A stretch of DNA of 64,000 nt. Origin: Anthoceros angustus (lineage: Eukaryota > Plantae > Anthocerotophyta). This document shows, piece after piece, positions 1 to 64,000 of this stretch. The translations under genes and the position numbers were made by a program. The notes under the pieces were generated by a model that was not told where the DNA came from, did no database searches, and saw only the letters and a list, made by a program, of their open reading frames with translations. Position 1 is the first letter of the stretch, and each line of letters opens with the position of its first letter. Location of the stretch: assembly GCA_010909165.1 (NCBI GenBank), contig VJWM01000305.1:33411-97410 (forward strand). The letters run 5' to 3'.

Positions 1-2029
1 GTTAAACTTGGTGAAACCAAGGCGATGTCTCCTCTGTCATCAAGTTGACTCCGAACCCGAATCTAATGGCACATTAGGCACCAAGCACCTGCAATCTCAA
101 TTTCAATCTCTGGCTCCCAAATCAACAAGTTCAACCACATTTACCTCCACCGGCCTCCTTCGTCCCCATGGGTTGGGGATCCCCTAATCGCTTCCTTCAC
201 AATTTTGCGGGATCTTGGACTCACATAAACAATTGTCTCAAGTTGACCACAAATTCTCGGTCAAGCAATGCATCGTGGCGGAGATCTTGTCGCAATGTTT
301 CCTCCCGTTTGCAGCCACGATGCTGGTCGGCTCCGACCTTATTGGTAAACTCCTCACACTCTTGGTCCCTTGGTGGGACTCCATGATCGTGGATTGTCAA
401 TTTCAGCTCAGCCTCTTCTTCCATCTTCGCATGTTGGGTGAGCCTCCTTAGCTCATCCTCCAACATTTCCGCCACTTCCTTCGATGTGGAAACACCCTTC
501 CTCCCCTCTTCCGCTTGTGGTGGGTCACTCCCTCCTCCTACCATGGTAGGTTCGCCTCCTACCACGTGGCGTTCCTCCTACCATGGTAGGAGCATCTCCT
601 ACCATGGTAGGCGTCTTATGGACCTCTTCATTTCCTCCTCCTCTACCAAATTCCGACCCCACGAGTCTCTGAGGCCAAGGTGAGTCGTCCCTCACCTTCC
701 TTTTCTTCCGTTCCTCTCGTTCACGGCGCTTTCCGGATTTTCGGTCTTTCTCTCGTCGGATCTACATAAGTCCCTTGCTGCTATTCCGATCCTTCGTCGG
801 AAATCGCGATCATAGGCTCTACCCTTCCGAGGCTACTCCTTCTCTATGTGCCTCGTCCTCGACTCCTCCTCTGACACCATCTACTTGTAGGCGGTGTACA
901 CCAACTTTGTGCCACCTCAGCGGGGTCCTCGGTAAGCTCGGTCACCGCCCGAAGAGCTCACCCCCGTACTACCCGAGGTGTACCCATCGGACTGAAGCGC
1001 GGACTCCCCTTCATAGGGTGCCTTGCTCCATGACACAAAAGCGACCTCAGCAGGCCCTACCCTACATGACTTAAATGTAATGCCGCTGCGACCGAAATCA
1101 AAGACACAAGCAGTACCATACAACCAAGGCCTGCCTATCAAAACCTTGTAGCCTAGATCTGACACTGGCCTCATGACAATGTAGGTAAGATGGAATGTGA
1201 GACCACCAATCACGGTTGGCACATTTCGGCACCCCAAAGGTTTCCTCCTTGTTTGATCGCCATCCTCAAGAACACTCGGATTGGGTTAAACTTGGTGAAA
1301 CCAAGGCGATGTCTCCTCTGTCATCAAGTTGACTCGAACCGAATCTAATGGCACATTAGGCACCAAGCACCTGCAATCTCAATTTCAATCTCTGGCTCCC
1401 AAATCAACAAGTTCAACCACATTTACCTCCACCGGCCTCCTTCGTCCCCATGGGTTCGATCCCCTAATCGCTTCCTTCACAATTTTGCGGGATCTTGGAC
1501 TCACATAAACAATTGTCTCAAGTGACCACAAATTCTCGGTCAAGCAATGCATCGTGGCGGAGATCTTGTCGCAATGTTTCCTCCCGTTTGCAGCCACGAT
1601 GCTGGTCGGCTCCGACCTTATTGGTAAACTCCTCACACTCTTGGTCCCTTGATTTGGGGACTCCATGATCGGATTGTCAATTTCAGCTCAGCCTCTTCTT
1701 CCATCTTCGCATGTTGGGTGAGCCTCCTTAGCTCATCCTCCAACATTTCTGCCACTTCCTTCGATGTGGAAACACCCTTCCTCCCCTCTTCCGCTTGTGG
1801 GTGGTCCTCCCTCCCTCCTACCATGGTAGGTTCGCCTCCTACCACGTGGCGTTCCTCCTACCATGGTAGGAGCATCTCACGGTGGCGTCTTATGGACCTC
1901 TTCATTTCCTCCTCCTCTACCAAATTCCGACCCCACGAGTCTCTGAGGCCAAGGTGAGTCGTCCCTCACCTTCCTTTTCTTCCGTTCCTCTCGTTCACGG
2001 CGCTTTCCGGATTTTCGGTCTTTCTCTCG
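1..2029. repeat. Tandem duplication, period about 1285 bp (1-755 repeated at 1286-2029), covering the protease region
   Basis: Near-identical sequence starting gttaaacttggtgaaaccaagg at 1 and 1286; differences are mostly 1-bp indels. Confidence 0.9.
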
Positions 2030-2555
2030 GCGCTCAGATCTGGTGGTAACTTTGGCCACCAACAGCCCTTCGTGCACTCATCTCTCCTTCATACCCTTCT
2101 TCTACAATCCACAGATACCTGGATTCATCAAAATCAATTCGCTTCCACCTTCAAAACCGGCGTTGTGGTCACCGTGATTGCGGTTTCGGGGTTGGACGGC
2201 GTTCCTTCCGCTGCAGCTCATGAACCTCACCCACAGGCGTCTTGAGGCTACCCTTGCTACTCCACGAACACCTTGGGTCACCAACCTTGTGCCCCAACTC
2301 CTTGCATACTTGACAAAAGGTACATAACCCATTTGTTTAGGTTACGGGCATTCATTGAATAATGACCAGGTGTCCCACAATTATATGACACCGGTGGAAT
2401 TGCCATTGGCCTTTGTGGCTCCGGTCTCCATGGTCCGGTGAGGTAGGCGTGACCCATACCTCACAAGAACTGTGTTGCGGGTTGGTAAGTCGCCCTCATC
2501 GATTGAGGCGGGCGACTTCCAGTGACTGCCTGCACTTGGTAAGCCTCATCCACTT
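1..2555 (-). mobile_element. Ty3/Gypsy gag (two Zn knuckles) plus aspartic protease fragment, frameshifted
   Basis: Minus strand, allowing for indels: CYNCGTPGHYSNECP and FCQVCKELGHKVGDPRC (about 2240-2395); retropepsin VPLDSGSGVNLMTEE (about 30-75 and 1315-1355); LIGRPWL...YEGE in ORF 917-1237. Confidence 0.8.
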
Positions 2556-2713
2556 GGAATTGCTCTCCTCGAGAGGACGAATGGAGGAAAGAGGACGGCC
2601 CTCTCCGAAATTCCGCAGGAGCTCCTCGACATGATGGACGGAGGAGTGAAGGCCCATGCCAAGAATGGCTGGAAAACGGATAGCATCAAGGAGTTGAAGT
2701 GGAGGCTCTTTGC

Positions 2714-2862
2714 TGTTTATTTTGCGAGGAGCGAAAAACAGACTTTGTAAAAGAGATTAAACAAAAATGTGTGTTTTACAAATACATATGGCCTCACTAT
2801 ATATGCAACTCAATAACGGTTCATATGATCAACCTAACTAGCGCACCCTTTCATATTTAACA
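2714..2862 (-). repeat. 3' LTR of Copia-1
   Basis: Matches 8645-8793 apart from one substitution and three small indels. Confidence 0.95.
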
Positions 2863-3599
2863 CTCCCTCTAAAGGTAAGCTAGGTTAGGTTAAACGCTCA
2901 CACCGCTCGAATACGTTACGCCGACTTCACGCTGTACCAAAGACGCCGAGCCTAGCGTAAACTCCGCCGCCATAAGAATCCTCGGACCATCCTCTTCACC
3001 ATTTCACTCAAGTTCGTTTGCGTCTTCATCCTCGAGCACGCCCACGCAGTAAATCAAAAACATGAGGACTCGAAGGGAACGAGCTACGAGTGCTCAAGTG
3101 TATCGAGAGAAGGAAAGAGGAAGGATAATCCATGAGAAGGATTCACCGGCTCGTCACCACTGGGGACACCATGTCCCACATGGTACTGGTACAATGCTTC
3201 ACGCCTAAAACATGGTCCTTTGTCGGGTCGGGAGGCGAGAATGGACGGAGAGCAACAACGGGATGCGCTACTCCATACATGCGGCCCCAATATTACGCCA
3301 AGCTAAAGCGACCATGGAAAGAATAACAGTGGAGCTTATCAAGTGAAGCAGGACACCACCGGGTGATCAAGGCGGGATGTGAAGCCCGCTATATGAGAGA
3401 AGTATCGCGTTGCCAGGAGATTAGGTCTTAAGGTAAGCTTCATCCTCCACGCAAGGCTGTCCATCTCCCTTGTTTTCATTTCACTAACAGGAAAATGTGT
3501 GAAGTGTCAGCAGCTCCTGTGTTCCTCCAAGGAAGACTGAGAACACAACACAATTCCCAAGGGAAACTCCGGTTTCCCACCCCACCCCACAACAGATAA

Positions 3600-5062
3600 G
3601 TTATCCGAAATACTTGGTATAGTCACCAGGCCTAGCCACGAAGATCTTTGGTAGTGTTTATGCTTTGCCAATCCTTCGCTAGCACGTCGCGACGTTAGAA
3701 TCTGTGCACATAACCCACCTTCACGACTCCACGCTCCACTACATCTCTAATGTAGTGATGTTGAATTTCTATATGCTTAGTGCGGGCGTGAAAGCGTGGA
3801 TTAGCGACAAGGGCTAAGGCGACATGTTATCACACATGATGGGGTAGGTGTCTGCTGAGTGCAGTCTAAGTCATGAAGGAAGGTCCTTTCCCATTCAGCC
3901 TCCTTTGAAGCATCATCAATGATTTGTACGCATACATGGAAGACAGGCTATGGAAGATTGCTTTTACGACCAATTCACGCGGAAGATAACAGAAGCAATA
4001 TGTGGAGAGCTTTTCTCGAATCACCGCCCGCCCGTGATGAACCCCTAAGGGTGAGTTTTTGTCGTCCTTCGATAGAAGAGTCCATAATTGTGGGTTCCTT
4101 TGAGATAGCGGAAAATCCGCCGAGCCAATGTGTTCTTCTGGATTCTCGAAATTGTGATACCGTGCTTACAGATCTGGATATCGGCCTTGTCGATTCGCTA
4201 AGAAGATTAGGTCGCCAATGCATGTCGAGGGACATCCTTCATGTCCTTAAGTTCTTCACAGGATTGAGGGCCTCAAGAGGTGTAAGTTTCACGCCCATAG
4301 CGAAAGGGTAGTTGAGGGTCTAGCCGTCAAGTTTGAACTTGCGCAGAATATCATTGATGTACTTATCTTTGGTGAACTATCGAGCCCTTCCTCTCGTACC
4401 CTTAAGATTTGAACTCCCAAACAGTATTTAAGTTCTCCGATGTCTTTCATCTCGAACTTTGTACTTAGCTTATGTTTAACATCAGCTAACAGAGTGTTAC
4501 TGTTTGTGGCAAGAATGACATCGTCAACATATAGGGCTAATATGACGAAGCCGCTTCCTTGACTGAGTCGGTAAACATTAGAGTCTGCTGTGCTTTGGAC
4601 TAAGGATATACTGAGCAGGTAAACATGCATAGTGATATACCAAATTCGGCCACTTTGTTTTAGTCCATATATACACTTGAGCAATTTGAGCACTTTGGTG
4701 GGATGTTCAGGATCTTCATATCCTTCAGGCTGTGCCATATACAGGTCTTCATCAAGGTCACCATAGAGGAAGGCCGTGCACACATCCATTTGCTGTAAGT
4801 CAAGGTTCAACTCTGCTGCCAGAGCCAGCAGTATGCGAATGGATTGTGCTCGAACAACTGGTGAGAATGTTTCCTGGTAATCTAGGCCCTCAACCTGGGT
4901 AAATCCTCTTGCCACCAGTCTGGCTTTGTATCTGGCAATCTCCCCTTTGGCGTTGAGTTTAAGTTTAAAAACCCACTTACAAGAGATGGCTTTGCGTCCA
5001 GGTGGGAGGTCAGCGATTTGCCAGGTCTTGTTCTTGAGCAGAGATTGGTATTCATCCTCCAC
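3600..5062 (-). pseudogene. Copia-1 reverse transcriptase and RNase H (frameshifted)
   Basis: ORF 4289-5062 has KARLVARGFTQVEGLDYQETFSPV, QMDVCTAFLYG and LYVDDV; RFHARTKHIEIQHHYIRD at about 3730-3800. Confidence 0.9.
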
Positions 5063-5429
5063 TGCTGCCTGCCACTTGGAGCAATCTGGGCCACGGAGGG
5101 CTTCCTTGTATGATAGGGGTTCCTCGGCAGGGAGGATATTCTGTATAGCACCAAAAACTGCCGAAGATGTTCGAAAATCGACGGATTGATAATAGGGTTC
5201 TAACCATCGTCCGAGGTGCCTATGGCGTGTGGAGCGTCGTGGGGTGGTTCAGAGGAATCAAGTTCGAATCTGAACGGGTGACATCCTCCTCATCAGGTCG
5301 GTGGGATATCCTCCTCATCACCGAATTTGAACTATCATTTGCGTGAGATCATCTGCTGGTTCACCGGGTCTCTGTAGGGTGAGGGGCAACAATGGGGAGC
5401 CTCAGAGTCATCTACATGCGGATGGAAGG

Positions 5430-7690
5430 TTAGAGGTTCTTCGCCATCCGTAGGGAAGGTGACAGTATCAAGCTTTCATTTGCATCTACTCCCTCTAAAG
5501 GGTTAGAGGGTGTGGGGTTGGTAGTCAGTGTGTGCAAAGGTTCTACGAAGGTGACACTGCGGGCAAGGACTAATGATTGAGTGTCAGGGTCATAGAGTTT
5601 GTACGCTTTCACATGTTCACTGTACCCCACAAAAAGTAGACGTTGAGCTCGGTCCTCTAACTTCTTGCGTTTTTCTGCAGGAATATAGGCGAAGGCCTTG
5701 GATCCAAATACTCGGAGGTGGAGCAAACTAGGCTTTCGATGCCAGAAAACCTCATAAGGAGTTTGTCCGGATGTAGTAAGTATCCTCATATATACGTGGC
5801 GTAACCACTCCGCCCAATACTCTTGAGGTAAGTTGGCATGCGTAGCATACTCTGGTCATTCCAAGTAGCGTCGATTTTTCGTTCAGCAACTGCTCGTTGT
5901 CGAGTGTATGGAACAATAAGTTGTCTTTGAATGCCTGTTCTTGAAGGTAATCATCAAAGGCATTGTTGACAAATTCTGTCCCATTATCACTGCGTAGGAC
6001 TTTAAGTAGGCATCCAGATTGTCTTTGTGCAAGTGGGAGCCACTGCTTAAAGTGCATGAGAGTGTCGCTTTTCAGGTGCATGGGAAAGGTCCAGAGTACC
6101 GACTAAAGTCGTCTGTGAGAGTTAGATAGTACTGTGCTCCACCTAGAGATGGCTCGTGGATCTTTCCAGAGATATCAGCATGCACAAGTGCAAGGCGATC
6201 TTGCTCTATGTGCGCTTTTGGGGAATGGTAGCTCTTCCGCTTGGCAAGGATGCACGACTCACGATGGGAAGATCCTAAAACAAGCGGTAGGGGTTCTCTG
6301 TGGCAACCTATGCGTGACATGTCAATAAGTTTATGCCTGTTAGCGTGTCCTAGCCGTATGCGCTACAGAGATGCTAAGCGAATATTGACGAAAGCGAAGA
6401 ATGACTTACGGGATGAGGAGAACACTAACTCAGTACAAGTCATGGTCGAGGATACCTCTAAATGCACATGCGCCAAAGAATTCTTCGTAGCAGCAGCATC
6501 ATCAGCGACACGTATCTCATACGTTCGAAGCTGCATGATTTTGCTCATTGACAGAAGATTCTTGGCCATTTCAGGTACAAATAGAACTCCATCGATCTTC
6601 AAAGTTGTGTTGTCGTCGAGAATGAAGGTACATTGCCCATGTCCTTCAACTTTAAGGCTAGTGTCACTCCTTTCATCACCAAGCAGGACTTTATCCTTCA
6701 TTCTGCAAATTGTTAAACTAGAAAATAAATTCTTGTTGTTGCAGATATGAGCAGTGGCTCCTGAGTCCAAGAACCAATCATCACTGGCGTGTGATGAAGT
6801 TGTCATACAGACAGTGAGGATCTTCACTGTAGCCTTAGAGTTTTCTCCTTTCTCTTTGACAACAACATGTGCTGACGGTCTTGTGGATTGTGGTCGTTGT
6901 GGCTCACCGCCTTTCTTCTTGCGGCACTCACGTGCCCAATGTCCATGACACCACACGATGCTCGTCCGGCACTGAGAAAGATGGGGCACCATCGACCCGA
7001 CCACCAGTGTCCTACCTTCGATTTCTTAAACCGAGTGAAGCACCTTGTCGGTTTGTTTCTAGATCCACGGCTAATAAGCGTCCTTGCTCTTCCGAAAAGG
7101 GCACCAATAACTTCTTCAAGCTTAATGGTGAGGGTTAGGGGAGGATGCCGGTGAGCAATGGATGGGTCCATTTGTGTGGAGATAAAATTTTGGTAGGAGG
7201 AGGCTGCTCAATAGTTGAGCAACGCCTCTACCTCGTCCATCTTGCAGCCAAGGGCAACTATTTGAGCTCTCTATGGCGGAACTTGGTGACATGAGATGCC
7301 ACTTTGTCTCCCTCCCTCATACGCAGCCCATAGAATTCTGGCACATAGGGTAAGAATATTACCCGATGTGGCTGCAAGTTGATTCCAAATCTCCGAAGCG
7401 GTGAGATACTGACATCGCACGAGGTCGATCCGTGCCTCCAATAAGTAGAGCAAGTGCTATTGAATTCGATTGGTCCCACTTTTGGATGTCATTAAGCGAA
7501 GGAGGCGAGGAGTCGTGGTCGTTTCTTAAGTGTAGCATCGACTACGCTCCGGACACCTCAGCAACTGAGTGGACTTCATTCGAACTTTCCGGACTTGGTA
7601 TCTTGTTCCATTGAACGATCCTTTCTTTGAGTTCGAGGTAAAGGATGGTCCTGCAAGATTATGAGGCATCCGAGCGAAGCCATAGGCGAG
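5430..7690 (-). pseudogene. Copia-1 gag (DUF4219/UBN2-like), protease and integrase (frameshifted)
   Basis: FNGTRYQV.KVRM near 7600; WFLDSGATAHIC in ORF 6363-7004; LVHADISG, LRSDNGTEF and LRVFGSKAFAY motifs. Confidence 0.9.
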
Positions 7691-8644
7691 GTGGTATCGC
7701 CGGATCAGAAGTTGAGACGACCAAGTTGTTGTGTCGATTGATCTATAGACGCTACATGCGTAATGTGACCTTCCTTAAGTTATGACTCGTGGAAGAGAAA
7801 ACATTAATTACAATGTTACCGTGCTGATTGACTTTCCTTGCAGGACTTCTAACTAAACCGTCGCGTATCCAGATTGTGTGAAGAGGCGCGACCGGTGGGT
7901 TCTGGATCCTGAGGTCCTGAGATGCGAAAGGGGATCGACGCTACAACTTGATGACTGCTCGAGTGACATGGAGGATGCCAGGCGACGCTTCATCAAGATT
8001 GGTGACGCTCCCAGCCTGTCGGCGCCTCCCGCCGCCGCTGGAAATGGTCAAGATGCAATCACCGGGAGAGATTGCTTGATTTCTCCTCCTTGGCGCCCAA
8101 GCTCAATCTTTTTCATGAGATCAACCACTTCATTGATCGGTATTTGATTGAGCTTGCCGCCGTGATTGCTCGTCCCCGAGTTATCAAGGTGATCGACGTC
8201 TTTATTTCTTCCTGATTCGACAGCACTTCAGATAAGGATCTCTCGACCCTAGTGACGCTTGCTAATAGTATGGCTACGGCGTCTTGATTTCCCTTGTCAC
8301 TGGGTGCAGGACAATTGCATGGTAGTTCTGGACGGGAGGCGCCGTGAGGGTTTGTTGATCGGTGATAGAACAAATCAGGGTTCTGACCCCTCTTGGCGCA
8401 TCTTTCTCTGTACAGATTGTCAACCATGTGATTCTGTAAAGTATGGACGTGATCTGGTCCCGAAAGCAAAGAAAAGTCCTTGACCCGGATGTAGGGTAAT
8501 TCTGTTCATAGAGGTCTAGAATAGTTTCTAGGCGCATCGGTGGAGGAGAAATTCCTCCACACAGTGCGGCCGCCTTCTATACCACCACCTCGCGGGCTTC
8601 CGCGACTCGGCATCATTCGGGAGATAGAATGGGGTTCGATACCA

Positions 8645-8793
8645 TGTTTATTTTGAGGAGCTAAAAAACAGACTTTGTAAAGAGATTAAACAAAAATGTG
8701 TGTTTTACAAATACATATGGCCTCACTATATATGCAACTCAATAACGGTTCATATGATCAACCCTAACTAGCCGCACCCTTTCATATTTAACA
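8645..8793 (-). repeat. 5' LTR of Copia-1
   Basis: TG...CA ends, adjacent PBS, flanked by the TSD. Confidence 0.95.
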
Positions 8794-8805
8794 TTTGCGA
8801 AGATT

Positions 8806-9297
8806 GTGCTAGGGTTGGTAAATTACCAAAGGACTTCTTATTTCAGCACCAACTTCCTGCAATTTTTGTGGAAGATTTCGAGAGGAGCCAAGCCAGATTG
8901 GGGCACCATCATGTATGAGGCCTACATCCACCACCGGGAGAAGCTCCTCAAGCCAAATTCGGTGGATGAGGAAGGGCCAAGGCCCTGCTACCTTAGCACC
9001 TATTTGGTGCATTTGTGGGAAACGGAGGGACTTCTCACAAGCAAGGAGTTGGAAGATGCTTGGCATCCTTCGGAGATAATTCATCTCCAGCCAAGCTTGG
9101 AAAGGCCCTTGCCTTTTGCATTGAGGAAGACAGTGGGAGGTCAGACCTCCACAAGCATGCTAGGAGCAAGGGCGGAGGATGTAGAGGCAACAAGGTTGCC
9201 GAGTCTTTTCCCCACGAGGCAAGGGAGGAGAGGAACAGGAACCGCCGAGGAAGGCCGAATGGTAGTCTATGAGAGGAGGACTACCACAGAGGGGTGA
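8806..9297 (+). CDS. ORF X copy 1 (C-terminal core), unknown retroelement accessory protein
   Basis: LGLVNYQRTSYFSTNFLQFLWKISRGAKPDWGTIMYEAY...YLSTYLVHLW; continuous with 2556-2713 across the Copia-1 insertion. Confidence 0.65.
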   Translation: MLGLVNYQRTSYFSTNFLQFLWKISRGAKPDWGTIMYEAYIHHREKLLKPNSVDEEGPRPCYLSTYLVHLWETEGLLTSKELEDAWHPSEIIHLQPSLERPLPFALRKTVGGQTSTSMLGARAEDVEATRLPSLFPTRQGRRGTGTAEEGRMVVYERRTTTEG

Positions 9298-11237
9298 TAC
9301 CCCAAGGTGGGAGTCCCACCATCTCATTTGTGCCTAGCAGAGAGGCACCCACCTACCCTAGAGGCACACCCAAGAGGGTGGGCATCCGTGTAGGCGCCAC
9401 CTACCACAGGGGGAGCACCTCACCGCTGTAGGCAAGCACCCTACCGGGTAGGGTGCAGCCCACAGGGTAGGGAAGGGAAAGAGGCACACAGCAGGCGCCA
9501 CTACCCACGCTTGGAGGAAGGCGGTGGGAGGTCGGACCTCCACAAGCATGCTAGGAGCAAGGGAGCTGGAGATTTAAGAGGCCAACAGGAATTGGGCCCT
9601 GAGAGGCCGAGTGCTTGTGAGCACTCGGCCGTGTGGATTTGAAGGGGCTAGGGAACTAGCAGCCTCCTTGTGGGCATGTCAGTCAAAGCCGGGAGATGAC
9701 GAGAAAGCAGGGACTAAATGGCAATTGGAAGCTATGGAGTCCGACGAAGGCACCAAGCCGGAGAAGGTCGGGAGAAGCTCCAGGGATCTCGTGGACCATG
9801 GAGAGAGAAGGTCCTAGAGGGAGGTTGTCGCGGGAAGAAGCCATTCGGGCAACAACCCAGCAGGATTCGTGGAGGCATATGGAGGAGCATTTTGCCCAGA
9901 GCAGAGAAAGGGCAAAACGGAGGCTCTAGGAAGGGAAGGTGGCGGTCCAACAAATGGACGAGAGTGATACTACCAAGCCATCAAAATCCGGACATGGAAG
10001 GAAGAATTGAGAAGAACCTACAAGGAGGAAAAGCGAGTTGGAGGCTCAAGACCCAGAATGCAAGAGTTGGAGGCGAAAAGGGTGCTTGGCAAGGGAGGAG
10101 AGGAGACTTGAGCAAAGGAAATTTGGAGCAAGGAGGTTCCAAGAAGAGGAGTACCACAAGAAAGTGGTACACAGGATGCTGGTGGTGAGGAAGAGGAGAT
10201 TTTGGGCAGATTACGCCCTTCAGGCAAAGATGGCCAACCAGCTGAAAGAAGCAAGGGAGGAGAATGTGACCCTCCATGTCAAGGTGGGAGAATTAACCAC
10301 CGCAAGGGATGCCTACAAGGGTAGGTGTGAGGATGGAGAGTGGCCCACAGAGATTGATGATCTCCAAATGCAGTATCATAGCTTGGGGGCTCATCTCCAC
10401 AACAGGATTTTAAAGGCCAACAATGAAGTCTTGCATTTGGCCAAGAGAAGGACATTAGGTCCTCATGATGATGACAGAAGGATGCAGAGTGCAGCTGGAG
10501 GCCTCCGACTTTGATGAGGCCAAGACATGGACTAGGAACTTAAAAGTTTGGGCAACCAGCCCAAAAGAGCTCAAGACGAACAAGTTTGATTTTTTTTGGC
10601 TAAGAACGATTGAAGAGGAGCATGCCAAGAAATTTTGAGAATCTTGAAGTCGGAGTTGTAGGATATTGTTAGGAAGGCGAAGAGGATATCCCAGAGGAAG
10701 AGGAAGAAGCGGGTCAAAATGACTTGAGCGAGTGAGGGCGCCCAAAGGGCGGTTGCATCACCGCCCGTAGGGTCGCCACACCACGCCGGTAGGTCGAGAA
10801 GGGCATCACCGGGTAGGTCAAGGCCTCGCTAAAGGAAATTTAGAATAGAGGGGATATCCACTATATATGCTCACCAATAGGGAATAAATATATAGAGTAA
10901 TTAGAAGCGATTAATTAGGATAGCGAGATAGGAAAATAGGTAGAATTAGGATTTTGGAATGATGAATCCAATCTAGGGTTGTGCAGTGGCGTATATCCAA
11001 AGGAGGCAAAGTGCGCTGACCGCTTCCTCCACAAAATGCTAGAAGCAAGAGGAGAAGGCCGATGGTGGTCTATGAGAGAAGGAAGGAAGGAAGGCCATCG
11101 CCATCCGCCATCGCCGAGCAAGCCGGGAGGAAGGAGCCGCGGCGCCCATCGAGAAAGACCGCGAGAAGAGGAGACCGTGGAAGGAAGAGGAAGAGGAAGA
11201 GCAAGCAAGGGAAGGAGCTCACCACGCGCCCAACCAC

Positions 11238-11286
11238 GGAAGAGGAAGAGGAAGAGGAAGAGGAAGAGGAAGAGGAAGAGGAAGAG
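11238..11286 (+). repeat. (GGAAGA)8 microsatellite encoding poly-Glu
   Basis: Read directly from the sequence. Confidence 0.95.
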
Positions 11287-11554
11287 CGAGAATTGGTGGC
11301 GCGCCGCCCGGAAGAGGAAGGACCACGGAGAGAGGTTGCACTGAAAAATTCAAGGCTAACGTGGCCGCAGAAGTGTGTGAACAAGGAAGAGGTGTGAGGT
11401 GAAATTTTGAAGCTCTCAAATTGGAGAGTAATTTCCTTCCTTGTAGCGTTTGGGAAGGAACGCCACCATGCCTCGAGCTGGGAAAGGCAAGGGAAGGAGC
11501 CACTGCAAGGCTCCTCGCGAGGAGGAAAGAAGGAGAAATACGCCACTGTGAGGG

Positions 11555-12340
11555 TGAGGTCGAGATGCCTCAATTCACTTGCTTTGCCGGGCACCAACCC
11601 CGAGATTTGGTTGATTTTCTGCAAGGCGGAGGAGGAGAACATCCAATTGGGGTGGGTGTATGGCCGCCAATGGGCCTACACCAATTTGGAATTGATTGAG
11701 GAGTGTTACATCAACCTCCATCAGCCCGCCGCACTACGAAGGAATGCTAGAACGATCCGCTGTCGGACTTCAAGTATTCGTGTATGGAAGACCGAGGAGG
11801 AGAGCTCGAATTGCTCTCCTCGAAAGGTCGAATGGAGGAAGAGGACAGCCCTCTCGACATCCCGCAGAGTTCCTTGACATGATGGATGGAGGAGGAAGGC
11901 CCACGCCAAGAATGGGTGGAAGACCGAGAGCATCAAGGAGTCAAGTGGAGGCTCTTCGCAAAGATTGTGCTGGGGTTGGTAAATTACCAACGCACTTCTT
12001 ATTTCAAAGACCAACTTCCTCCAATTTTGTGGAAGATTTCCATGGGAGCCAAGGATTGGGGACTATCATGTATGAGCGTACATCCACCATCGAGAGAAGC
12101 TCCTCAAGCCAAATTGTGGATGAGGAAGGGCCAAGGCTCGCTACCTTAGCACCTATTTGGTGCATTTATGGGAAACCGAGGGACTCCTCACAAGCAAGGA
12201 GCTTGAAGATGCATGGCATCCCTTTGAGGTCATCCATCTCCGAGGTTGGAAAGGCCTTTGCCTTTGCATTGCGAAGACGGTGGGAGGTCGACTCCACAAG
12301 CATGCTAGAAGCAAGAGGAGAAGGTTGAGGCAACAAAGTT
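11555..12340 (+). pseudogene. ORF X copy 2 (frameshifted)
   Basis: EMPQFTCF..NPEIWLIF..AEEENIQLGWVYGRQWAYTNLELIEECYINL followed by KWRLFAKIVLGLVNYQRTSYF. Confidence 0.65.
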
Positions 12341-12699
12341 GCGAGTGGGAATCCCACAGAGCAAGCAAGGGAAGAAGGCAAGAAGCGGCCGAGAAGGCCG
12401 AATGGTGGTCTATGAGAGAAGGACCATGTGAGGGTGATGACAGAGTGGGGAGTCCCCACCATCTCCTTTGTGCCTACGAGAGGCACTGCACTACCCCGTA
12501 GGGAGGCGCCACCTGGGGGCCTATCAGGTAGGCGCCACCACCATGGTAGGCTTGGTCATGGTAGGCTTGGTCATGGTAGGAGTTTCTCCTACCATGGTAG
12601 GTAGGCACCCCACCGCCAGCAAAGCCACCAAGGGTGGAAGGGAAGGAGCCACCAAAGGCTCTTCCTCGAGGAGGAAAGGAAAAGAAGGTGGAGCTGCCA

Positions 12700-13450
12700 G
12701 GAGGGGTGAGGTCGAGATGCCTCAATTCACTTGCTTTCTTGCGCTCAACCCCGAGATTTGGTTGATTTCGGTGGGCGAGGAGGAGAACATCCAATTGGGG
12801 TGGGTGTATGGCCAATGGGCCTACACCAATTTGGAATTGATTGAGGAGTGTTACATCAACCTCCATCAATCGGAAGCGCCTGCCGCTAGGAGGAATGCTA
12901 GATGATCCGGGCCGTAAGTATTCAGTGTATGGAAGACCGGAGGAGGAGAGCTCGGAATTGCTCTCCTCGAAAGGTCGAATGGAGGAAGAGGACATCCCTC
13001 TCGACATCCCGCAGAGTTCCTTGACATGATGGATGGAGGAGTGAAAGACGCCAAGAATGGGTGGAAGACCGAGAGCATCAAGGAGTCAAGTGGAGGCTCT
13101 TCGCAAAGATTGTGCTGGGGTTGGTAAATTACCACTTCTTATTTCAGACCAACTTCCTCCAATTTTGTGGAAGATTTCCATGGGAGCCAAGCCGGATTGG
13201 GGACTATCATGTATGAGCGTACATCCACCATCGAGAGAAGCTCCTCAAGCCAAATTCGTGGATGAGGAAGGGCCAAGGCCATCTTAGCACCTATTTGGTG
13301 CATTTATGGGAAACCGAGGGACTCCACAAGCAAGGAGCTTGAAGATGCATGGCATCCCTTTGAGGTCATCCATCTCCAGGTTGGAAAGGCCTTTGCCTTT
13401 GCATTGCGAAAAGGCGGTGGGAGGTCGACCTCCACAAAATGCTAGAAGCA
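12700..13450 (+). pseudogene. ORF X copy 3 (frameshifted)
   Basis: Direct repeat of about 11550-12330 with the same motifs. Confidence 0.65.
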
Positions 13451-13454
13451 AGAG

Positions 13455-15050
13455 GAGAAGGTTGAGGCAACAAGTTGCGGAGTGGGAATCCTTTTCCCCA
13501 CAAGCAAGGGAAGAAGGCAAGGCGGAGAAGGCCGATGGTGGTCTATGAGAGAAGGACCACGGGGTGTGAGTGGGGAGTCCCCACCATCTCCTTTGTGCCT
13601 CAGAGAGGCACCCCGACACTACCCGGTGAGGGCGGTCTACCCAAGGGGTGGGCCCTACCGTGGTAGGCGTCGACCTACCATGGTAGGAGTTTCTCCTACC
13701 ATGGTAGGAGTTTCTCCTACGGTGGCGGGCACCCCACGCCAGCAAGCAGCCCTGTGGCGGGGAAGGGAAGAAGAGCGGGTGCGCTGCGCCACTCCATCTC
13801 CGCGCTGGTGGGAGGCGGATGGAGCGACGGTGAAGGGACCACCGGCTGGCCCGAGAGGTGCGGAGAGCTGGAAATTTCCAAGAAGAAGAAAGAGGGGTGG
13901 AATTAGGACCCCTAGGAGAATTGCTGGTGCTTGTGAAGCACTCACCGTGTGGATTTGAAGGGGCTAGGGAAGCAGCCTCCTTGTGGGCATGCCAAGAGGA
14001 AGTGAAATCTCAAGACATGGCCGGAAGGAAAGGTGGACCAAATGGCAATTGGAGGCCATGGAGTCCGATGAAAAGGCAGCCAAATTGGAAAAGGTGGAGA
14101 AGCTCCAGCGACCTCATAGAACAACGCGAGAAAGCCCCGGAGGAAGTTGTCACAAGTCAAGAAAGAGCCATTCGCAACAACCCAAAAGGATTCTTGGAGG
14201 CAAAAGGCGGAAGAGCATTTTGCCCAATTAGCAAGAGGAAGGGCAAGAGGCACTAGGAAGGAGAAGGTTGAGGCAACAAGTTGCGGAGTGGGAATCTTTC
14301 CCCAGCAAGCAAGGGAAGAAGGCAAGGCGGAGAAGGCCGATGGTGGTCTATGAGAGAAGGACCACGGGGTGTGAGTGGGGAGTCCCCACCATCTCCTTTG
14401 TGCCTCAGAGAGGCACCCCGACACTACCCGGTGAGGCGGTCTACCCAAGGGTGGGCCCTACCGTGGTAGGCGTCGACCTACCATGGTAGGACATCCTCCT
14501 ACCATGGTAGGAGTTTCTCCTACGGTGGCGGGCACCCACGCCAGCAAGCAGCCCTGTGGCGGGGAAGGGAAGAAGAGCGGGTGCGCTGCGCCACTCCATC
14601 TCCGCGCTGGTGGGAGGCGGATGGAGCGACGGTGAAGGGACCACCGGCTGGCCCGAGAGGTGCGGAGAGCTGGAAATTTCCAGCAAAAGAAGGAGGGGTG
14701 GAATTAGGACCCCTAGGAGAATTCTGGGTGCTTGTGAAGCACTCTGGTGGATTTGAAGGCTAGGGGCGCCTCCTTGTGGGCATGCCAAGAGGAAGTGAAA
14801 TCTCAAGACATGGCCGGAAAGGCAGGACTAAGTGGCAATTGGAGGCCATGGAGTCCGATGAAAAGGCAGCCAAAAAGGCGTGAGAAGCTCCAGCGACCTC
14901 ATAGAACAGCGCCGGAGAAGCCCGGAGGAAGTTGTCTCAAGAAAGAGCCATTCGCAACCAACCCAAAAGTTCTTGGAGGCAAAAGGCGGAAGAGCATTTT
15001 GCCCAAGAGAAAAGAGAGGAAAGCAAGGCGAGGCACTAGGAAGGAGAAGC
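13455..15050 (+). repeat. Tandem duplication, period about 806 bp (palindrome block plus coiled coil)
   Basis: ggagaaggttgaggcaacaagttgcggagtggg at 13455 and 14261, with colinear continuation. Confidence 0.85.
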
Positions 15051-15749
15051 AGCAACTCGGCAAGTGGCCGCACATGAGCAGTGATGGCTACTCAAGCTAT
15101 CAAAATCCGGATATGGGAGAGGAGTTGAGAAGGACCGGTACAATTTGGAAGAGGAGCGGAGCGAGAAGCACAAGACGTGAGCGGAGCAAAAGATGCTTGG
15201 CAAGCGGAGAAAGAGGGGCTTGCCCAATTAGGACTGGAACAAAGGAGGTCTCGAGGAGGAGCCACAAGAAGGTGGTGCAGAATCTTGGTAGTGAGGAAGC
15301 GATTTTTGGCATTATGCCCTTCGTGCAAAAATTGGCCAGCCAAAGGAAGTGAGGGAGGAGAATGTAACCCTCCATGTGAAGGTGGGAGAATTAACCACCG
15401 CAAGAGATGCCTACAAGGTAGGTGTGAGGATGGAGAGTGGCCCACTGAGATTGATGATCTCCAAATGCAATACAACTTGGGGCTCACCTCCACAACAGAT
15501 CTTGAAGGCCAACAAGTCTTACGGTTGGCCAAGAGGAGGACATTGGGTCCTCATGATGATGAGAAGGAGCGCAACAAGTGCGGCCGAGGCCTCCGATTTT
15601 GATGAGGCCATCACGAAATGGACTCAGGAATCGAGGAGTCGAGGTGAAGGAGCCACCGCCGTGGAGGGAGACGGCGAGAGCAAGGAGGGGACCCACCGCC
15701 TGGGGTCACCCACGGGTGACCACCCTACCATGGTAGGACATCCTCCTAC

Positions 15750-17597
15750 CGTGGGGACCAGACACGCCGTAGTCCGCTGACACCGGAGAGGTGCAGGGGC
15801 ACGGCACTGTTGGGGAGTTGGCCAGGCCCAATCAAGATGAAGGAGCCGGGGTGAGTATACCCCCGAGGAGCAGCTGGGGTGGTGGGAGACAACCCCACCG
15901 GAGGAAACTAAGGACGGGTCCCACCCGGAGGAAGGAAGGGTGAGAATCCCTTATCCACGAGTAAGGGAGGAAGGACCCGAGGAGGAGTCCAACGCAAAAG
16001 GCCCGAGAGTTAGGGATCCGCATGGTGGGCGGATGGGGATGAAGGGTGCTCTATGATAGGTATGGACAAACCAAACAAGGCAAGAGCAATGAAGATCCCG
16101 ACCCAAGAAACCCTCAGAAGAGGAAAGAAGGAAGTAAGGGAGCTAGGGGCGGACTACCACGATGGGTCACCACCCGAGTCCGCCGACACGTAGGGTGCGA
16201 TAAACGGATCGCGACCAGGCGGCGGAGATGGAAGGCGCCTAGGTGCGCGAGGAAGCGATTGCCGGAGGCCGAGGAACAGACGCCGCCCGCGAGATGGAGG
16301 AAGGGCAAGATTGTACTTGCCCCACACATTAGGAAGCGGACAAAGGCTGGGAAGGGCAAGAGCAAAGGAGGGCGAGGGAGCCAATCCACCAAGGACACGT
16401 CCCACCCCAAAAGGGTGAAGACTAGATATGGTCAAGGGCCATAAATGCTAGGTAGAAGAATAGGAAGGATAGGTGATGTAATCGACATCCTTCGAGGATA
16501 GACTTAGGTGAAGTTGCTAGAATAGAATTTACCAAGAAAGATAATAGACTTAGGTGCGGACATTAAATCTTGGCGGTAGGAAATAATAGAATTGGAAAAG
16601 GTGACCGCAGAGGGTCACCCAAGGGAGGTTGTATGTGGAAGGCCTCCTATAAGAGGAGGAGGATTTCACAAAGTAAAGTATCATGTCTTGCGCTTCCACG
16701 CTCATCGAGTCCTTTGCCATTCTGAGGAATTTCGGGCCGTGGAGCCAACATGAGAGAGGAAGTCGCGGTGGTGAGTGTTTGGTGGAGGACTTGCTCACGC
16801 AAGTGCCTAAACGAGTTGCTCCCTTGTGAATGGTTGCCGTGAAATTGCTTTGCTTTGGGTGTGTGGCAAATGTGAGAACTCGGCTTGAGGGTAGACTACA
16901 GGAAAGACTCCTGGAGGTTCTCGTCCGGTGTCAAACTCATAGCAACCGCCCAAGGAAGAACTTGCGGTGGAGGCGACCCTGTGCCAGCCGTAAGGGCGAG
17001 TCGAAACCAAGAAGCCCGAATCGAGGTTAGACTAGGAGGAAGAGGATGAGAAGATGAGTAGATTAGAGGTGTAGGTGTTAGTGGAAGGCCACAGGCGAGC
17101 CTAAGGGACGAATCCCAAATCTGCAAGTAAAAGAGCGCCCCGAGTGGAGAAGTTTGGTCTTAGAAGTAGGGACGAAATCGCGGTGTGAACCGGGGGTCCA
17201 CAGGCGCCGTGGTAGGCTCACCGAGGTGACTCGCAATTGTTTTGTGTCGTTGTAGGTCGAGTTTGGTCTTAGAAGTAGGGACGAAATCGCGGTGTGAACC
17301 GGGGGTCCACAGGCGCCCGTGGTAGGCTCCTTGTCACGAGGCGTGACCCGCAATTGTTTTGTGTCGTTGTGGGTCGAGGTTGGCGATTTTTCAAGCAAAG
17401 GCAAGTGGTGCACCGTGAGAGGGAGAGTAGTGGGCGCCTTGCTTGTTGAAGGCGAGAAGTGTGCAGAAGCGATTGGTGACCACAAGGCCTCGAACTTTCA
17501 CACAAGTCTCATGGGACGAAACCCAACGACGGGCGACAAAGGATAAGTGTGGCCGCTTATAGTGGGAGGACCCTGAGTGCCCCTGATTCTCCTACCA
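15750..17597 (+). repeat. Long LTR-like block of the Gypsy family (5' boundary approximate)
   Basis: Homologous to about 27631-29380 (minus), which ends in ...CCCTAACCACA; TATA-like cctataagagg near 16645; internal 109-bp duplication at 17152-17378. Confidence 0.65.
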
Positions 17598-17879
17598 TGC
17601 ACTCCGAGGAGTCCGAGGAGACAGGAGACTTAAGGAGAAGCCGCGACGCTAAGGAGGAAAGATGGCGTGAGAGTAAGGAGGGGGACAGTGCCTCACCACA
17701 GGGGTCACCCCACTGTAGGTGATGCCCACCACGGTAGTATCACCGTGGTAGACAAATTACCCACGCCGGTAGTCTCATCGGGGTAGGCAAGCACTGAGCT
17801 GGGGCTTGCTGGGATCTGTGTCATGGAGGCCTGGGCCGTGAAGGAAGGAGCTGGGAGGCCTAATGACACACCCCCTGCA

Positions 17880-18720
17880 GGAATAGAAGAGGAGGTGGGG
17901 GAAACAAACAACTCTCTTATGAAGAATAACACTTAGGAACTTGTTGATCTTCCACTTTGCAGGAAACCGATAAGCTGCAAGTGGGTCTTCTTTGAAGACT
18001 AAGCTCAAGTTAGATGGAATTGTTGCTAGATATAAATCACACTTGGTTGCTAGGGGGTTTAGTCAAATACCTAGTATTGATTATGGCGACACCTTCTCAC
18101 CAGTTGTGAAAGCCCCATCCTGTCCGTATGTTGCTGGCCATGGCTGTAGAGTACGACCTTGAAGTCCAACAAATGGATGTGTCGACATCTTTCCTGCATG
18201 GGGAGTTAGAACAAGTTTTATACATGCAGCAACCAGAAGGCTTCATCAACAAAAAACGGGCTAAGAAAGTCTGCCAGTTACTCAAGACCATCTACGGCTT
18301 GAAACAAAGTCCGAGAGCGTGGTACCAACAAATTGTGAAAGTATGTGAAGAAGCTAGGCTTTCTACAATCCCCAACAAATAGCAATGTCTTTTACCTTTC
18401 ACAGTGTGGCCTCTTTGTTGTTTTGGTATTATATGTGGATGATTGCGTCCTTCTTGGTAATAACACTCCACAATTAGAGAAGGTGAAGACTATGCTTTGT
18501 GCTGAGTTTGAGATGACTGATCAAGAGGATCTACAATTCTGTCTGGGCATCCAGATCTTTGCATCACAGGGTTGCAGGTCAAATTATCCTTCATCAAACT
18601 AAGTACGTCAAAGAAATTCTTAAACATTTTTATATGGACGAGGCCAGCCTTGTTACAACGCCCTCTGCAGTGGGGGAAAAGCTCAGTGTTCTTCTTCCTC
18701 TGGGGGTCAATCACTGCATT
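17880..18720 (+). mobile_element. Copia RT fragment (Copia-4), degenerate
   Basis: LVARGFSQIPSIDYGDTFSPV, QMDVSTSFLHG, IYGLKQSPRAWY and LYVDDCV motifs. Confidence 0.85.
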
Positions 18721-18818
18721 CCCATCTTCCCGACCTGCCCGCCCATACACCGCCTTAAGAGTCCTAGGGTCCCGCTTTTGCCTCCGCATGTCACCCTCCT
18801 GCAACTTGGCCTTCAATT

Positions 18819-21800
18819 TGAAGATTTTATGTGAATTGAATTAATAAAACACAATTACATTATTGATAGAATTGAAAGATCAAATAAAGAGTAACTTGCT
18901 TATGCTTAAAACAACCTAATTAAGATACCAAGTGTTACGTCTACTCGTAAGAGTCACAACCCTACCGAAAGGGTACTAGGTGACTAGACCTAGTTTACAC
19001 ATAGGTTAACTAAACTAAGGTAACATAACCCTAGCATGAGTCAACACATAAACAATAATTATTCTTTCACTCCCACTTGTTGATCATGACTTGTACAGTC
19101 TTCTTTTTCGCGTGGGTTCCTTGTGTTGTCCCTTGACGGTCTGTTTGTCTGGCGGCAGATTGGTTACGCCCTAGTTGCTGCACGCGGAGTACCATAGACC
19201 GAGCCACGCCCACCTCCTTGGCGAATAAAAGCATGGAGACACCCGGTGTGAAGTGGTCTCGCAGAAGGTGCGCACTCAACAATAGCATACGCCCGTGCTT
19301 GAGTGTAGTTCTCATTATCCCGTGGCTAAGGAGTGCGAGAAGGAGCATCATGTCTTCGCCTCGCATCCGAGACTCCGGCCCAAGCGTAGAAATCAGCCTA
19401 GGGACCGCATGGGCGGGTTTACCACAACTAGAACTGCTGTTCCTCACGATGTGAGCACTCCACCGTAGGGTACCAGGCAATCGCCTCGTGGAAGGCCGCG
19501 AGGCACGACCAAGGAGGTCCTAGCAAGGCGAGCCACGCCAGACAAGTGAGCCCATGGCCTCGCAGCGCGCCTCATCCGCACTCCAAAGCGACAAGAGTAA
19601 AGGCCCATGTCATAATCCCGATTTTGGCTTTTCCGAGAATGAGACTAACCCTCGTGAAGAGCCTAGCTTTCCTAAGCTGCAGACTGTTCAAGGAGACAGA
19701 TCGCTCTTATGGCTCCATCAAGCATCCGCGCAGCCCTCCGTGGTATGTGGTTTATGTGGGCGCACAAAGCCGTGATGAGACGTGTCAAGGTCGAAATGGC
19801 TGGCTTACCCATTTCATGTGGTCAAGACTTATAGTAAGATCCCGCTTCAATACTCGTTGCAATCTTTTATTGTGCATGTGAGATGCTACACTAAGCTCCC
19901 ACCGTCTGTGGTGATCCAACATACACCTGGAAGAAGAATCGAGCCTCCAATCAAGAGATTTCGTGCCGTGCAAGGAGAGTGGAGGAAAACCACCGCCTAT
20001 AGCAGCCCCGATCCTTCAAGATGAGGAGGAGAGTCACCAGGCCCTGGAGAATCGAGTCCGATGGGGATTCCTATTCTTTGAAGTCTCGTGATGAGACAAA
20101 CTTCAACGACTACACCGACGACGAATGCTCTTCTTCTCGGCCAGCTAGAATGCTGCCGAATGACTTGACTTTATGCACTACTACCTAGGGACTCGAGGAG
20201 TCACCTAGGCCTAAAAACTTTACATGCTTCTCATGTAGATCCCAGAGCCTTTGTGAAAATGTCACCGGGTTTTCTTGTGTTGCTATGTATTCCGAGATAT
20301 TGTGCTTGCAGCTAGTAGCTCTCTAATCCAAAGGTATTCCACGCCACATGCTTTGTCCCGAGTGGAAGACGGATTTTCAGCTAAATTGACCCTTGGTTGT
20401 CGGTTCGATTTTGTGCAAGCAACTCAATGCCAAGCTCAAAATGCAGCTTTAGCCAAATAACCTCCTTCACGAGTAAGTACTCTATATTCCGCCTGTGCTT
20501 GAGAGTGCAATTGGTTGCTTTTGCTTGACCAACAAATAGGTCCTCCAAAGATAGCTCACCACATAACCTCGAAACCGACCTCCTCGTATCTATGTCACCG
20601 CATAATCGAATCGGTGTATACGAGGTCGCCACACCATCTTTGTGAGTATACACAATACCCTTTTGGTGTGCCTTTCGACACGGAAAAACCTCTTAACACA
20701 AGTCCAATGTGTCCGCCTGTGGTTTTAGAATCGGGATGAGCACTTGTCGAGTACGCCACTGGGTCGTGTTGTGTTGGCAGCATATATGAGTTTGCCCACA
20801 CCTTGCCTATGGCACATTTCTCATATCGTCCTTCCTGACCGTGTAATCGACATATCTTTGCTCAACTTGAGACCACTTGGAAGAGGTGTTGCAGGTTTGG
20901 CATCTTTGAGTCCTAATCGCCTGCACTTTCCAAGAGATATCTGAGTCATGGTAAGGATCCTTTTTTCCTATACCGAATGTGTATTCCTAAGCAACTTTGC
21001 AAAGGTCCAAGGTCCGACATCTTGAATTTTTGTGCCAGATTCGTGATCGAGAGATAAAGTCCAGTGTTGCTTGCAAGGATGAGGTCATCGACATAAACTA
21101 AGTAACAGATTACATCATTCTTGATGTATACGTATAAGTCACCTTACTTTTGTAAAACCTAGAGCTCGCAACTCCTTGTCCAAAGGCAAGATTCCATTTC
21201 ATTGATCGCTTAAGTCCATAGAGGCACTTAATTAGTTTGCAAGCATAATCCTCCTTGCCGTTAACCTCATAACTGTGGTCTGCATGTAGATCTCGTATCA
21301 AGGATTCCATGCAAGAAAGCCTTCACATCAAACATCCTGAGCTCGTAGTCCTTGTCCAGCAATCGCACACATGGTCCGAAAAGTAGCAAGCTTGACGGGG
21401 AGCAAAGGTTTCGAGGTAATCTAAACCGGAATTTGTGTGAAACCTCTAGCAACTAATCCGCCTTGTATCTATCAAACGATCCATCCGCCTTGACCTTCAA
21501 TTTAAAGACCCATTTACATGACACGCTTTGGGCAACTTTGCTAGTTCCCAAGTTCCATTCTCGATAAGAGAATCATATTCGATCGGATTGCCTTTCTCCA
21601 TTCCTTGTGATCGCACCGAGAGCTTCCTCATAAGACGTGGCTCTATGGGATCTAATCGTGGCGGCATAAGCCTTCACATGAGAAGAGGTAATCAAGTCGG
21701 TGCATGATAGTAGTCGAGGTCGACGCTCACGTGTAGGGTAACGTCGAGTAGCTCGCTCGTGGCAGAAGTACATCATTAACTTCCTCTAATTCCTCGTCAA

Positions 21801-24800
21801 GAGCATCCCGATCAAGATCATTGCATCATCGATCGCTATCCCGGTTGAGGAATGTGATCCTCAGTAGATCCGGGCAAGTTGAATGTCAGTTGTTGTTCTC
21901 CTAACACTGATTGCCCCTCCTGCAGGAGCATGTTCCTCAACAGTGGATGAGTGCCATGATCCGTCAGTCATAGTGAGAGAGTTCAAAGGTTTCCTCACTC
22001 TTCGTGGGTGGGAACATGTGTGTGCTCCCACCGACGCCCAAGTGTTTCATCAAATGTAACACTCAGCATAGATGACTCTATTGTGGGGACATCATATAGC
22101 TTGTAAGCTTTAATCCCCTCAGATACCCCAAAGACATAAGCATGACTTATCCGATGACTTATCTGCTTCGCATATGCGAGATGACCAAGGTCCTCAAGTG
22201 TTGAATAGAGGGCTTCGCCCGTAAAAGCCTCATAAGGAGTTTTGCCTTCAACCCAGCAGGGTAACCTGCTGAAAAGTTGAAGTCATCAAAGCCTCACCCA
22301 AGAGGGTAGTGGCAAATGAGCATCATGTAACAATGAGGAGACCATCTCCGCAATGTGAGGTTCAAGCGCCGCCACTCCATTCTGTGGAGTGTATACGACG
22401 GTGAGTTGGCGTCCAATGCCTTCTTCTTCTAATCTGGAATTCATTAGATGTAAATTCCCGCCATTATCGGATCTCGTGTCTTGAGTCGTTTTCTGTCCAA
22501 CGCTGAATTTGATGTATTCCTTGAAGTAGGAGAAACATTCGCTTTGTTCTTCGAGGATATAGGTGGTGACAACCGCTCTTGTCATCTCAGAACGTTAGAA
22601 AATAACGTCCACCTCCTATGGACGCTTGAGATAAGGGTCCACATAGGTCGATGTACAAGCTCAAGGAGATCATCAGACGATGAGGTGCTTTGTTCTTGAA
22701 GGCAGCTTGGTGTTTCTTCGACAACACACAAGCCTCACATAAAGGTATGGCTCAAAGGGCCAATAGGTCCATCTTGATACAGTCACTCACACCCAATTTT
22801 GCAGCTTTGCCATGTGAGGGTGACCCAAGCGTGCATGCCACAACTTAGACTTTCTTTGTTGTGCGATGCAAGGGAGACATCTTGTGTCGTGGGACTCGCT
22901 ACTCCATCAAATGGAGACGGAATGATCGTGGTCCAAGACCCATGTGCAAGGACCTTTCTAGGGTCAATAGCATCTATGATTCTACAATCCCTAGTGAAAA
23001 CAACGGATATTGTTATCTCGCATTCAATCTTCCGATAAATAAGGTTTCTAGTCATTTCGCACATAGTAGACTTCTAACAACATGAGTGTGATCCTCAGAG
23101 GAACTAGCAACTCAAGCACCACTGTGAGACTAGAGACCTGTCGTCCCCAAGGTAAACATACTGATCTGGAACAGACCTATATGTTTTGAATGCATTTCTA
23201 TCAAAGCATATGTGTGTAGTAGCACCCGTATCTAAATACCATTCATCTATTGGTTTCAGATTAGCTTTGGCAGAAAGGCAAGTGCGAAGCAGCAATGGAC
23301 TAGCAAACTCCCTAGTCCCAACTGTAAGAGCTGATGGGGTATTAGCCTTCTTTACCACAACATTGGGCTGGTGCCCTCCTCATAGGAATTCCACTTGCTT
23401 TTGCGACACTCTTTTCCCAATGTCCAGCACGTGTGCACGGCTTTTAGTCTTCTTCCCGAGATGAGGATCCTGAGCTACCTCCCTTGGAAGGATTTCCACC
23501 ACCTCCTTTGGAGAAGGATTTCTTGCCTCCTCGCCCTTGATTTGAGGTGTCGGCTGTTGTTTCCCTTTCTTGTGATTAGTTCGCTTGCCTCTTCTTGCAG
23601 CATGGAACTCACAAGTTGTGAGAATGACATCTCGGGCATCTCTATGCCTTGCTTCTAGCGCAGTAGCTTGTGTCTCGAGCAGGTGGGAGGTCACAGTGTG
23701 ACCAAGACTCGGAAGCGAAAGAAGGAGCCTCATCACCATCTCATCATCCTTGATGGCAACTTTAGAGGCACCACAGGCCGGGAGGCTAGGGTCCTAAAGG
23801 TACTCACGTGCTTCTCCGAGTCCCCATCCTTCATTCTCAAGTTCGAAATTTCTTAAAGTCATTGCACCGACCATGTTCGCTGCGTAGAGTTCCTTTAGAC
23901 GATTCATGATTTCGGCTGAAGTTTCCACCCTCATGCTCGCCTCAACATTTCGGTTGTCGCCACGAATGAGGTACTTGGCTCCGCTATCCTTAGCTAACCA
24001 TTCTTCTTCTCCAAGATCCTCGTCGGTTTCACTACCTTTCCGGTTGCATGTTTCAGGAGCCCTCATTTCGAGGACGCCCTCCATCCGGATCGCCATATGT
24101 CAAAGTCATTGCCATTGAACCGATCCTTCTCCTTGAAGGATTCATTACCTCCATAGTTTGGAGTTGAGGTGCGTTGCCATATTTATGGCTTGTTGTTCGA
24201 CCTCGTTCAAATTCAGTATTGAATATATCCCCAAAACCGTCTGACGGACACCGCTCATAACGCTTGTTGATTCGCGCGTGTTTTGATCCCGGATCCTCCT
24301 CGTAGCTGCAATTTTGGAGCTCCTCATCTCGAACCTATTGTAGGCATACGTGGAGCAAGATGGACACGAGTTAAGTGAGCTAAAGCTTCGCTCACGATTT
24401 GTCTTACTGCGTGTTTACAGCCGTGTTTCGAACATTGGATTTTTGAGCATCTCGGGCTTCATAAAGATAACCAGTAGTCCAAGTGTGCAACTTGCTCCTT
24501 CGATCCTGTAAGTCAACGCTTCGTAGACAAGTGTCCATTAATTTGTGTGCGTCATCACTATCCTGTTATTTGCTTCGATGCGATTAATTATTGTGCGACA
24601 CTGTGTTTGTGGCGAGTTGTGATGAAACCACGGGCTGCCTGCTTCCATCAAAAGCTCTTTGTACACGCACCAAATTTAGTGGATTTCTTGGAGGAAGAGT
24701 AAACACGATCGCTCTTGAGGATAGAGAAATTCCACAATAGTATTAAATCGTCTCTCGGATCAGCAATTTGCATAGGTCTATTTTGGTTTTGTTGGCTCCA

Positions 24801-25303
24801 TTGTAGGATGCCAGAATGTAATTGAGAAGCAATTGTGTGCCCATCAGCAATTCTTGACCTATTTTGCCTAGGATGATTCTGAGTAGCAGGGTGTTGCGGC
24901 CACTGTGCGCATCTAAATTGGCCATGTGCCGTAAAGGATTTGTGTTTTATAAGTGAAATTCGCATCTTATATTTCTTTTGTATTTTTCTATATATAATTT
25001 TGCCCATTGGGCAGTTTCTAGTGTATGTTCATTGCAATTGCTCAAGAGAGCAATTCAATGAATGCACGTTAGAATGGCTACCTAATGCAGCAAGAATTTG
25101 TATAGATGTTTAAAGAAAAACAACACAAAATTCATTTCTTGATGTTGCTTTAAAAGTTCTTTTTCAAGAACATGTTATTATTCAAAATAATAACAAAACA
25201 CATCTTTCTGCACATCTTCTAATGCAGAAAATTTGTGTGTGTGCATACTAGATGCATCTCCATCTATCCCTGCTCTGATACCATGAAGATTTTATGTGAA
25301 TTG
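18819..25303 (-). mobile_element. Degenerate Ty1/Copia element (Copia-5) with truncated 5' LTR
   Basis: 3' LTR 18819-19069 (TG...CA) with PPT CAAGTGGGAG; canonical Met PBS TGGTATCAGAGC at 25272-25283; only 20 bp of the 5' LTR remain (25284-25303); WYLDTGATTHIC, RSDNGG, YGLKRS motifs. Confidence 0.85.
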
Positions 25304-27460
25304 GCGATCCCTTACACAACAATTTCGACCATGACTTCTCCACGCGTTTTTCCTTCCTTCCCCACTCACGATTCAGCACCTCGCATCGCGTATGGTACTT
25401 AATCTCTCCTTCCTCGATCTCGCCTTCTCCTTCTCTCCTCTCTCGATTCGCCTCGGGCATCCATCCTCACTCAACTCTCAATTTGAACACAACCGGCGAG
25501 GAAAGCGAAGGTGAGGAAGAAGAACGTCCGGCGGGCGTTACGAGCAAGCTCCAGACCGCCCGCGCCAATCCCTTGGTTTCCCTCCTCCTTTCGGCCAAAG
25601 GCATCACCTCCTCCTCCCGGTGAGCAAGCTCTCGACCACCCTAGGGCGTCTCGCACACCACCTCGTTAATTGGGCGTCTCCAAGCAGCCACGAGGCGTGG
25701 GGATCTCAACGAGTGCTCTGCGTGGGAGGCATAATCGCCCCTCTTATACATCGGTGGGCGCCATGCCCAGTTTTAGGTCCTAAGATGGCTATCGAAGGGC
25801 CGCGCCCCTGGTCGGGCGTTCCTAGGTCGGTCGACATCTAACCAAATCTATCCTTAGGATGCTATCACCTCACCTCGCTGTCTGCGCCCTCCTCGACTTG
25901 GCGTATCATCCTCCATTCTTGCCGCCACGAGCTCTCCTTGCCACGGGCGGTGGGGTTCTCCACACTACTTCCACCTCACTTTCATCGCTGCGTGCGAATT
26001 TGAGGTGTACCACCACAGGGCTTCGCATCTTCTGGCCGCCTATTCTTGAGGATTATTACGGTTCCTCGTCCACCCAAGCTGGACCTCCTCCTCACTTAAC
26101 TCCTCCAAAGTCGCCTCCGCATAATAGGGGCCAACCCCCCACCGGGCGATGGTAGAAGTATGCGCCGGGTCCTCACTTGCGATGGGTAGGCCACAGTCCC
26201 TCCTATTTCCACACGCACATGGGCGGTGAAGTTAAGCCGCGTTCTCCATTCACATATAGACCCGGGAACATAAGTTTCCTCATCCATGTGCCGCAACATA
26301 ATAGGACCCCTACTGCGGTGAGGTGCTTACCCCTCCTCCCGTAGGCTACACAGTTGCTGGTCCATGTCCTCGCGGCGCCACGTCGCATCATCGCCCGCAC
26401 CTTCCGGGTTGGTTGCGCCAATGTCGTGGCGGTTTTACTACCGGTAGTGGACTCCACGGCCGTCGTTCGTTCGACAACCTTGGTAGGTGAGGTTTCGGCT
26501 ACCTCGGTTCTTTGCTTCCTTCCTCGGTAGTTCCTTCGCTACTCGATCGTGGTCACTGCTACCCCTTTGTCCTTTACGGCTGACCACGTGCCTCATCCGC
26601 TCCGTTATATCGCTCCGCTAGCTTATGGGCCCTTTTGAGGGCGCCTCACGCTCTGGGCTGCAACAACTCCCCAGCATCTCTGGTTCGTCTGTGGGCATCC
26701 TTAATTTGAGCCATGGCGCTTCCTGTGGCTCGTCATGGCACAACTTCTCACAGGCCTGCACAAATCTTCTTGAATCTTGGCCCTTATTTCCTCTAGGTTC
26801 CGCTTGTCTTCCTCCATTGCTTGCGCTTGGCCTCCTCTTATCAAACTGGCCTTCACCACTTCCTCCGTCGCCCCACTGCGGCGGTGAGAGCTAAAGCCGC
26901 TTGATCCAACAAATCTGCTTGGGCCGGATCGCCGATGTGGTCGGCTCCTGCAGTCCACTTGTTGTGGCGGCGGCGACGCCATCCCTCATCGAGAACTTTC
27001 CTCCCAGGTGCGCACCCTCACCAATTCGGTTGCATCCACCTCTGTTGCCGTGGAGTCCCCTTGAAAATCTCTTCCCATCTTTGAGGGTCCGCCTCGAGTC
27101 GGCCTAAACCCTCGGGGTTGATTCATCATCGCATCCAGTGTCAAAATTGTCCTCGGATCGCGCCTCCTCTTACGCCACCTCCAAGCTGCTCTTTCATTTT
27201 CTGGCCTTGGCGTTTTCGACACAGTGGCCTTGGCGCATCCCTTCACCTTTTTGATGCCGCCTTCACCCCGGTCTTCCTCTTTTCTTGGTGAAATTTCCTT
27301 CTCTTCCTCCTCGGATCGCGCCTCCTCTTACGCCACCTCAATCGATTTTTCCTCGATTTCCTCCTTGGGCTCCTCCGCCTTCCATTTCACCTCCCTAGCG
27401 GCTTCCACATGTGGAGGCCACAATTTCCACCTCACGGGGCGGTTAGCGTAAACATAAAGA
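25304..27460 (-). mobile_element. Possible degenerate retroelement gag-like/low-complexity coding fragment
   Basis: Charged, coiled-coil-like open frames; truncates the Copia-5 LTR; no diagnostic motif securely identified. Confidence 0.3.
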
Positions 27461-27630
27461 TGGACGAAATGGTGAGATTAGAGGCCGGAGAAATCAAGTT
27501 CAACCTCTCTTCACACAACTTGTAGAGAATTGCTAATCGATCTTCGCCCCTTGACCACTTCATGAAGGAGCAAGTGGTCGGACAAATAATCCCCGCTCTT
27601 GTGTCATAGAAACATAGGAGCCATCGGCGG

Positions 27631-30600
27631 TGTGGTTAGGGAAAACCGGGGCACTCAGGGTCCTCCCACTATAAGCGGCCACACTTATCCCACCGCCGCT
27701 CAGACGCTGGGTTTCGTCCCATGAGACTTGTGTGAAAGTTCGAGGTCTTGTGATGCACCGATCGCCACCTGCAGAGACACACTTCTCAGCCTTCTAAACA
27801 AGCAAGGCGCCCTCTACTCTCCCTCTACAGTGCACCACTTGCACGCTCAAAATCGCCAATCCTCGACCTACAACGACACAACACAATTGCGGTGTCCCGC
27901 CTTAGGGAGGACCTATCACGGGCGCCTGTGACCCCCGATCCACACCGCGATTTCGTCCCTACTTCTAAGACCACTCTTCTCCACTGTGGAGCGCCTTTAC
28001 TTGTGATTTGGGATTCGTCCCTTAGGCTCGCCTGTGGCCTTCCACTAACACCTACACCTCTAATCCTCTACTCATCTTCTCATCTCCTCATCCTCTTCCT
28101 CCTATTCTAACCTCGATTCGGGCTTCTTGGTTTCGACCGCCCACGGCACAACCGCCTGGGTCCCTCCACCAAGTTCTTCCTTGGGCGGTTGCTATGAGTT
28201 TGACACTGACACGAGAACCTCCGAGTCTTTCCTGTAGTCTACCCTCAAGCCGAGTTCTGGGCATTTGCCACACACCCAAAGCAAAGCAATTTCACAAAGA
28301 ACCATTCACAAGGGAGCAACTCGTTTAGGCACTTGCGAGCAAGTCCTCCACCAAGCACTCGACCACCGCGACTTCCTCTACTGTGACGTTGGCTCACACC
28401 GCACGAAATTCCTCCCAGAATGGCAAAGGACTCGATGGCGTGGGCGCAAGACATGATACTTTACTTTGTGAAATCCTCCTCCTCTTATAGGAGGCCTTCC
28501 ACATACAACCTCCCTTGGGTGACCCTCTGCGGTCACCTTTTCCAATTTTCTACCGCCTACAGATTTAATGTCCGCACCTAAGTCTATTGTCGATCCTTGG
28601 TAAATTCTATTCTAGTAACTTCACCTAAGTCATCCTTGAAGGATGTCACATCACCCTCCTTCCTATTCTTCTACCTAGCATTTATGGTCATTGACCATTC
28701 TAGTCTTCACTGGGTGGTGACATGTCCCTTGGTGGATTGGCTCCCTCGCCCTCCTTTTGCTCTTGCCCTTCCCGCCTTTGTCCGCTTCCTAATGTGTGGG
28801 GCAAGTACAATCTGCCCTTCCTCCATCTCCGGCGGCGCCTGGATTCTTCCGATCGCGCCTCCCGCCACCGGCGCCTTTTCTCCAGCCTCCGCCGGTCGCG
28901 CCCGTTCATCGCACCCTACGCGGTGGTCGGCGGACTACGGGGTGACTTACCTACCATGGTAGTCGGTCCCTATCTCCTTCTTCCTTCCTTCTTCCTCCGC
29001 TGGTGAGGGTTTCGGGTCAAGATCTCCATTGCTCTTTGCCTTGCTTGATTTGTCCATACCTATCATAGAGCACCTTCATCCCCATCGACCATGCGATTTT
29101 CTAACTCTCCGGGCCTTTTTTTGGACTCCTCCTCGGGTCCGGTTCCTCCCTTATCGCGGGATAGAACTTCTCACCTTCCTCCTCGGGGTGGACCCGTCCT
29201 TAGTCTCCTCGGTGGGGTTGTCTCTCCCACCACCCAACCGCCTCCTCCTCGGGGTATACTACCGGACCCCGGCTCTCGGCCAGCCTCGCCCAACTCCCAT
29301 CAGCCTCCCGCTGGCACACCACCCTAGTCCGCGGACTACCGGCGTGGTGGTTCCCCACGGTAGTCCGCAGACTACCATGGTAGGTGGTCACCCACCGTGG
29401 TAGGGTGACCCTGAGGGTGGGCTCCCTCCTTGCTCTCGCGCCGTCTCCCACCGGCGCCACGGCCGCTCCTCCACCTCGACTCCTCAGTTCCTCGGAGTCC
29501 ATTTCACGATGGCCTCATCAAAATCGGAGGCCTCCGCCGCACTTGCGCCTCTTCATCATCATCATGAGGACCCAATGTCCTCCTCTTGGCCAAGTAAGAC
29601 TTCATTGTTGGCCTTCAAAATTCTGTGGAGGTGAGCCCCAAGTTATGATATTGCATTTGGAGATCATCAATCCGTGGCCACTCTCCATCTTCACACCTAC
29701 CTTTGTAGGCGTCCCTTGAGGTGGTCAATTCCCCACCTTGACATGGAGGTCACATTCTCCTCCCTCACTTCCTTTGGTGGCCAATTTTGCACGAAGGGCA
29801 TAATCCGCTTCCTCCTCACCACGATTCTATGCACCACCTTCTTGTGGCGCTCCTCCTCCTGAGACCTCCTTTGTTCGCTAATTCTTTGGCAAGCCCCTCT
29901 GCTTGCCAAGCATTCTTTTCGCTCCGACTCGCTCTGGTCTTGTGCTTCTCGCTCCTCCTCCAAATTAACCGGGTCCTTCTCAATTCCTCTCCCATGTCCC
30001 GGATTTTGATGGCTTGAGTAGCCATCACTGCTCATGTGCCCATTGCTTGCCGCTTCCTTCCTAGTGCCTCCTTGCTTTTCCTTTCTTGCTGGGCAAAATG
30101 CTCTCCGCCTTTTGCCTCCATGAGTCCTTTGGGTTGTTGCCGAATGGCTCTTTCTTGGTTTGACAACCTTCCTCCAAGACCTTCTCGCTCATCCATGAGG
30201 TCGTTGGAGCTTCTCGCCCCTTTTCCAGCTTGGCTGCCTTTTCATCGGACTCCATGGCCTCCAATTGCCATTTGGTCCCTGCTTCCTCACTACCGTTCAT
30301 GCACCACCTTCTTGTGGCGCTCCTCCTCCTGAGACCTCCTTTGTTCGCTAATTCTTTGGCAAGCCCCTCTGCTTGCCAAGCATTCTTTTCGCTCCGACTC
30401 GCTCTGGTCTTGTGCTTCTCGCTCCTCCTCTCAAATTATCGGGTCCTTCTCAATTCCTCTCCCATATCCGGATTTTGATGGCTTGAGTAGCCATCACACA
30501 CTCTTGCGGCCACTTTTGAGTTACCTTCTCCTTCCTAGTGCCTCCCTTGCTCTTCCTTTCTTGCTCTAATTGGGCAAAATGCTCCGCCTTTTGCCTCCAT

Positions 30601-33600
30601 GAATCCTTTGGGTTGTTGCCGAATGGCTCTTTCTTGACTTGTGACAACTTCCCTTCGGGGCTTTTCAGCGCTGTTCTGAGGTCGTTGGAGCTTCTCCTGA
30701 CCTTTTCGGCTTGGCTGCCTTTTCATCGGACTCCATGGCCTCCAATTGCCACTTGGTCCACTGCTTTCTTCCGGCCATGTCTTGGGCCTTGACCTCCTCT
30801 TGGCACGCCCACAAGGAGGCTGCTAGGTCCCCTAGCCCCTTCAAATCCACACGGCTGAGTGCTTCACAAGCACCCAAGAATTCTCCTAGGGGTCCTAATT
30901 CCACCCCTCTTCTTCTTTGGAAATTTCCAGCCTCGCACTCGGCCATCATGCGGGCGCGGGCCCCTTCACCGTCGCTCCATCCGCTCTCCCACCCAGCGCG
31001 GGAGATGGTGGCGCCGCCGCGGCACTCGTCCGCTTCTCCTTCCCTTCCGCCACCAGAGCTGCTTTGCTGGGCGAGGGGTGCCCGCCACCGTGGTAGGCTG
31101 CTCCCCCCACTGGTAGTCTCGCCTACCTACCATGGTAGGTCGCCTACCACGGTAGCTGCCCACCCCTTGGGTAGACCGCCTCTACCGGGTAGTGACGGGT
31201 GCCTCCTGTAGGCACAAGGAGATGGTGGGGACTCCCACCCCTTGGGTCACACCCTCCCGTGGTCCTTCTCTCATAGACTACCATTCGGCCTTCCGGCCTT
31301 CGCTCTCCCTTGCTTCCCCTGGGGAAAGGATTCCCACTCGGCAACTTTGTCCCGACCTTCTCCTCTTGCTTCTAGCATTTTGTGGAGGTCGACCTCCCAC
31401 CGCCTTCCGCAAAAGGCAAAGGCCTTTCCAACCTCGGAGATGGATGACCTCAAAGGGATGCCATGCATCTTCAAGCTCCTTGCTTGTGAGGAGTCCCTCG
31501 GTTTCCCATAAATGCACCAAATAGGTGCTAAGATGGCCTGGGCCCCTTCCTCATCCACCGAATTTGGCTTGAGGAGCTTCTCTCGATGGTGTATGTACGC
31601 TTCATACATGATAGTCCCCCAATCCGGCTTGGCTCCCATGGAAATCTTCCACAAAAATTGGAGGAAGTTGGTGCTGAAATAAGAAGTGCGTTGGTAATTT
31701 ACCAACCCCAGCACAATCTTTGCGAAGAGCCTCCACTTCAGCTCCTTGATGCTCTCGGTCTTCCAGCCATTCTTGGCGTGGGCCTTCACTCCTCCATCCA
31801 TCATGTCAAGGAACTCTGCGGGATATCGAGAGGGCTGTCCTCTTCCTCCATTGACCTTTCGAGGAGAGCAATTCCAGCTCTCTTCCTCCGGTCTTCCATA
31901 CACTGAATACTTCTCACGGTCCAACAAATGGGATCCGTTCTAGCATTCCTTTTAGCGCGAGGTCGCTCGATTGATGGAGGTTGATGTAACACTCCTCAAT
32001 CAATTCCAAATTGGTGTAGGCCCATTGGCGGCCATACACCCATCCTAGTGGATGTTCTCCTCCTCCGCCTCAAAAATCAACCAAATCTCGAGGTTGCTGC
32101 CCAGAAAGCAAGTGAATTGGGGCATCACAAGTTCACCTCCTCGCGGCGCAGCCCGCTTTCGCTTTTCCTTTTCTCCTCGCGAGGAGGAGCCCTTGCGGCG
32201 GCTCCTTTCCCTTGCCTTTCCACCTCGAGGCATGGCACCTTCCTTACTCCCCACGCTCCTAGCAAGAGGATTACTTCCCAATTTTCAGCGTGTGCTCCAA
32301 GCTTCACCTCCAAACACTCCTTTTCTCGCAGTGCCGACTCCCGACTGAGGCACAAGCACACGTTCTCTTGAGCCTCCGGCCGCCGATTTCCTCTTGATTT
32401 CTTCTCCAGCTGCGCAGTGTGGTCGCGATTTTCCTCCTTCTACTCTCACTCTCCTTCACCTTGCCTGGCCCAACGCGCCGGATGCCTCCTTCAATGTGTC
32501 CCTTTTTCCCAGTGTTCGAAGAGCTTCTCGGTGCCCTGGAGCGCTCAGTGCTTGCCGCCTCCTCTTTCTCCTTTCCCACTAGGGGTCTTCTCCTTCGCGC
32601 GCCGCCTTCCTCTCGTTCGCGGGTCGCAGCGACGACGGCAATGGCAGCTTCTCCTTCGGGCTTCTTTGCGCTCCAGCTTCAGTCTCAGTCTTTTGGGAAG
32701 TGAGGTCGCCTCAGCTCGAAGAGGAAGTTGGCGCTGCCCCAAACTGCACTTTGCCTTCCTTGGATGACTGCCACCTGGCGGCCACACAACCCTAGATTCT
32801 GTGCATCATTCACAAAATCCTAATCTGATCTATACTACCTATTTTCCTACTCTGCCTAATTAATCTCTTGCTAATTACTCTTATATATTTATCCCCTATT
32901 GATGAGCATATATATAGTGGATATCCCCTTTATTCTAAGTTTCCTTTTTAGCCGAGATTTGTCAGCCTACCGCGGTAGTCTACGGGCTTACGCGTAGTCC
33001 GCCTTACTCGCGGAGTGTGGCACCTACGGTGGTGATGCCGACCTACCAACCTTCGACTCTTCGCTGGGGTCGCTTGACCCGTTTTCCTCTGGGATATCCT
33101 CTTTGCCTTCCTAACAATATTCCACAGCTCTAGTTCCAAGATCTTGAAGTTTTCCTGCATGTTCCTCTTCAATCGGTCTTAGCCAAAAAATCAAACTTGT
33201 CTTGGCGGTTTGAATTTGGTTGCCCAAACTTTTCGTTCCACACGGACCCATCAATGCAATTGCCAAATCCCACGTCGACCGGCCTGGGTTCCCAGTCGCC
33301 CGCCTTAACCCGGCAGTGCTGTATGTATGATGCTCCTTTTAAGGGCGGCTCCATCACCAAACCGCTTTGCCTCCTCCTCCTTCACTGCGCCCCTTACACC
33401 TCCTAACCAATTCAGGGTCCCAATCCTGCGGCAGCTCTAATTCCCTTGTTTGTCCTTGCGTGGCCTTGCACTCATTGCACGGGTCCCAAGTTCATGTAAT
33501 TCCACGTTCTTCCATGAAGCCAAGCTTGACTCCTTCACCAATTCCCATTTCGAACTTTCCAATGATCCATGTTTGGCCATGGAGCAAGCACAATCTCAGT

Positions 33601-34260
33601 GCGACCTTGGGCGCCATCCCTCCACAGGAGTCTCCGGGTCTGCGCCTCAAATCGGTGGCTGATTCATTGAATGGCGGGAGTCGGTCTCGGGGTTCCTACC
33701 TCCTCGACCAGCGCGCGCCACTCGTGGCGCCTTCCTCCTCTAGCGTTGCGACTCGCGATGTCGCGGATGGGGTCGGGCTCCTTCCCCTGGAGTGTGCCTC
33801 GCGCCTCCACAGATCGCGGTGTTCTCCCGGATGCAACTCCTCGACTTTATCGGCGCTCCGGCCGTCGTTGCGCTCCATTGCCGCTTCCCTGCGCCGTTCT
33901 CCGTTGTCGAAACGAACGTTACTCCCTAGGGGTTAAGTTCCCAGTTCCCCTACCACATTAGAGCCTCTCGACCTCCACACCCCAATCCACAACCCCACTC
34001 ATTCGATTTCTGTGATCGGTTGACTCCAAGCCTATAGACCTATCACTCCCTAATTATACCAACCCCTACCTCACATATATAGACCTTTTAGTGGACATCC
34101 CAAGTCCATGGGCCAAGGAACATCGAGTTCCGGGCCTTATTATCTAACCTAGAAATAAAAACAAGGAAAACCATAGGCCAAGGGCGTTTCTTTTATAAAT
34201 ACATACCCTCTTGTCATTTGACTTATTTTCACATACACCTAAAAAAAACAAAAAAACACT
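27631..34260 (-). mobile_element. Gypsy 3' accessory region plus LTR, 'element B': promoter - ORF Y - promoter - ORF X/coiled coil - LTR
   Basis: Inverted homology to 10540-17597; LTR end ...CCACA at 27631; 471-bp internal duplication (29830 vs 30301). Confidence 0.7.
31271..32100 (-). CDS. ORF X copy in element B (longest open piece 218 aa, 31271-31927)
   Basis: Same KELKWRLFAKIVLGLVNYQRTSYF...PDWGTIMYEAY core. Confidence 0.65.
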
Positions 34261-35335
34261 TCAAGGCACATCCCAATAGGGGTTTTGAGTCAGATCGTTT
34301 ACCGTTGCAAAGTAAGTTAGCCTCGGGAGGTGGCACAGGAATTTGATGAGATTGCTTGAAGGGCCGGAGATGCGGGTCCACTTACATGCTAGGTCAACAA
34401 GTTTGCCAAGGAGATGCTCCTTGTTGACAAGGAAGTTGTTGGGTCCCCACGATGACAGTGGAGATTTGAAGAATTGCACCTCAACTGAGAGATCTGTGAC
34501 TTGGAGAGTGAAATGGATGCGTAAGGCTCAATGGGAGGAGCCAATGGAAGAGGAAGAGATTTCAGCAGGGAGTTGGTGGGGTGTCTGCAGGACAGAGCCG
34601 CACTCACCCAACCGCCTGAGGTAATTGCGGGCAGACAGATGCTGTAGAGAGGCCAAGGCTCTACAAGAGCGCCTGCAAGAGGGGTGGCGCACCGATCAGC
34701 CAAGATCGCCGAGACAGTGTGGAGGTTCCCGCGACGACGAGTGAAGAGATCCGGACAACCCCCAAGCCAAGAGGAGGAAGGCGGTGGTTGGGCCCGCCAT
34801 GCCAACCCAAGAAGAAGTAGGCGATAGTTGGTAGGGGAGTGAATGGGTCATTAAGACCCTAGGGGTTAGTGGGATTGTTAGGAGGTAGGTTAAGAACCTT
34901 TTAAGAGGCCACCTACTTAAAACCGTAAGCAACCCCACCTACCCCACGGACTTAATTAATGCTAGGGGTTTGGGGAGCTCCTATAAGAGGGGAGGAGCTC
35001 CCATAATAAAATGTCATGCCTTGCCTCCGACCTGTGTGCTTGTCTTGCTACACAAGCGCGCGACTGCGTGAGGTGCATGGTGTCCGTAGGGTCTTGAGGT
35101 GCGGTGACTGTGGTGAGGGCCCAAACCTTTCTTCTGGAGGTAGCCGGTAGTGCTCGAGCGGTGAGGGAGCGCATTGCGTGACGGCGGCATCGAAAGGGAA
35201 GACCCTAGCAAAATCCAAAGACGCGGACGCCACAGCCAAATGTCCGCCTAGGTCCGTGAGGGCAATGCCCTATGATCCGAGGCGCTGGCCGGGAGGCTGT
35301 GAGGGCGCCTGTAATGATAGTTAGCTAGGAAGAGT

Positions 35336-35540
35336 GGAAGAGGTAGATTAGAGAAGAGAGAGGAGAAGAGAGGAGAAAAGAGAGAAAAGAGAAAAGAGAG
35401 AGCGAGAGAGAGAGAGAGCGAGAGAGGACGAGAGAGAGGAGCTAGAGAGGGAGCAAGAGAGGAGAAGGAAGGAGCAAGAGAGAAAAGAGAAAAAGACAAA
35501 AGAGAAGAGAGGAGGAAGAAACCTAGAAAGAGAGGGAAGG
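35336..35540 (+). repeat. GA-rich purine microsatellite inside the LTR
   Basis: About 200 bp of (GA)n/GAA-type sequence. Confidence 0.9.
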
Positions 35541-35952
35541 TGAAATTTCAAGGGTCGTGGATAAGAGCTTGAGGGGCGGCCCCAAATTTGTCATGAGAAG
35601 GGTCTTAGGGAGTGTAGGAACTGCTGGTGGGAGGATTGCCCATCAGACGGTGATTTGGGTCCCCAAGGTCGCCACCGCAGACATCTGGCGACGAGGTCCG
35701 CTACCGAGTCATCGCGCGAGGGTAGTGTGACTTACCGAGGGGTGGGTCACCGCGGTGGCGCCGTAGGAGGGGCGCTAGTCACCGGGCGCCTGACGGAGCC
35801 GTGAGAGTCGAGAGGTCGTGAGGGCGCACCTCCATCCGCGCGGGAAGGGCTCCCCACTCCTTCGTGGGAACGAAACCCACAGACGAACCTGGGATAAGTG
35901 TGGCTGCCATGTGGCTGAGGGTTCCGGGGTCCCGGAACCTCCCACCACATTT

Positions 35953-35969
35953 TGGCGCCGCTGCGGGAG
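35953..35969 (+). promoter_or_regulatory. Primer-binding site, tRNA-Asp type
   Basis: TGGCGCCGCTGCGGGAG, 3 nt after the LTR end; resembles the Athila-type PBS TGGCGCCGTTGCCGGGGA. Confidence 0.75.
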
Positions 35970-37439
35970 TGGGTTGTGTGTTTTTCTTTGTTCGAATGGA
36001 GAGTGTGAAGATGTCGTCGATGGCCGGAGGGCGTGGTGAACGAAGAGCATCCGGAGGAAGGTCATCTCCATATATTTCACCAAGAGAGTTGCGAGCAACA
36101 CGGAGGAATCAATCGAAAGAAGTCCGAGAGAACGACCGAGGGAGGAAGAGGATTTTGTGCCTTCACTCGGCGCACTTGAAGAAGAAGATTTTGCACTTCA
36201 CGGTGAAGGTGAAGAGTTGGAAGAACCAAGAAGGGACGAAACTGATCCAAGAGCGGTCGACACATTGGAAGGACAGTTCTGAAGTCTGAAGAAGACAATC
36301 GACGGTACCCTCGAGGAGACACGTTGCGAGGTGTACCAGCGGAAGGTCGGTGATTTCACCGTTCGCATGACGGACACCGGTGGTGTCCATTCGTCGATCG
36401 ATCGATGTTGGGAGCGGCGCAGGGGTGCAACACCGGCGGTCGTGCTCAACATGAGTGGAGTCGGTGCAGCGGGAGGCACCACGGTAGGAAGAGGTGGCTC
36501 ATTGCAGCCACATAGTCGGCAATGCGTGAAGTTTGGAGACAAGAAGAAGGGAGGCGATCACGAGGCTTTTATTCATGCGTTTGAGCATGTCTCTCATGCT
36601 AATTTAGAGGATTGATGGACCGTTTGCGAATTTTTCGGGTTGTTAAGAGGACACGCTGGGGTGATACGATGGGGCGTATGGGATGCTGCAAGCAGTTAGG
36701 AAGACTTCAAATCGAGTTCTAACAAGGTTAGAGGGTTGAGTCACGGACATCATACATTGGCGAGATTGAGGACTCTCGCGGAGAAAGAAGAAGCTGTATG
36801 ATTACGTGGAGAGGTTCTGACTACTTGGATCGCGTTCCAAGGTGTAGACCCGATTGTTCGAGAGGTCCTACCACGATGGGCTATTGAGATGGCGTTAGAT
36901 TGGTTTGTAAGTGGGTTGCCCACTAAGATGGATGTTCTTGTCGGAGAGGAGCTACTGTTGCAAACATTGAAGTTGGCTGAAGATTACGAGGCGGTGAGCT
37001 TGGTCGTCGAAGGAAGAAGCGGAGGGAGCATGGGAAGCATAAGGGAGGAAGATCCTCCAGCTCTCCCTCGTCCTCTCATTCTTCGCCCTCTTCACAGTCA
37101 GACACGGAACAAGGAAGTCTTTGCATCGAGTCATCCACGGATGAGGAGTCGAGGCGAGCCCTGAGCGGAGGAATGAAGAAGGATTTGGAAGATTGAGCGA
37201 AGACAAGGGAAGCGGCGGTGGAAAGATAAGAAGGGTAAAGGGCGCGCAGATGGGAGCAGCGACGGGTGGTGGAGGTCTAAACAACCAAATTGAGGCTTTG
37301 AGGGAGATTGGTCAGTGGAGGTCAAAGCGATTCGCAACCAGGCGCCTAGGAGGTCTCCTTAGCGCAGAGTGGTATTGTTTGATACATCATCAATCAATTT
37401 CTGAATCGAGAGTGTATCAAGATAGGTTGCTCCCAAGGG

Positions 37440-40400
37440 AATGTTTTGTGCCAAGAGGCTGTACCTTCTACCTGAGCCTTGACTGAGGGTGAATGTGGAC
37501 CTCAAGTGTCTCGGGATGAGATTCCACTCCACACAACGCATCCCTCTCAAGCGTCACCTCACTCAAGCGAAGGCAGAGGTGACATTCTCGTGACATCTCT
37601 CTTCCATGCCTCCTGTATCCCTTGCCATGCATAGTCGGCTGGGCGTTGCTTCTGACGACATCGATGCATCATTTTCCTCGGTGGGCTACCTCTTCCTTCC
37701 ACCCGTTGGTGTCCATTGCTTGCTTTGAGGAGCTCCTCACGCTCCTTGCTCCATGTGGCCTGTCCTTCCTCCAGCTCCTTGAGCTTGGCCTCCAGTCCTT
37801 CATTCTTGGCTTGGGCGCCTCGGCCTCACTTTGGCAGTCTTCAACCTGTCCCCATTTTGTTCCTTCTCGGCTGGAAAGAGAGTTCTTCTTGCCACTCCTT
37901 CCCACATGGACGGTCTCCTCAATTTTACGATTGAGGTAGCCACTTCCTTCATTCGCTCCTACTTTCTTGTCTCTTGTTCTTCAATCTTCTTTGAGCCCCA
38001 ACCTTCTCTCCAGTCAACTAGCCCTTTGCCCTTGCGCCATCTCCTTGATAGCCTTGCTATCCTTCTCCCCCAGGGCAATCGCTTGGGGCATCGGCGGCGG
38101 CTCTCACCTCCAACTCCTCTACTTCTGTAAGGCTTGCTTCACTAATGGAGTGTCAATTAGGCAGCGGATGGTCGGATCCTTCAAAGCCTTTGTCTTCTCA
38201 TTCCCCTCACAGGGTCGACTACGCGCCTTTCTCTTGGTGGCGGTCTCCACTCCCCTCGATGTTGGGTGGAACTCACGTGACTCGGTCATCTCACAGGGTG
38301 GGTTACATCCACCACCACTCCATGGGGTTGCCTCACAGCCACATGGTGGCACGCCACCTCTTCCTCTTGTGCCCTTTGTCTCCCCACAGGGCAGGCACTT
38401 CTTCTTCCTTGGCGTCGGGGCCAGGGGTGTCTCATCATCCGGAATCACCACACGGTGAAGCACTTCCTTGCTCCACCTTGGGTTCCTCCTGCCTTCTTCA
38501 CCTTCTTAGGAGAGGGACCCTGTCTGTCCTCGGAGGACCACTTCAAGCAGTGGTAAGACTCCTCCAGCTCTTCTTGATGTAACCCATGTGCCCCCCAATT
38601 GCACAAGGTAAGTACTCAAATGGTTGCCTCGCCCCTCATTATCCACAATGTTTGGCCTCGGCTTGTCTGGTGATGCTCATAGGCCTTGACATGGTTGTCC
38701 CCAGTCGGTGAGCTCCTTGCTTGACTTCCACATGAAATGAAAGAATGCCTTGAAGTAGGTGGTTCACGTGCCAGTCACCCCAAAACTATCCTTGTAAAAG
38801 CTTCCACTTGAGGTCAGCAATCTTATCATCCCTCCGCCCATTCCGCCTCGTCTATCCCTCCGATGAGCATCTTTGAGAGCTTCCTCGGGAAGGTCACCAC
38901 CAACGCTTTTTCCATCTTCATTCCTCTTGTGGGAGCCACCCCATCACTCTCGGTTCGGCCTCCCATATTTCGAATGTTGGAATGTCCATCCCTTGGATCT
39001 CACGTTCTCTCCGTCAGTCTCTCTGTTTCTCCTCGTCGATTGAGCACTGTAGCAAGACTCAACCAATTCCACATTAGAATAGGCCCAATGCCTATCAAAC
39101 CCATCGAGCGACATTTTCGTCACAGCCCACCGTCGGAAATCCCATAAGTCTCGGAGGAGACTTGCATCGAAACACAAAAATCCCGGCCCCTCCTTCTCGG
39201 CGGATCCTTCTCGGGCTTCTCCTTCACTGCCTTCTTCTCCTTCACGACAGTGCCTGCCCTCCCGCTGGGCCCGGACGCCCATGCATCCTCCGTGGTATAT
39301 GCGCTCTTCATCTTCCAACTTCCGCCCGGATAAGCTTCTCCAAAAATCCTTCCCTACCGATTCCTCCTTCCTTAAAAATTCTTCTAAGTTTCTCTGTGTC
39401 TGCCCTCCGACAGATCGCCTCGCCGTCCGCTAGTCCTCCGACCAACTCAAATGAGCTAAACACTCCTCTACTTACATATATAGGGTGAGGAGGATTTTCC
39501 ACACCCAAAGGCCAAGGACGAAATTTCCCTGTCCAAGGCCAAGGACCTTTTCCCCTTCAAGAACGTTAGGAATTCCTCAACCACGAAGGCCAAGGAAGAA
39601 ATTCTCCACTGTCACCAATTCCCAAAGCCAAGGAAGAAAAATCAGCAGACATGCAAAGGTCACCCACGCGTCAGCCTCTAACCCGCCTGGGTCCATCTTC
39701 CGTCCGAAACCCTCGAAGGCCAAGGATACCGATTCCTCCGGCGCCAAGGATGATTTCTCTATATATGCTTGCATCGCTCCTCCTTGGTGTCAAGGCGCCT
39801 CTTCCTCCTCGGCTCGCCTGTCACCGCACTGCCCACCTCCACTGCCTTCGAAATTGCGCGCTGCCGCAACTCGCGAAGACCTTCTCACAAGGTTTTCCAC
39901 CGGAGTAAGAACCTTACCGCATGTCCGGACCGTCTCAATCAGTGACCGCGCCGCCACTAGGCCCGCACCAACCCTCCTTCTTAAGGTGTTCGCCTTCCGC
40001 GAACCTTCCTCTCACAGAACTTTCCTCCTCCACCTCCCGCCCGACCTCCGGCCCTTTCTCCGCTGGACCTGCTGGTCCGTTTTCCTCCTTCTCCGCCCAC
40101 GGGACTGCAAACTCGTCTACTTCTCCACTCACTCCTTGCACTTTCCCGCTGCCAGTTGGTGAGAAAAAGAAAAAGAAAAAAAAAACCTAACTAATATGAA
40201 CAAAACTAAGAGGCATCCGCCCTCTTCTAAGTGGACCCAAAATTTCATGCTCCACATGCCCCCTTCCCACTTGTTTGCGTCCCCGCAAACAACAGGACTC
40301 AAGTGAAAATACTTCTTGACCTTCCAGCCATTCACACTGCAAGGTGGAGGTCTCCATCCAAGACTGCACCGGATGCACTCCATTCTCATACACCTCCTCA

Positions 40401-42545
40401 ACCTTGTAGGGTCCCATCCACCTCAATCTCAACTTTCTGGAAAATCTAAGTATCGGTCATTACGAACACCAAATCTCCAGCCACAATCACTTCTCTCTTT
40501 GAAGCTTCCCATGTCGATGCAAGCCGTTGTTTGGATCTTGTAGGTCTCCTCAAGTGCCTCTTCTCGGTCCTCCTCATAAGTCGCGAAAGCCTCCAATCGC
40601 GCTTGATCGTCCTCCACTCATCCTTACGTCCTCCATGATTCGATGTGTTGGAATCTCAAACTCAATTGGTAACACTTGGTGACATCCGTAGGTCGGATAG
40701 TAGGGCGTTCGTTTCGTGGTTACCTTCTCGGTATCGATATGCCCAAAGTCTTTGAATGAAGCTTCGTGTCGATCATACATGTGTGTGATCACCTTAGTCA
40801 AAATGGTACCCAATCGTTGGTCTTCTCGTGAGGCCATTTGCCTTGGGTTGTAAGCGTTGTCTTGCGGTGTCGTATGTTGAAGTAGCTGGTCAGCGACTCA
40901 ATGGCGATGTTCAAGAAGTGAGTTCCTCGGTCACTCACCAACTCAAGGACAACCATACGTGTGATGATGTTCTCAAACAAAAATTTTTGTTGTCGGGCGT
41001 CATCCTTCCTTGTCGCCTCCGCCTCTACCATCTTGGTGCGATGTCGGTGGCCACCAATATGTATTGCTTAGAGTCCACAGGTAGGTGGGCGAATCGATAA
41101 CAAAGTCGATTCCCACTTCTCAAAAGGAGGCGAGTGGCGGAATGTAGGTCGATGGCCCTTTGTGTGGATGTCGGCCTCCTACCTGTGACACGCGTCGCAT
41201 CTCCTAATAGAATCCCAAACATCACGTTGCATGGTAGTCCACCAAAAGCTGTATCCAAAATCTTCTTAATCGTGACTGCGGTAATGCCTCCTGCCTCTCC
41301 ATGTAAAGCCTCAATCACCAAAGCGCCTCTCAGGGCTCCGGACACCTTCGTATCTTCTCATCCGCCCCATCTTGTACAAGATTCCATTCCTCAAGCGATG
41401 AGGCTACCTTATGAAGAAAAAGCGCTCGTCCTTCCCTACTCAATCCATTGGGCATGATTCCTAACTCCGGGAATCTTGAACTTCTAGCGCCTTGCTTGCA
41501 GCCCTTCTCTATCCCTTGAGAAACGGGCGGCGTTGCGCCTTGTGAACCGGCTCCTTGCTGATCTTGGTTGAGGACTCATGGCACGTCCTCCACGATTCTC
41601 GCACTCTGCTGCTATCTATCGTTAGGCGTCTCTCCGTCATTGTCCACGAAGTCGATCTGAACTTCCTCTCCGTGATTAGGATCCCTGTGTGGCTGTACCC
41701 TACGGCCACCTGGCGCTGCTCTTATGCGGGGCTCACTTGCCCTTCGTTACGTAACTTCCTCTTCATCCTCTGGTGATGTCGCGACCAACTCCTCGTCGAA
41801 ACCTATCGTCTCCGGACCTTTCGATTGTTCTCAACCTCGAGATGAAATCCAGCGTTGATGTGTCTCTTACCGCTCGCGTCTCAACATCAAAATCAAACTC
41901 TTGCGGCAAAAGAATCCATCGAGCAATTCTTCCGACAAATCCGGCTTGTTCACTAGGTACTTGGTATAAAATGATCAGCGTGGAAGGTTACCTTGCGAGA
42001 GGTAGTGGCGAAACTTCTTGCATGCGTAGATGATTCCCAACGCCTCCCTCTCGATCGTAGTAATTTCTCTCGCGTCGATCAAGCCCGCGTAGAAGATAGG
42101 ATGATCCCTCTTCTCTTAGTCCTTACGGCTCGAGAATAGCCCCAAGCGCATCTGCGGACACATCCACGTACGTGCGTGAAATGGCTCCCAATTTGGTGGT
42201 CTCAAGGTGGGTGCCTCCACCAAACTCCTCTTTAGTTGTTGAAGCAGCTTCTTCTCTTTCCATTGTCCACTCAAATGCTCGTCCTTCTTTGTGAAATTTG
42301 AGTTAGGACGGCTGCCTTCTTTACAAAAATCTTTGTGAATCTCTAATAGGACTAACCCTATAAGCTCGACACTTTGTTGTCAGGGTGCATCCATCTCCGC
42401 GATCACCTTGACTTTCTCCATATCCACTTGGAGTCCTCTTGCTGAAACTCGATGAGCGAGGAGAATCCCCTCCGTCATCCCAAAAAAACACTTCCCAGGG
42501 TGAAGTTTTAGGCTGGTCTCACGGCAACGTTGGAAACACCGGCCC
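37440..42545 (-). mobile_element. Gypsy pol (RT end, RH, INT; 40190-42545) followed by a divergent ORF X paralog plus coiled coil (37440-39500)
   Basis: KLHPGKCFFGMTEG, SGRIARWILL.QEFDF, LVSDRGTHF and RWMGPYKVEEVYENG motifs; downstream HWAYSNVELVESCY, LKWKLF.RIVLG and LSTYLVQL match ORF X. Confidence 0.8.
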
Positions 42546-42625
42546 AGATATGAAAAATAAAACCTAACTAATATGAACAGAACTAAGAGGCATCTGCCCC
42601 TCTTCTAACCGTGGACCCAAAATTT

Positions 42626-45600
42626 GGCGTTCCACAAAGCTCTACATGACCAGGACAAACGGATGCAGCACTCCATCAATCAATGTCACCTGGAGATGGG
42701 GACAGGCATCCGGAGGCTTACTGATTTGCTACAATCAGTTAACCTGAAGAAGGCGGCTCCAAGGAAATTTGGCGGAGAAGGACTCACCTTTCATGCCCGA
42801 GGCATGTATTAATTCGCCATTGCTGGCGGGAGGGCGGTCGGGCGATGCCATGGCACCATGGCCTTCCGACATCCATGGGAGATATGAAGAGGCAACCTCT
42901 TAGACCCCTCAACACACCTGTCTCAAGACTTCAAGGGGCACCCTGTCCTTCCACTGAATCCTAACCGCTACTCCCCCACAACTGTCGAGAACCCTAATTA
43001 AGACATATTGATACATTTAGGTTAAGACACAAACCAGTCTTAATTTAAAGCACTTGTTTTTAGGGATTGCTCTAACCCTACCTTACCTGGATCGAACCCA
43101 TGTCGAGTCAACCTCCTCCTTTTCCTCAGGACCACCATCTACGGTCCCGGCTTTACGCTGCCCAGGCTAAAAGGCGTGTGGGTTCAGCGGGACGGTCTGA
43201 AGTGTGGAGGTCGAGAATGAAGACAACCCTCATTGCAGGAGTGCAGGTGTGGTGATGGCGACAATCTAGATCCAGGGACTTCATCTCAACCTACCATACA
43301 CAGGAGCTGATTGCTTCAGGCAAAGCGAGATGGGATCAACTTACTATACGTAGCTCTTCTCATTGGTGGACTAGACGCTGATTTTGTGCCAGAGGTGGAG
43401 TACTTGCACGATGCCAAATAGATCTGGGATCAGCTCTCCAGAACTTACAGAGTAGAGAACGTTCTCACCTTGTGTGCCGTTCGTCAACAATATTACACCT
43501 TGAAGATGAAGGAAGGAGAGAAAGTGGCTCCTTATATCAGCAAGTTCAGGCATTTGCGTGCCCAACTTGCCTCTCTCGGTACAGTGGAGAAGGAAGTCGA
43601 TGTGATTGCACAACTTCTCCATTTTCCTCTCAAGCTGGACCTGTGAGTACTCACAATGGTCCCATCCAGCTGGCTGCAGCCAGCAACTAAGACCGGCCGT
43701 CATCTCGAAGCTTGAGGAAGTGATAGGGCCCTGTTTCAAGAAGAGTAGAGTCGCCCTGCATCTGGACACAAATTCAAAGCCGACAACAGAGTCTTTAGTG
43801 CTATGCGAGGTCGACCATCTTACAGAGGCAAGTCAAGACCACAATCTGGACAACCTGGACATCGAAATGGTGCAGGTCTCTCCACACAAAAACGGCAAGG
43901 TAATTGCAATTGGTGCGGATTACCTGGGCATTGGGCTCGCGAGTGTCGTAAGAAGAAGGCAGGAGAGCCTCAACGGGTTCCTCCTAAGCCTGCTGCACAT
44001 TCCATGTCACACAACATAGGAGATAAGTCATCTACAGAATCAGCATCTACCTCAGGCAAGCCAATAGTAAAAATACTAACCGTTTGCTTGAAAACCACTT
44101 TCACGAGTGAGGTCGATTGCTGGTATTTAGATTCAGGGGCCACTGCCCACATCTGTAAGGATGAGTCCCTCTTCACCAACTTGACGCTTTCAGCAGTTTC
44201 TGAGAAGGTCTATTTAGGTGATGAGAGTAATTCCTCTAGCCTCAGCATCCTTGGTAAGGGTATCTGCGAATTCCCTTTACATGACAACAATATATTAGTT
44301 TTGCCTGACGTTCTGTATGTTCCCAAGATGGCAAAGAATCTCATGTCATTGAGTAGGCTTATGCGAATGAAGGACCTGCTCCTCTCCGTCTCCACCGATA
44401 CCTGCTGCTTTTCTTGAAGAACTTCACCTTCAACTTGTATCTTCAAGGCTTTTCTAGATGCTGATCTTTACCGGTTGGATATCTCTTGCATAAGAAGACA
44501 TAAGGCAAATTCCATCGGTGTCGGCAACCTTACAGCAGCGCAGCAAGCGAGGCTTTGGCATGCGCGTCTTGGCCATGCTAATAGAATTAAGCTAATCAAT
44601 GCCTCTAAATAGGGTCTCTATCGGGAACCCTTACCGCGGCATTTTAAGGAGGGCGCTTAGAAGTTTCGTGCTGTAAACAAACGGAAGTCCCATTTCCTCA
44701 AGTACCTGCATACCGATCCTCATCAGTTTTGGACTTGGTGCACGCAGATATTTCAGGCAGGCTGCAAGTACCTTCCCTTGGTGGTGCTGAGTATTATCTT
44801 ACTTTAACTGATGACTACAGCCGATACACGTGGACTTACCCCATGAAGTTCAAGCATGAAACTTTTTCCTTGTTTCATGAATGGTTCTTCTTGGTTCGTG
44901 GTTGATTGGTGGGTATTGGTCGGACAATGGTGGAGAATTTATCAGCAATGCCTTCACTCAGTTCCTGGACAAACAAGGCATTATTCATCAGCTGATTGTG
45001 CCATACACACAACAACAGAACGGTGTAGCCGAGAGGAAAAATCAACCCTTAATGGCCATGACTCGTTCAATGTTGCTGTGGTCAGGCTTGCCATCTACAT
45101 ATTGGGCAGAGGCAGTGGTGACTGCCACGTATATTCTTAATCGGCTACCCTCTCAGTCCCTTTCGGAGACCACACCATACCATATGTATTGGGGCCATAA
45201 GCCAAGTATCATACATCTCCGCATCTTTGGATCCCGTGCATTTGCTTATGTGCCTACTGAGAAACGACGAAAATTAGATAACCGTTCGCGAGATCTTATT
45301 TTCATTGGCTATAGTGAGGTTACTAAGGCATACAAGCTTATAGACGGACGCACCTTACAACCCGTTATTGCCAGAAGCGTAACCTTCATGGAGTCTCTCA
45401 ATCCAGTCTCATCTAATGTCCCTGCTAGGCACACTGATTTACCTAATGATCCTGCTGATTTCGTTTTTACAGAAGATCATACTGACTACCCTGATGACGC
45501 TGATGGAGATGCAGAAGTGGCACCTCCTCTTGATCAACCTGAACTGGCCCCAGTTCTTCCAGTTCCCCCACAGGACCCTGTTGATGCTCACCCAACAGAT

Positions 45601-48318
45601 ATTGTAGATGGGCTCGATCCTAACACAGACCTAGGTGAGTCTCTCCCTATTCCTAGCATAGATGCTGAAGAGATAGTCAACCCTGGATCTCTACCCACCT
45701 TACCAGAAAACATACCGGAGCCAGAACCTCCTCGTAGGTCTGAACGTATTCGTGCACCACCATCTCAATGGAAAGAACCACCATGTGCTTCTGTCGACTT
45801 TCGTCGTTCAGTGGGAGCCTGTGCTCCTACCCTTCCTCCTTGTGCCCTCTCTGTTGTCATTCCACCGAACCCGGCCATTTCCTCACGTGTTTTTCCCGAC
45901 TGCAGGCTAAGTGGAAAAAGCTAGCTGATGACTTAATACAACAACGATTCAGGCACTTGGGAGCTTGTTCCTCGACCTCAGAATCGCCGACCGATCACCT
46001 GCAAATGGGTATTTAAGCACAAACTCAATGCAGATGGTAAAATTGCAAGATATAAGGCACGCTTGTGCGCACGTGGTTTCACTCAGATACCTGGTCTGGA
46101 CTTCCAAGAAACATTCTCCCCTGTGGTGCGTTCCCAATCCATCTGACTCATGTTGGCCTTGGCTACTAAGCATGATCTTGAGCTTCAGCAGATGGATATG
46201 AAAATTGCTTTTCTCCATGGTGTCCTTGAGGAGGAGCTGTACATGGAACAACCGGAAGGTTATGAAGACACTAAATACCCACACTTTGTATGTAAGCTGA
46301 TAAAATGCATTTATGGACTCCGTCAAAGTGCTGAACGATGGAATAAGAGACTAGATACCTGTCTTAAAGGTCTTGGCTTCCGCCAGAGCCCTGCTGACCC
46401 CTCACTGTATGTTTATGACCATGGATCTGCATATGTGCTCCTCGCTATTTATGTGGATGATGCCATCTTTGCAGCAAATGACAAACAACTGTTAGAACGT
46501 GTTAAGCACATGATGCAAACTGAATTTGAGATGACTGATGTTGGTGACCTCAAGTTTTGCCTTGGCATTCAAGTTCTTTGAGTACGAGATGAAGGCTTGA
46601 TCATCATTCATCAACACAAATATATTTCCGAGATTCTGATTCGTTTCAACATGGATAAAGCACATATGGCCTCTACTCCTGGAGCCACCGGCCTGAACTT
46701 TACTCGGGAGGACAGCCCTACAGTGGCAGCTGATGTAGATGATATGAAGGATGTCCCTTACCGTCATGCAGTGGGCAGTCTTCTTTTTGTTAGCAACTGG
46801 ACTCGGCCGGATATCACATACTCTGTGAACACAACATCGCAGTTTTTACAGTGCCCTGGGCGGAATCACTGGACAGCTGTTAAGAGTTTTCAGATACCTG
46901 AAGGGTACACTTTACCTTGGCCTATGTTACAAGCGGACTGGTAATCCTCCTACCCTCCATGGTTTTGCTGATGCCGACTGGGCGTCGGATGGTGACTCTC
47001 GCAAAAGCCTATCCACATATGTCTTCATTCTGTCCTCCGCTGCTGTTAACTGGAGCTGCAGAAAGGAAACATCTGTAGCCCTATCAAGTACTAAAGCTGA
47101 GTACAAATGTCTCACTGATGCTGCAAAAGAAGTGGAGTGGGAGAGAGCTTTTCTAACTTCTGTTCATGCAGAGCAGACAGATCCTACCACTTTATATTGC
47201 GACAACCAATCAGCTTTGTCTTTAGTTGAGCGTCCTCGTTTTCACGCTCGTACCAAGCACATTGAAATTCAGCACCACTATGTCAGAGATGCCACAGCCA
47301 GAGGTATTGTCAAGCCTTCTTACATACACACAAATGCCAACACTACTGATATTTTGACCAAGTCAGTTCCGAAGCACAAACATGTTTCCCATGCAGAAGG
47401 TCTTGGTCTAGTGGATTACATGCCCTACTTTAAGAGTTCTTAGGGCTTGTTTACATGGGGAGAGGACCCCCTATAGATTTGTCCTCAGTCCTCAGTTCCC
47501 TACTCTCCTGTGTCTTCTTTTCTTCCTGCAGATGTCACAGATGATGGTCAGGCCCTCAGTGGGTGAAGCTTTAGCACAAATACCTAATCGTGATGGCATG
47601 GTCTAGTCGTTGTTTGTGTTTACCGTTAGTGGGAGTTCATGGCAAAGTTCATTGCGGTCAGTCACCTTCATGCACTAGATTGATTTTACGTCCCCTACTG
47701 CCGTAGAGAGCGTCGGTCCTCCTCTCTTCGAGTTGCGTCGAAGTCTTTCGGATCTGGTCGTACTGCCCATAGATATCGGCTTGGATAGCTTCCCAATTGT
47801 CATGGCTCACACTTCCAGCAACTGTCTCCTCCCTTGTTCTCTGACCGTCTTTTTCCCCGTCGTCGCCTTTGTGTTTGGAATCTTTTCCTTCCTTCCTCTC
47901 TTCCTGCCTCCGTCTGTCACGACTTTGGTGAGCCGGCCTCGCGCAAAGGGACAATGCACACATAAGAGGACTAGAAGATCACTAGGGCGACAAAGACCTT
48001 GTAGGAGCAGTCGGTGCTTATTTCTGACAGAGCGGATTCAGTACCCTTCATCGCCGCCGCCATCGCTGTCTGCAGAAGGAAGGACGAAGACTGATTAACC
48101 CCCTTTGAAGACGCTTAAACCCTAAACCCCTTTTTAACCCGTCCAGGTTAAGTGGGAGTGTTGATTAGATAACCTGTTAGGGTTAAATAATGGCTGGTTC
48201 ATATAGACATATATAGAAGTTTCTAGTTAGATGTTACTTGCGGTATAAAAGGTACAATGTTTTCTTTTATCATACTACTCACAATTTTGCTCTCTATTGC
48301 TTTCGCTGCTCTTCTTCA
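42626..48318 (+). mobile_element. Ty1/Copia element lacking its 5' LTR (Copia-2)
   Basis: gag VWRSRMK (43200), Zn knuckle CNWCGLPGHWAREC, WYLDSGATAHIC, integrase ORF 44881-45924, RT YVDDA, RH RFHARTKHIEIQHH (stop 47443); PPT AAGTGGGAG then TG-starting LTR at 48159 (its end is approximate). Confidence 0.85.
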
Positions 48319-48319
48319 T

Positions 48320-49561
48320 TCATCACTTCCATATCGATGGAAACTTATCATGTTTTTGGGTCTTTGGCCTTTGCATTTATACCAAAACAGAGACGTTGAA
48401 AGCTGGATGACAGGGCTAAGTCTTACCTTTTTCTGGGATATTCTGAAGTGTCCAAAGCCTATAGGCTGTTTGACCCAAAATCTCTACATGTCGTCCTTGC
48501 CAGGAGTGTGACCTTTGACGAACCAACCTCACCAAGGTCTGGTCCCAGTACTTCACTGTTGGAGATGCGTGTCACTAGCCTATCCTATCTATGAGCCTAC
48601 TCTCTACACACACATTTAGATGAAACCTGTGTGTGTTTTCCTGCCTTCAGAGGTCACCCATATAGGGCGTAGGTTCAAATCCCTCCTGCACAATGCACAG
48701 ATTGCCAGTGTCAGTTCTCACCCATTTGGTTCAGTGGATGAAGCTGTAGCTTACCTATTTAGTCGTGAACAGACAGGCATTAGTCGTGAGCACTATACCT
48801 TCCAGAGGAGCCTTCCACACAAAACACACATCTTGCTCCGATAAGCGCAAATACAGCAGTCACGCTTACCATGAGCTCTGTTTTCAGTGGGAGACTTGGG
48901 TTCTGCAGCTTGATTCTTCAGAGCAGCCTGTCTTTTGTTTAAGTCGTCCAGCTGCATAGCCACCTCTGCCCTCTTCACATCGAGGAGATCCTCCACTTCC
49001 TTCAGTGTTTCAGTTACCGCCTTTACGTGATCCAGCCTTGCTCACTATGTTGTTGTAACGTGGAGTCTTTTGTCGACCGCCTTCTCTCACGCAGTATTGG
49101 ATCCCTCAATGGTTGTAATACTAGGCAATGCGAAGACTCCGAGGACTTCAACTCAACCACAGGATCCCTTGACAGATAGGTTGGCTGAGCTGGGGCTGGC
49201 TCCCGCATTGCAATTGGGAGGATTTCTTCTTGAGGTGGAGCTGCCTGATCTGCTCTTCGTGTCGGGTTTCTTCCGCGCATGGGAGCTACACCACTGCTGC
49301 TGTTGCCTGCGCGCTTCATTCTTCGTGGCTTGGGGCTGAGAGCGATGTTGCCAATTTTCTACTCCAGATCGCGTCTGTGTAAAGGCCAGTTAAACCACGT
49401 TAGGTTTAGTGGGAGTGTTGGGGTATGAAACCCAATATGGTTTAAACATATAACTTAGAGTTAGGTTGACTAACCAACAGACACTTTCAATTTTGCTATG
49501 TAAACTCTTTTTCATTATTATTATGGTTGTCTTCGTGAAATATGCTTCCGCAACTTTTACA
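48320..49561 (+). mobile_element. Internally deleted Copia remnant (Copia-3): integrase tail, 3' region and 146-bp 3' LTR
   Basis: VFGSLAFAFIPK...LDDRAK...GYSEVSKAYRLFD...ARSVTFDE at about 48350-48525; PPT TAGTGGGAG; LTR 49416-49561 TG...CA. Confidence 0.75.
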
Positions 49562-50153
49562 TCTCCCAATCTGGAGGTTGTAACGTTGGAGCGCTCACCA
49601 AACTGTCCTTCAACTGCTGAAAAGCCTCCTGCCTCGCGGTTGTCCATTCAAAGGGTACATCCTTCTTGGTCAACTGTGTTAACAAGGCTTCCTTTTTGGC
49701 GAAGTCCTTGATGAACCTCCTGTAATACCCTACTAGTCCTACAAAAGCTCGTACCTGCCTCACCGTTTGTGGGGCATCCATTTCCGCTATTACTGCTACT
49801 TTCTCCCTATCTACCTGCAATCCTCGTACAGAGACCCGATGTGCTAACAAAATGCCCTCCGTCATACCAAAATAACACTTCCCCGGATGAAGTTTCATGT
49901 TCGACTCTCTGCACTTCTGGAAACACTGTCTCAAATGGTCCAGATGCAGTTTCCTTTTCCCAAACACGCAAAAATCATCCAGAATACCTCCATGAACTCC
50001 AAGAAATCTCGGAATATAAGCTCACTACACGCTGAAAGTGGCAAAGTGATTACAACCCGAAGGAGGAATGCGTAGGTGCCCCAATCTGTTGTGAATGTCG
50101 TCTTGTCTTGGTCTTCCTTCCTCAGCGAAATCTGATTGTGCCCAGAGTATCCG
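49562..50153 (-). mobile_element. Gypsy RT fragment
   Basis: DGYSGHNQI...KTTFTTDWGT, (F)LDDF with 1-nt deletion, KLHPGKCYFG, RAFVGLVGYYRRFIKDF, APTLQPPDW. Confidence 0.9.
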
Positions 50154-50266
50154 TCCACTCCCTTTAGGCACTCCATGTAAGTACCGATATAAGCTCAGGA
50201 TGCTTAATCACGATGTTCTTATAAAGGTGTGTCCATTTGGCCTAAGCCATTTGGACACACCTCAAA
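50154..50266 (+). repeat. Left copy of ~113-bp inverted repeat (putative TIR)
   Basis: Matches the reverse complement of 58066-58177 with about 11 mismatches and 2-3 gap bases by manual alignment. Confidence 0.85.
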
Positions 50267-50783
50267 GGGTTGGTAGTGAATTAATCCCCTGTGGACAAAA
50301 TAGATGCTGAACTAATCCATCATAGGCCAAATAGGTGCAGGAATATTTGTGATAGGCTAGCTAGCTATGGCTGATCCTCTACTACCTATGCAGATGGTAG
50401 ATAGTGGAAGCGTTCAACATCATAATAGAGACTGTGGTTTTGATGACCGAATTTCTTCTACGTCGAGGAGGTATGCAATTGTGACGTGCTGAGAAGAAGT
50501 TTTCAAAACCTAATCACGACATCCTGTGCACTACCGGGACCAATCGTGAGGATCAAGTGTTAAGCGCTCTTTATTCATGGCAAGACAACAGTCGCGCTGA
50601 CACCCCGGCTTCTGCTTTTGGCAGACTTGCCGGGTGGTGATGCAAACTGACGCTAGATGAAGCTTTTTCCCAATCAACCTGTCTCGTAGCCGTGGTATGA
50701 GCAATGTCAATTCATAGCTCCATATGAAGCAAGGTCGCACATCGCTACAATCGACAAATGCTTGATCAGTCTGATCATGGTGA

Positions 50784-53152
50784 CTAGAAGAACGACCCCG
50801 GAAGACGTTGGTTGCAAACCATGCTGGGTATCTGGTGAAACATGAGAAGTCACTTGTTATCATCCGCAGACTGGCTTGTCAAAGATCTAGCACGGCAAGC
50901 ACTCGGTTAAGCTGTACCTTTTCACCAAAAAATATTTTCGTGTTGTTAGCTATAGATTCAAAAAACTTGAGCTCTAGGAACTGCGGTGTCAACTTCAACT
51001 TGTTCACTTCAGCTTCCTTCGACGCTCTGTTGACAAAGCCAAACATGATTTCAAGGTGAAATGATAGAACATAAGCTCTAGGAACTGCGGTGTCAACTTC
51101 AACTTGTTCACTTCAGCTTCCTTCGACGCTCTGTTGACAAAGCCAAACATGATTTCAAGGTGAAATGATAGAACATAAGCTCTAGGAACTGTGGTGTCAA
51201 CTTCAACTTGTTCACCTCAGCTTCCTTCAATGAGCTACTGAGAAGACCAAACATGGTTTCAAAGTAAAATGATAGAACACGAGCCCTTTTGCTTATCTGT
51301 CAAGTACCTGTAAAAATCCGAGTCAGCAAGACTCTTCGGCATTGATGTGTAGATCTCATTTTCAATGAACTGCTGTCTCTTAATACTCTCTTTCTCCATT
51401 AATCGCTGCTCCATAGGGATCTTACTAACTTGAGCAGCTTGCTCTGCTTCTGTGACAACCCTTTTCTTCGCCGTATCTGCTTCTTTCTCAATAACCTTTT
51501 GCTTTTCAATTGCTATCAGAACCTTCCAGGAGCTGCACATTGAGTGAAAATTTTGAGATTGAGAAGAAACTGAGTAGGATATTGAACGCCAGAAATTTTA
51601 CCTTGTTTCGTTCTTCTTCCATTGTTTGATAATTCCGGGAAATAGACTCTGGAATAGTCGGCTTAGTAACCCGGACACTGATAATCTCAAGACCCTGTGC
51701 ATATCGAGTACAGTCCCGTTGAATTGCCCTTTTGACCTTTTCATCAATCTGCAAAACATATCCGAACATGACAGTTTCTTGAGACAGTCCATACTCCTCC
51801 ACGTTGGCCGGCCTGAACAGAACACTCGCAAAACCACAGTACCTCACCTGATCGAACATACCAATGTAGACTTCTTGAAGGGAATGAGAGCTGCAAAACT
51901 GGTTAACAAAATTCGTGATGGATTTTATCGTATATCCATATTTGTCATATGTAACACCATAATTTAGAATAGTCTCGTGAACATGGTCCTTGTTTAGCCG
52001 GTTGACAAACTGCAGAGGAATGCTTCATAAATTATCACTACAATTAGCAGGAGACAACTTGGAACAATTAGCAGGAGACAACTTGGAAGTTGGCTGTGTC
52101 TTGTATGGTGATGCGTCTTGACTTGCTACTTTTCCCACATATAACGAAATCAGACTTGCTACCGGACATGCTACAGAGACCAAGTTACCTCGACCTTGTC
52201 AAAGAAGATCATTACTCCACCTTTTGTACCACATGGGATGTTCCTAACCTGATATGATTGGAATGATGTGAGCACACAACTTGTCCTGGAATGATCAAAT
52301 AAGTTATCCCACAAAAATGGGAAATTCCTGTCCACACTGCAAGGTACCAACACTTTCGTCACCTCATTCATCAATTTTTCAAGTACCCGCTTGTTAAGTT
52401 TACCTCATCGGTTTGAATGGTAACTTGGATAGGATCCACGCGGGTGACGAAAGGTAGCATAACATGGAAACCTACCGGACTTGTTCAAAAGCACAGCAAG
52501 CATTTAGTCACATGAAACTACAGCTCCTGAAACTGAGCTTAAAAATCAGGATGCTGCTGAATTTATTGAAATTTCTCCCCAATAACATTGGACGCAACAG
52601 GTGAAAATGTCTGCCGCAACAAGGCACCGCCTCTCCAGTACACGCCCACATGACCTTCCGGAATCTGATGCAGAACTCCCAGGTGACTGCCGCTCACTGA
52701 AAGACACGCTACGACCTACAAATCCATGGCGAAACACCAGTCATCGAGACTGTTACAGCTCGGAGGAGATCTTGTCGTAGTGACGGCGGTCATCTCGACG
52801 CGGCGCTTGGACGTCTATGGGTTTGACCTCTGCCTCTGCTGGGCCACTGGGTGTACATTGTCACTTCTGGTTTGCGACGACAGCTTGTACACTACTGTTG
52901 CAGACTGGCTTGACATACATAATGACCACCATCGTACCTGACAGGATCTACGACACAAGAGATAGAAGTGCAACTGGCATTGCCAGACACAGCCCCTCAT
53001 GAGGCATCACACCAACAAGAACTTTGAAGAACTTGTCGAGGGCAACTTACCGCAGTGCTCACTGATACGGCAGTCAGTAGAACATCAAGTGATCTCAAGG
53101 ACGATACTTGAGCGGGAGCTCCTCGAACTGGCACTCGACTGGAAGTGTCCAT
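50784..53152 (-). pseudogene. ERLIN: ERLIN/SPFH (band 7) family gene, 9 exons, probably damaged
   Basis: [75 protein letters not shown]. Lesions: exon 2/3 phase mismatch, compensated frameshift, triplicated acceptor, non-conservative substitutions. Confidence 0.8.
50970..51281. repeat. 3 x 104-bp tandem repeat spanning an ERLIN intron/exon junction
   Basis: Units start at 50970, 51074 and 51178; the first two are identical and the third is diverged. Confidence 0.95.
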
Positions 53153-53236
53153 AGTTGTACGGCTGCCAAGCCGAATATTTCGGGATTGGAAGCGTCCCAA
53201 AACGTTCAGCAACAAGAGAGCTGTCTAGCGTCTACC

Positions 53237-56200
53237 ATGTCCAACAAGAAGCGGAAAATGCAGGAGCAAGAGGATATGCATGACCTGGACTTTGTCAACA
53301 GCTATCAGCAATACTTGGATGATTATCATAACAGTGACATCCAGGACATTCTGTGTGCTGAAAATGGAGACGACCGCTACTTTATCTCAATTGAGTAAGT
53401 GGCTCGCCAGATTTAAGATGACCTGGGTCCTCGTCAGGCAGACCTGAAGATTTTGGCGCTAATTTTTGTCCGAGTACTTTGTTCACAACTTCGTGTTTGA
53501 CAGCTTCGCAGACCTGCTACAGGCCAGCGACCAGTTGGTTCACACCCTTTTCACAAATCCCCTGCATCAGTTGAGGCTGTTTGATCAAGCAGCAGCGAGG
53601 GCTCAGGTGGGGACTAATAGTCTGGTTCTTAGGCTGCAAAGGTTTTTGTCCAGCTGTCAGGAACTTCGCTCTTACATGTGGCCACAGCAAGCCATTTCGG
53701 AAGCATGTGAGGAACGGAAGAGTATGTCGGTCAAGCCGGTTGTTCGCATCAGACTTGCTGTGGAAGGGTCACCCTTGGATTGCCCAGGTGAATCGTGGGT
53801 GCAGGTTAACCGTTGTTTTACATGAGTGGTGCTGAAAGTCAGCCTGTTCACGGCCATTCTGACAGAAAATAGCGATGTACATCAGAAGGACTTTTAGTTC
53901 CGCATCTTGTCCTGATGTTATATCCTGCTGTGTGACTACTAACTGCTAGCAACTTGAACTCAGAAACACATCCAAGCATCGGGCATATACGGGTCAAGCA
54001 TGTTGGACAATTGCTTACGGTCTCTGGAACTGTTAGTCGATGTGGTGCTATGAAGCTGTTTCAAGGGGAGAGGATATATGAATGCGCGAAGTGTAAATAC
54101 AGGTGGCGCGTATTGACACCCTACCTCCCTATTTTTGGCGAGGTTCAGACACTAACAATTTAGCTAAGACGCTTCCATGGCAGATTCTTGGTGTACCCAG
54201 GGCTGGAAGTGGGCAATTCTACACCGATACCGTCTTCTTGTCCCTCTGAAGTACCTCCGATACTTTTGTTACTGAGAGTCAAGACTGCTGTAAACTGGCG
54301 CTTTCCAGGCTGCATATTATACTAAGCAGAACATGGGGCTGACCACAGTTGTCACACTCCCTGACGTTGCTGCAGCGCAATCACCGTTGTAAAGGAGTAA
54401 CATTCCAGCTAGTTGAGAACAGTATCATTTGCCACGACTATCAGGAGATCAAAATTCAGGAGAATATTGATACACTTGTTGTGGGCTCCATCCCTCGCTC
54501 CCTCACAGTTGCTCTGGAGGATGATCTTGTGGATACTGTAGCAGCGGGTGGTGGGTCATCTTTCCTAAGCGTCAGTCATGGCCTTGTATTTTGTCTAGTT
54601 TTTCTGAAATGTGCCCAAGTTGAGAGAGGCAGGCAGGTTTCTTCTGGAAGTTCCTAACAATGACGATCTAGGTGCAGGTTTTGTATGTTGAGAAGAGCAC
54701 AAATCAAAAGAGTAAGGGGTAGACTGACCCATTCTTGCTTACAGATCATGTCACTGTCACTGGTATCCTTTATGCTAAATGGCGCACATCAGTTACAGAT
54801 GGACGTTGTGATCTGGAGCTGACGTTGCGTGCAAACCACATCAGGTAGGCTTTGTTAAATCACATGCAAACATGTCATTTGTTATAGGCTCCATGCAGCT
54901 GGATAACCCAGGTGATTGTGTTCTGTTCATGAGCATCTGCATACTGCAGCCTTACCTGAGTTTGTCTGATACACAGAAAGTCCAATGACGTCAGACCGAC
55001 CAATTATCTGTCAGGCCAGATAATACAAGAGTTTGAGGGTTTTTGGAAACAGTTCAAAGAAGCTCCTCTTGAAGGTTGAACTCCTGGCCCAAGTGTTAGT
55101 TAGGGTAGCGGGATGTGTATCACCAGATGGCAATTGCTGAAGAAAGATACCATGTTTTCTGAGCAGGCAGGAATATTATACTACAACAGATATGTCCTCA
55201 GGTTTATGGCCGTTCTAGTGCCAAGCTTGCAGGTATACTCAATCCCAGTTGTTCTCCTTGAACTTATGAACCAGCTTGCATATGAAAGCCCCAAGAGATA
55301 TGTACTGCCGGCTTTTTTGCCCTGAGCATGTCGCTTATGGCCTGTCGTCTTGCACTTGGCAGTTGCCTTAACACTGATTGGGGGTGTACAGCACATTGAT
55401 GCTTCTGGCTCCAGAGTCCGCGGCGAGTCCCACCTTCTGCTTGTTGGTGACCCAGGTTGGTTCCTGCAGTGTTGATCTTCCCTTCTGGAATGAGCTGTCA
55501 TTGCTGACCGATTTCTCTGCATCACTCAGGGACTGGCAAATCTCAGTTTTTGAAGTATGCAGCCAAGCTTAGTACTCGAGCAGTGATGACATCTGGTGTG
55601 GGAAGTAGCAGTGCAGGTTTGAGTGTAACAGCTGTGAAGGATAGAGGTAAACAGGTTGTGTGTGAGCTCATGGTCAACTGACCCCAAGAATGTCGTGGTA
55701 TTAATAGCATTGGCTATGGTGCTGACCAATCCACGTTCATGCATGTTAACTGACAGGGGAGTGGATGCTCGAGGCTGGAGCCCTTGTTCTTGCAGATGGG
55801 GGTCTATGTTGCATAGATGAATTTGAAAGGTTTGTTGTTCCATCTGATTTTCATGTGAGTGGTCCCTATGTGAACGTCACCATGGAGCTCTCACTAAGAC
55901 TTGTGTTACTCATGACGACTGTTTATTTGACCTTGTTTAGTATGAGAGAACCTGATCGAGCTACTATACACGAAGCAATGGAACAGCAGACAATCAGTGT
56001 TGCCAAGGTTTGATCTGCTGACCGTTGTAGCCAGGGTGCTGCTTATGGCCAGATTGCAGACCTAATTCAGGGCTGGGCAGTGCAGGCAGGTCTGATAACA
56101 ACAGTCAGCACCAGGACAACAATATTTGGCGTTACAAATCCCAAAGGAGCATATGACCCGTACCGATGTATCCACCCATGCTGGGGGTGGTTGTACAATT

Positions 56201-57316
56201 TTTGGCTTAGTACTGATCTCAGCTGTCCTGTAAAGCCTTACATTCTCTGTCTCCTTCACCAGGCTATTTCAGCTCTCACCGAGAACACCAGTTTGTCGAG
56301 TCCTCTATTGAGCCGCTTCGATATGGTTCTTGTGCTTCTTGACACAAAGAATGCAGAGTGGGACAGCACTGTTTCATCACATATTCTTCATGAGGTAGAA
56401 GTTTGACTGATCAACTATGTTTCACTTTTGTGCTAAAGACAGTAAGGATTTCAAGTACCCTAAATAGCCAATGGCAACTTTCAGCACTGCTCGGATAAGA
56501 TAAAGAGGGGTGGCACCCCATGGACACTGGCAGCGTTACGAAGGTACCGTTCACAGGGTTGAGGCAACGGCTGCTTGATTCTTAGCACTTAATGAAAGGT
56601 TGACCCATTCCGTTTATGACAGCTACATCCAATACGTGAAGGAGATGTTCCAGCCTAGATTAACAAAAGAGTCTGAGAAGGTTCTGGTGACCTACTACCA
56701 GCTGCAGAGGAGGAACGGGCGAGAACATGCAGGTTTTGATCACACAACTGCCTATTCCGTCCCGTGTGTATGAGAGGACCCAAGACACAAGACCACAGAG
56801 TGTGTACTTCTAGACTATTTAAAGGACATGTGATTGAGTCTTGGATTTTAAAAGCAGATTGACATGTGCAGCTAGGACAACACTCCGCATGCTGCAAAGC
56901 TTGATCCGGCTGGCACAAGGTGAACGCCTTGTTGAAAATCGTGGTTTAATTGTGGTCCCCTGCTTCAACAAACCGTAGCAACACTGTTGTTGAGATTCAA
57001 AGGTCGGTGTTGCTGGTGTAGAGATTTCTAAACTTTCTGATTTTCGCTTTTTCTTATCTGTCTCTCAGCACATGCAAGGCTTATGTTTAGGCAACAAGTG
57101 TTGGAAATGGATGCAATAGCAGCAGTTGCTTGTGTGGAGCTGTCCATGACTACATGTAGTTTATTTGATGGAGCGCCACTTACATTGAATGCATTCTTCA
57201 CCAACACACCTGATGAAGATTGTATCCTTGCTTAGAGAAGCGTAAGGTTTGTTCTTTCGGCACATGACACTAATATTTCTTGCAAGTTATCACTTGACTG
57301 AGATGCCAGACCTTAA
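53237..57316 (+). CDS. MCM9: MCM9 helicase, about 20 exons (last exon tentative)
   Basis: Manually spliced GT-AG exons keep frame from 53237 to 57221: [30 protein letters not shown] (Walker A), [61 protein letters not shown]9 rather than another MCM is from recalled family motifs. Confidence 0.9.
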
Positions 57317-58065
57317 GGGTAGGCACTTCGTGCTTTCTGAGCTTCAATTGGTGTGATCGTGGTTGTTCCTTGGCGGAGAAAATGGGCAAGAATGGGATCC
57401 GGTAAGTTGGTTAGCTGTGCAAGCGCATGTACACGTCTGCCATTTGCGCAGGAAGTGTATAGAACTTGATTTGAGGAAGAGTCATGTGAGGGGCAGACCT
57501 CCTGAGGAGGTCAAGATGAGGGTTTGGGGAAGATTTTTCCCTCCTTTGCCCGGGGGAGATTTTTCCTCCTTTGCCCAAGATAGTTTGAGTAGTGAACAAC
57601 GAGAACAATATTGCCAACAAGTGTGTGTTGATTGGTAGAGATGTTGCTAGCCATTAATGGCAATGAAGGTCTTGTCTGAGTCCTCAGGGTATTTAGCGAG
57701 GAGGCTCAGCTGTTGTTTCCCAGCTCTCTAATCCGATTCTGAAATGAACTGTCTTGTTAAGAAAGCAGCTGTTTAGTATCCGCAACAGTTACTCAAGTGG
57801 GATTCTCATGCGTTCCTGTCCGTTGTAGAAGAAGCATTCGATGTCCAACCCTTAGCCACGCTGAAACGATGAGGTCTATTTAACAGGCCATAATGTATTG
57901 CAGACATTTCAAACCGCGTTTTGGTCAAACGGGAACGTTGTTTTGCCCCGGATTCAGGTTCGGTATGAGGGAAGTCTGTCCCCGAGCCTCCTACCCAACC
58001 CAGTAAGCAAAAGGGCCTGCCACGAAACGGCAATCGCGAGGCGCCGTTTGGCGGGCTGGAGCTGT

Positions 58066-58177
58066 TTTAGATGTGTGTCCAAATGGCCTAGGCCAAATAC
58101 ACACATTTATAAGAACGTCGTGATTAAGCATGCTGCGCTTAGATCGGTATTTAGATGGGGTGCTTAAAGGGAGTGGA
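58066..58177 (-). repeat. Right copy of ~113-bp inverted repeat (putative TIR)
   Basis: See left copy; shared core TACCGAT.TAAGC.CAG.ATGCTTAATCACGA.GTTCTTATAAA. Confidence 0.85.
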
Positions 58178-58243
58178 TGTCCTTGGTGCAAGTAGCTTAG
58201 CCACACCAAGATACAAGTCGTTAAGTACCAAGTTCCATGACGA

Positions 58244-58419
58244 AAATCTGTCTTAAGTGGACTTAAATCAAATTCTTCTTCATTCTTCTTCTGTTTGCCG
58301 TTTTTTGTTGTTAGTTCACCCTCTGTCATTAGTGGACTTAAATCTGTCTTTAGTGGACTTAAATCAAATTCTTCTTCTTCTTCTTCTGTTTGCCGTTTTC
58401 TGTTGTTAGTTCACCCTCT
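58244..58419. repeat. Tandem duplication, period about 96 bp
   Basis: aaatctgtctt.agtggacttaaatcaaattcttcttc...gttcaccctct at 58244 and 58340. Confidence 0.9.
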
Positions 58420-58570
58420 TTTTTTCTCGAAACGGTAAGACTTATATCTTTATGTTCTGTTCTTTATGTTCTGTTTTTCTTCCCGGGTCATCCGCAAACC
58501 TCGAGAAACCAAACGTGCAAAGTCTGTATGGAGGTCCAAACGGTGTAGGATCGAATACCCTTATTATTTT

Positions 58571-58630
58571 TTGTGTCAAGCCTTGTTATTATTCTTTGTG
58601 TCAAGCCTTGTTATTATTCTTTGTGTCAAG
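58571..58630. repeat. 25-bp minisatellite, about 2.4 copies
   Basis: ttgtgtcaagccttgttattattct starting at 58571, 58596 and 58621. Confidence 0.9.
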
Positions 58631-59171
58631 TTGTAAACCAGACGTCCAGCAACATACCTGCATCTTAGATTTCAAAATCACCACGAGACACGACCTCCGT
58701 GGTGTTCTGCAGTTGCAACTGTCAGGACTAAAAGATAAAAACCTCGGGATAAACCTTCGATTCTTACTGTGAAAATTTCCGAAATACATCAAAAGATAAT
58801 TTCCTAAATCAGATTCTTACTCGATGGGACATGTTGCAGCCATGAATCAGAGTGTCCAACAAAATGTTCAGGACTACCCATAAGTTCTTTGAGGCTTTGA
58901 TGCCAGGACATTGGCATCTCAGGCACGACGGGAACCAAAACCTCAACAATATTCCAGAAAGCAGAGCTGACCGACATGTGTACCACCAGCCAAAAGGCTC
59001 CCGGTGGTTGAAGCCTTCAACCAGTGGAACCAGAAACAAGAAAAAAAGCAGGGTATACTAGCCCCAGTAGAGGAACCGCCTAGCTAATTCATGGTGTCCG
59101 CCACTCCAGGCTCATGGGCCATGTGAGGTCGCTTCTTGTGACGGTTAATCCTGCATTAGGTACAAACAAAC

Positions 59172-60074
59172 CTAAGCAACATAATCATCTTCAAGGATAG
59201 GTCTCGTGCGGCTCGCTGCAGCTGCAGGCGCTCGGCTGTTGCCAATCAAAGCTGTCTGCAGAGTCTCTCCGCGGTCCGCAATACCCTGCATCTTCTTGAT
59301 CTTAGCACTGTTCACCATTCCATGTCCAACTAGAGCCAGGAGTCCCAGAAACAGCAACAAACCCAGCACTCCAACAACAGTGCCCACAGCTATCTTCCAC
59401 GCATCCGAGGTCTGTGAGCGTGCAACGGCTGACAGCTGTGAAGGGGATAATACAGAAAAATCTCCTAGATGATCGTAGGAACACGTCCCTGAAAACATCG
59501 TGGTATCAGCGACAATGCCCGGTGAGCTGTTGCTAAAAGAAGCACATAGAGAACCGCTTCCAGTGAAAGCAGGATCCAACCGAACAATAATACGATCCTG
59601 TGTAGCGATGACACTCAGCTCGGGGAGCTGCTCCGTGCTAGTGAGATTGGCAGCATCGTAAACCAAAATACCGACTACCGGACCCGAGTTATACCCAGGT
59701 GGAAGGGAAGAATTGAAAACAGAAACGTTATTGAACTTCCTGTAGACTAAAACCACACTCCGAAGGGTCTCATTCACAACCACACCAGTAGGGATGCTGA
59801 ACTCATTGAAGACGAAGCCACGTCTCCGTAGACTGCCAGTTCTCAACCGGACTGCCTGCACGGTAATATCCAGCATATCCGGTGGTAGTGACACATTGAA
59901 GATAGTTCCTGTCTTGGGATGCCTGAAAGCCTTGAATGCATAACTCTGGATCAAGGAGTTATTCAGGACCGCGAGATCACTTCGTACAGCTACGGTGGCC
60001 CTCATTGTCAGCGGTTCCAAGAGATCAGCGTGAGCTGCCGAGATGACTGACAGTAGCATGAGCACTAAAATCAT
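59172..60074 (-). CDS. DUF1191-family plant membrane protein (signal peptide, C-terminal TM), single coding exon
   Basis: YAFKAFRHPKTG, AVRLRTGSL, EFSIPTGVV, PVVGILVYDA.NL, WKIAVG TM helix, RAPAAAASRTRPILEDDYV; likely start MILVLMLL at 60074. Confidence 0.85.
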   Translation of the reverse strand: MILVLMLLSVISAAHADLLEPLTMRATVAVRSDLAVLNNSLIQSYAFKAFRHPKTGTIFNVSLPPDMLDITVQAVRLRTGSLRRRGFVFNEFSIPTGVVVNETLRSVVLVYRKFNNVSVFNSSLPPGYNSGPVVGILVYDAANLTSTEQLPELSVIATQDRIIVRLDPAFTGSGSLCASFSNSSPGIVADTTMFSGTCSYDHLGDFSVLSPSQLSAVARSQTSDAWKIAVGTVVGVLGLLLFLGLLALVGHGMVNSAKIKKMQGIADRGETLQTALIGNSRAPAAAASRTRPILEDDYVA

Positions 60075-61260
60075 GTAACAACCTTTCAAATGTCTCGCGT
60101 CCGGCAGCCCCTTTCTGCATAAGGAAGCTCCGACCACTGGGCTTTTACATTCTTGAATCTGGAAGAACAGGCACAAGATCGGCCACCGGAGACCTGGCCA
60201 TGAAACGCCTCCGGCATATCCAGCACATGCACACTGGTGCGCAAAGAGAAAAAGATGCGGAGACAGATAGGAGAGGCAAGGCAGCAAACGGGAAGGGCAA
60301 CCTCGGAGCCCCATGCACTGGCAGGAAGCTAGCAAGCTGCTAGTCAAAACAGAGGTGATACCCCCGCCAAGGACGTCGCCCGCCATAACCGCATTGGATC
60401 ACGCCTTCGTAGAGCCAACCTCGGCCGTGAAACTCTAAGCTCGAGGGTAGACTCTAGGTGGCCGGAGGCCGCACATGGACAGCCACCTTTTTTGGCACTC
60501 AAACGGCACACTTTCTCGGTGCACAGTGGGCGGGCATAATCAAAACAGCGGGGAAGCAAGTAAAAGCAAATACATAGGTAAGTCCATGTTTGCTCTATCT
60601 ATCTATCTATCACTTTGGACCAAACCTAACCAGGTGTACGGCAGGCGTACCATGGACTACCGAAGACGTCAGGGGGCCACCAAGGATTTTTATCGAGGGT
60701 GACATAAAACGTTTTCTGCCGCATACGACACGAAAATTTCTTATGTGACACACTTGATGACATCAGCCGCGGGTGCTGCCCCCCCATATACCGATGTCAT
60801 CAGAAGGTGTGTCAAGAATCTTTTTAAGGTGCGATACACATGGTTTTCTTTCTTAGGGTTGTCAGAGCATCGGCCCTTGCACATTCTCACAAGCACCCAT
60901 CTGGCCGTCAGTATGTCGTCAACAAACCGTCACCAGGCCTGTGTGGCAGATAGCCTAGAGCATCCATCCAAGCCTCGTGCGACTGCAAAGCCGGATGATG
61001 CTGCAATTGGGAGGATTACCTCACGGATGAAGACCACACATTTGACCAAAAACAAAGCCACCATTGGGCTCATGCCTCAATTCGACACATATAAGAATTC
61101 CACACGGTCAGCGCTCGCACCTCATGGTGGGAGCGCACAAAAGAATTCTCTACATCCTACACCCCACTCAATCCCGAAAGAGCCTCAAAGCTTGTCCGCA
61201 AGTCCCTCGCACCTCGCGCACCACAGCCCGGAGCCAGAGCAGGGTGATCGCTGTCTACGC

Positions 61261-62793
61261 TCACGGTATGGCTTTAGCCTCCGTCCACTCCTGGAGGTAT
61301 TCGGGTAATGCCTCCCATCTACTCCTGCACTCCTTGTAGAGTTTCATCAGTGCCATGTGCAACCGATACATGTTTGGGAGGAAGTCCATGTCCTCCAAGC
61401 TCTTTGCATATGCATTGTCCCTTGCCATATGCGCTCCCAGACAACCCATGCTAGTGCCCCCACACTAATCAGGGCCCCTTGGCTGCACATCTCGGAGGGA
61501 TGCAACCCTCATCCCTAATAATGCAAAAGAACTCACACACATGCAAATTACGGTTTCTCACCTCGGCCGCTAGCTCAATGGCACCTGCAGCATCTTGCCA
61601 TGTTCATGACATCGTGGGCCACCGACGTCGAACTCCCCACCATCGTCCTCTACAACTCCATATGATGGTGGCTGCACCCACCCTTGTAGCCACGCCTCTT
61701 CCTGGAATGTTATTGCATGAATGTGCTTGGGGATGTCTATGTTGGCAGCCCTAATCTTCCGCACCAGGTGCCTATTCCACACCTACCTCCAACGTTCAAG
61801 CTCCACCCTCATCGTGGGCATGAAGCTGACATGGAGCGAATGGATGTGCCATGGGTTGGTGATATCCAATTCGCTTGCCCTAACCATATCCACCATGTAC
61901 CCCTTGTACAGGTTCACCCACTTCTCCCCCAAGGATTGCTAGAAATGTTCAATCCTCTACAGCAAGGCCGCATTCACTCCCTTGACCATCTTTCATCGCA
62001 GACAAGGGCAACGAAGACCATGCACCAAATTTTTACCTGGTTGTGTACCGAGGGGCCGTGGATGAAGTTGCTTCCATGTGCCCTTGGCCTCACTAGGTTC
62101 ATATCTGCCTCTATTAGGTTGTGCTCTGCTGCATAATCCGACCGAATGCGCTGCATATGCTCAAACTTCCTCACTACATCCACATAGGCGTTATAAATCG
62201 TCGTGCCCCGCTTGTTATCCTCTAGTACTAACCATGGGACGTAATGGGTTGCCCCATCTATGGCCCCATGGACTCTGAAAAAGAATGGTACATCTTGTAT
62301 AAGTTGCGCACCACAGAACCACATCCACCCGTCACCAAATGCAGTCACAACTCCTGCAATCACTCCCAATGCGATCCTACGAACATCACACACAGCCCCG
62401 ATTGCTACAAGCACTTACAATCCATATGCCGCATGTACATGGGCGTCGCATTGGTGTACTGCACGCAGCGGATGCGGATTGTTGACCATCGGTCCACGTG
62501 CTCCGGCTGCATCAAACGTAGCATCTCCGTGACATGCCTCCTAGGGATTTCGATTCCGTCGAGTTGTAGCTCTGCCTACACAACTTGTATTCCAGCGTTC
62601 ACGCCATGCCGTGTGATGGGCATGTGCGTGGAAATCAAAGTGCACACCTCCTCCGCAGACAGCCTCCCATACAACCCACGACGTCCGTGTGCCGATGTAG
62701 GAGCCTCGTCACCGTGCTCAAGCTGCAACCAATGGCCTTCTTGATTGCAAGTGCTACACCGCCAACTCGTATACCGCTTCTGGTGTCAACCAT
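61261..62793 (-). mobile_element. Degenerate intron-containing DDE transposase, IS3EU/rva_4 (integrase-core)-like
   Basis: HTH-like AIKKAIGCSLSTVTRL; YTNATPMYMRHMD; VHGAIDG; RIRSD; GPSVHNQ|intron|RIEHF*QSL; DITNPWHIHSLHVSF...WNRH; several TAG stops. Confidence 0.75.
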
Positions 62794-62869
62794 GCGTGCT
62801 GGAAGGCCCCTCTCCTTGCAACCCCTCCTCTCCCCCTTGTAAACGATCTGGTATTGGAAACTCCCTGTT

Positions 62870-63480
62870 GGATTGTGTCTTTGAGTGATTTTTTGTTTTT
62901 TTTGTTAAGTTTGGTGTCAAGAAGAGCTAGGTTATGAGTAGGAAGGATATTTATAGTAGAAAGTGTCCTTGGCCTATGAGTTTTGGGGTTGTTTCGGGTT
63001 AAATAATAATCGGTCCTTGGACTATGAACTCGATACTCCTTGGCCTTTGGTCTTGGAATATTTAATAAAAGGCCTATATATGGGAGGGGTCCCCATATTT
63101 GGCGTGAGGTCCGAGGCTAGAGGTCGAACCAACCGCCAGAGTTGAACGTGTGTGGTCACGATCGGGACTATGTTTCAAGACGGTTGGCGAACCGGGCGGT
63201 CGTGGAAGGAAGGAGCGGTCATGGAAGAAGAAGTGGTAGCGAAGCCGGGTAGGCGAGAGTTTCCGGGAAATATAACCCTAAGGGAACTCGAAAGGCACGA
63301 GGCGCGGGCGGGGTAGCTCCAGACGATCTCGACAGGCACGAGCTCGCACGAGGTCAGAAGGGGTGCCCGTTCCAATCTCGGCATCCTCCCATACCGCCAT
63401 AAGTGCGTCCTCAACATGCATGGCGACACCGGACTTGGGTTTGGCCGATCAACTCCTGCTACGGTGGTCGCTGATCCTCA
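62870..63480 (+). mobile_element. Fragment related to the Gypsy internal promoter/ORF Y region (resembles 33900-34260, inverted)
   Basis: Shared T-rich tract, TCCTTGGCC boxes (62966, 63037) and CTATATATG (63074). Confidence 0.5.
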
Positions 63481-63702
63481 CGTCTTCGGGGCTTTGGCGA
63501 GCACACTTCGCCAAATGCCGCTGGTAATCTTGACATAGTTTATCAAAATCTCCATTGCCTTGACGAGGTTGGATAAGGGCACGCATAGTGTCCAAGGTTG
63601 CTTGTGATGAGAATCAATAGCTCTTAGATAGAAGAGAAACAATGGAATGAATTGATTAATGAGTAAAGTACAAGCCTTTAAATAGGGTGGTTGGGTGGTT
63701 AC

Positions 63703-63766
63703 AACAATATGTTGTTGTAACCATAAGTGGTTGCAACCATAAGTTGTTGCAACTATAAGTTGTTGT
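63703..63766. repeat. 4 x 16-bp minisatellite (aac.ataagt.gttg.)
   Basis: Units start at 63703, 63719, 63735 and 63751. Confidence 0.85.
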
Positions 63767-64000
63767 AACAACTAACTACCCAAAGCCCTAGCTCTAAATT
63801 AATGTTTGAGTAATGAGGCCCTAATGAATAGTGCCCTAAGCTAGACCTATTTCATCACTCCCACTCACTATGAATGTAGGGGTGAATTCTAGCTTCAAAA
63901 TGAGGTCTAAATAGATAGACTCCCACTTAATCAAAAGTTATAAGCCTAAGAAAATGCTAAAAAACTTAAGCTTTTGATGAACAATAAGCAAAATAGAAAA

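Follow-up and report, generated by a model that had tools for sequence, protein, structure and literature searches.

What lies antisense to pol in the spacer that separates this gene from the 3' LTR of a Ty1/Copia retrotransposon? A 64,000-nucleotide stretch of contig VJWM01000305.1 from Anthoceros angustus (hereafter the window) raises this question. A preliminary description, made from its letters alone, read a spliced antisense gene in the 3' region of one element, Copia-1, and saw the same layout in two others, Copia-2 and Copia-3. We asked which of these signals are present, how far they recur, and whether they are best read as a protein-coding gene, as a spliced RNA, or as a by-product of sequence kept for other reasons.

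The Copia-1 spacer and its antisense signals

The stretch 2863–3600 is the spacer between pol and the polypurine tract (PPT) of a young, recently inserted Ty1/Copia element that occupies 2714–8793 on the minus strand. The features expected of this superfamily were found: a TG...CA LTR pair (149 bp) flanked by a 5-bp target site duplication (TTTGC, 2709–2713 and 8794–8798), and an RVT_2-type reverse transcriptase (RT; Pfam, E = 3e-66 at 4292–5248) with integrase upstream of it. In the element's sense, Pol_BBD (6366–7025, Pfam) precedes RVT_2, as does a region (5517–5991) that matches by tblastn the SH3_retrovirus-bearing ORF of Copia-2; the RTs of Copia-1 and Copia-2 are ~50–70% identical. The two LTRs are one substitution and several single-base indels apart, and this predominance of single-base indels suggests assembly noise. 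The 3' LTR contains a palindromic TATATA at ~2805–2812 that either strand could in principle use. At the PPT/LTR junction the motif CTCCC(A/T)CT recurs in Copia-2, Copia-3, Copia-4 and a related element from Logan, L011. The Copia-1 spacer measures ~740 nt, and pol–PPT spacers are unusually long (~720–1120 nt) in four different Copia elements of the window; that of L011 is only ~190 nt.

Besides the LTR pair, the window holds no further copies of the same families. A word search with the Copia-1 RT gave a best match of 78% (Logan run SRR33208241), the contigs of which stop before the 3' end, and for the Copia-2 RNase H the best match was 50% (contig L011). A metagenome scan with the Copia-1 RT returned only distant Copias, 31–46% identical. 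An Adiantum Copia (L012), into which another insertion is nested, was left out of the comparison.

Upon inspection of the sequence, every splice and start signal claimed for Copia-1 was found in its place. The GT of the first donor, AAAG/GTAAGC, occupies 2875–2876, which would make 2874 the final base of the exon; the acceptor CGCAG lies at 3045–3049, the ATG at 3062 opens a translation beginning MRTRR, and a second pair, AAG/GTAAGC...CTAACAG/GA, spans 58 nt (Table 1). The coiled-coil-like ILRQAKATMERITVELIK had been assigned to another frame; it lies in the same frame as MRTRR, with one TAA (3206–3208) between them. The strong first donor sits 12 nt into the internal region, as expected with a first exon in the 3' LTR, and a putative first exon would have to begin within or beside that LTR. 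The TAA at 3429–3431 ends one base before the second donor, and a stop likewise abuts the donor in Copia-2 and Copia-3. Two details of Copia-1 count against an antisense unit: its CTAAC lies only 2–6 nt from the AG, too near to be the branch point of that acceptor, and nothing in Copia-2 or Copia-3 clearly corresponds to intron-like stretch 1.

Table 1. Window coordinates of the features discussed (slashes in sequences mark putative exon–intron borders)
Feature	Positions	Strand	Description
3' LTR of Copia-1	2714..2862	-	149 bp, TG...CA; aligns with 8645-8793
5' LTR of Copia-1	8645..8793	-	alignment with 3' LTR
Polypurine tract of Copia-1	2863..2874	-	complement read on + strand; adjoins LTR end directly
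gag-pol of Copia-1	3510..8500	-	integrase, RVT_2, RNase H in this order; fragmented across frames; Pfam and tblastn
Intron-like stretch 1, Copia-1	2875..3049	+	175 nt, AAAG/GTAAGC ... CGCAG/T; donor with 8/9 consensus matches
First open antisense piece, Copia-1	3062..3205	+	ATG start, 48 codons, basic N-terminus; TAA at 3206-3208
Second open antisense piece, Copia-1	3209..3343	+	same frame as first, 45 codons, ends ...ITVELIK
Third open antisense piece, Copia-1	3344..3431	+	next frame, SSEAGHH...CQEIRS; TAA stop 3429-3431
VEL / SSE pattern, Copia-1	3329..3347	+	halves one base out of register
Intron-like stretch 2, Copia-1	3433..3490	+	58 nt, AAG/GTAAGCTTCATCC ... CTAACAG/GA; pyrimidine-rich
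Putative last antisense exon, Copia-1	3491..3599	+	overlaps open tail of minus-strand pol frame (to 3510)
Intron-like stretch, Copia-2	47526..47583	-	58 nt, TTAG/GTATTT ... CTGAC ... TGCAG/GA; contains AGCTTCACCC
Intron-like stretch, Copia-3	48686..48754	-	69 nt, ATAG/GTAAGC ... CTGAC ... TGCAG/GA; contains AGCTTCATCC
Antisense open pieces, Copia-3	48796..49319	-	98 codons from ATG (49319-49026); after frame break 82 codons (49041-48796)
VEL / SSE pattern, Copia-3	49157-49137	-	in frame

A block shared by Copia-2 and Copia-3

The layout described for the other two elements is present on the minus strand of both. Copia-2 has a CAG ending at 48070, an ATG at 48063–48061 and a 58-nt intron-like stretch, and Copia-3 has an ATG at 49319–49317 and an intron-like stretch of 69 nt. 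The regions around these stretches are homologous (47610–47523 against 48787–48683): their local alignment scores 49, against 29 ± 3.5 and a maximum of 41 for shuffles, and takes in exactly the donor, a branch-like CTGAC at -23/-26 and the acceptor TGCAG/GA. Outside this block the remaining spacer could not be aligned. The best local alignment of Copia-1 with Copia-2 falls at the same relative spot (3411–3466 against 47598–47542), and the two intron-like stretches are equally long, but its score is not significant (33 vs 28.5 ± 3.3), which on its own makes Copia-1 a weak member of the set. The claim of a layout common to three elements thus holds for Copia-2 and Copia-3 and only weakly for Copia-1. 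As claimed, the intron-like stretches share AGCTTCAYCC, with three occurrences against 0.32 expected, each just after GGTA. Recurrence at the same place in related Copia families fits an antisense spliced unit carried, and in part shared, by this Copia lineage.

Motif counts point the same way for some patterns and not for others. The antisense strand of the four spacers accounts for 2.7% of the search space, and three of the four window matches to GGTAAGCT fall there (P about 7e-5, for a pattern chosen post hoc), as do three of the 11 matches to AGGTAAG (P = 0.0026); both significant counts rest on patterns picked after looking. The general donor consensus (at least 8/9 matches) was not enriched there (3 of 50 sites, P = 0.15), which speaks against an antisense unit. 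So does conservation through the interior of the block (AGCTTCAYCCACTGA), which is more than splicing alone requires. On neither strand does the block form a stable fold, and searches for Rfam families and tRNAs (Rfam, ARAGORN) were negative, which argues against a structured RNA element in it. A resemblance of GGTTCAAATCC in Copia-3 to a tRNA T-arm was dismissed, and a telomere-like box near the Copia-2 PPT, with one exact match, was not above chance.

Weighing the readings

Our preferred reading, held tentatively and somewhat short of probable, is that the spacer strand opposite pol may carry a spliced antisense transcription unit with an RNA, rather than a conserved protein, as its product. 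Such a unit would begin in or beside the 3' LTR of Copia-1, and splicing would remove one or two short GT-AG introns from its transcript; a regulatory RNA is the likelier product, with a short fast-changing peptide as the most that it would encode. Transcripts of this kind, antisense, multi-exon and 3'LTR-initiated, are described for an Arabidopsis Copia clade, and that precedent lends the reading support. We infer here antisense transcription, use of the GT-AG pairs and, if there is one, a role in controlling the element.

Could the unit instead encode a protein? In this alternative, which we regard as rather unlikely, the lineage would carry a spliced accessory gene that only decay or assembly noise has broken in this copy. 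The product would be a small nuclear protein, basic at its N-terminus, with a helical part and a VEL-SSE motif that resembles SUMO-interaction motifs. In Copia-1 one frame is open from 3053 to 3343 bar one stop, and the next frame then runs to the stop that abuts the donor. These are ~2 breaks in 370 nt, comparable with the break rate in pol of the same copy, and the mostly single-base indels between the LTRs fit this account. The two open pieces of Copia-3 are parted by a single frame break. In DNA, the pattern VEL followed by SSE occurs at two places only in the window, both antisense in Copia spacers, those of Copia-1 and Copia-3 (shuffle mean 0.02), but its position relative to the helical part differs between the two elements. 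The open stretches themselves are unremarkable. The longest antisense one in Copia-1 has 65 codons (p = 0.79); those of the other elements reach 106–149 codons and are only marginal in Copia-2 and Copia-3 (p about 0.09). Antisense lengths do not exceed chance and sense-strand frames are equally long, the open stretches of Copia-1, -2, -3 and -4 show no mutual similarity, and the shared block has a coding pattern in no frame, with stops in its antisense frames. The antisense strand is purine-rich (0.53–0.57), so K/E/R-rich open frames with a coiled-coil look can arise from composition alone.

Profile searches gave the coding reading no help. Ten antisense pieces, the first open piece of Copia-1 among them, matched no Pfam family beyond weak chance-level hits (E up to 1), and neither a word search with the antisense ORFs nor HMMER against 1.84 billion protein representatives returned a match; the species and its close kin seem to be absent from public data, so these blanks are weak evidence. 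The 82-codon piece of Copia-3 combines a helical-looking part with a CxxC-x6-CxxC motif, and the Copia-3 pieces gave a blank word search, 0 HMMER matches and, in Pfam, only a weak CRIPT-like match (E = 0.0045). Of the real, element-encoded accessory gene proposed in the preliminary description, the splice-like signals stand; Copia-1 has no intact ORF, the three ORFs are dissimilar and no homologue was found.

It is also possible, if less than probable by a clear measure, that there is no antisense gene at all: the splice-like motifs would be chance, and the block would be kept as a sense cis-element, as a pol tail or short sense ORF, or as residual family homology. The block lies ~80–170 nt past the Copia-2 pol stop, and sense frames stay open across it in Copia-2 (64 codons, 47412–47603) and Copia-3 (74 codons, 48620–48841), a point that also weighs against an antisense unit. 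The encoded sense peptides are similar (SVGEALAQIPNRD and SVDEAVAYLFSRE), and in Copia-1 the pol frame is open on the minus strand down to 3510. Donor-like sites in general are at background, ORF statistics are at chance, and the antisense ORFs lack protein relatives, all of which a sense-strand explanation would accommodate. Yet the peptides agree at only 6/13 positions, with no excess of silent changes, the Copia-1 sense frame at the block runs into stops (19 codons only), and the sense strand has no stable RNA fold. Moreover, the kept pieces coincide with a donor, a branch-like site and an acceptor, which would be an odd coincidence for a sense element, and the precise motif GGTAAGCT is repeated on the antisense strand only. 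A further alternative, that the spacer is a captured (transduced) host gene fragment in reverse orientation with introns left over from the host gene, is very improbable: such captures by plant LTR retrotransposons are on record (PMC7264820), but the spacer resembles no protein family or database protein, and the same place in three different families is unlike a one-off capture. As things stand, the window yields a set of candidate splice junctions and not a demonstrated gene.

Comparison with known antisense units

Additional ORFs of antisense orientation are established in plant Ty3/Gypsy elements, where they lie in the interval from pol to the 3' LTR; examples are Grande (gene23), RIRE2 and Retand with TRP28. 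In the Tat/Retand group the spacers are 2.9–6.6 kb long and carry ORFs over 600 bp, most of them with Transposase_28 (PMC7264820, PMC11963269). The Copia-1 signals resemble these in being antisense, in lying between pol and the 3' LTR and in having no established function in either case. They differ in a spacer of 0.7 kb, in open stretches that do not exceed 65 codons and in putative introns, which are not described for the Gypsy ORFs. Of the two marks of this aORF-3R type, an antisense ORF over 600 bp is lacking in Copia-1 and in the other elements at the lengths given above, and no Transposase_28 (PF04195) or other named domain turned up in the Pfam search of the ten pieces.

Among the extra ORFs of Ty1/Copia elements in the REXdb survey, the main case is the SIRE lineage with its sense-strand eORF-3'F, and only ORFs of at least 250 codons were counted (PMC6317226), a cut-off that short spliced antisense units would escape. 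Copia-1 is likewise a Copia with extra sequence after pol; the SIRE case lies on the sense strand. No long sense ORF of SIRE type follows pol here: the longest sense stretch has 72 codons in the Copia-1 spacer (p = 0.72), and that of Copia-2, a pyrimidine-rich tract of 139 codons, is marginally above shuffles (p = 0.054).

HBZ of HTLV-1 is a proven bZIP protein encoded by a spliced antisense gene of an animal retrovirus. Its transcript is initiated in the 3' LTR; a short first exon and an intron precede the body, which is located in the region separating the last sense gene from that LTR. The unit proposed for Copia-1 would share this layout, from the start in the 3' LTR through a short first exon and an intron to a body after the last sense gene; the two have no sequence relation, and the Copia-1 unit is a candidate read from DNA signals. 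Should the coding reading be right, which we doubt, a lineage of plant Ty1/Copia elements would possess a spliced antisense gene driven by its 3' LTR, with an intron right after the stop codon; the encoded nuclear protein would be small, quick to evolve and marked by the VEL-SSE motif, which resembles SUMO-interaction motifs. Such a gene would be the plant Copia equivalent of HBZ and other antisense genes of retroviruses, and the first accessory gene of its type in Copia. A retroelement can keep introns of this orientation, since its sense genomic RNA does not undergo splicing there. Antisense retroviral genes are discussed in PMC7264820 and PMC11963269.

The closest likeness to our preferred reading, a spliced antisense RNA, is in Arabidopsis, where a Ty1/Copia clade is reported to produce 3'LTR-initiated, multi-exon, non-coding antisense transcripts that are conserved across related families (bioRxiv 10.1101/2024.04.02.587720). 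The earlier belief that no spliced antisense unit conserved across Copia families was known is thereby out of date. Both cases concern Copia elements, run antisense to gag-pol, have several exons (putative ones here) and no convincing ORF, and recur in related families; both would have their start within or beside the 3' LTR, as deduced here from the donor just inside the internal region. They differ in that the Arabidopsis transcripts were seen with long reads and the Copia-1 unit, which may belong to another Copia lineage, is read from its DNA, and in that the former are described as non-coding, whereas some copies here may carry a short ORF (the VEL-SSE motif). Were the unit real, antisense spliced transcripts would take up ~0.7–1.1 kb in short-LTR Copia elements beyond Arabidopsis as well. 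That would suggest that the most widespread superfamily of plant retrotransposons has an ancient way, found throughout the lineage, of regulating itself or interacting with its host. Antisense Copia transcripts are, as a kind, already known from Arabidopsis, and the Copia-1 spacer adds a further candidate.

Copia-1 and its surroundings

The window is land-plant DNA densely occupied by LTR retrotransposons, and the stretch under study (2863-3600) belongs to one of them, the Ty1/Copia element Copia-1, whose domain order is of the Copia type (RVT_2, E = 3e-66, plus integrase-side domains). The conserved end of RNase H lies near 3620-3700, and the pol frame is open down to 3510; since these positions and the polypurine tract (PPT) bracket the stretch, it is the pol-to-PPT spacer of Copia-1, about 740 nt long. 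One substitution and about five single-base indels separate the two LTRs, and pol is fragmented into pieces in different frames, which suggests that the insertion is young and the assembly noisy; a broken frame is therefore weak evidence in this element. Assembly noise or a different primer may explain its unusual primer-binding site (8600-8644), which reads TGGTATCGAACCCC on the sense strand as against the usual initiator tRNA-Met version, TGGTATCAGAGC. Copia-1 sits inside a member of another repeat family, one unit of which continues from 2526-2713 to 8794-9294; this unit recurs at 11696-12328 and 12918-13284 (11.7-13.4 kb), and is inverted at 31274-31939.

Copia-2 and Copia-3 have the plus orientation, which makes the minus strand antisense (opposite gag-pol) in them. 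Both are inserted between two pieces (42119-42604 and 49560-50021, minus) of one Gypsy RT / RNase H gene, the pieces being 74% identical over 61 residues to each other's family. All that is left of Copia-3 is part of the integrase SH3-like region, followed by the spacer and one LTR. We noted that a AACCTAAC(T) motif near the PPT-side end is common to the short Copia LTRs (2714-2862, 48168-48282, about 49413-49559, about 18850-19070, and 3175-3232 of L011, a Logan contig carrying a related Copia); an inverted copy lies just within the Copia-1 spacer, at 2881-2893. A single exact copy of a plant telomere-like box, AAACCCTAAA, lies in Copia-2 at 48117-48126.

Elsewhere, positions 1-2560 form a tandem duplication with a unit of about 1280 bp, the copies being 96-100% alike and differing mainly by small indels. 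Arrays of the palindrome CCTACCATGGTAGG occur within it and again at 13.6-14.7 kb, and a 104-nt unit is present in three tandem copies, 85-100% alike, at 50964-51275. The window's clearest host gene is a DUF1191 gene, of whose protein no exact copy was found in the public gene collection.

Positions of the Copia features and the DUF1191 gene in the window
Feature	Position	Strand	Basis or remark
Copia-1 element	2714-8793	minus	Ty1/Copia
Copia-1 LTRs, 149 bp, TG...CA ends	2714-2862 and 8645-8793	minus	5-bp duplication TTTGC on both flanks
Copia-1 PPT	2863-2874	minus	adjoins LTR
Copia-1 first donor, AAAG/GTAAGC	GT at 2875-2876	plus	sequence
Copia-1 first acceptor, CGCAG	3045-3049	plus	sequence
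Copia-1 antisense ATG	3062	plus	sequence
Copia-1 MRTRR open piece	3062-3205	plus	translation
Copia-1 ILRQAKATMERITVELIK open piece	3209-3343	plus	translation, frame of MRTRR piece
Copia-1 VEL-SSE	3329-3347	plus	halves one base out of register
Copia-1 second intron-like stretch, AAG/GTAAGC...CTAACAG/GA, 58 nt	3433-3490	plus	sequence
Fourth Copia spacer, 1.1 kb	19071-20190	minus (element)	pol from about 20200 upward
Copia-2 intron-like stretch, 58 nt	47526-47583	minus	length as in Copia-1
Copia-2 antisense signals	CAG ending 48070; ATG 48063-48061	minus	
Copia-2 end LTR	about 48168-48282	plus (element)	
Copia-3, internally deleted fragment	48400-49540	plus	next to Copia-2, nested in Gypsy RT
Copia-3 intron-like stretch, 69 nt	48686-48754	minus	
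Copia-3 VEL-SSE	49157-49137	minus	in frame
Copia-3 antisense ATG	49319-49317	minus	
DUF1191 gene, intact single-exon ORF, 404 residues	59172-60386	minus	DUF1191 domain, E = 4e-40

Splice-like signals in the Copia spacers

The preliminary description had proposed a spliced antisense accessory gene with a layout common to three Copia elements. In Copia-1, the donor, acceptor, ATG and second intron-like stretch all lie where it had placed them; ILRQAKATMERITVELIK, assigned there to another frame than MRTRR, in fact shares its frame, with a single TAA between. The antisense reading of Copia-1 would meet one stop and one shift of frame before ending at a TAA (3429-3431) one base 5' of the donor, and a stop adjoins the donor in Copia-2 and Copia-3 too. 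CTAAC in Copia-1 was ruled out as the branch point of its acceptor, the AG being too near.

Tests of this layout against chance gave mixed results. The decamer AGCTTCAYCC has three matches in the window versus 0.32 expected, and each of them follows directly on a GGTA within a Copia spacer. Of the 11 window matches to AGGTAAG, 3 lie antisense in the four spacers (P = 0.0026), as do 3 of the 4 to GGTAAGCT; this strand of the spacers makes up 2.7% of the sequence searched. All three motifs had been picked post hoc. A general donor consensus (at least 8/9 matches) placed 3 of its 50 sites in the spacers (P = 0.15).

When the spacers of Copia-2 and Copia-3 were aligned locally, the best region was the intron-like block with its edges (47610-47523 versus 48787-48683), which scored 49 against 29 +/- 3.5 for shuffles (maximum 41). 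The donor, a CTGAC 23-26 nt from the acceptor, and TGCAG/GA are in register, and the remainder of these spacers could not be aligned. Between Copia-1 and Copia-2, the highest-scoring alignment lies at this block too, but its score is not significant. The fourth Copia spacer showed no similarity to the others. The original observation is real, and its layout is in part common to the Copia elements.

Coding capacity of the antisense strand

The longest antisense open stretch comprises 65 codons in Copia-1 (p = 0.79), and 106 and 111 codons in Copia-2 and Copia-3 (p about 0.09). Sense strands are as open, up to 139 codons in Copia-2 (47679-48095, plus), where the frame contains a long F/L/P-rich hydrophobic run that might be taken for an env-like membrane anchor. 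This frame is the counterpart of the purine-rich antisense strand, and against shuffles it is no more than marginally long (p = 0.054). The antisense purine fraction is 0.53-0.57, and such composition alone suffices to yield stop-poor, K/E/R-rich, coiled-coil-like frames.

Across the four elements, the antisense open stretches showed no detectable similarity to one another. The profile search that had been proposed for the product was blank: Pfam gave no family for ten antisense pieces, and the 98-codon ORF of Copia-3 had no match in a word search or, at E <= 0.001, among 1.84 billion representative proteins, public protein data from which this species is apparently missing. The closest relatives, 78% (RT) and 50% (RNase H) identical, both came from one Logan run; the RT-relative contigs end before the 3' end, and in the RNase H-relative contig, L011, the spacer is short, at about 190 nt. 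In the shared block, a coding pattern is absent in all frames of both strands, and the antisense frames contain stops.

A search of both strands (128 kb) for VEL followed by SSE within 0-4 nt returned two matches versus a shuffle mean of 0.02, both antisense in Copia spacers. A short, fast-changing antisense protein may be encoded, with this pattern as the one positive hint; on such a reading, the small intron would fall in the 3' untranslated part.

Possible readings and known systems

We tentatively favor, as the most likely reading, that the antisense strand of the Copia-1 spacer holds a spliced transcription unit of a kind already known in Copia, with little or no coding capacity. It is only somewhat less likely that there is no antisense unit and that the block instead serves the sense strand or is residual homology. 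The block does lie 80-170 nt past the Copia-2 pol stop, under open sense frames of 64 codons (Copia-2) and 74 codons (Copia-3) whose peptides are loosely alike, but Copia-1 has stops in the corresponding frame, and silent changes are not in excess in the Copia-2/Copia-3 peptide match. Neither strand of the block gave a stable fold (z from -1.5 to +2.2), and searches of it for an Rfam family or a tRNA found no match. Somewhat less probable still is a full protein-coding antisense gene: the confinement of VEL-SSE to the antisense spacers of Copia-1 and Copia-3 argues for it, while ORF lengths at or near chance, equally open sense strands, dissimilar open stretches, blank protein searches and a block devoid of coding pattern argue against it. 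That the spacer is a captured host gene fragment seems very improbable.

A retroviral antisense gene, HBZ of HTLV-1, is built in the way proposed for the Copia-1 spacer. Antisense extra ORFs of Tat/Retand Gypsy elements lie in spacers of 2.9-6.6 kb, exceed 600 bp and mostly carry a TRP28 domain (PMC11963269, PMC7264820); the Copia-1 region differs from them in spacer, ORF and domain alike. In the REXdb Copia survey, which counted no ORF shorter than 250 codons, the sole one picked out as lineage-characteristic was the sense-strand ORF of SIRE (PMC6317226). The closest known system is in Arabidopsis, where a 2024 preprint described many multi-exonic non-coding antisense transcripts, generally initiated in the 3' LTR, in a subset of related Copia families and at levels comparable to sense RNA, and its authors suggested a regulatory role (10.1101/2024.04.02.587720). 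The DNA signals in the Copia spacers fit the Arabidopsis case: a donor lies just within the internal region, the predicted introns are short, no ORF is convincing, and the layout recurs in related families.
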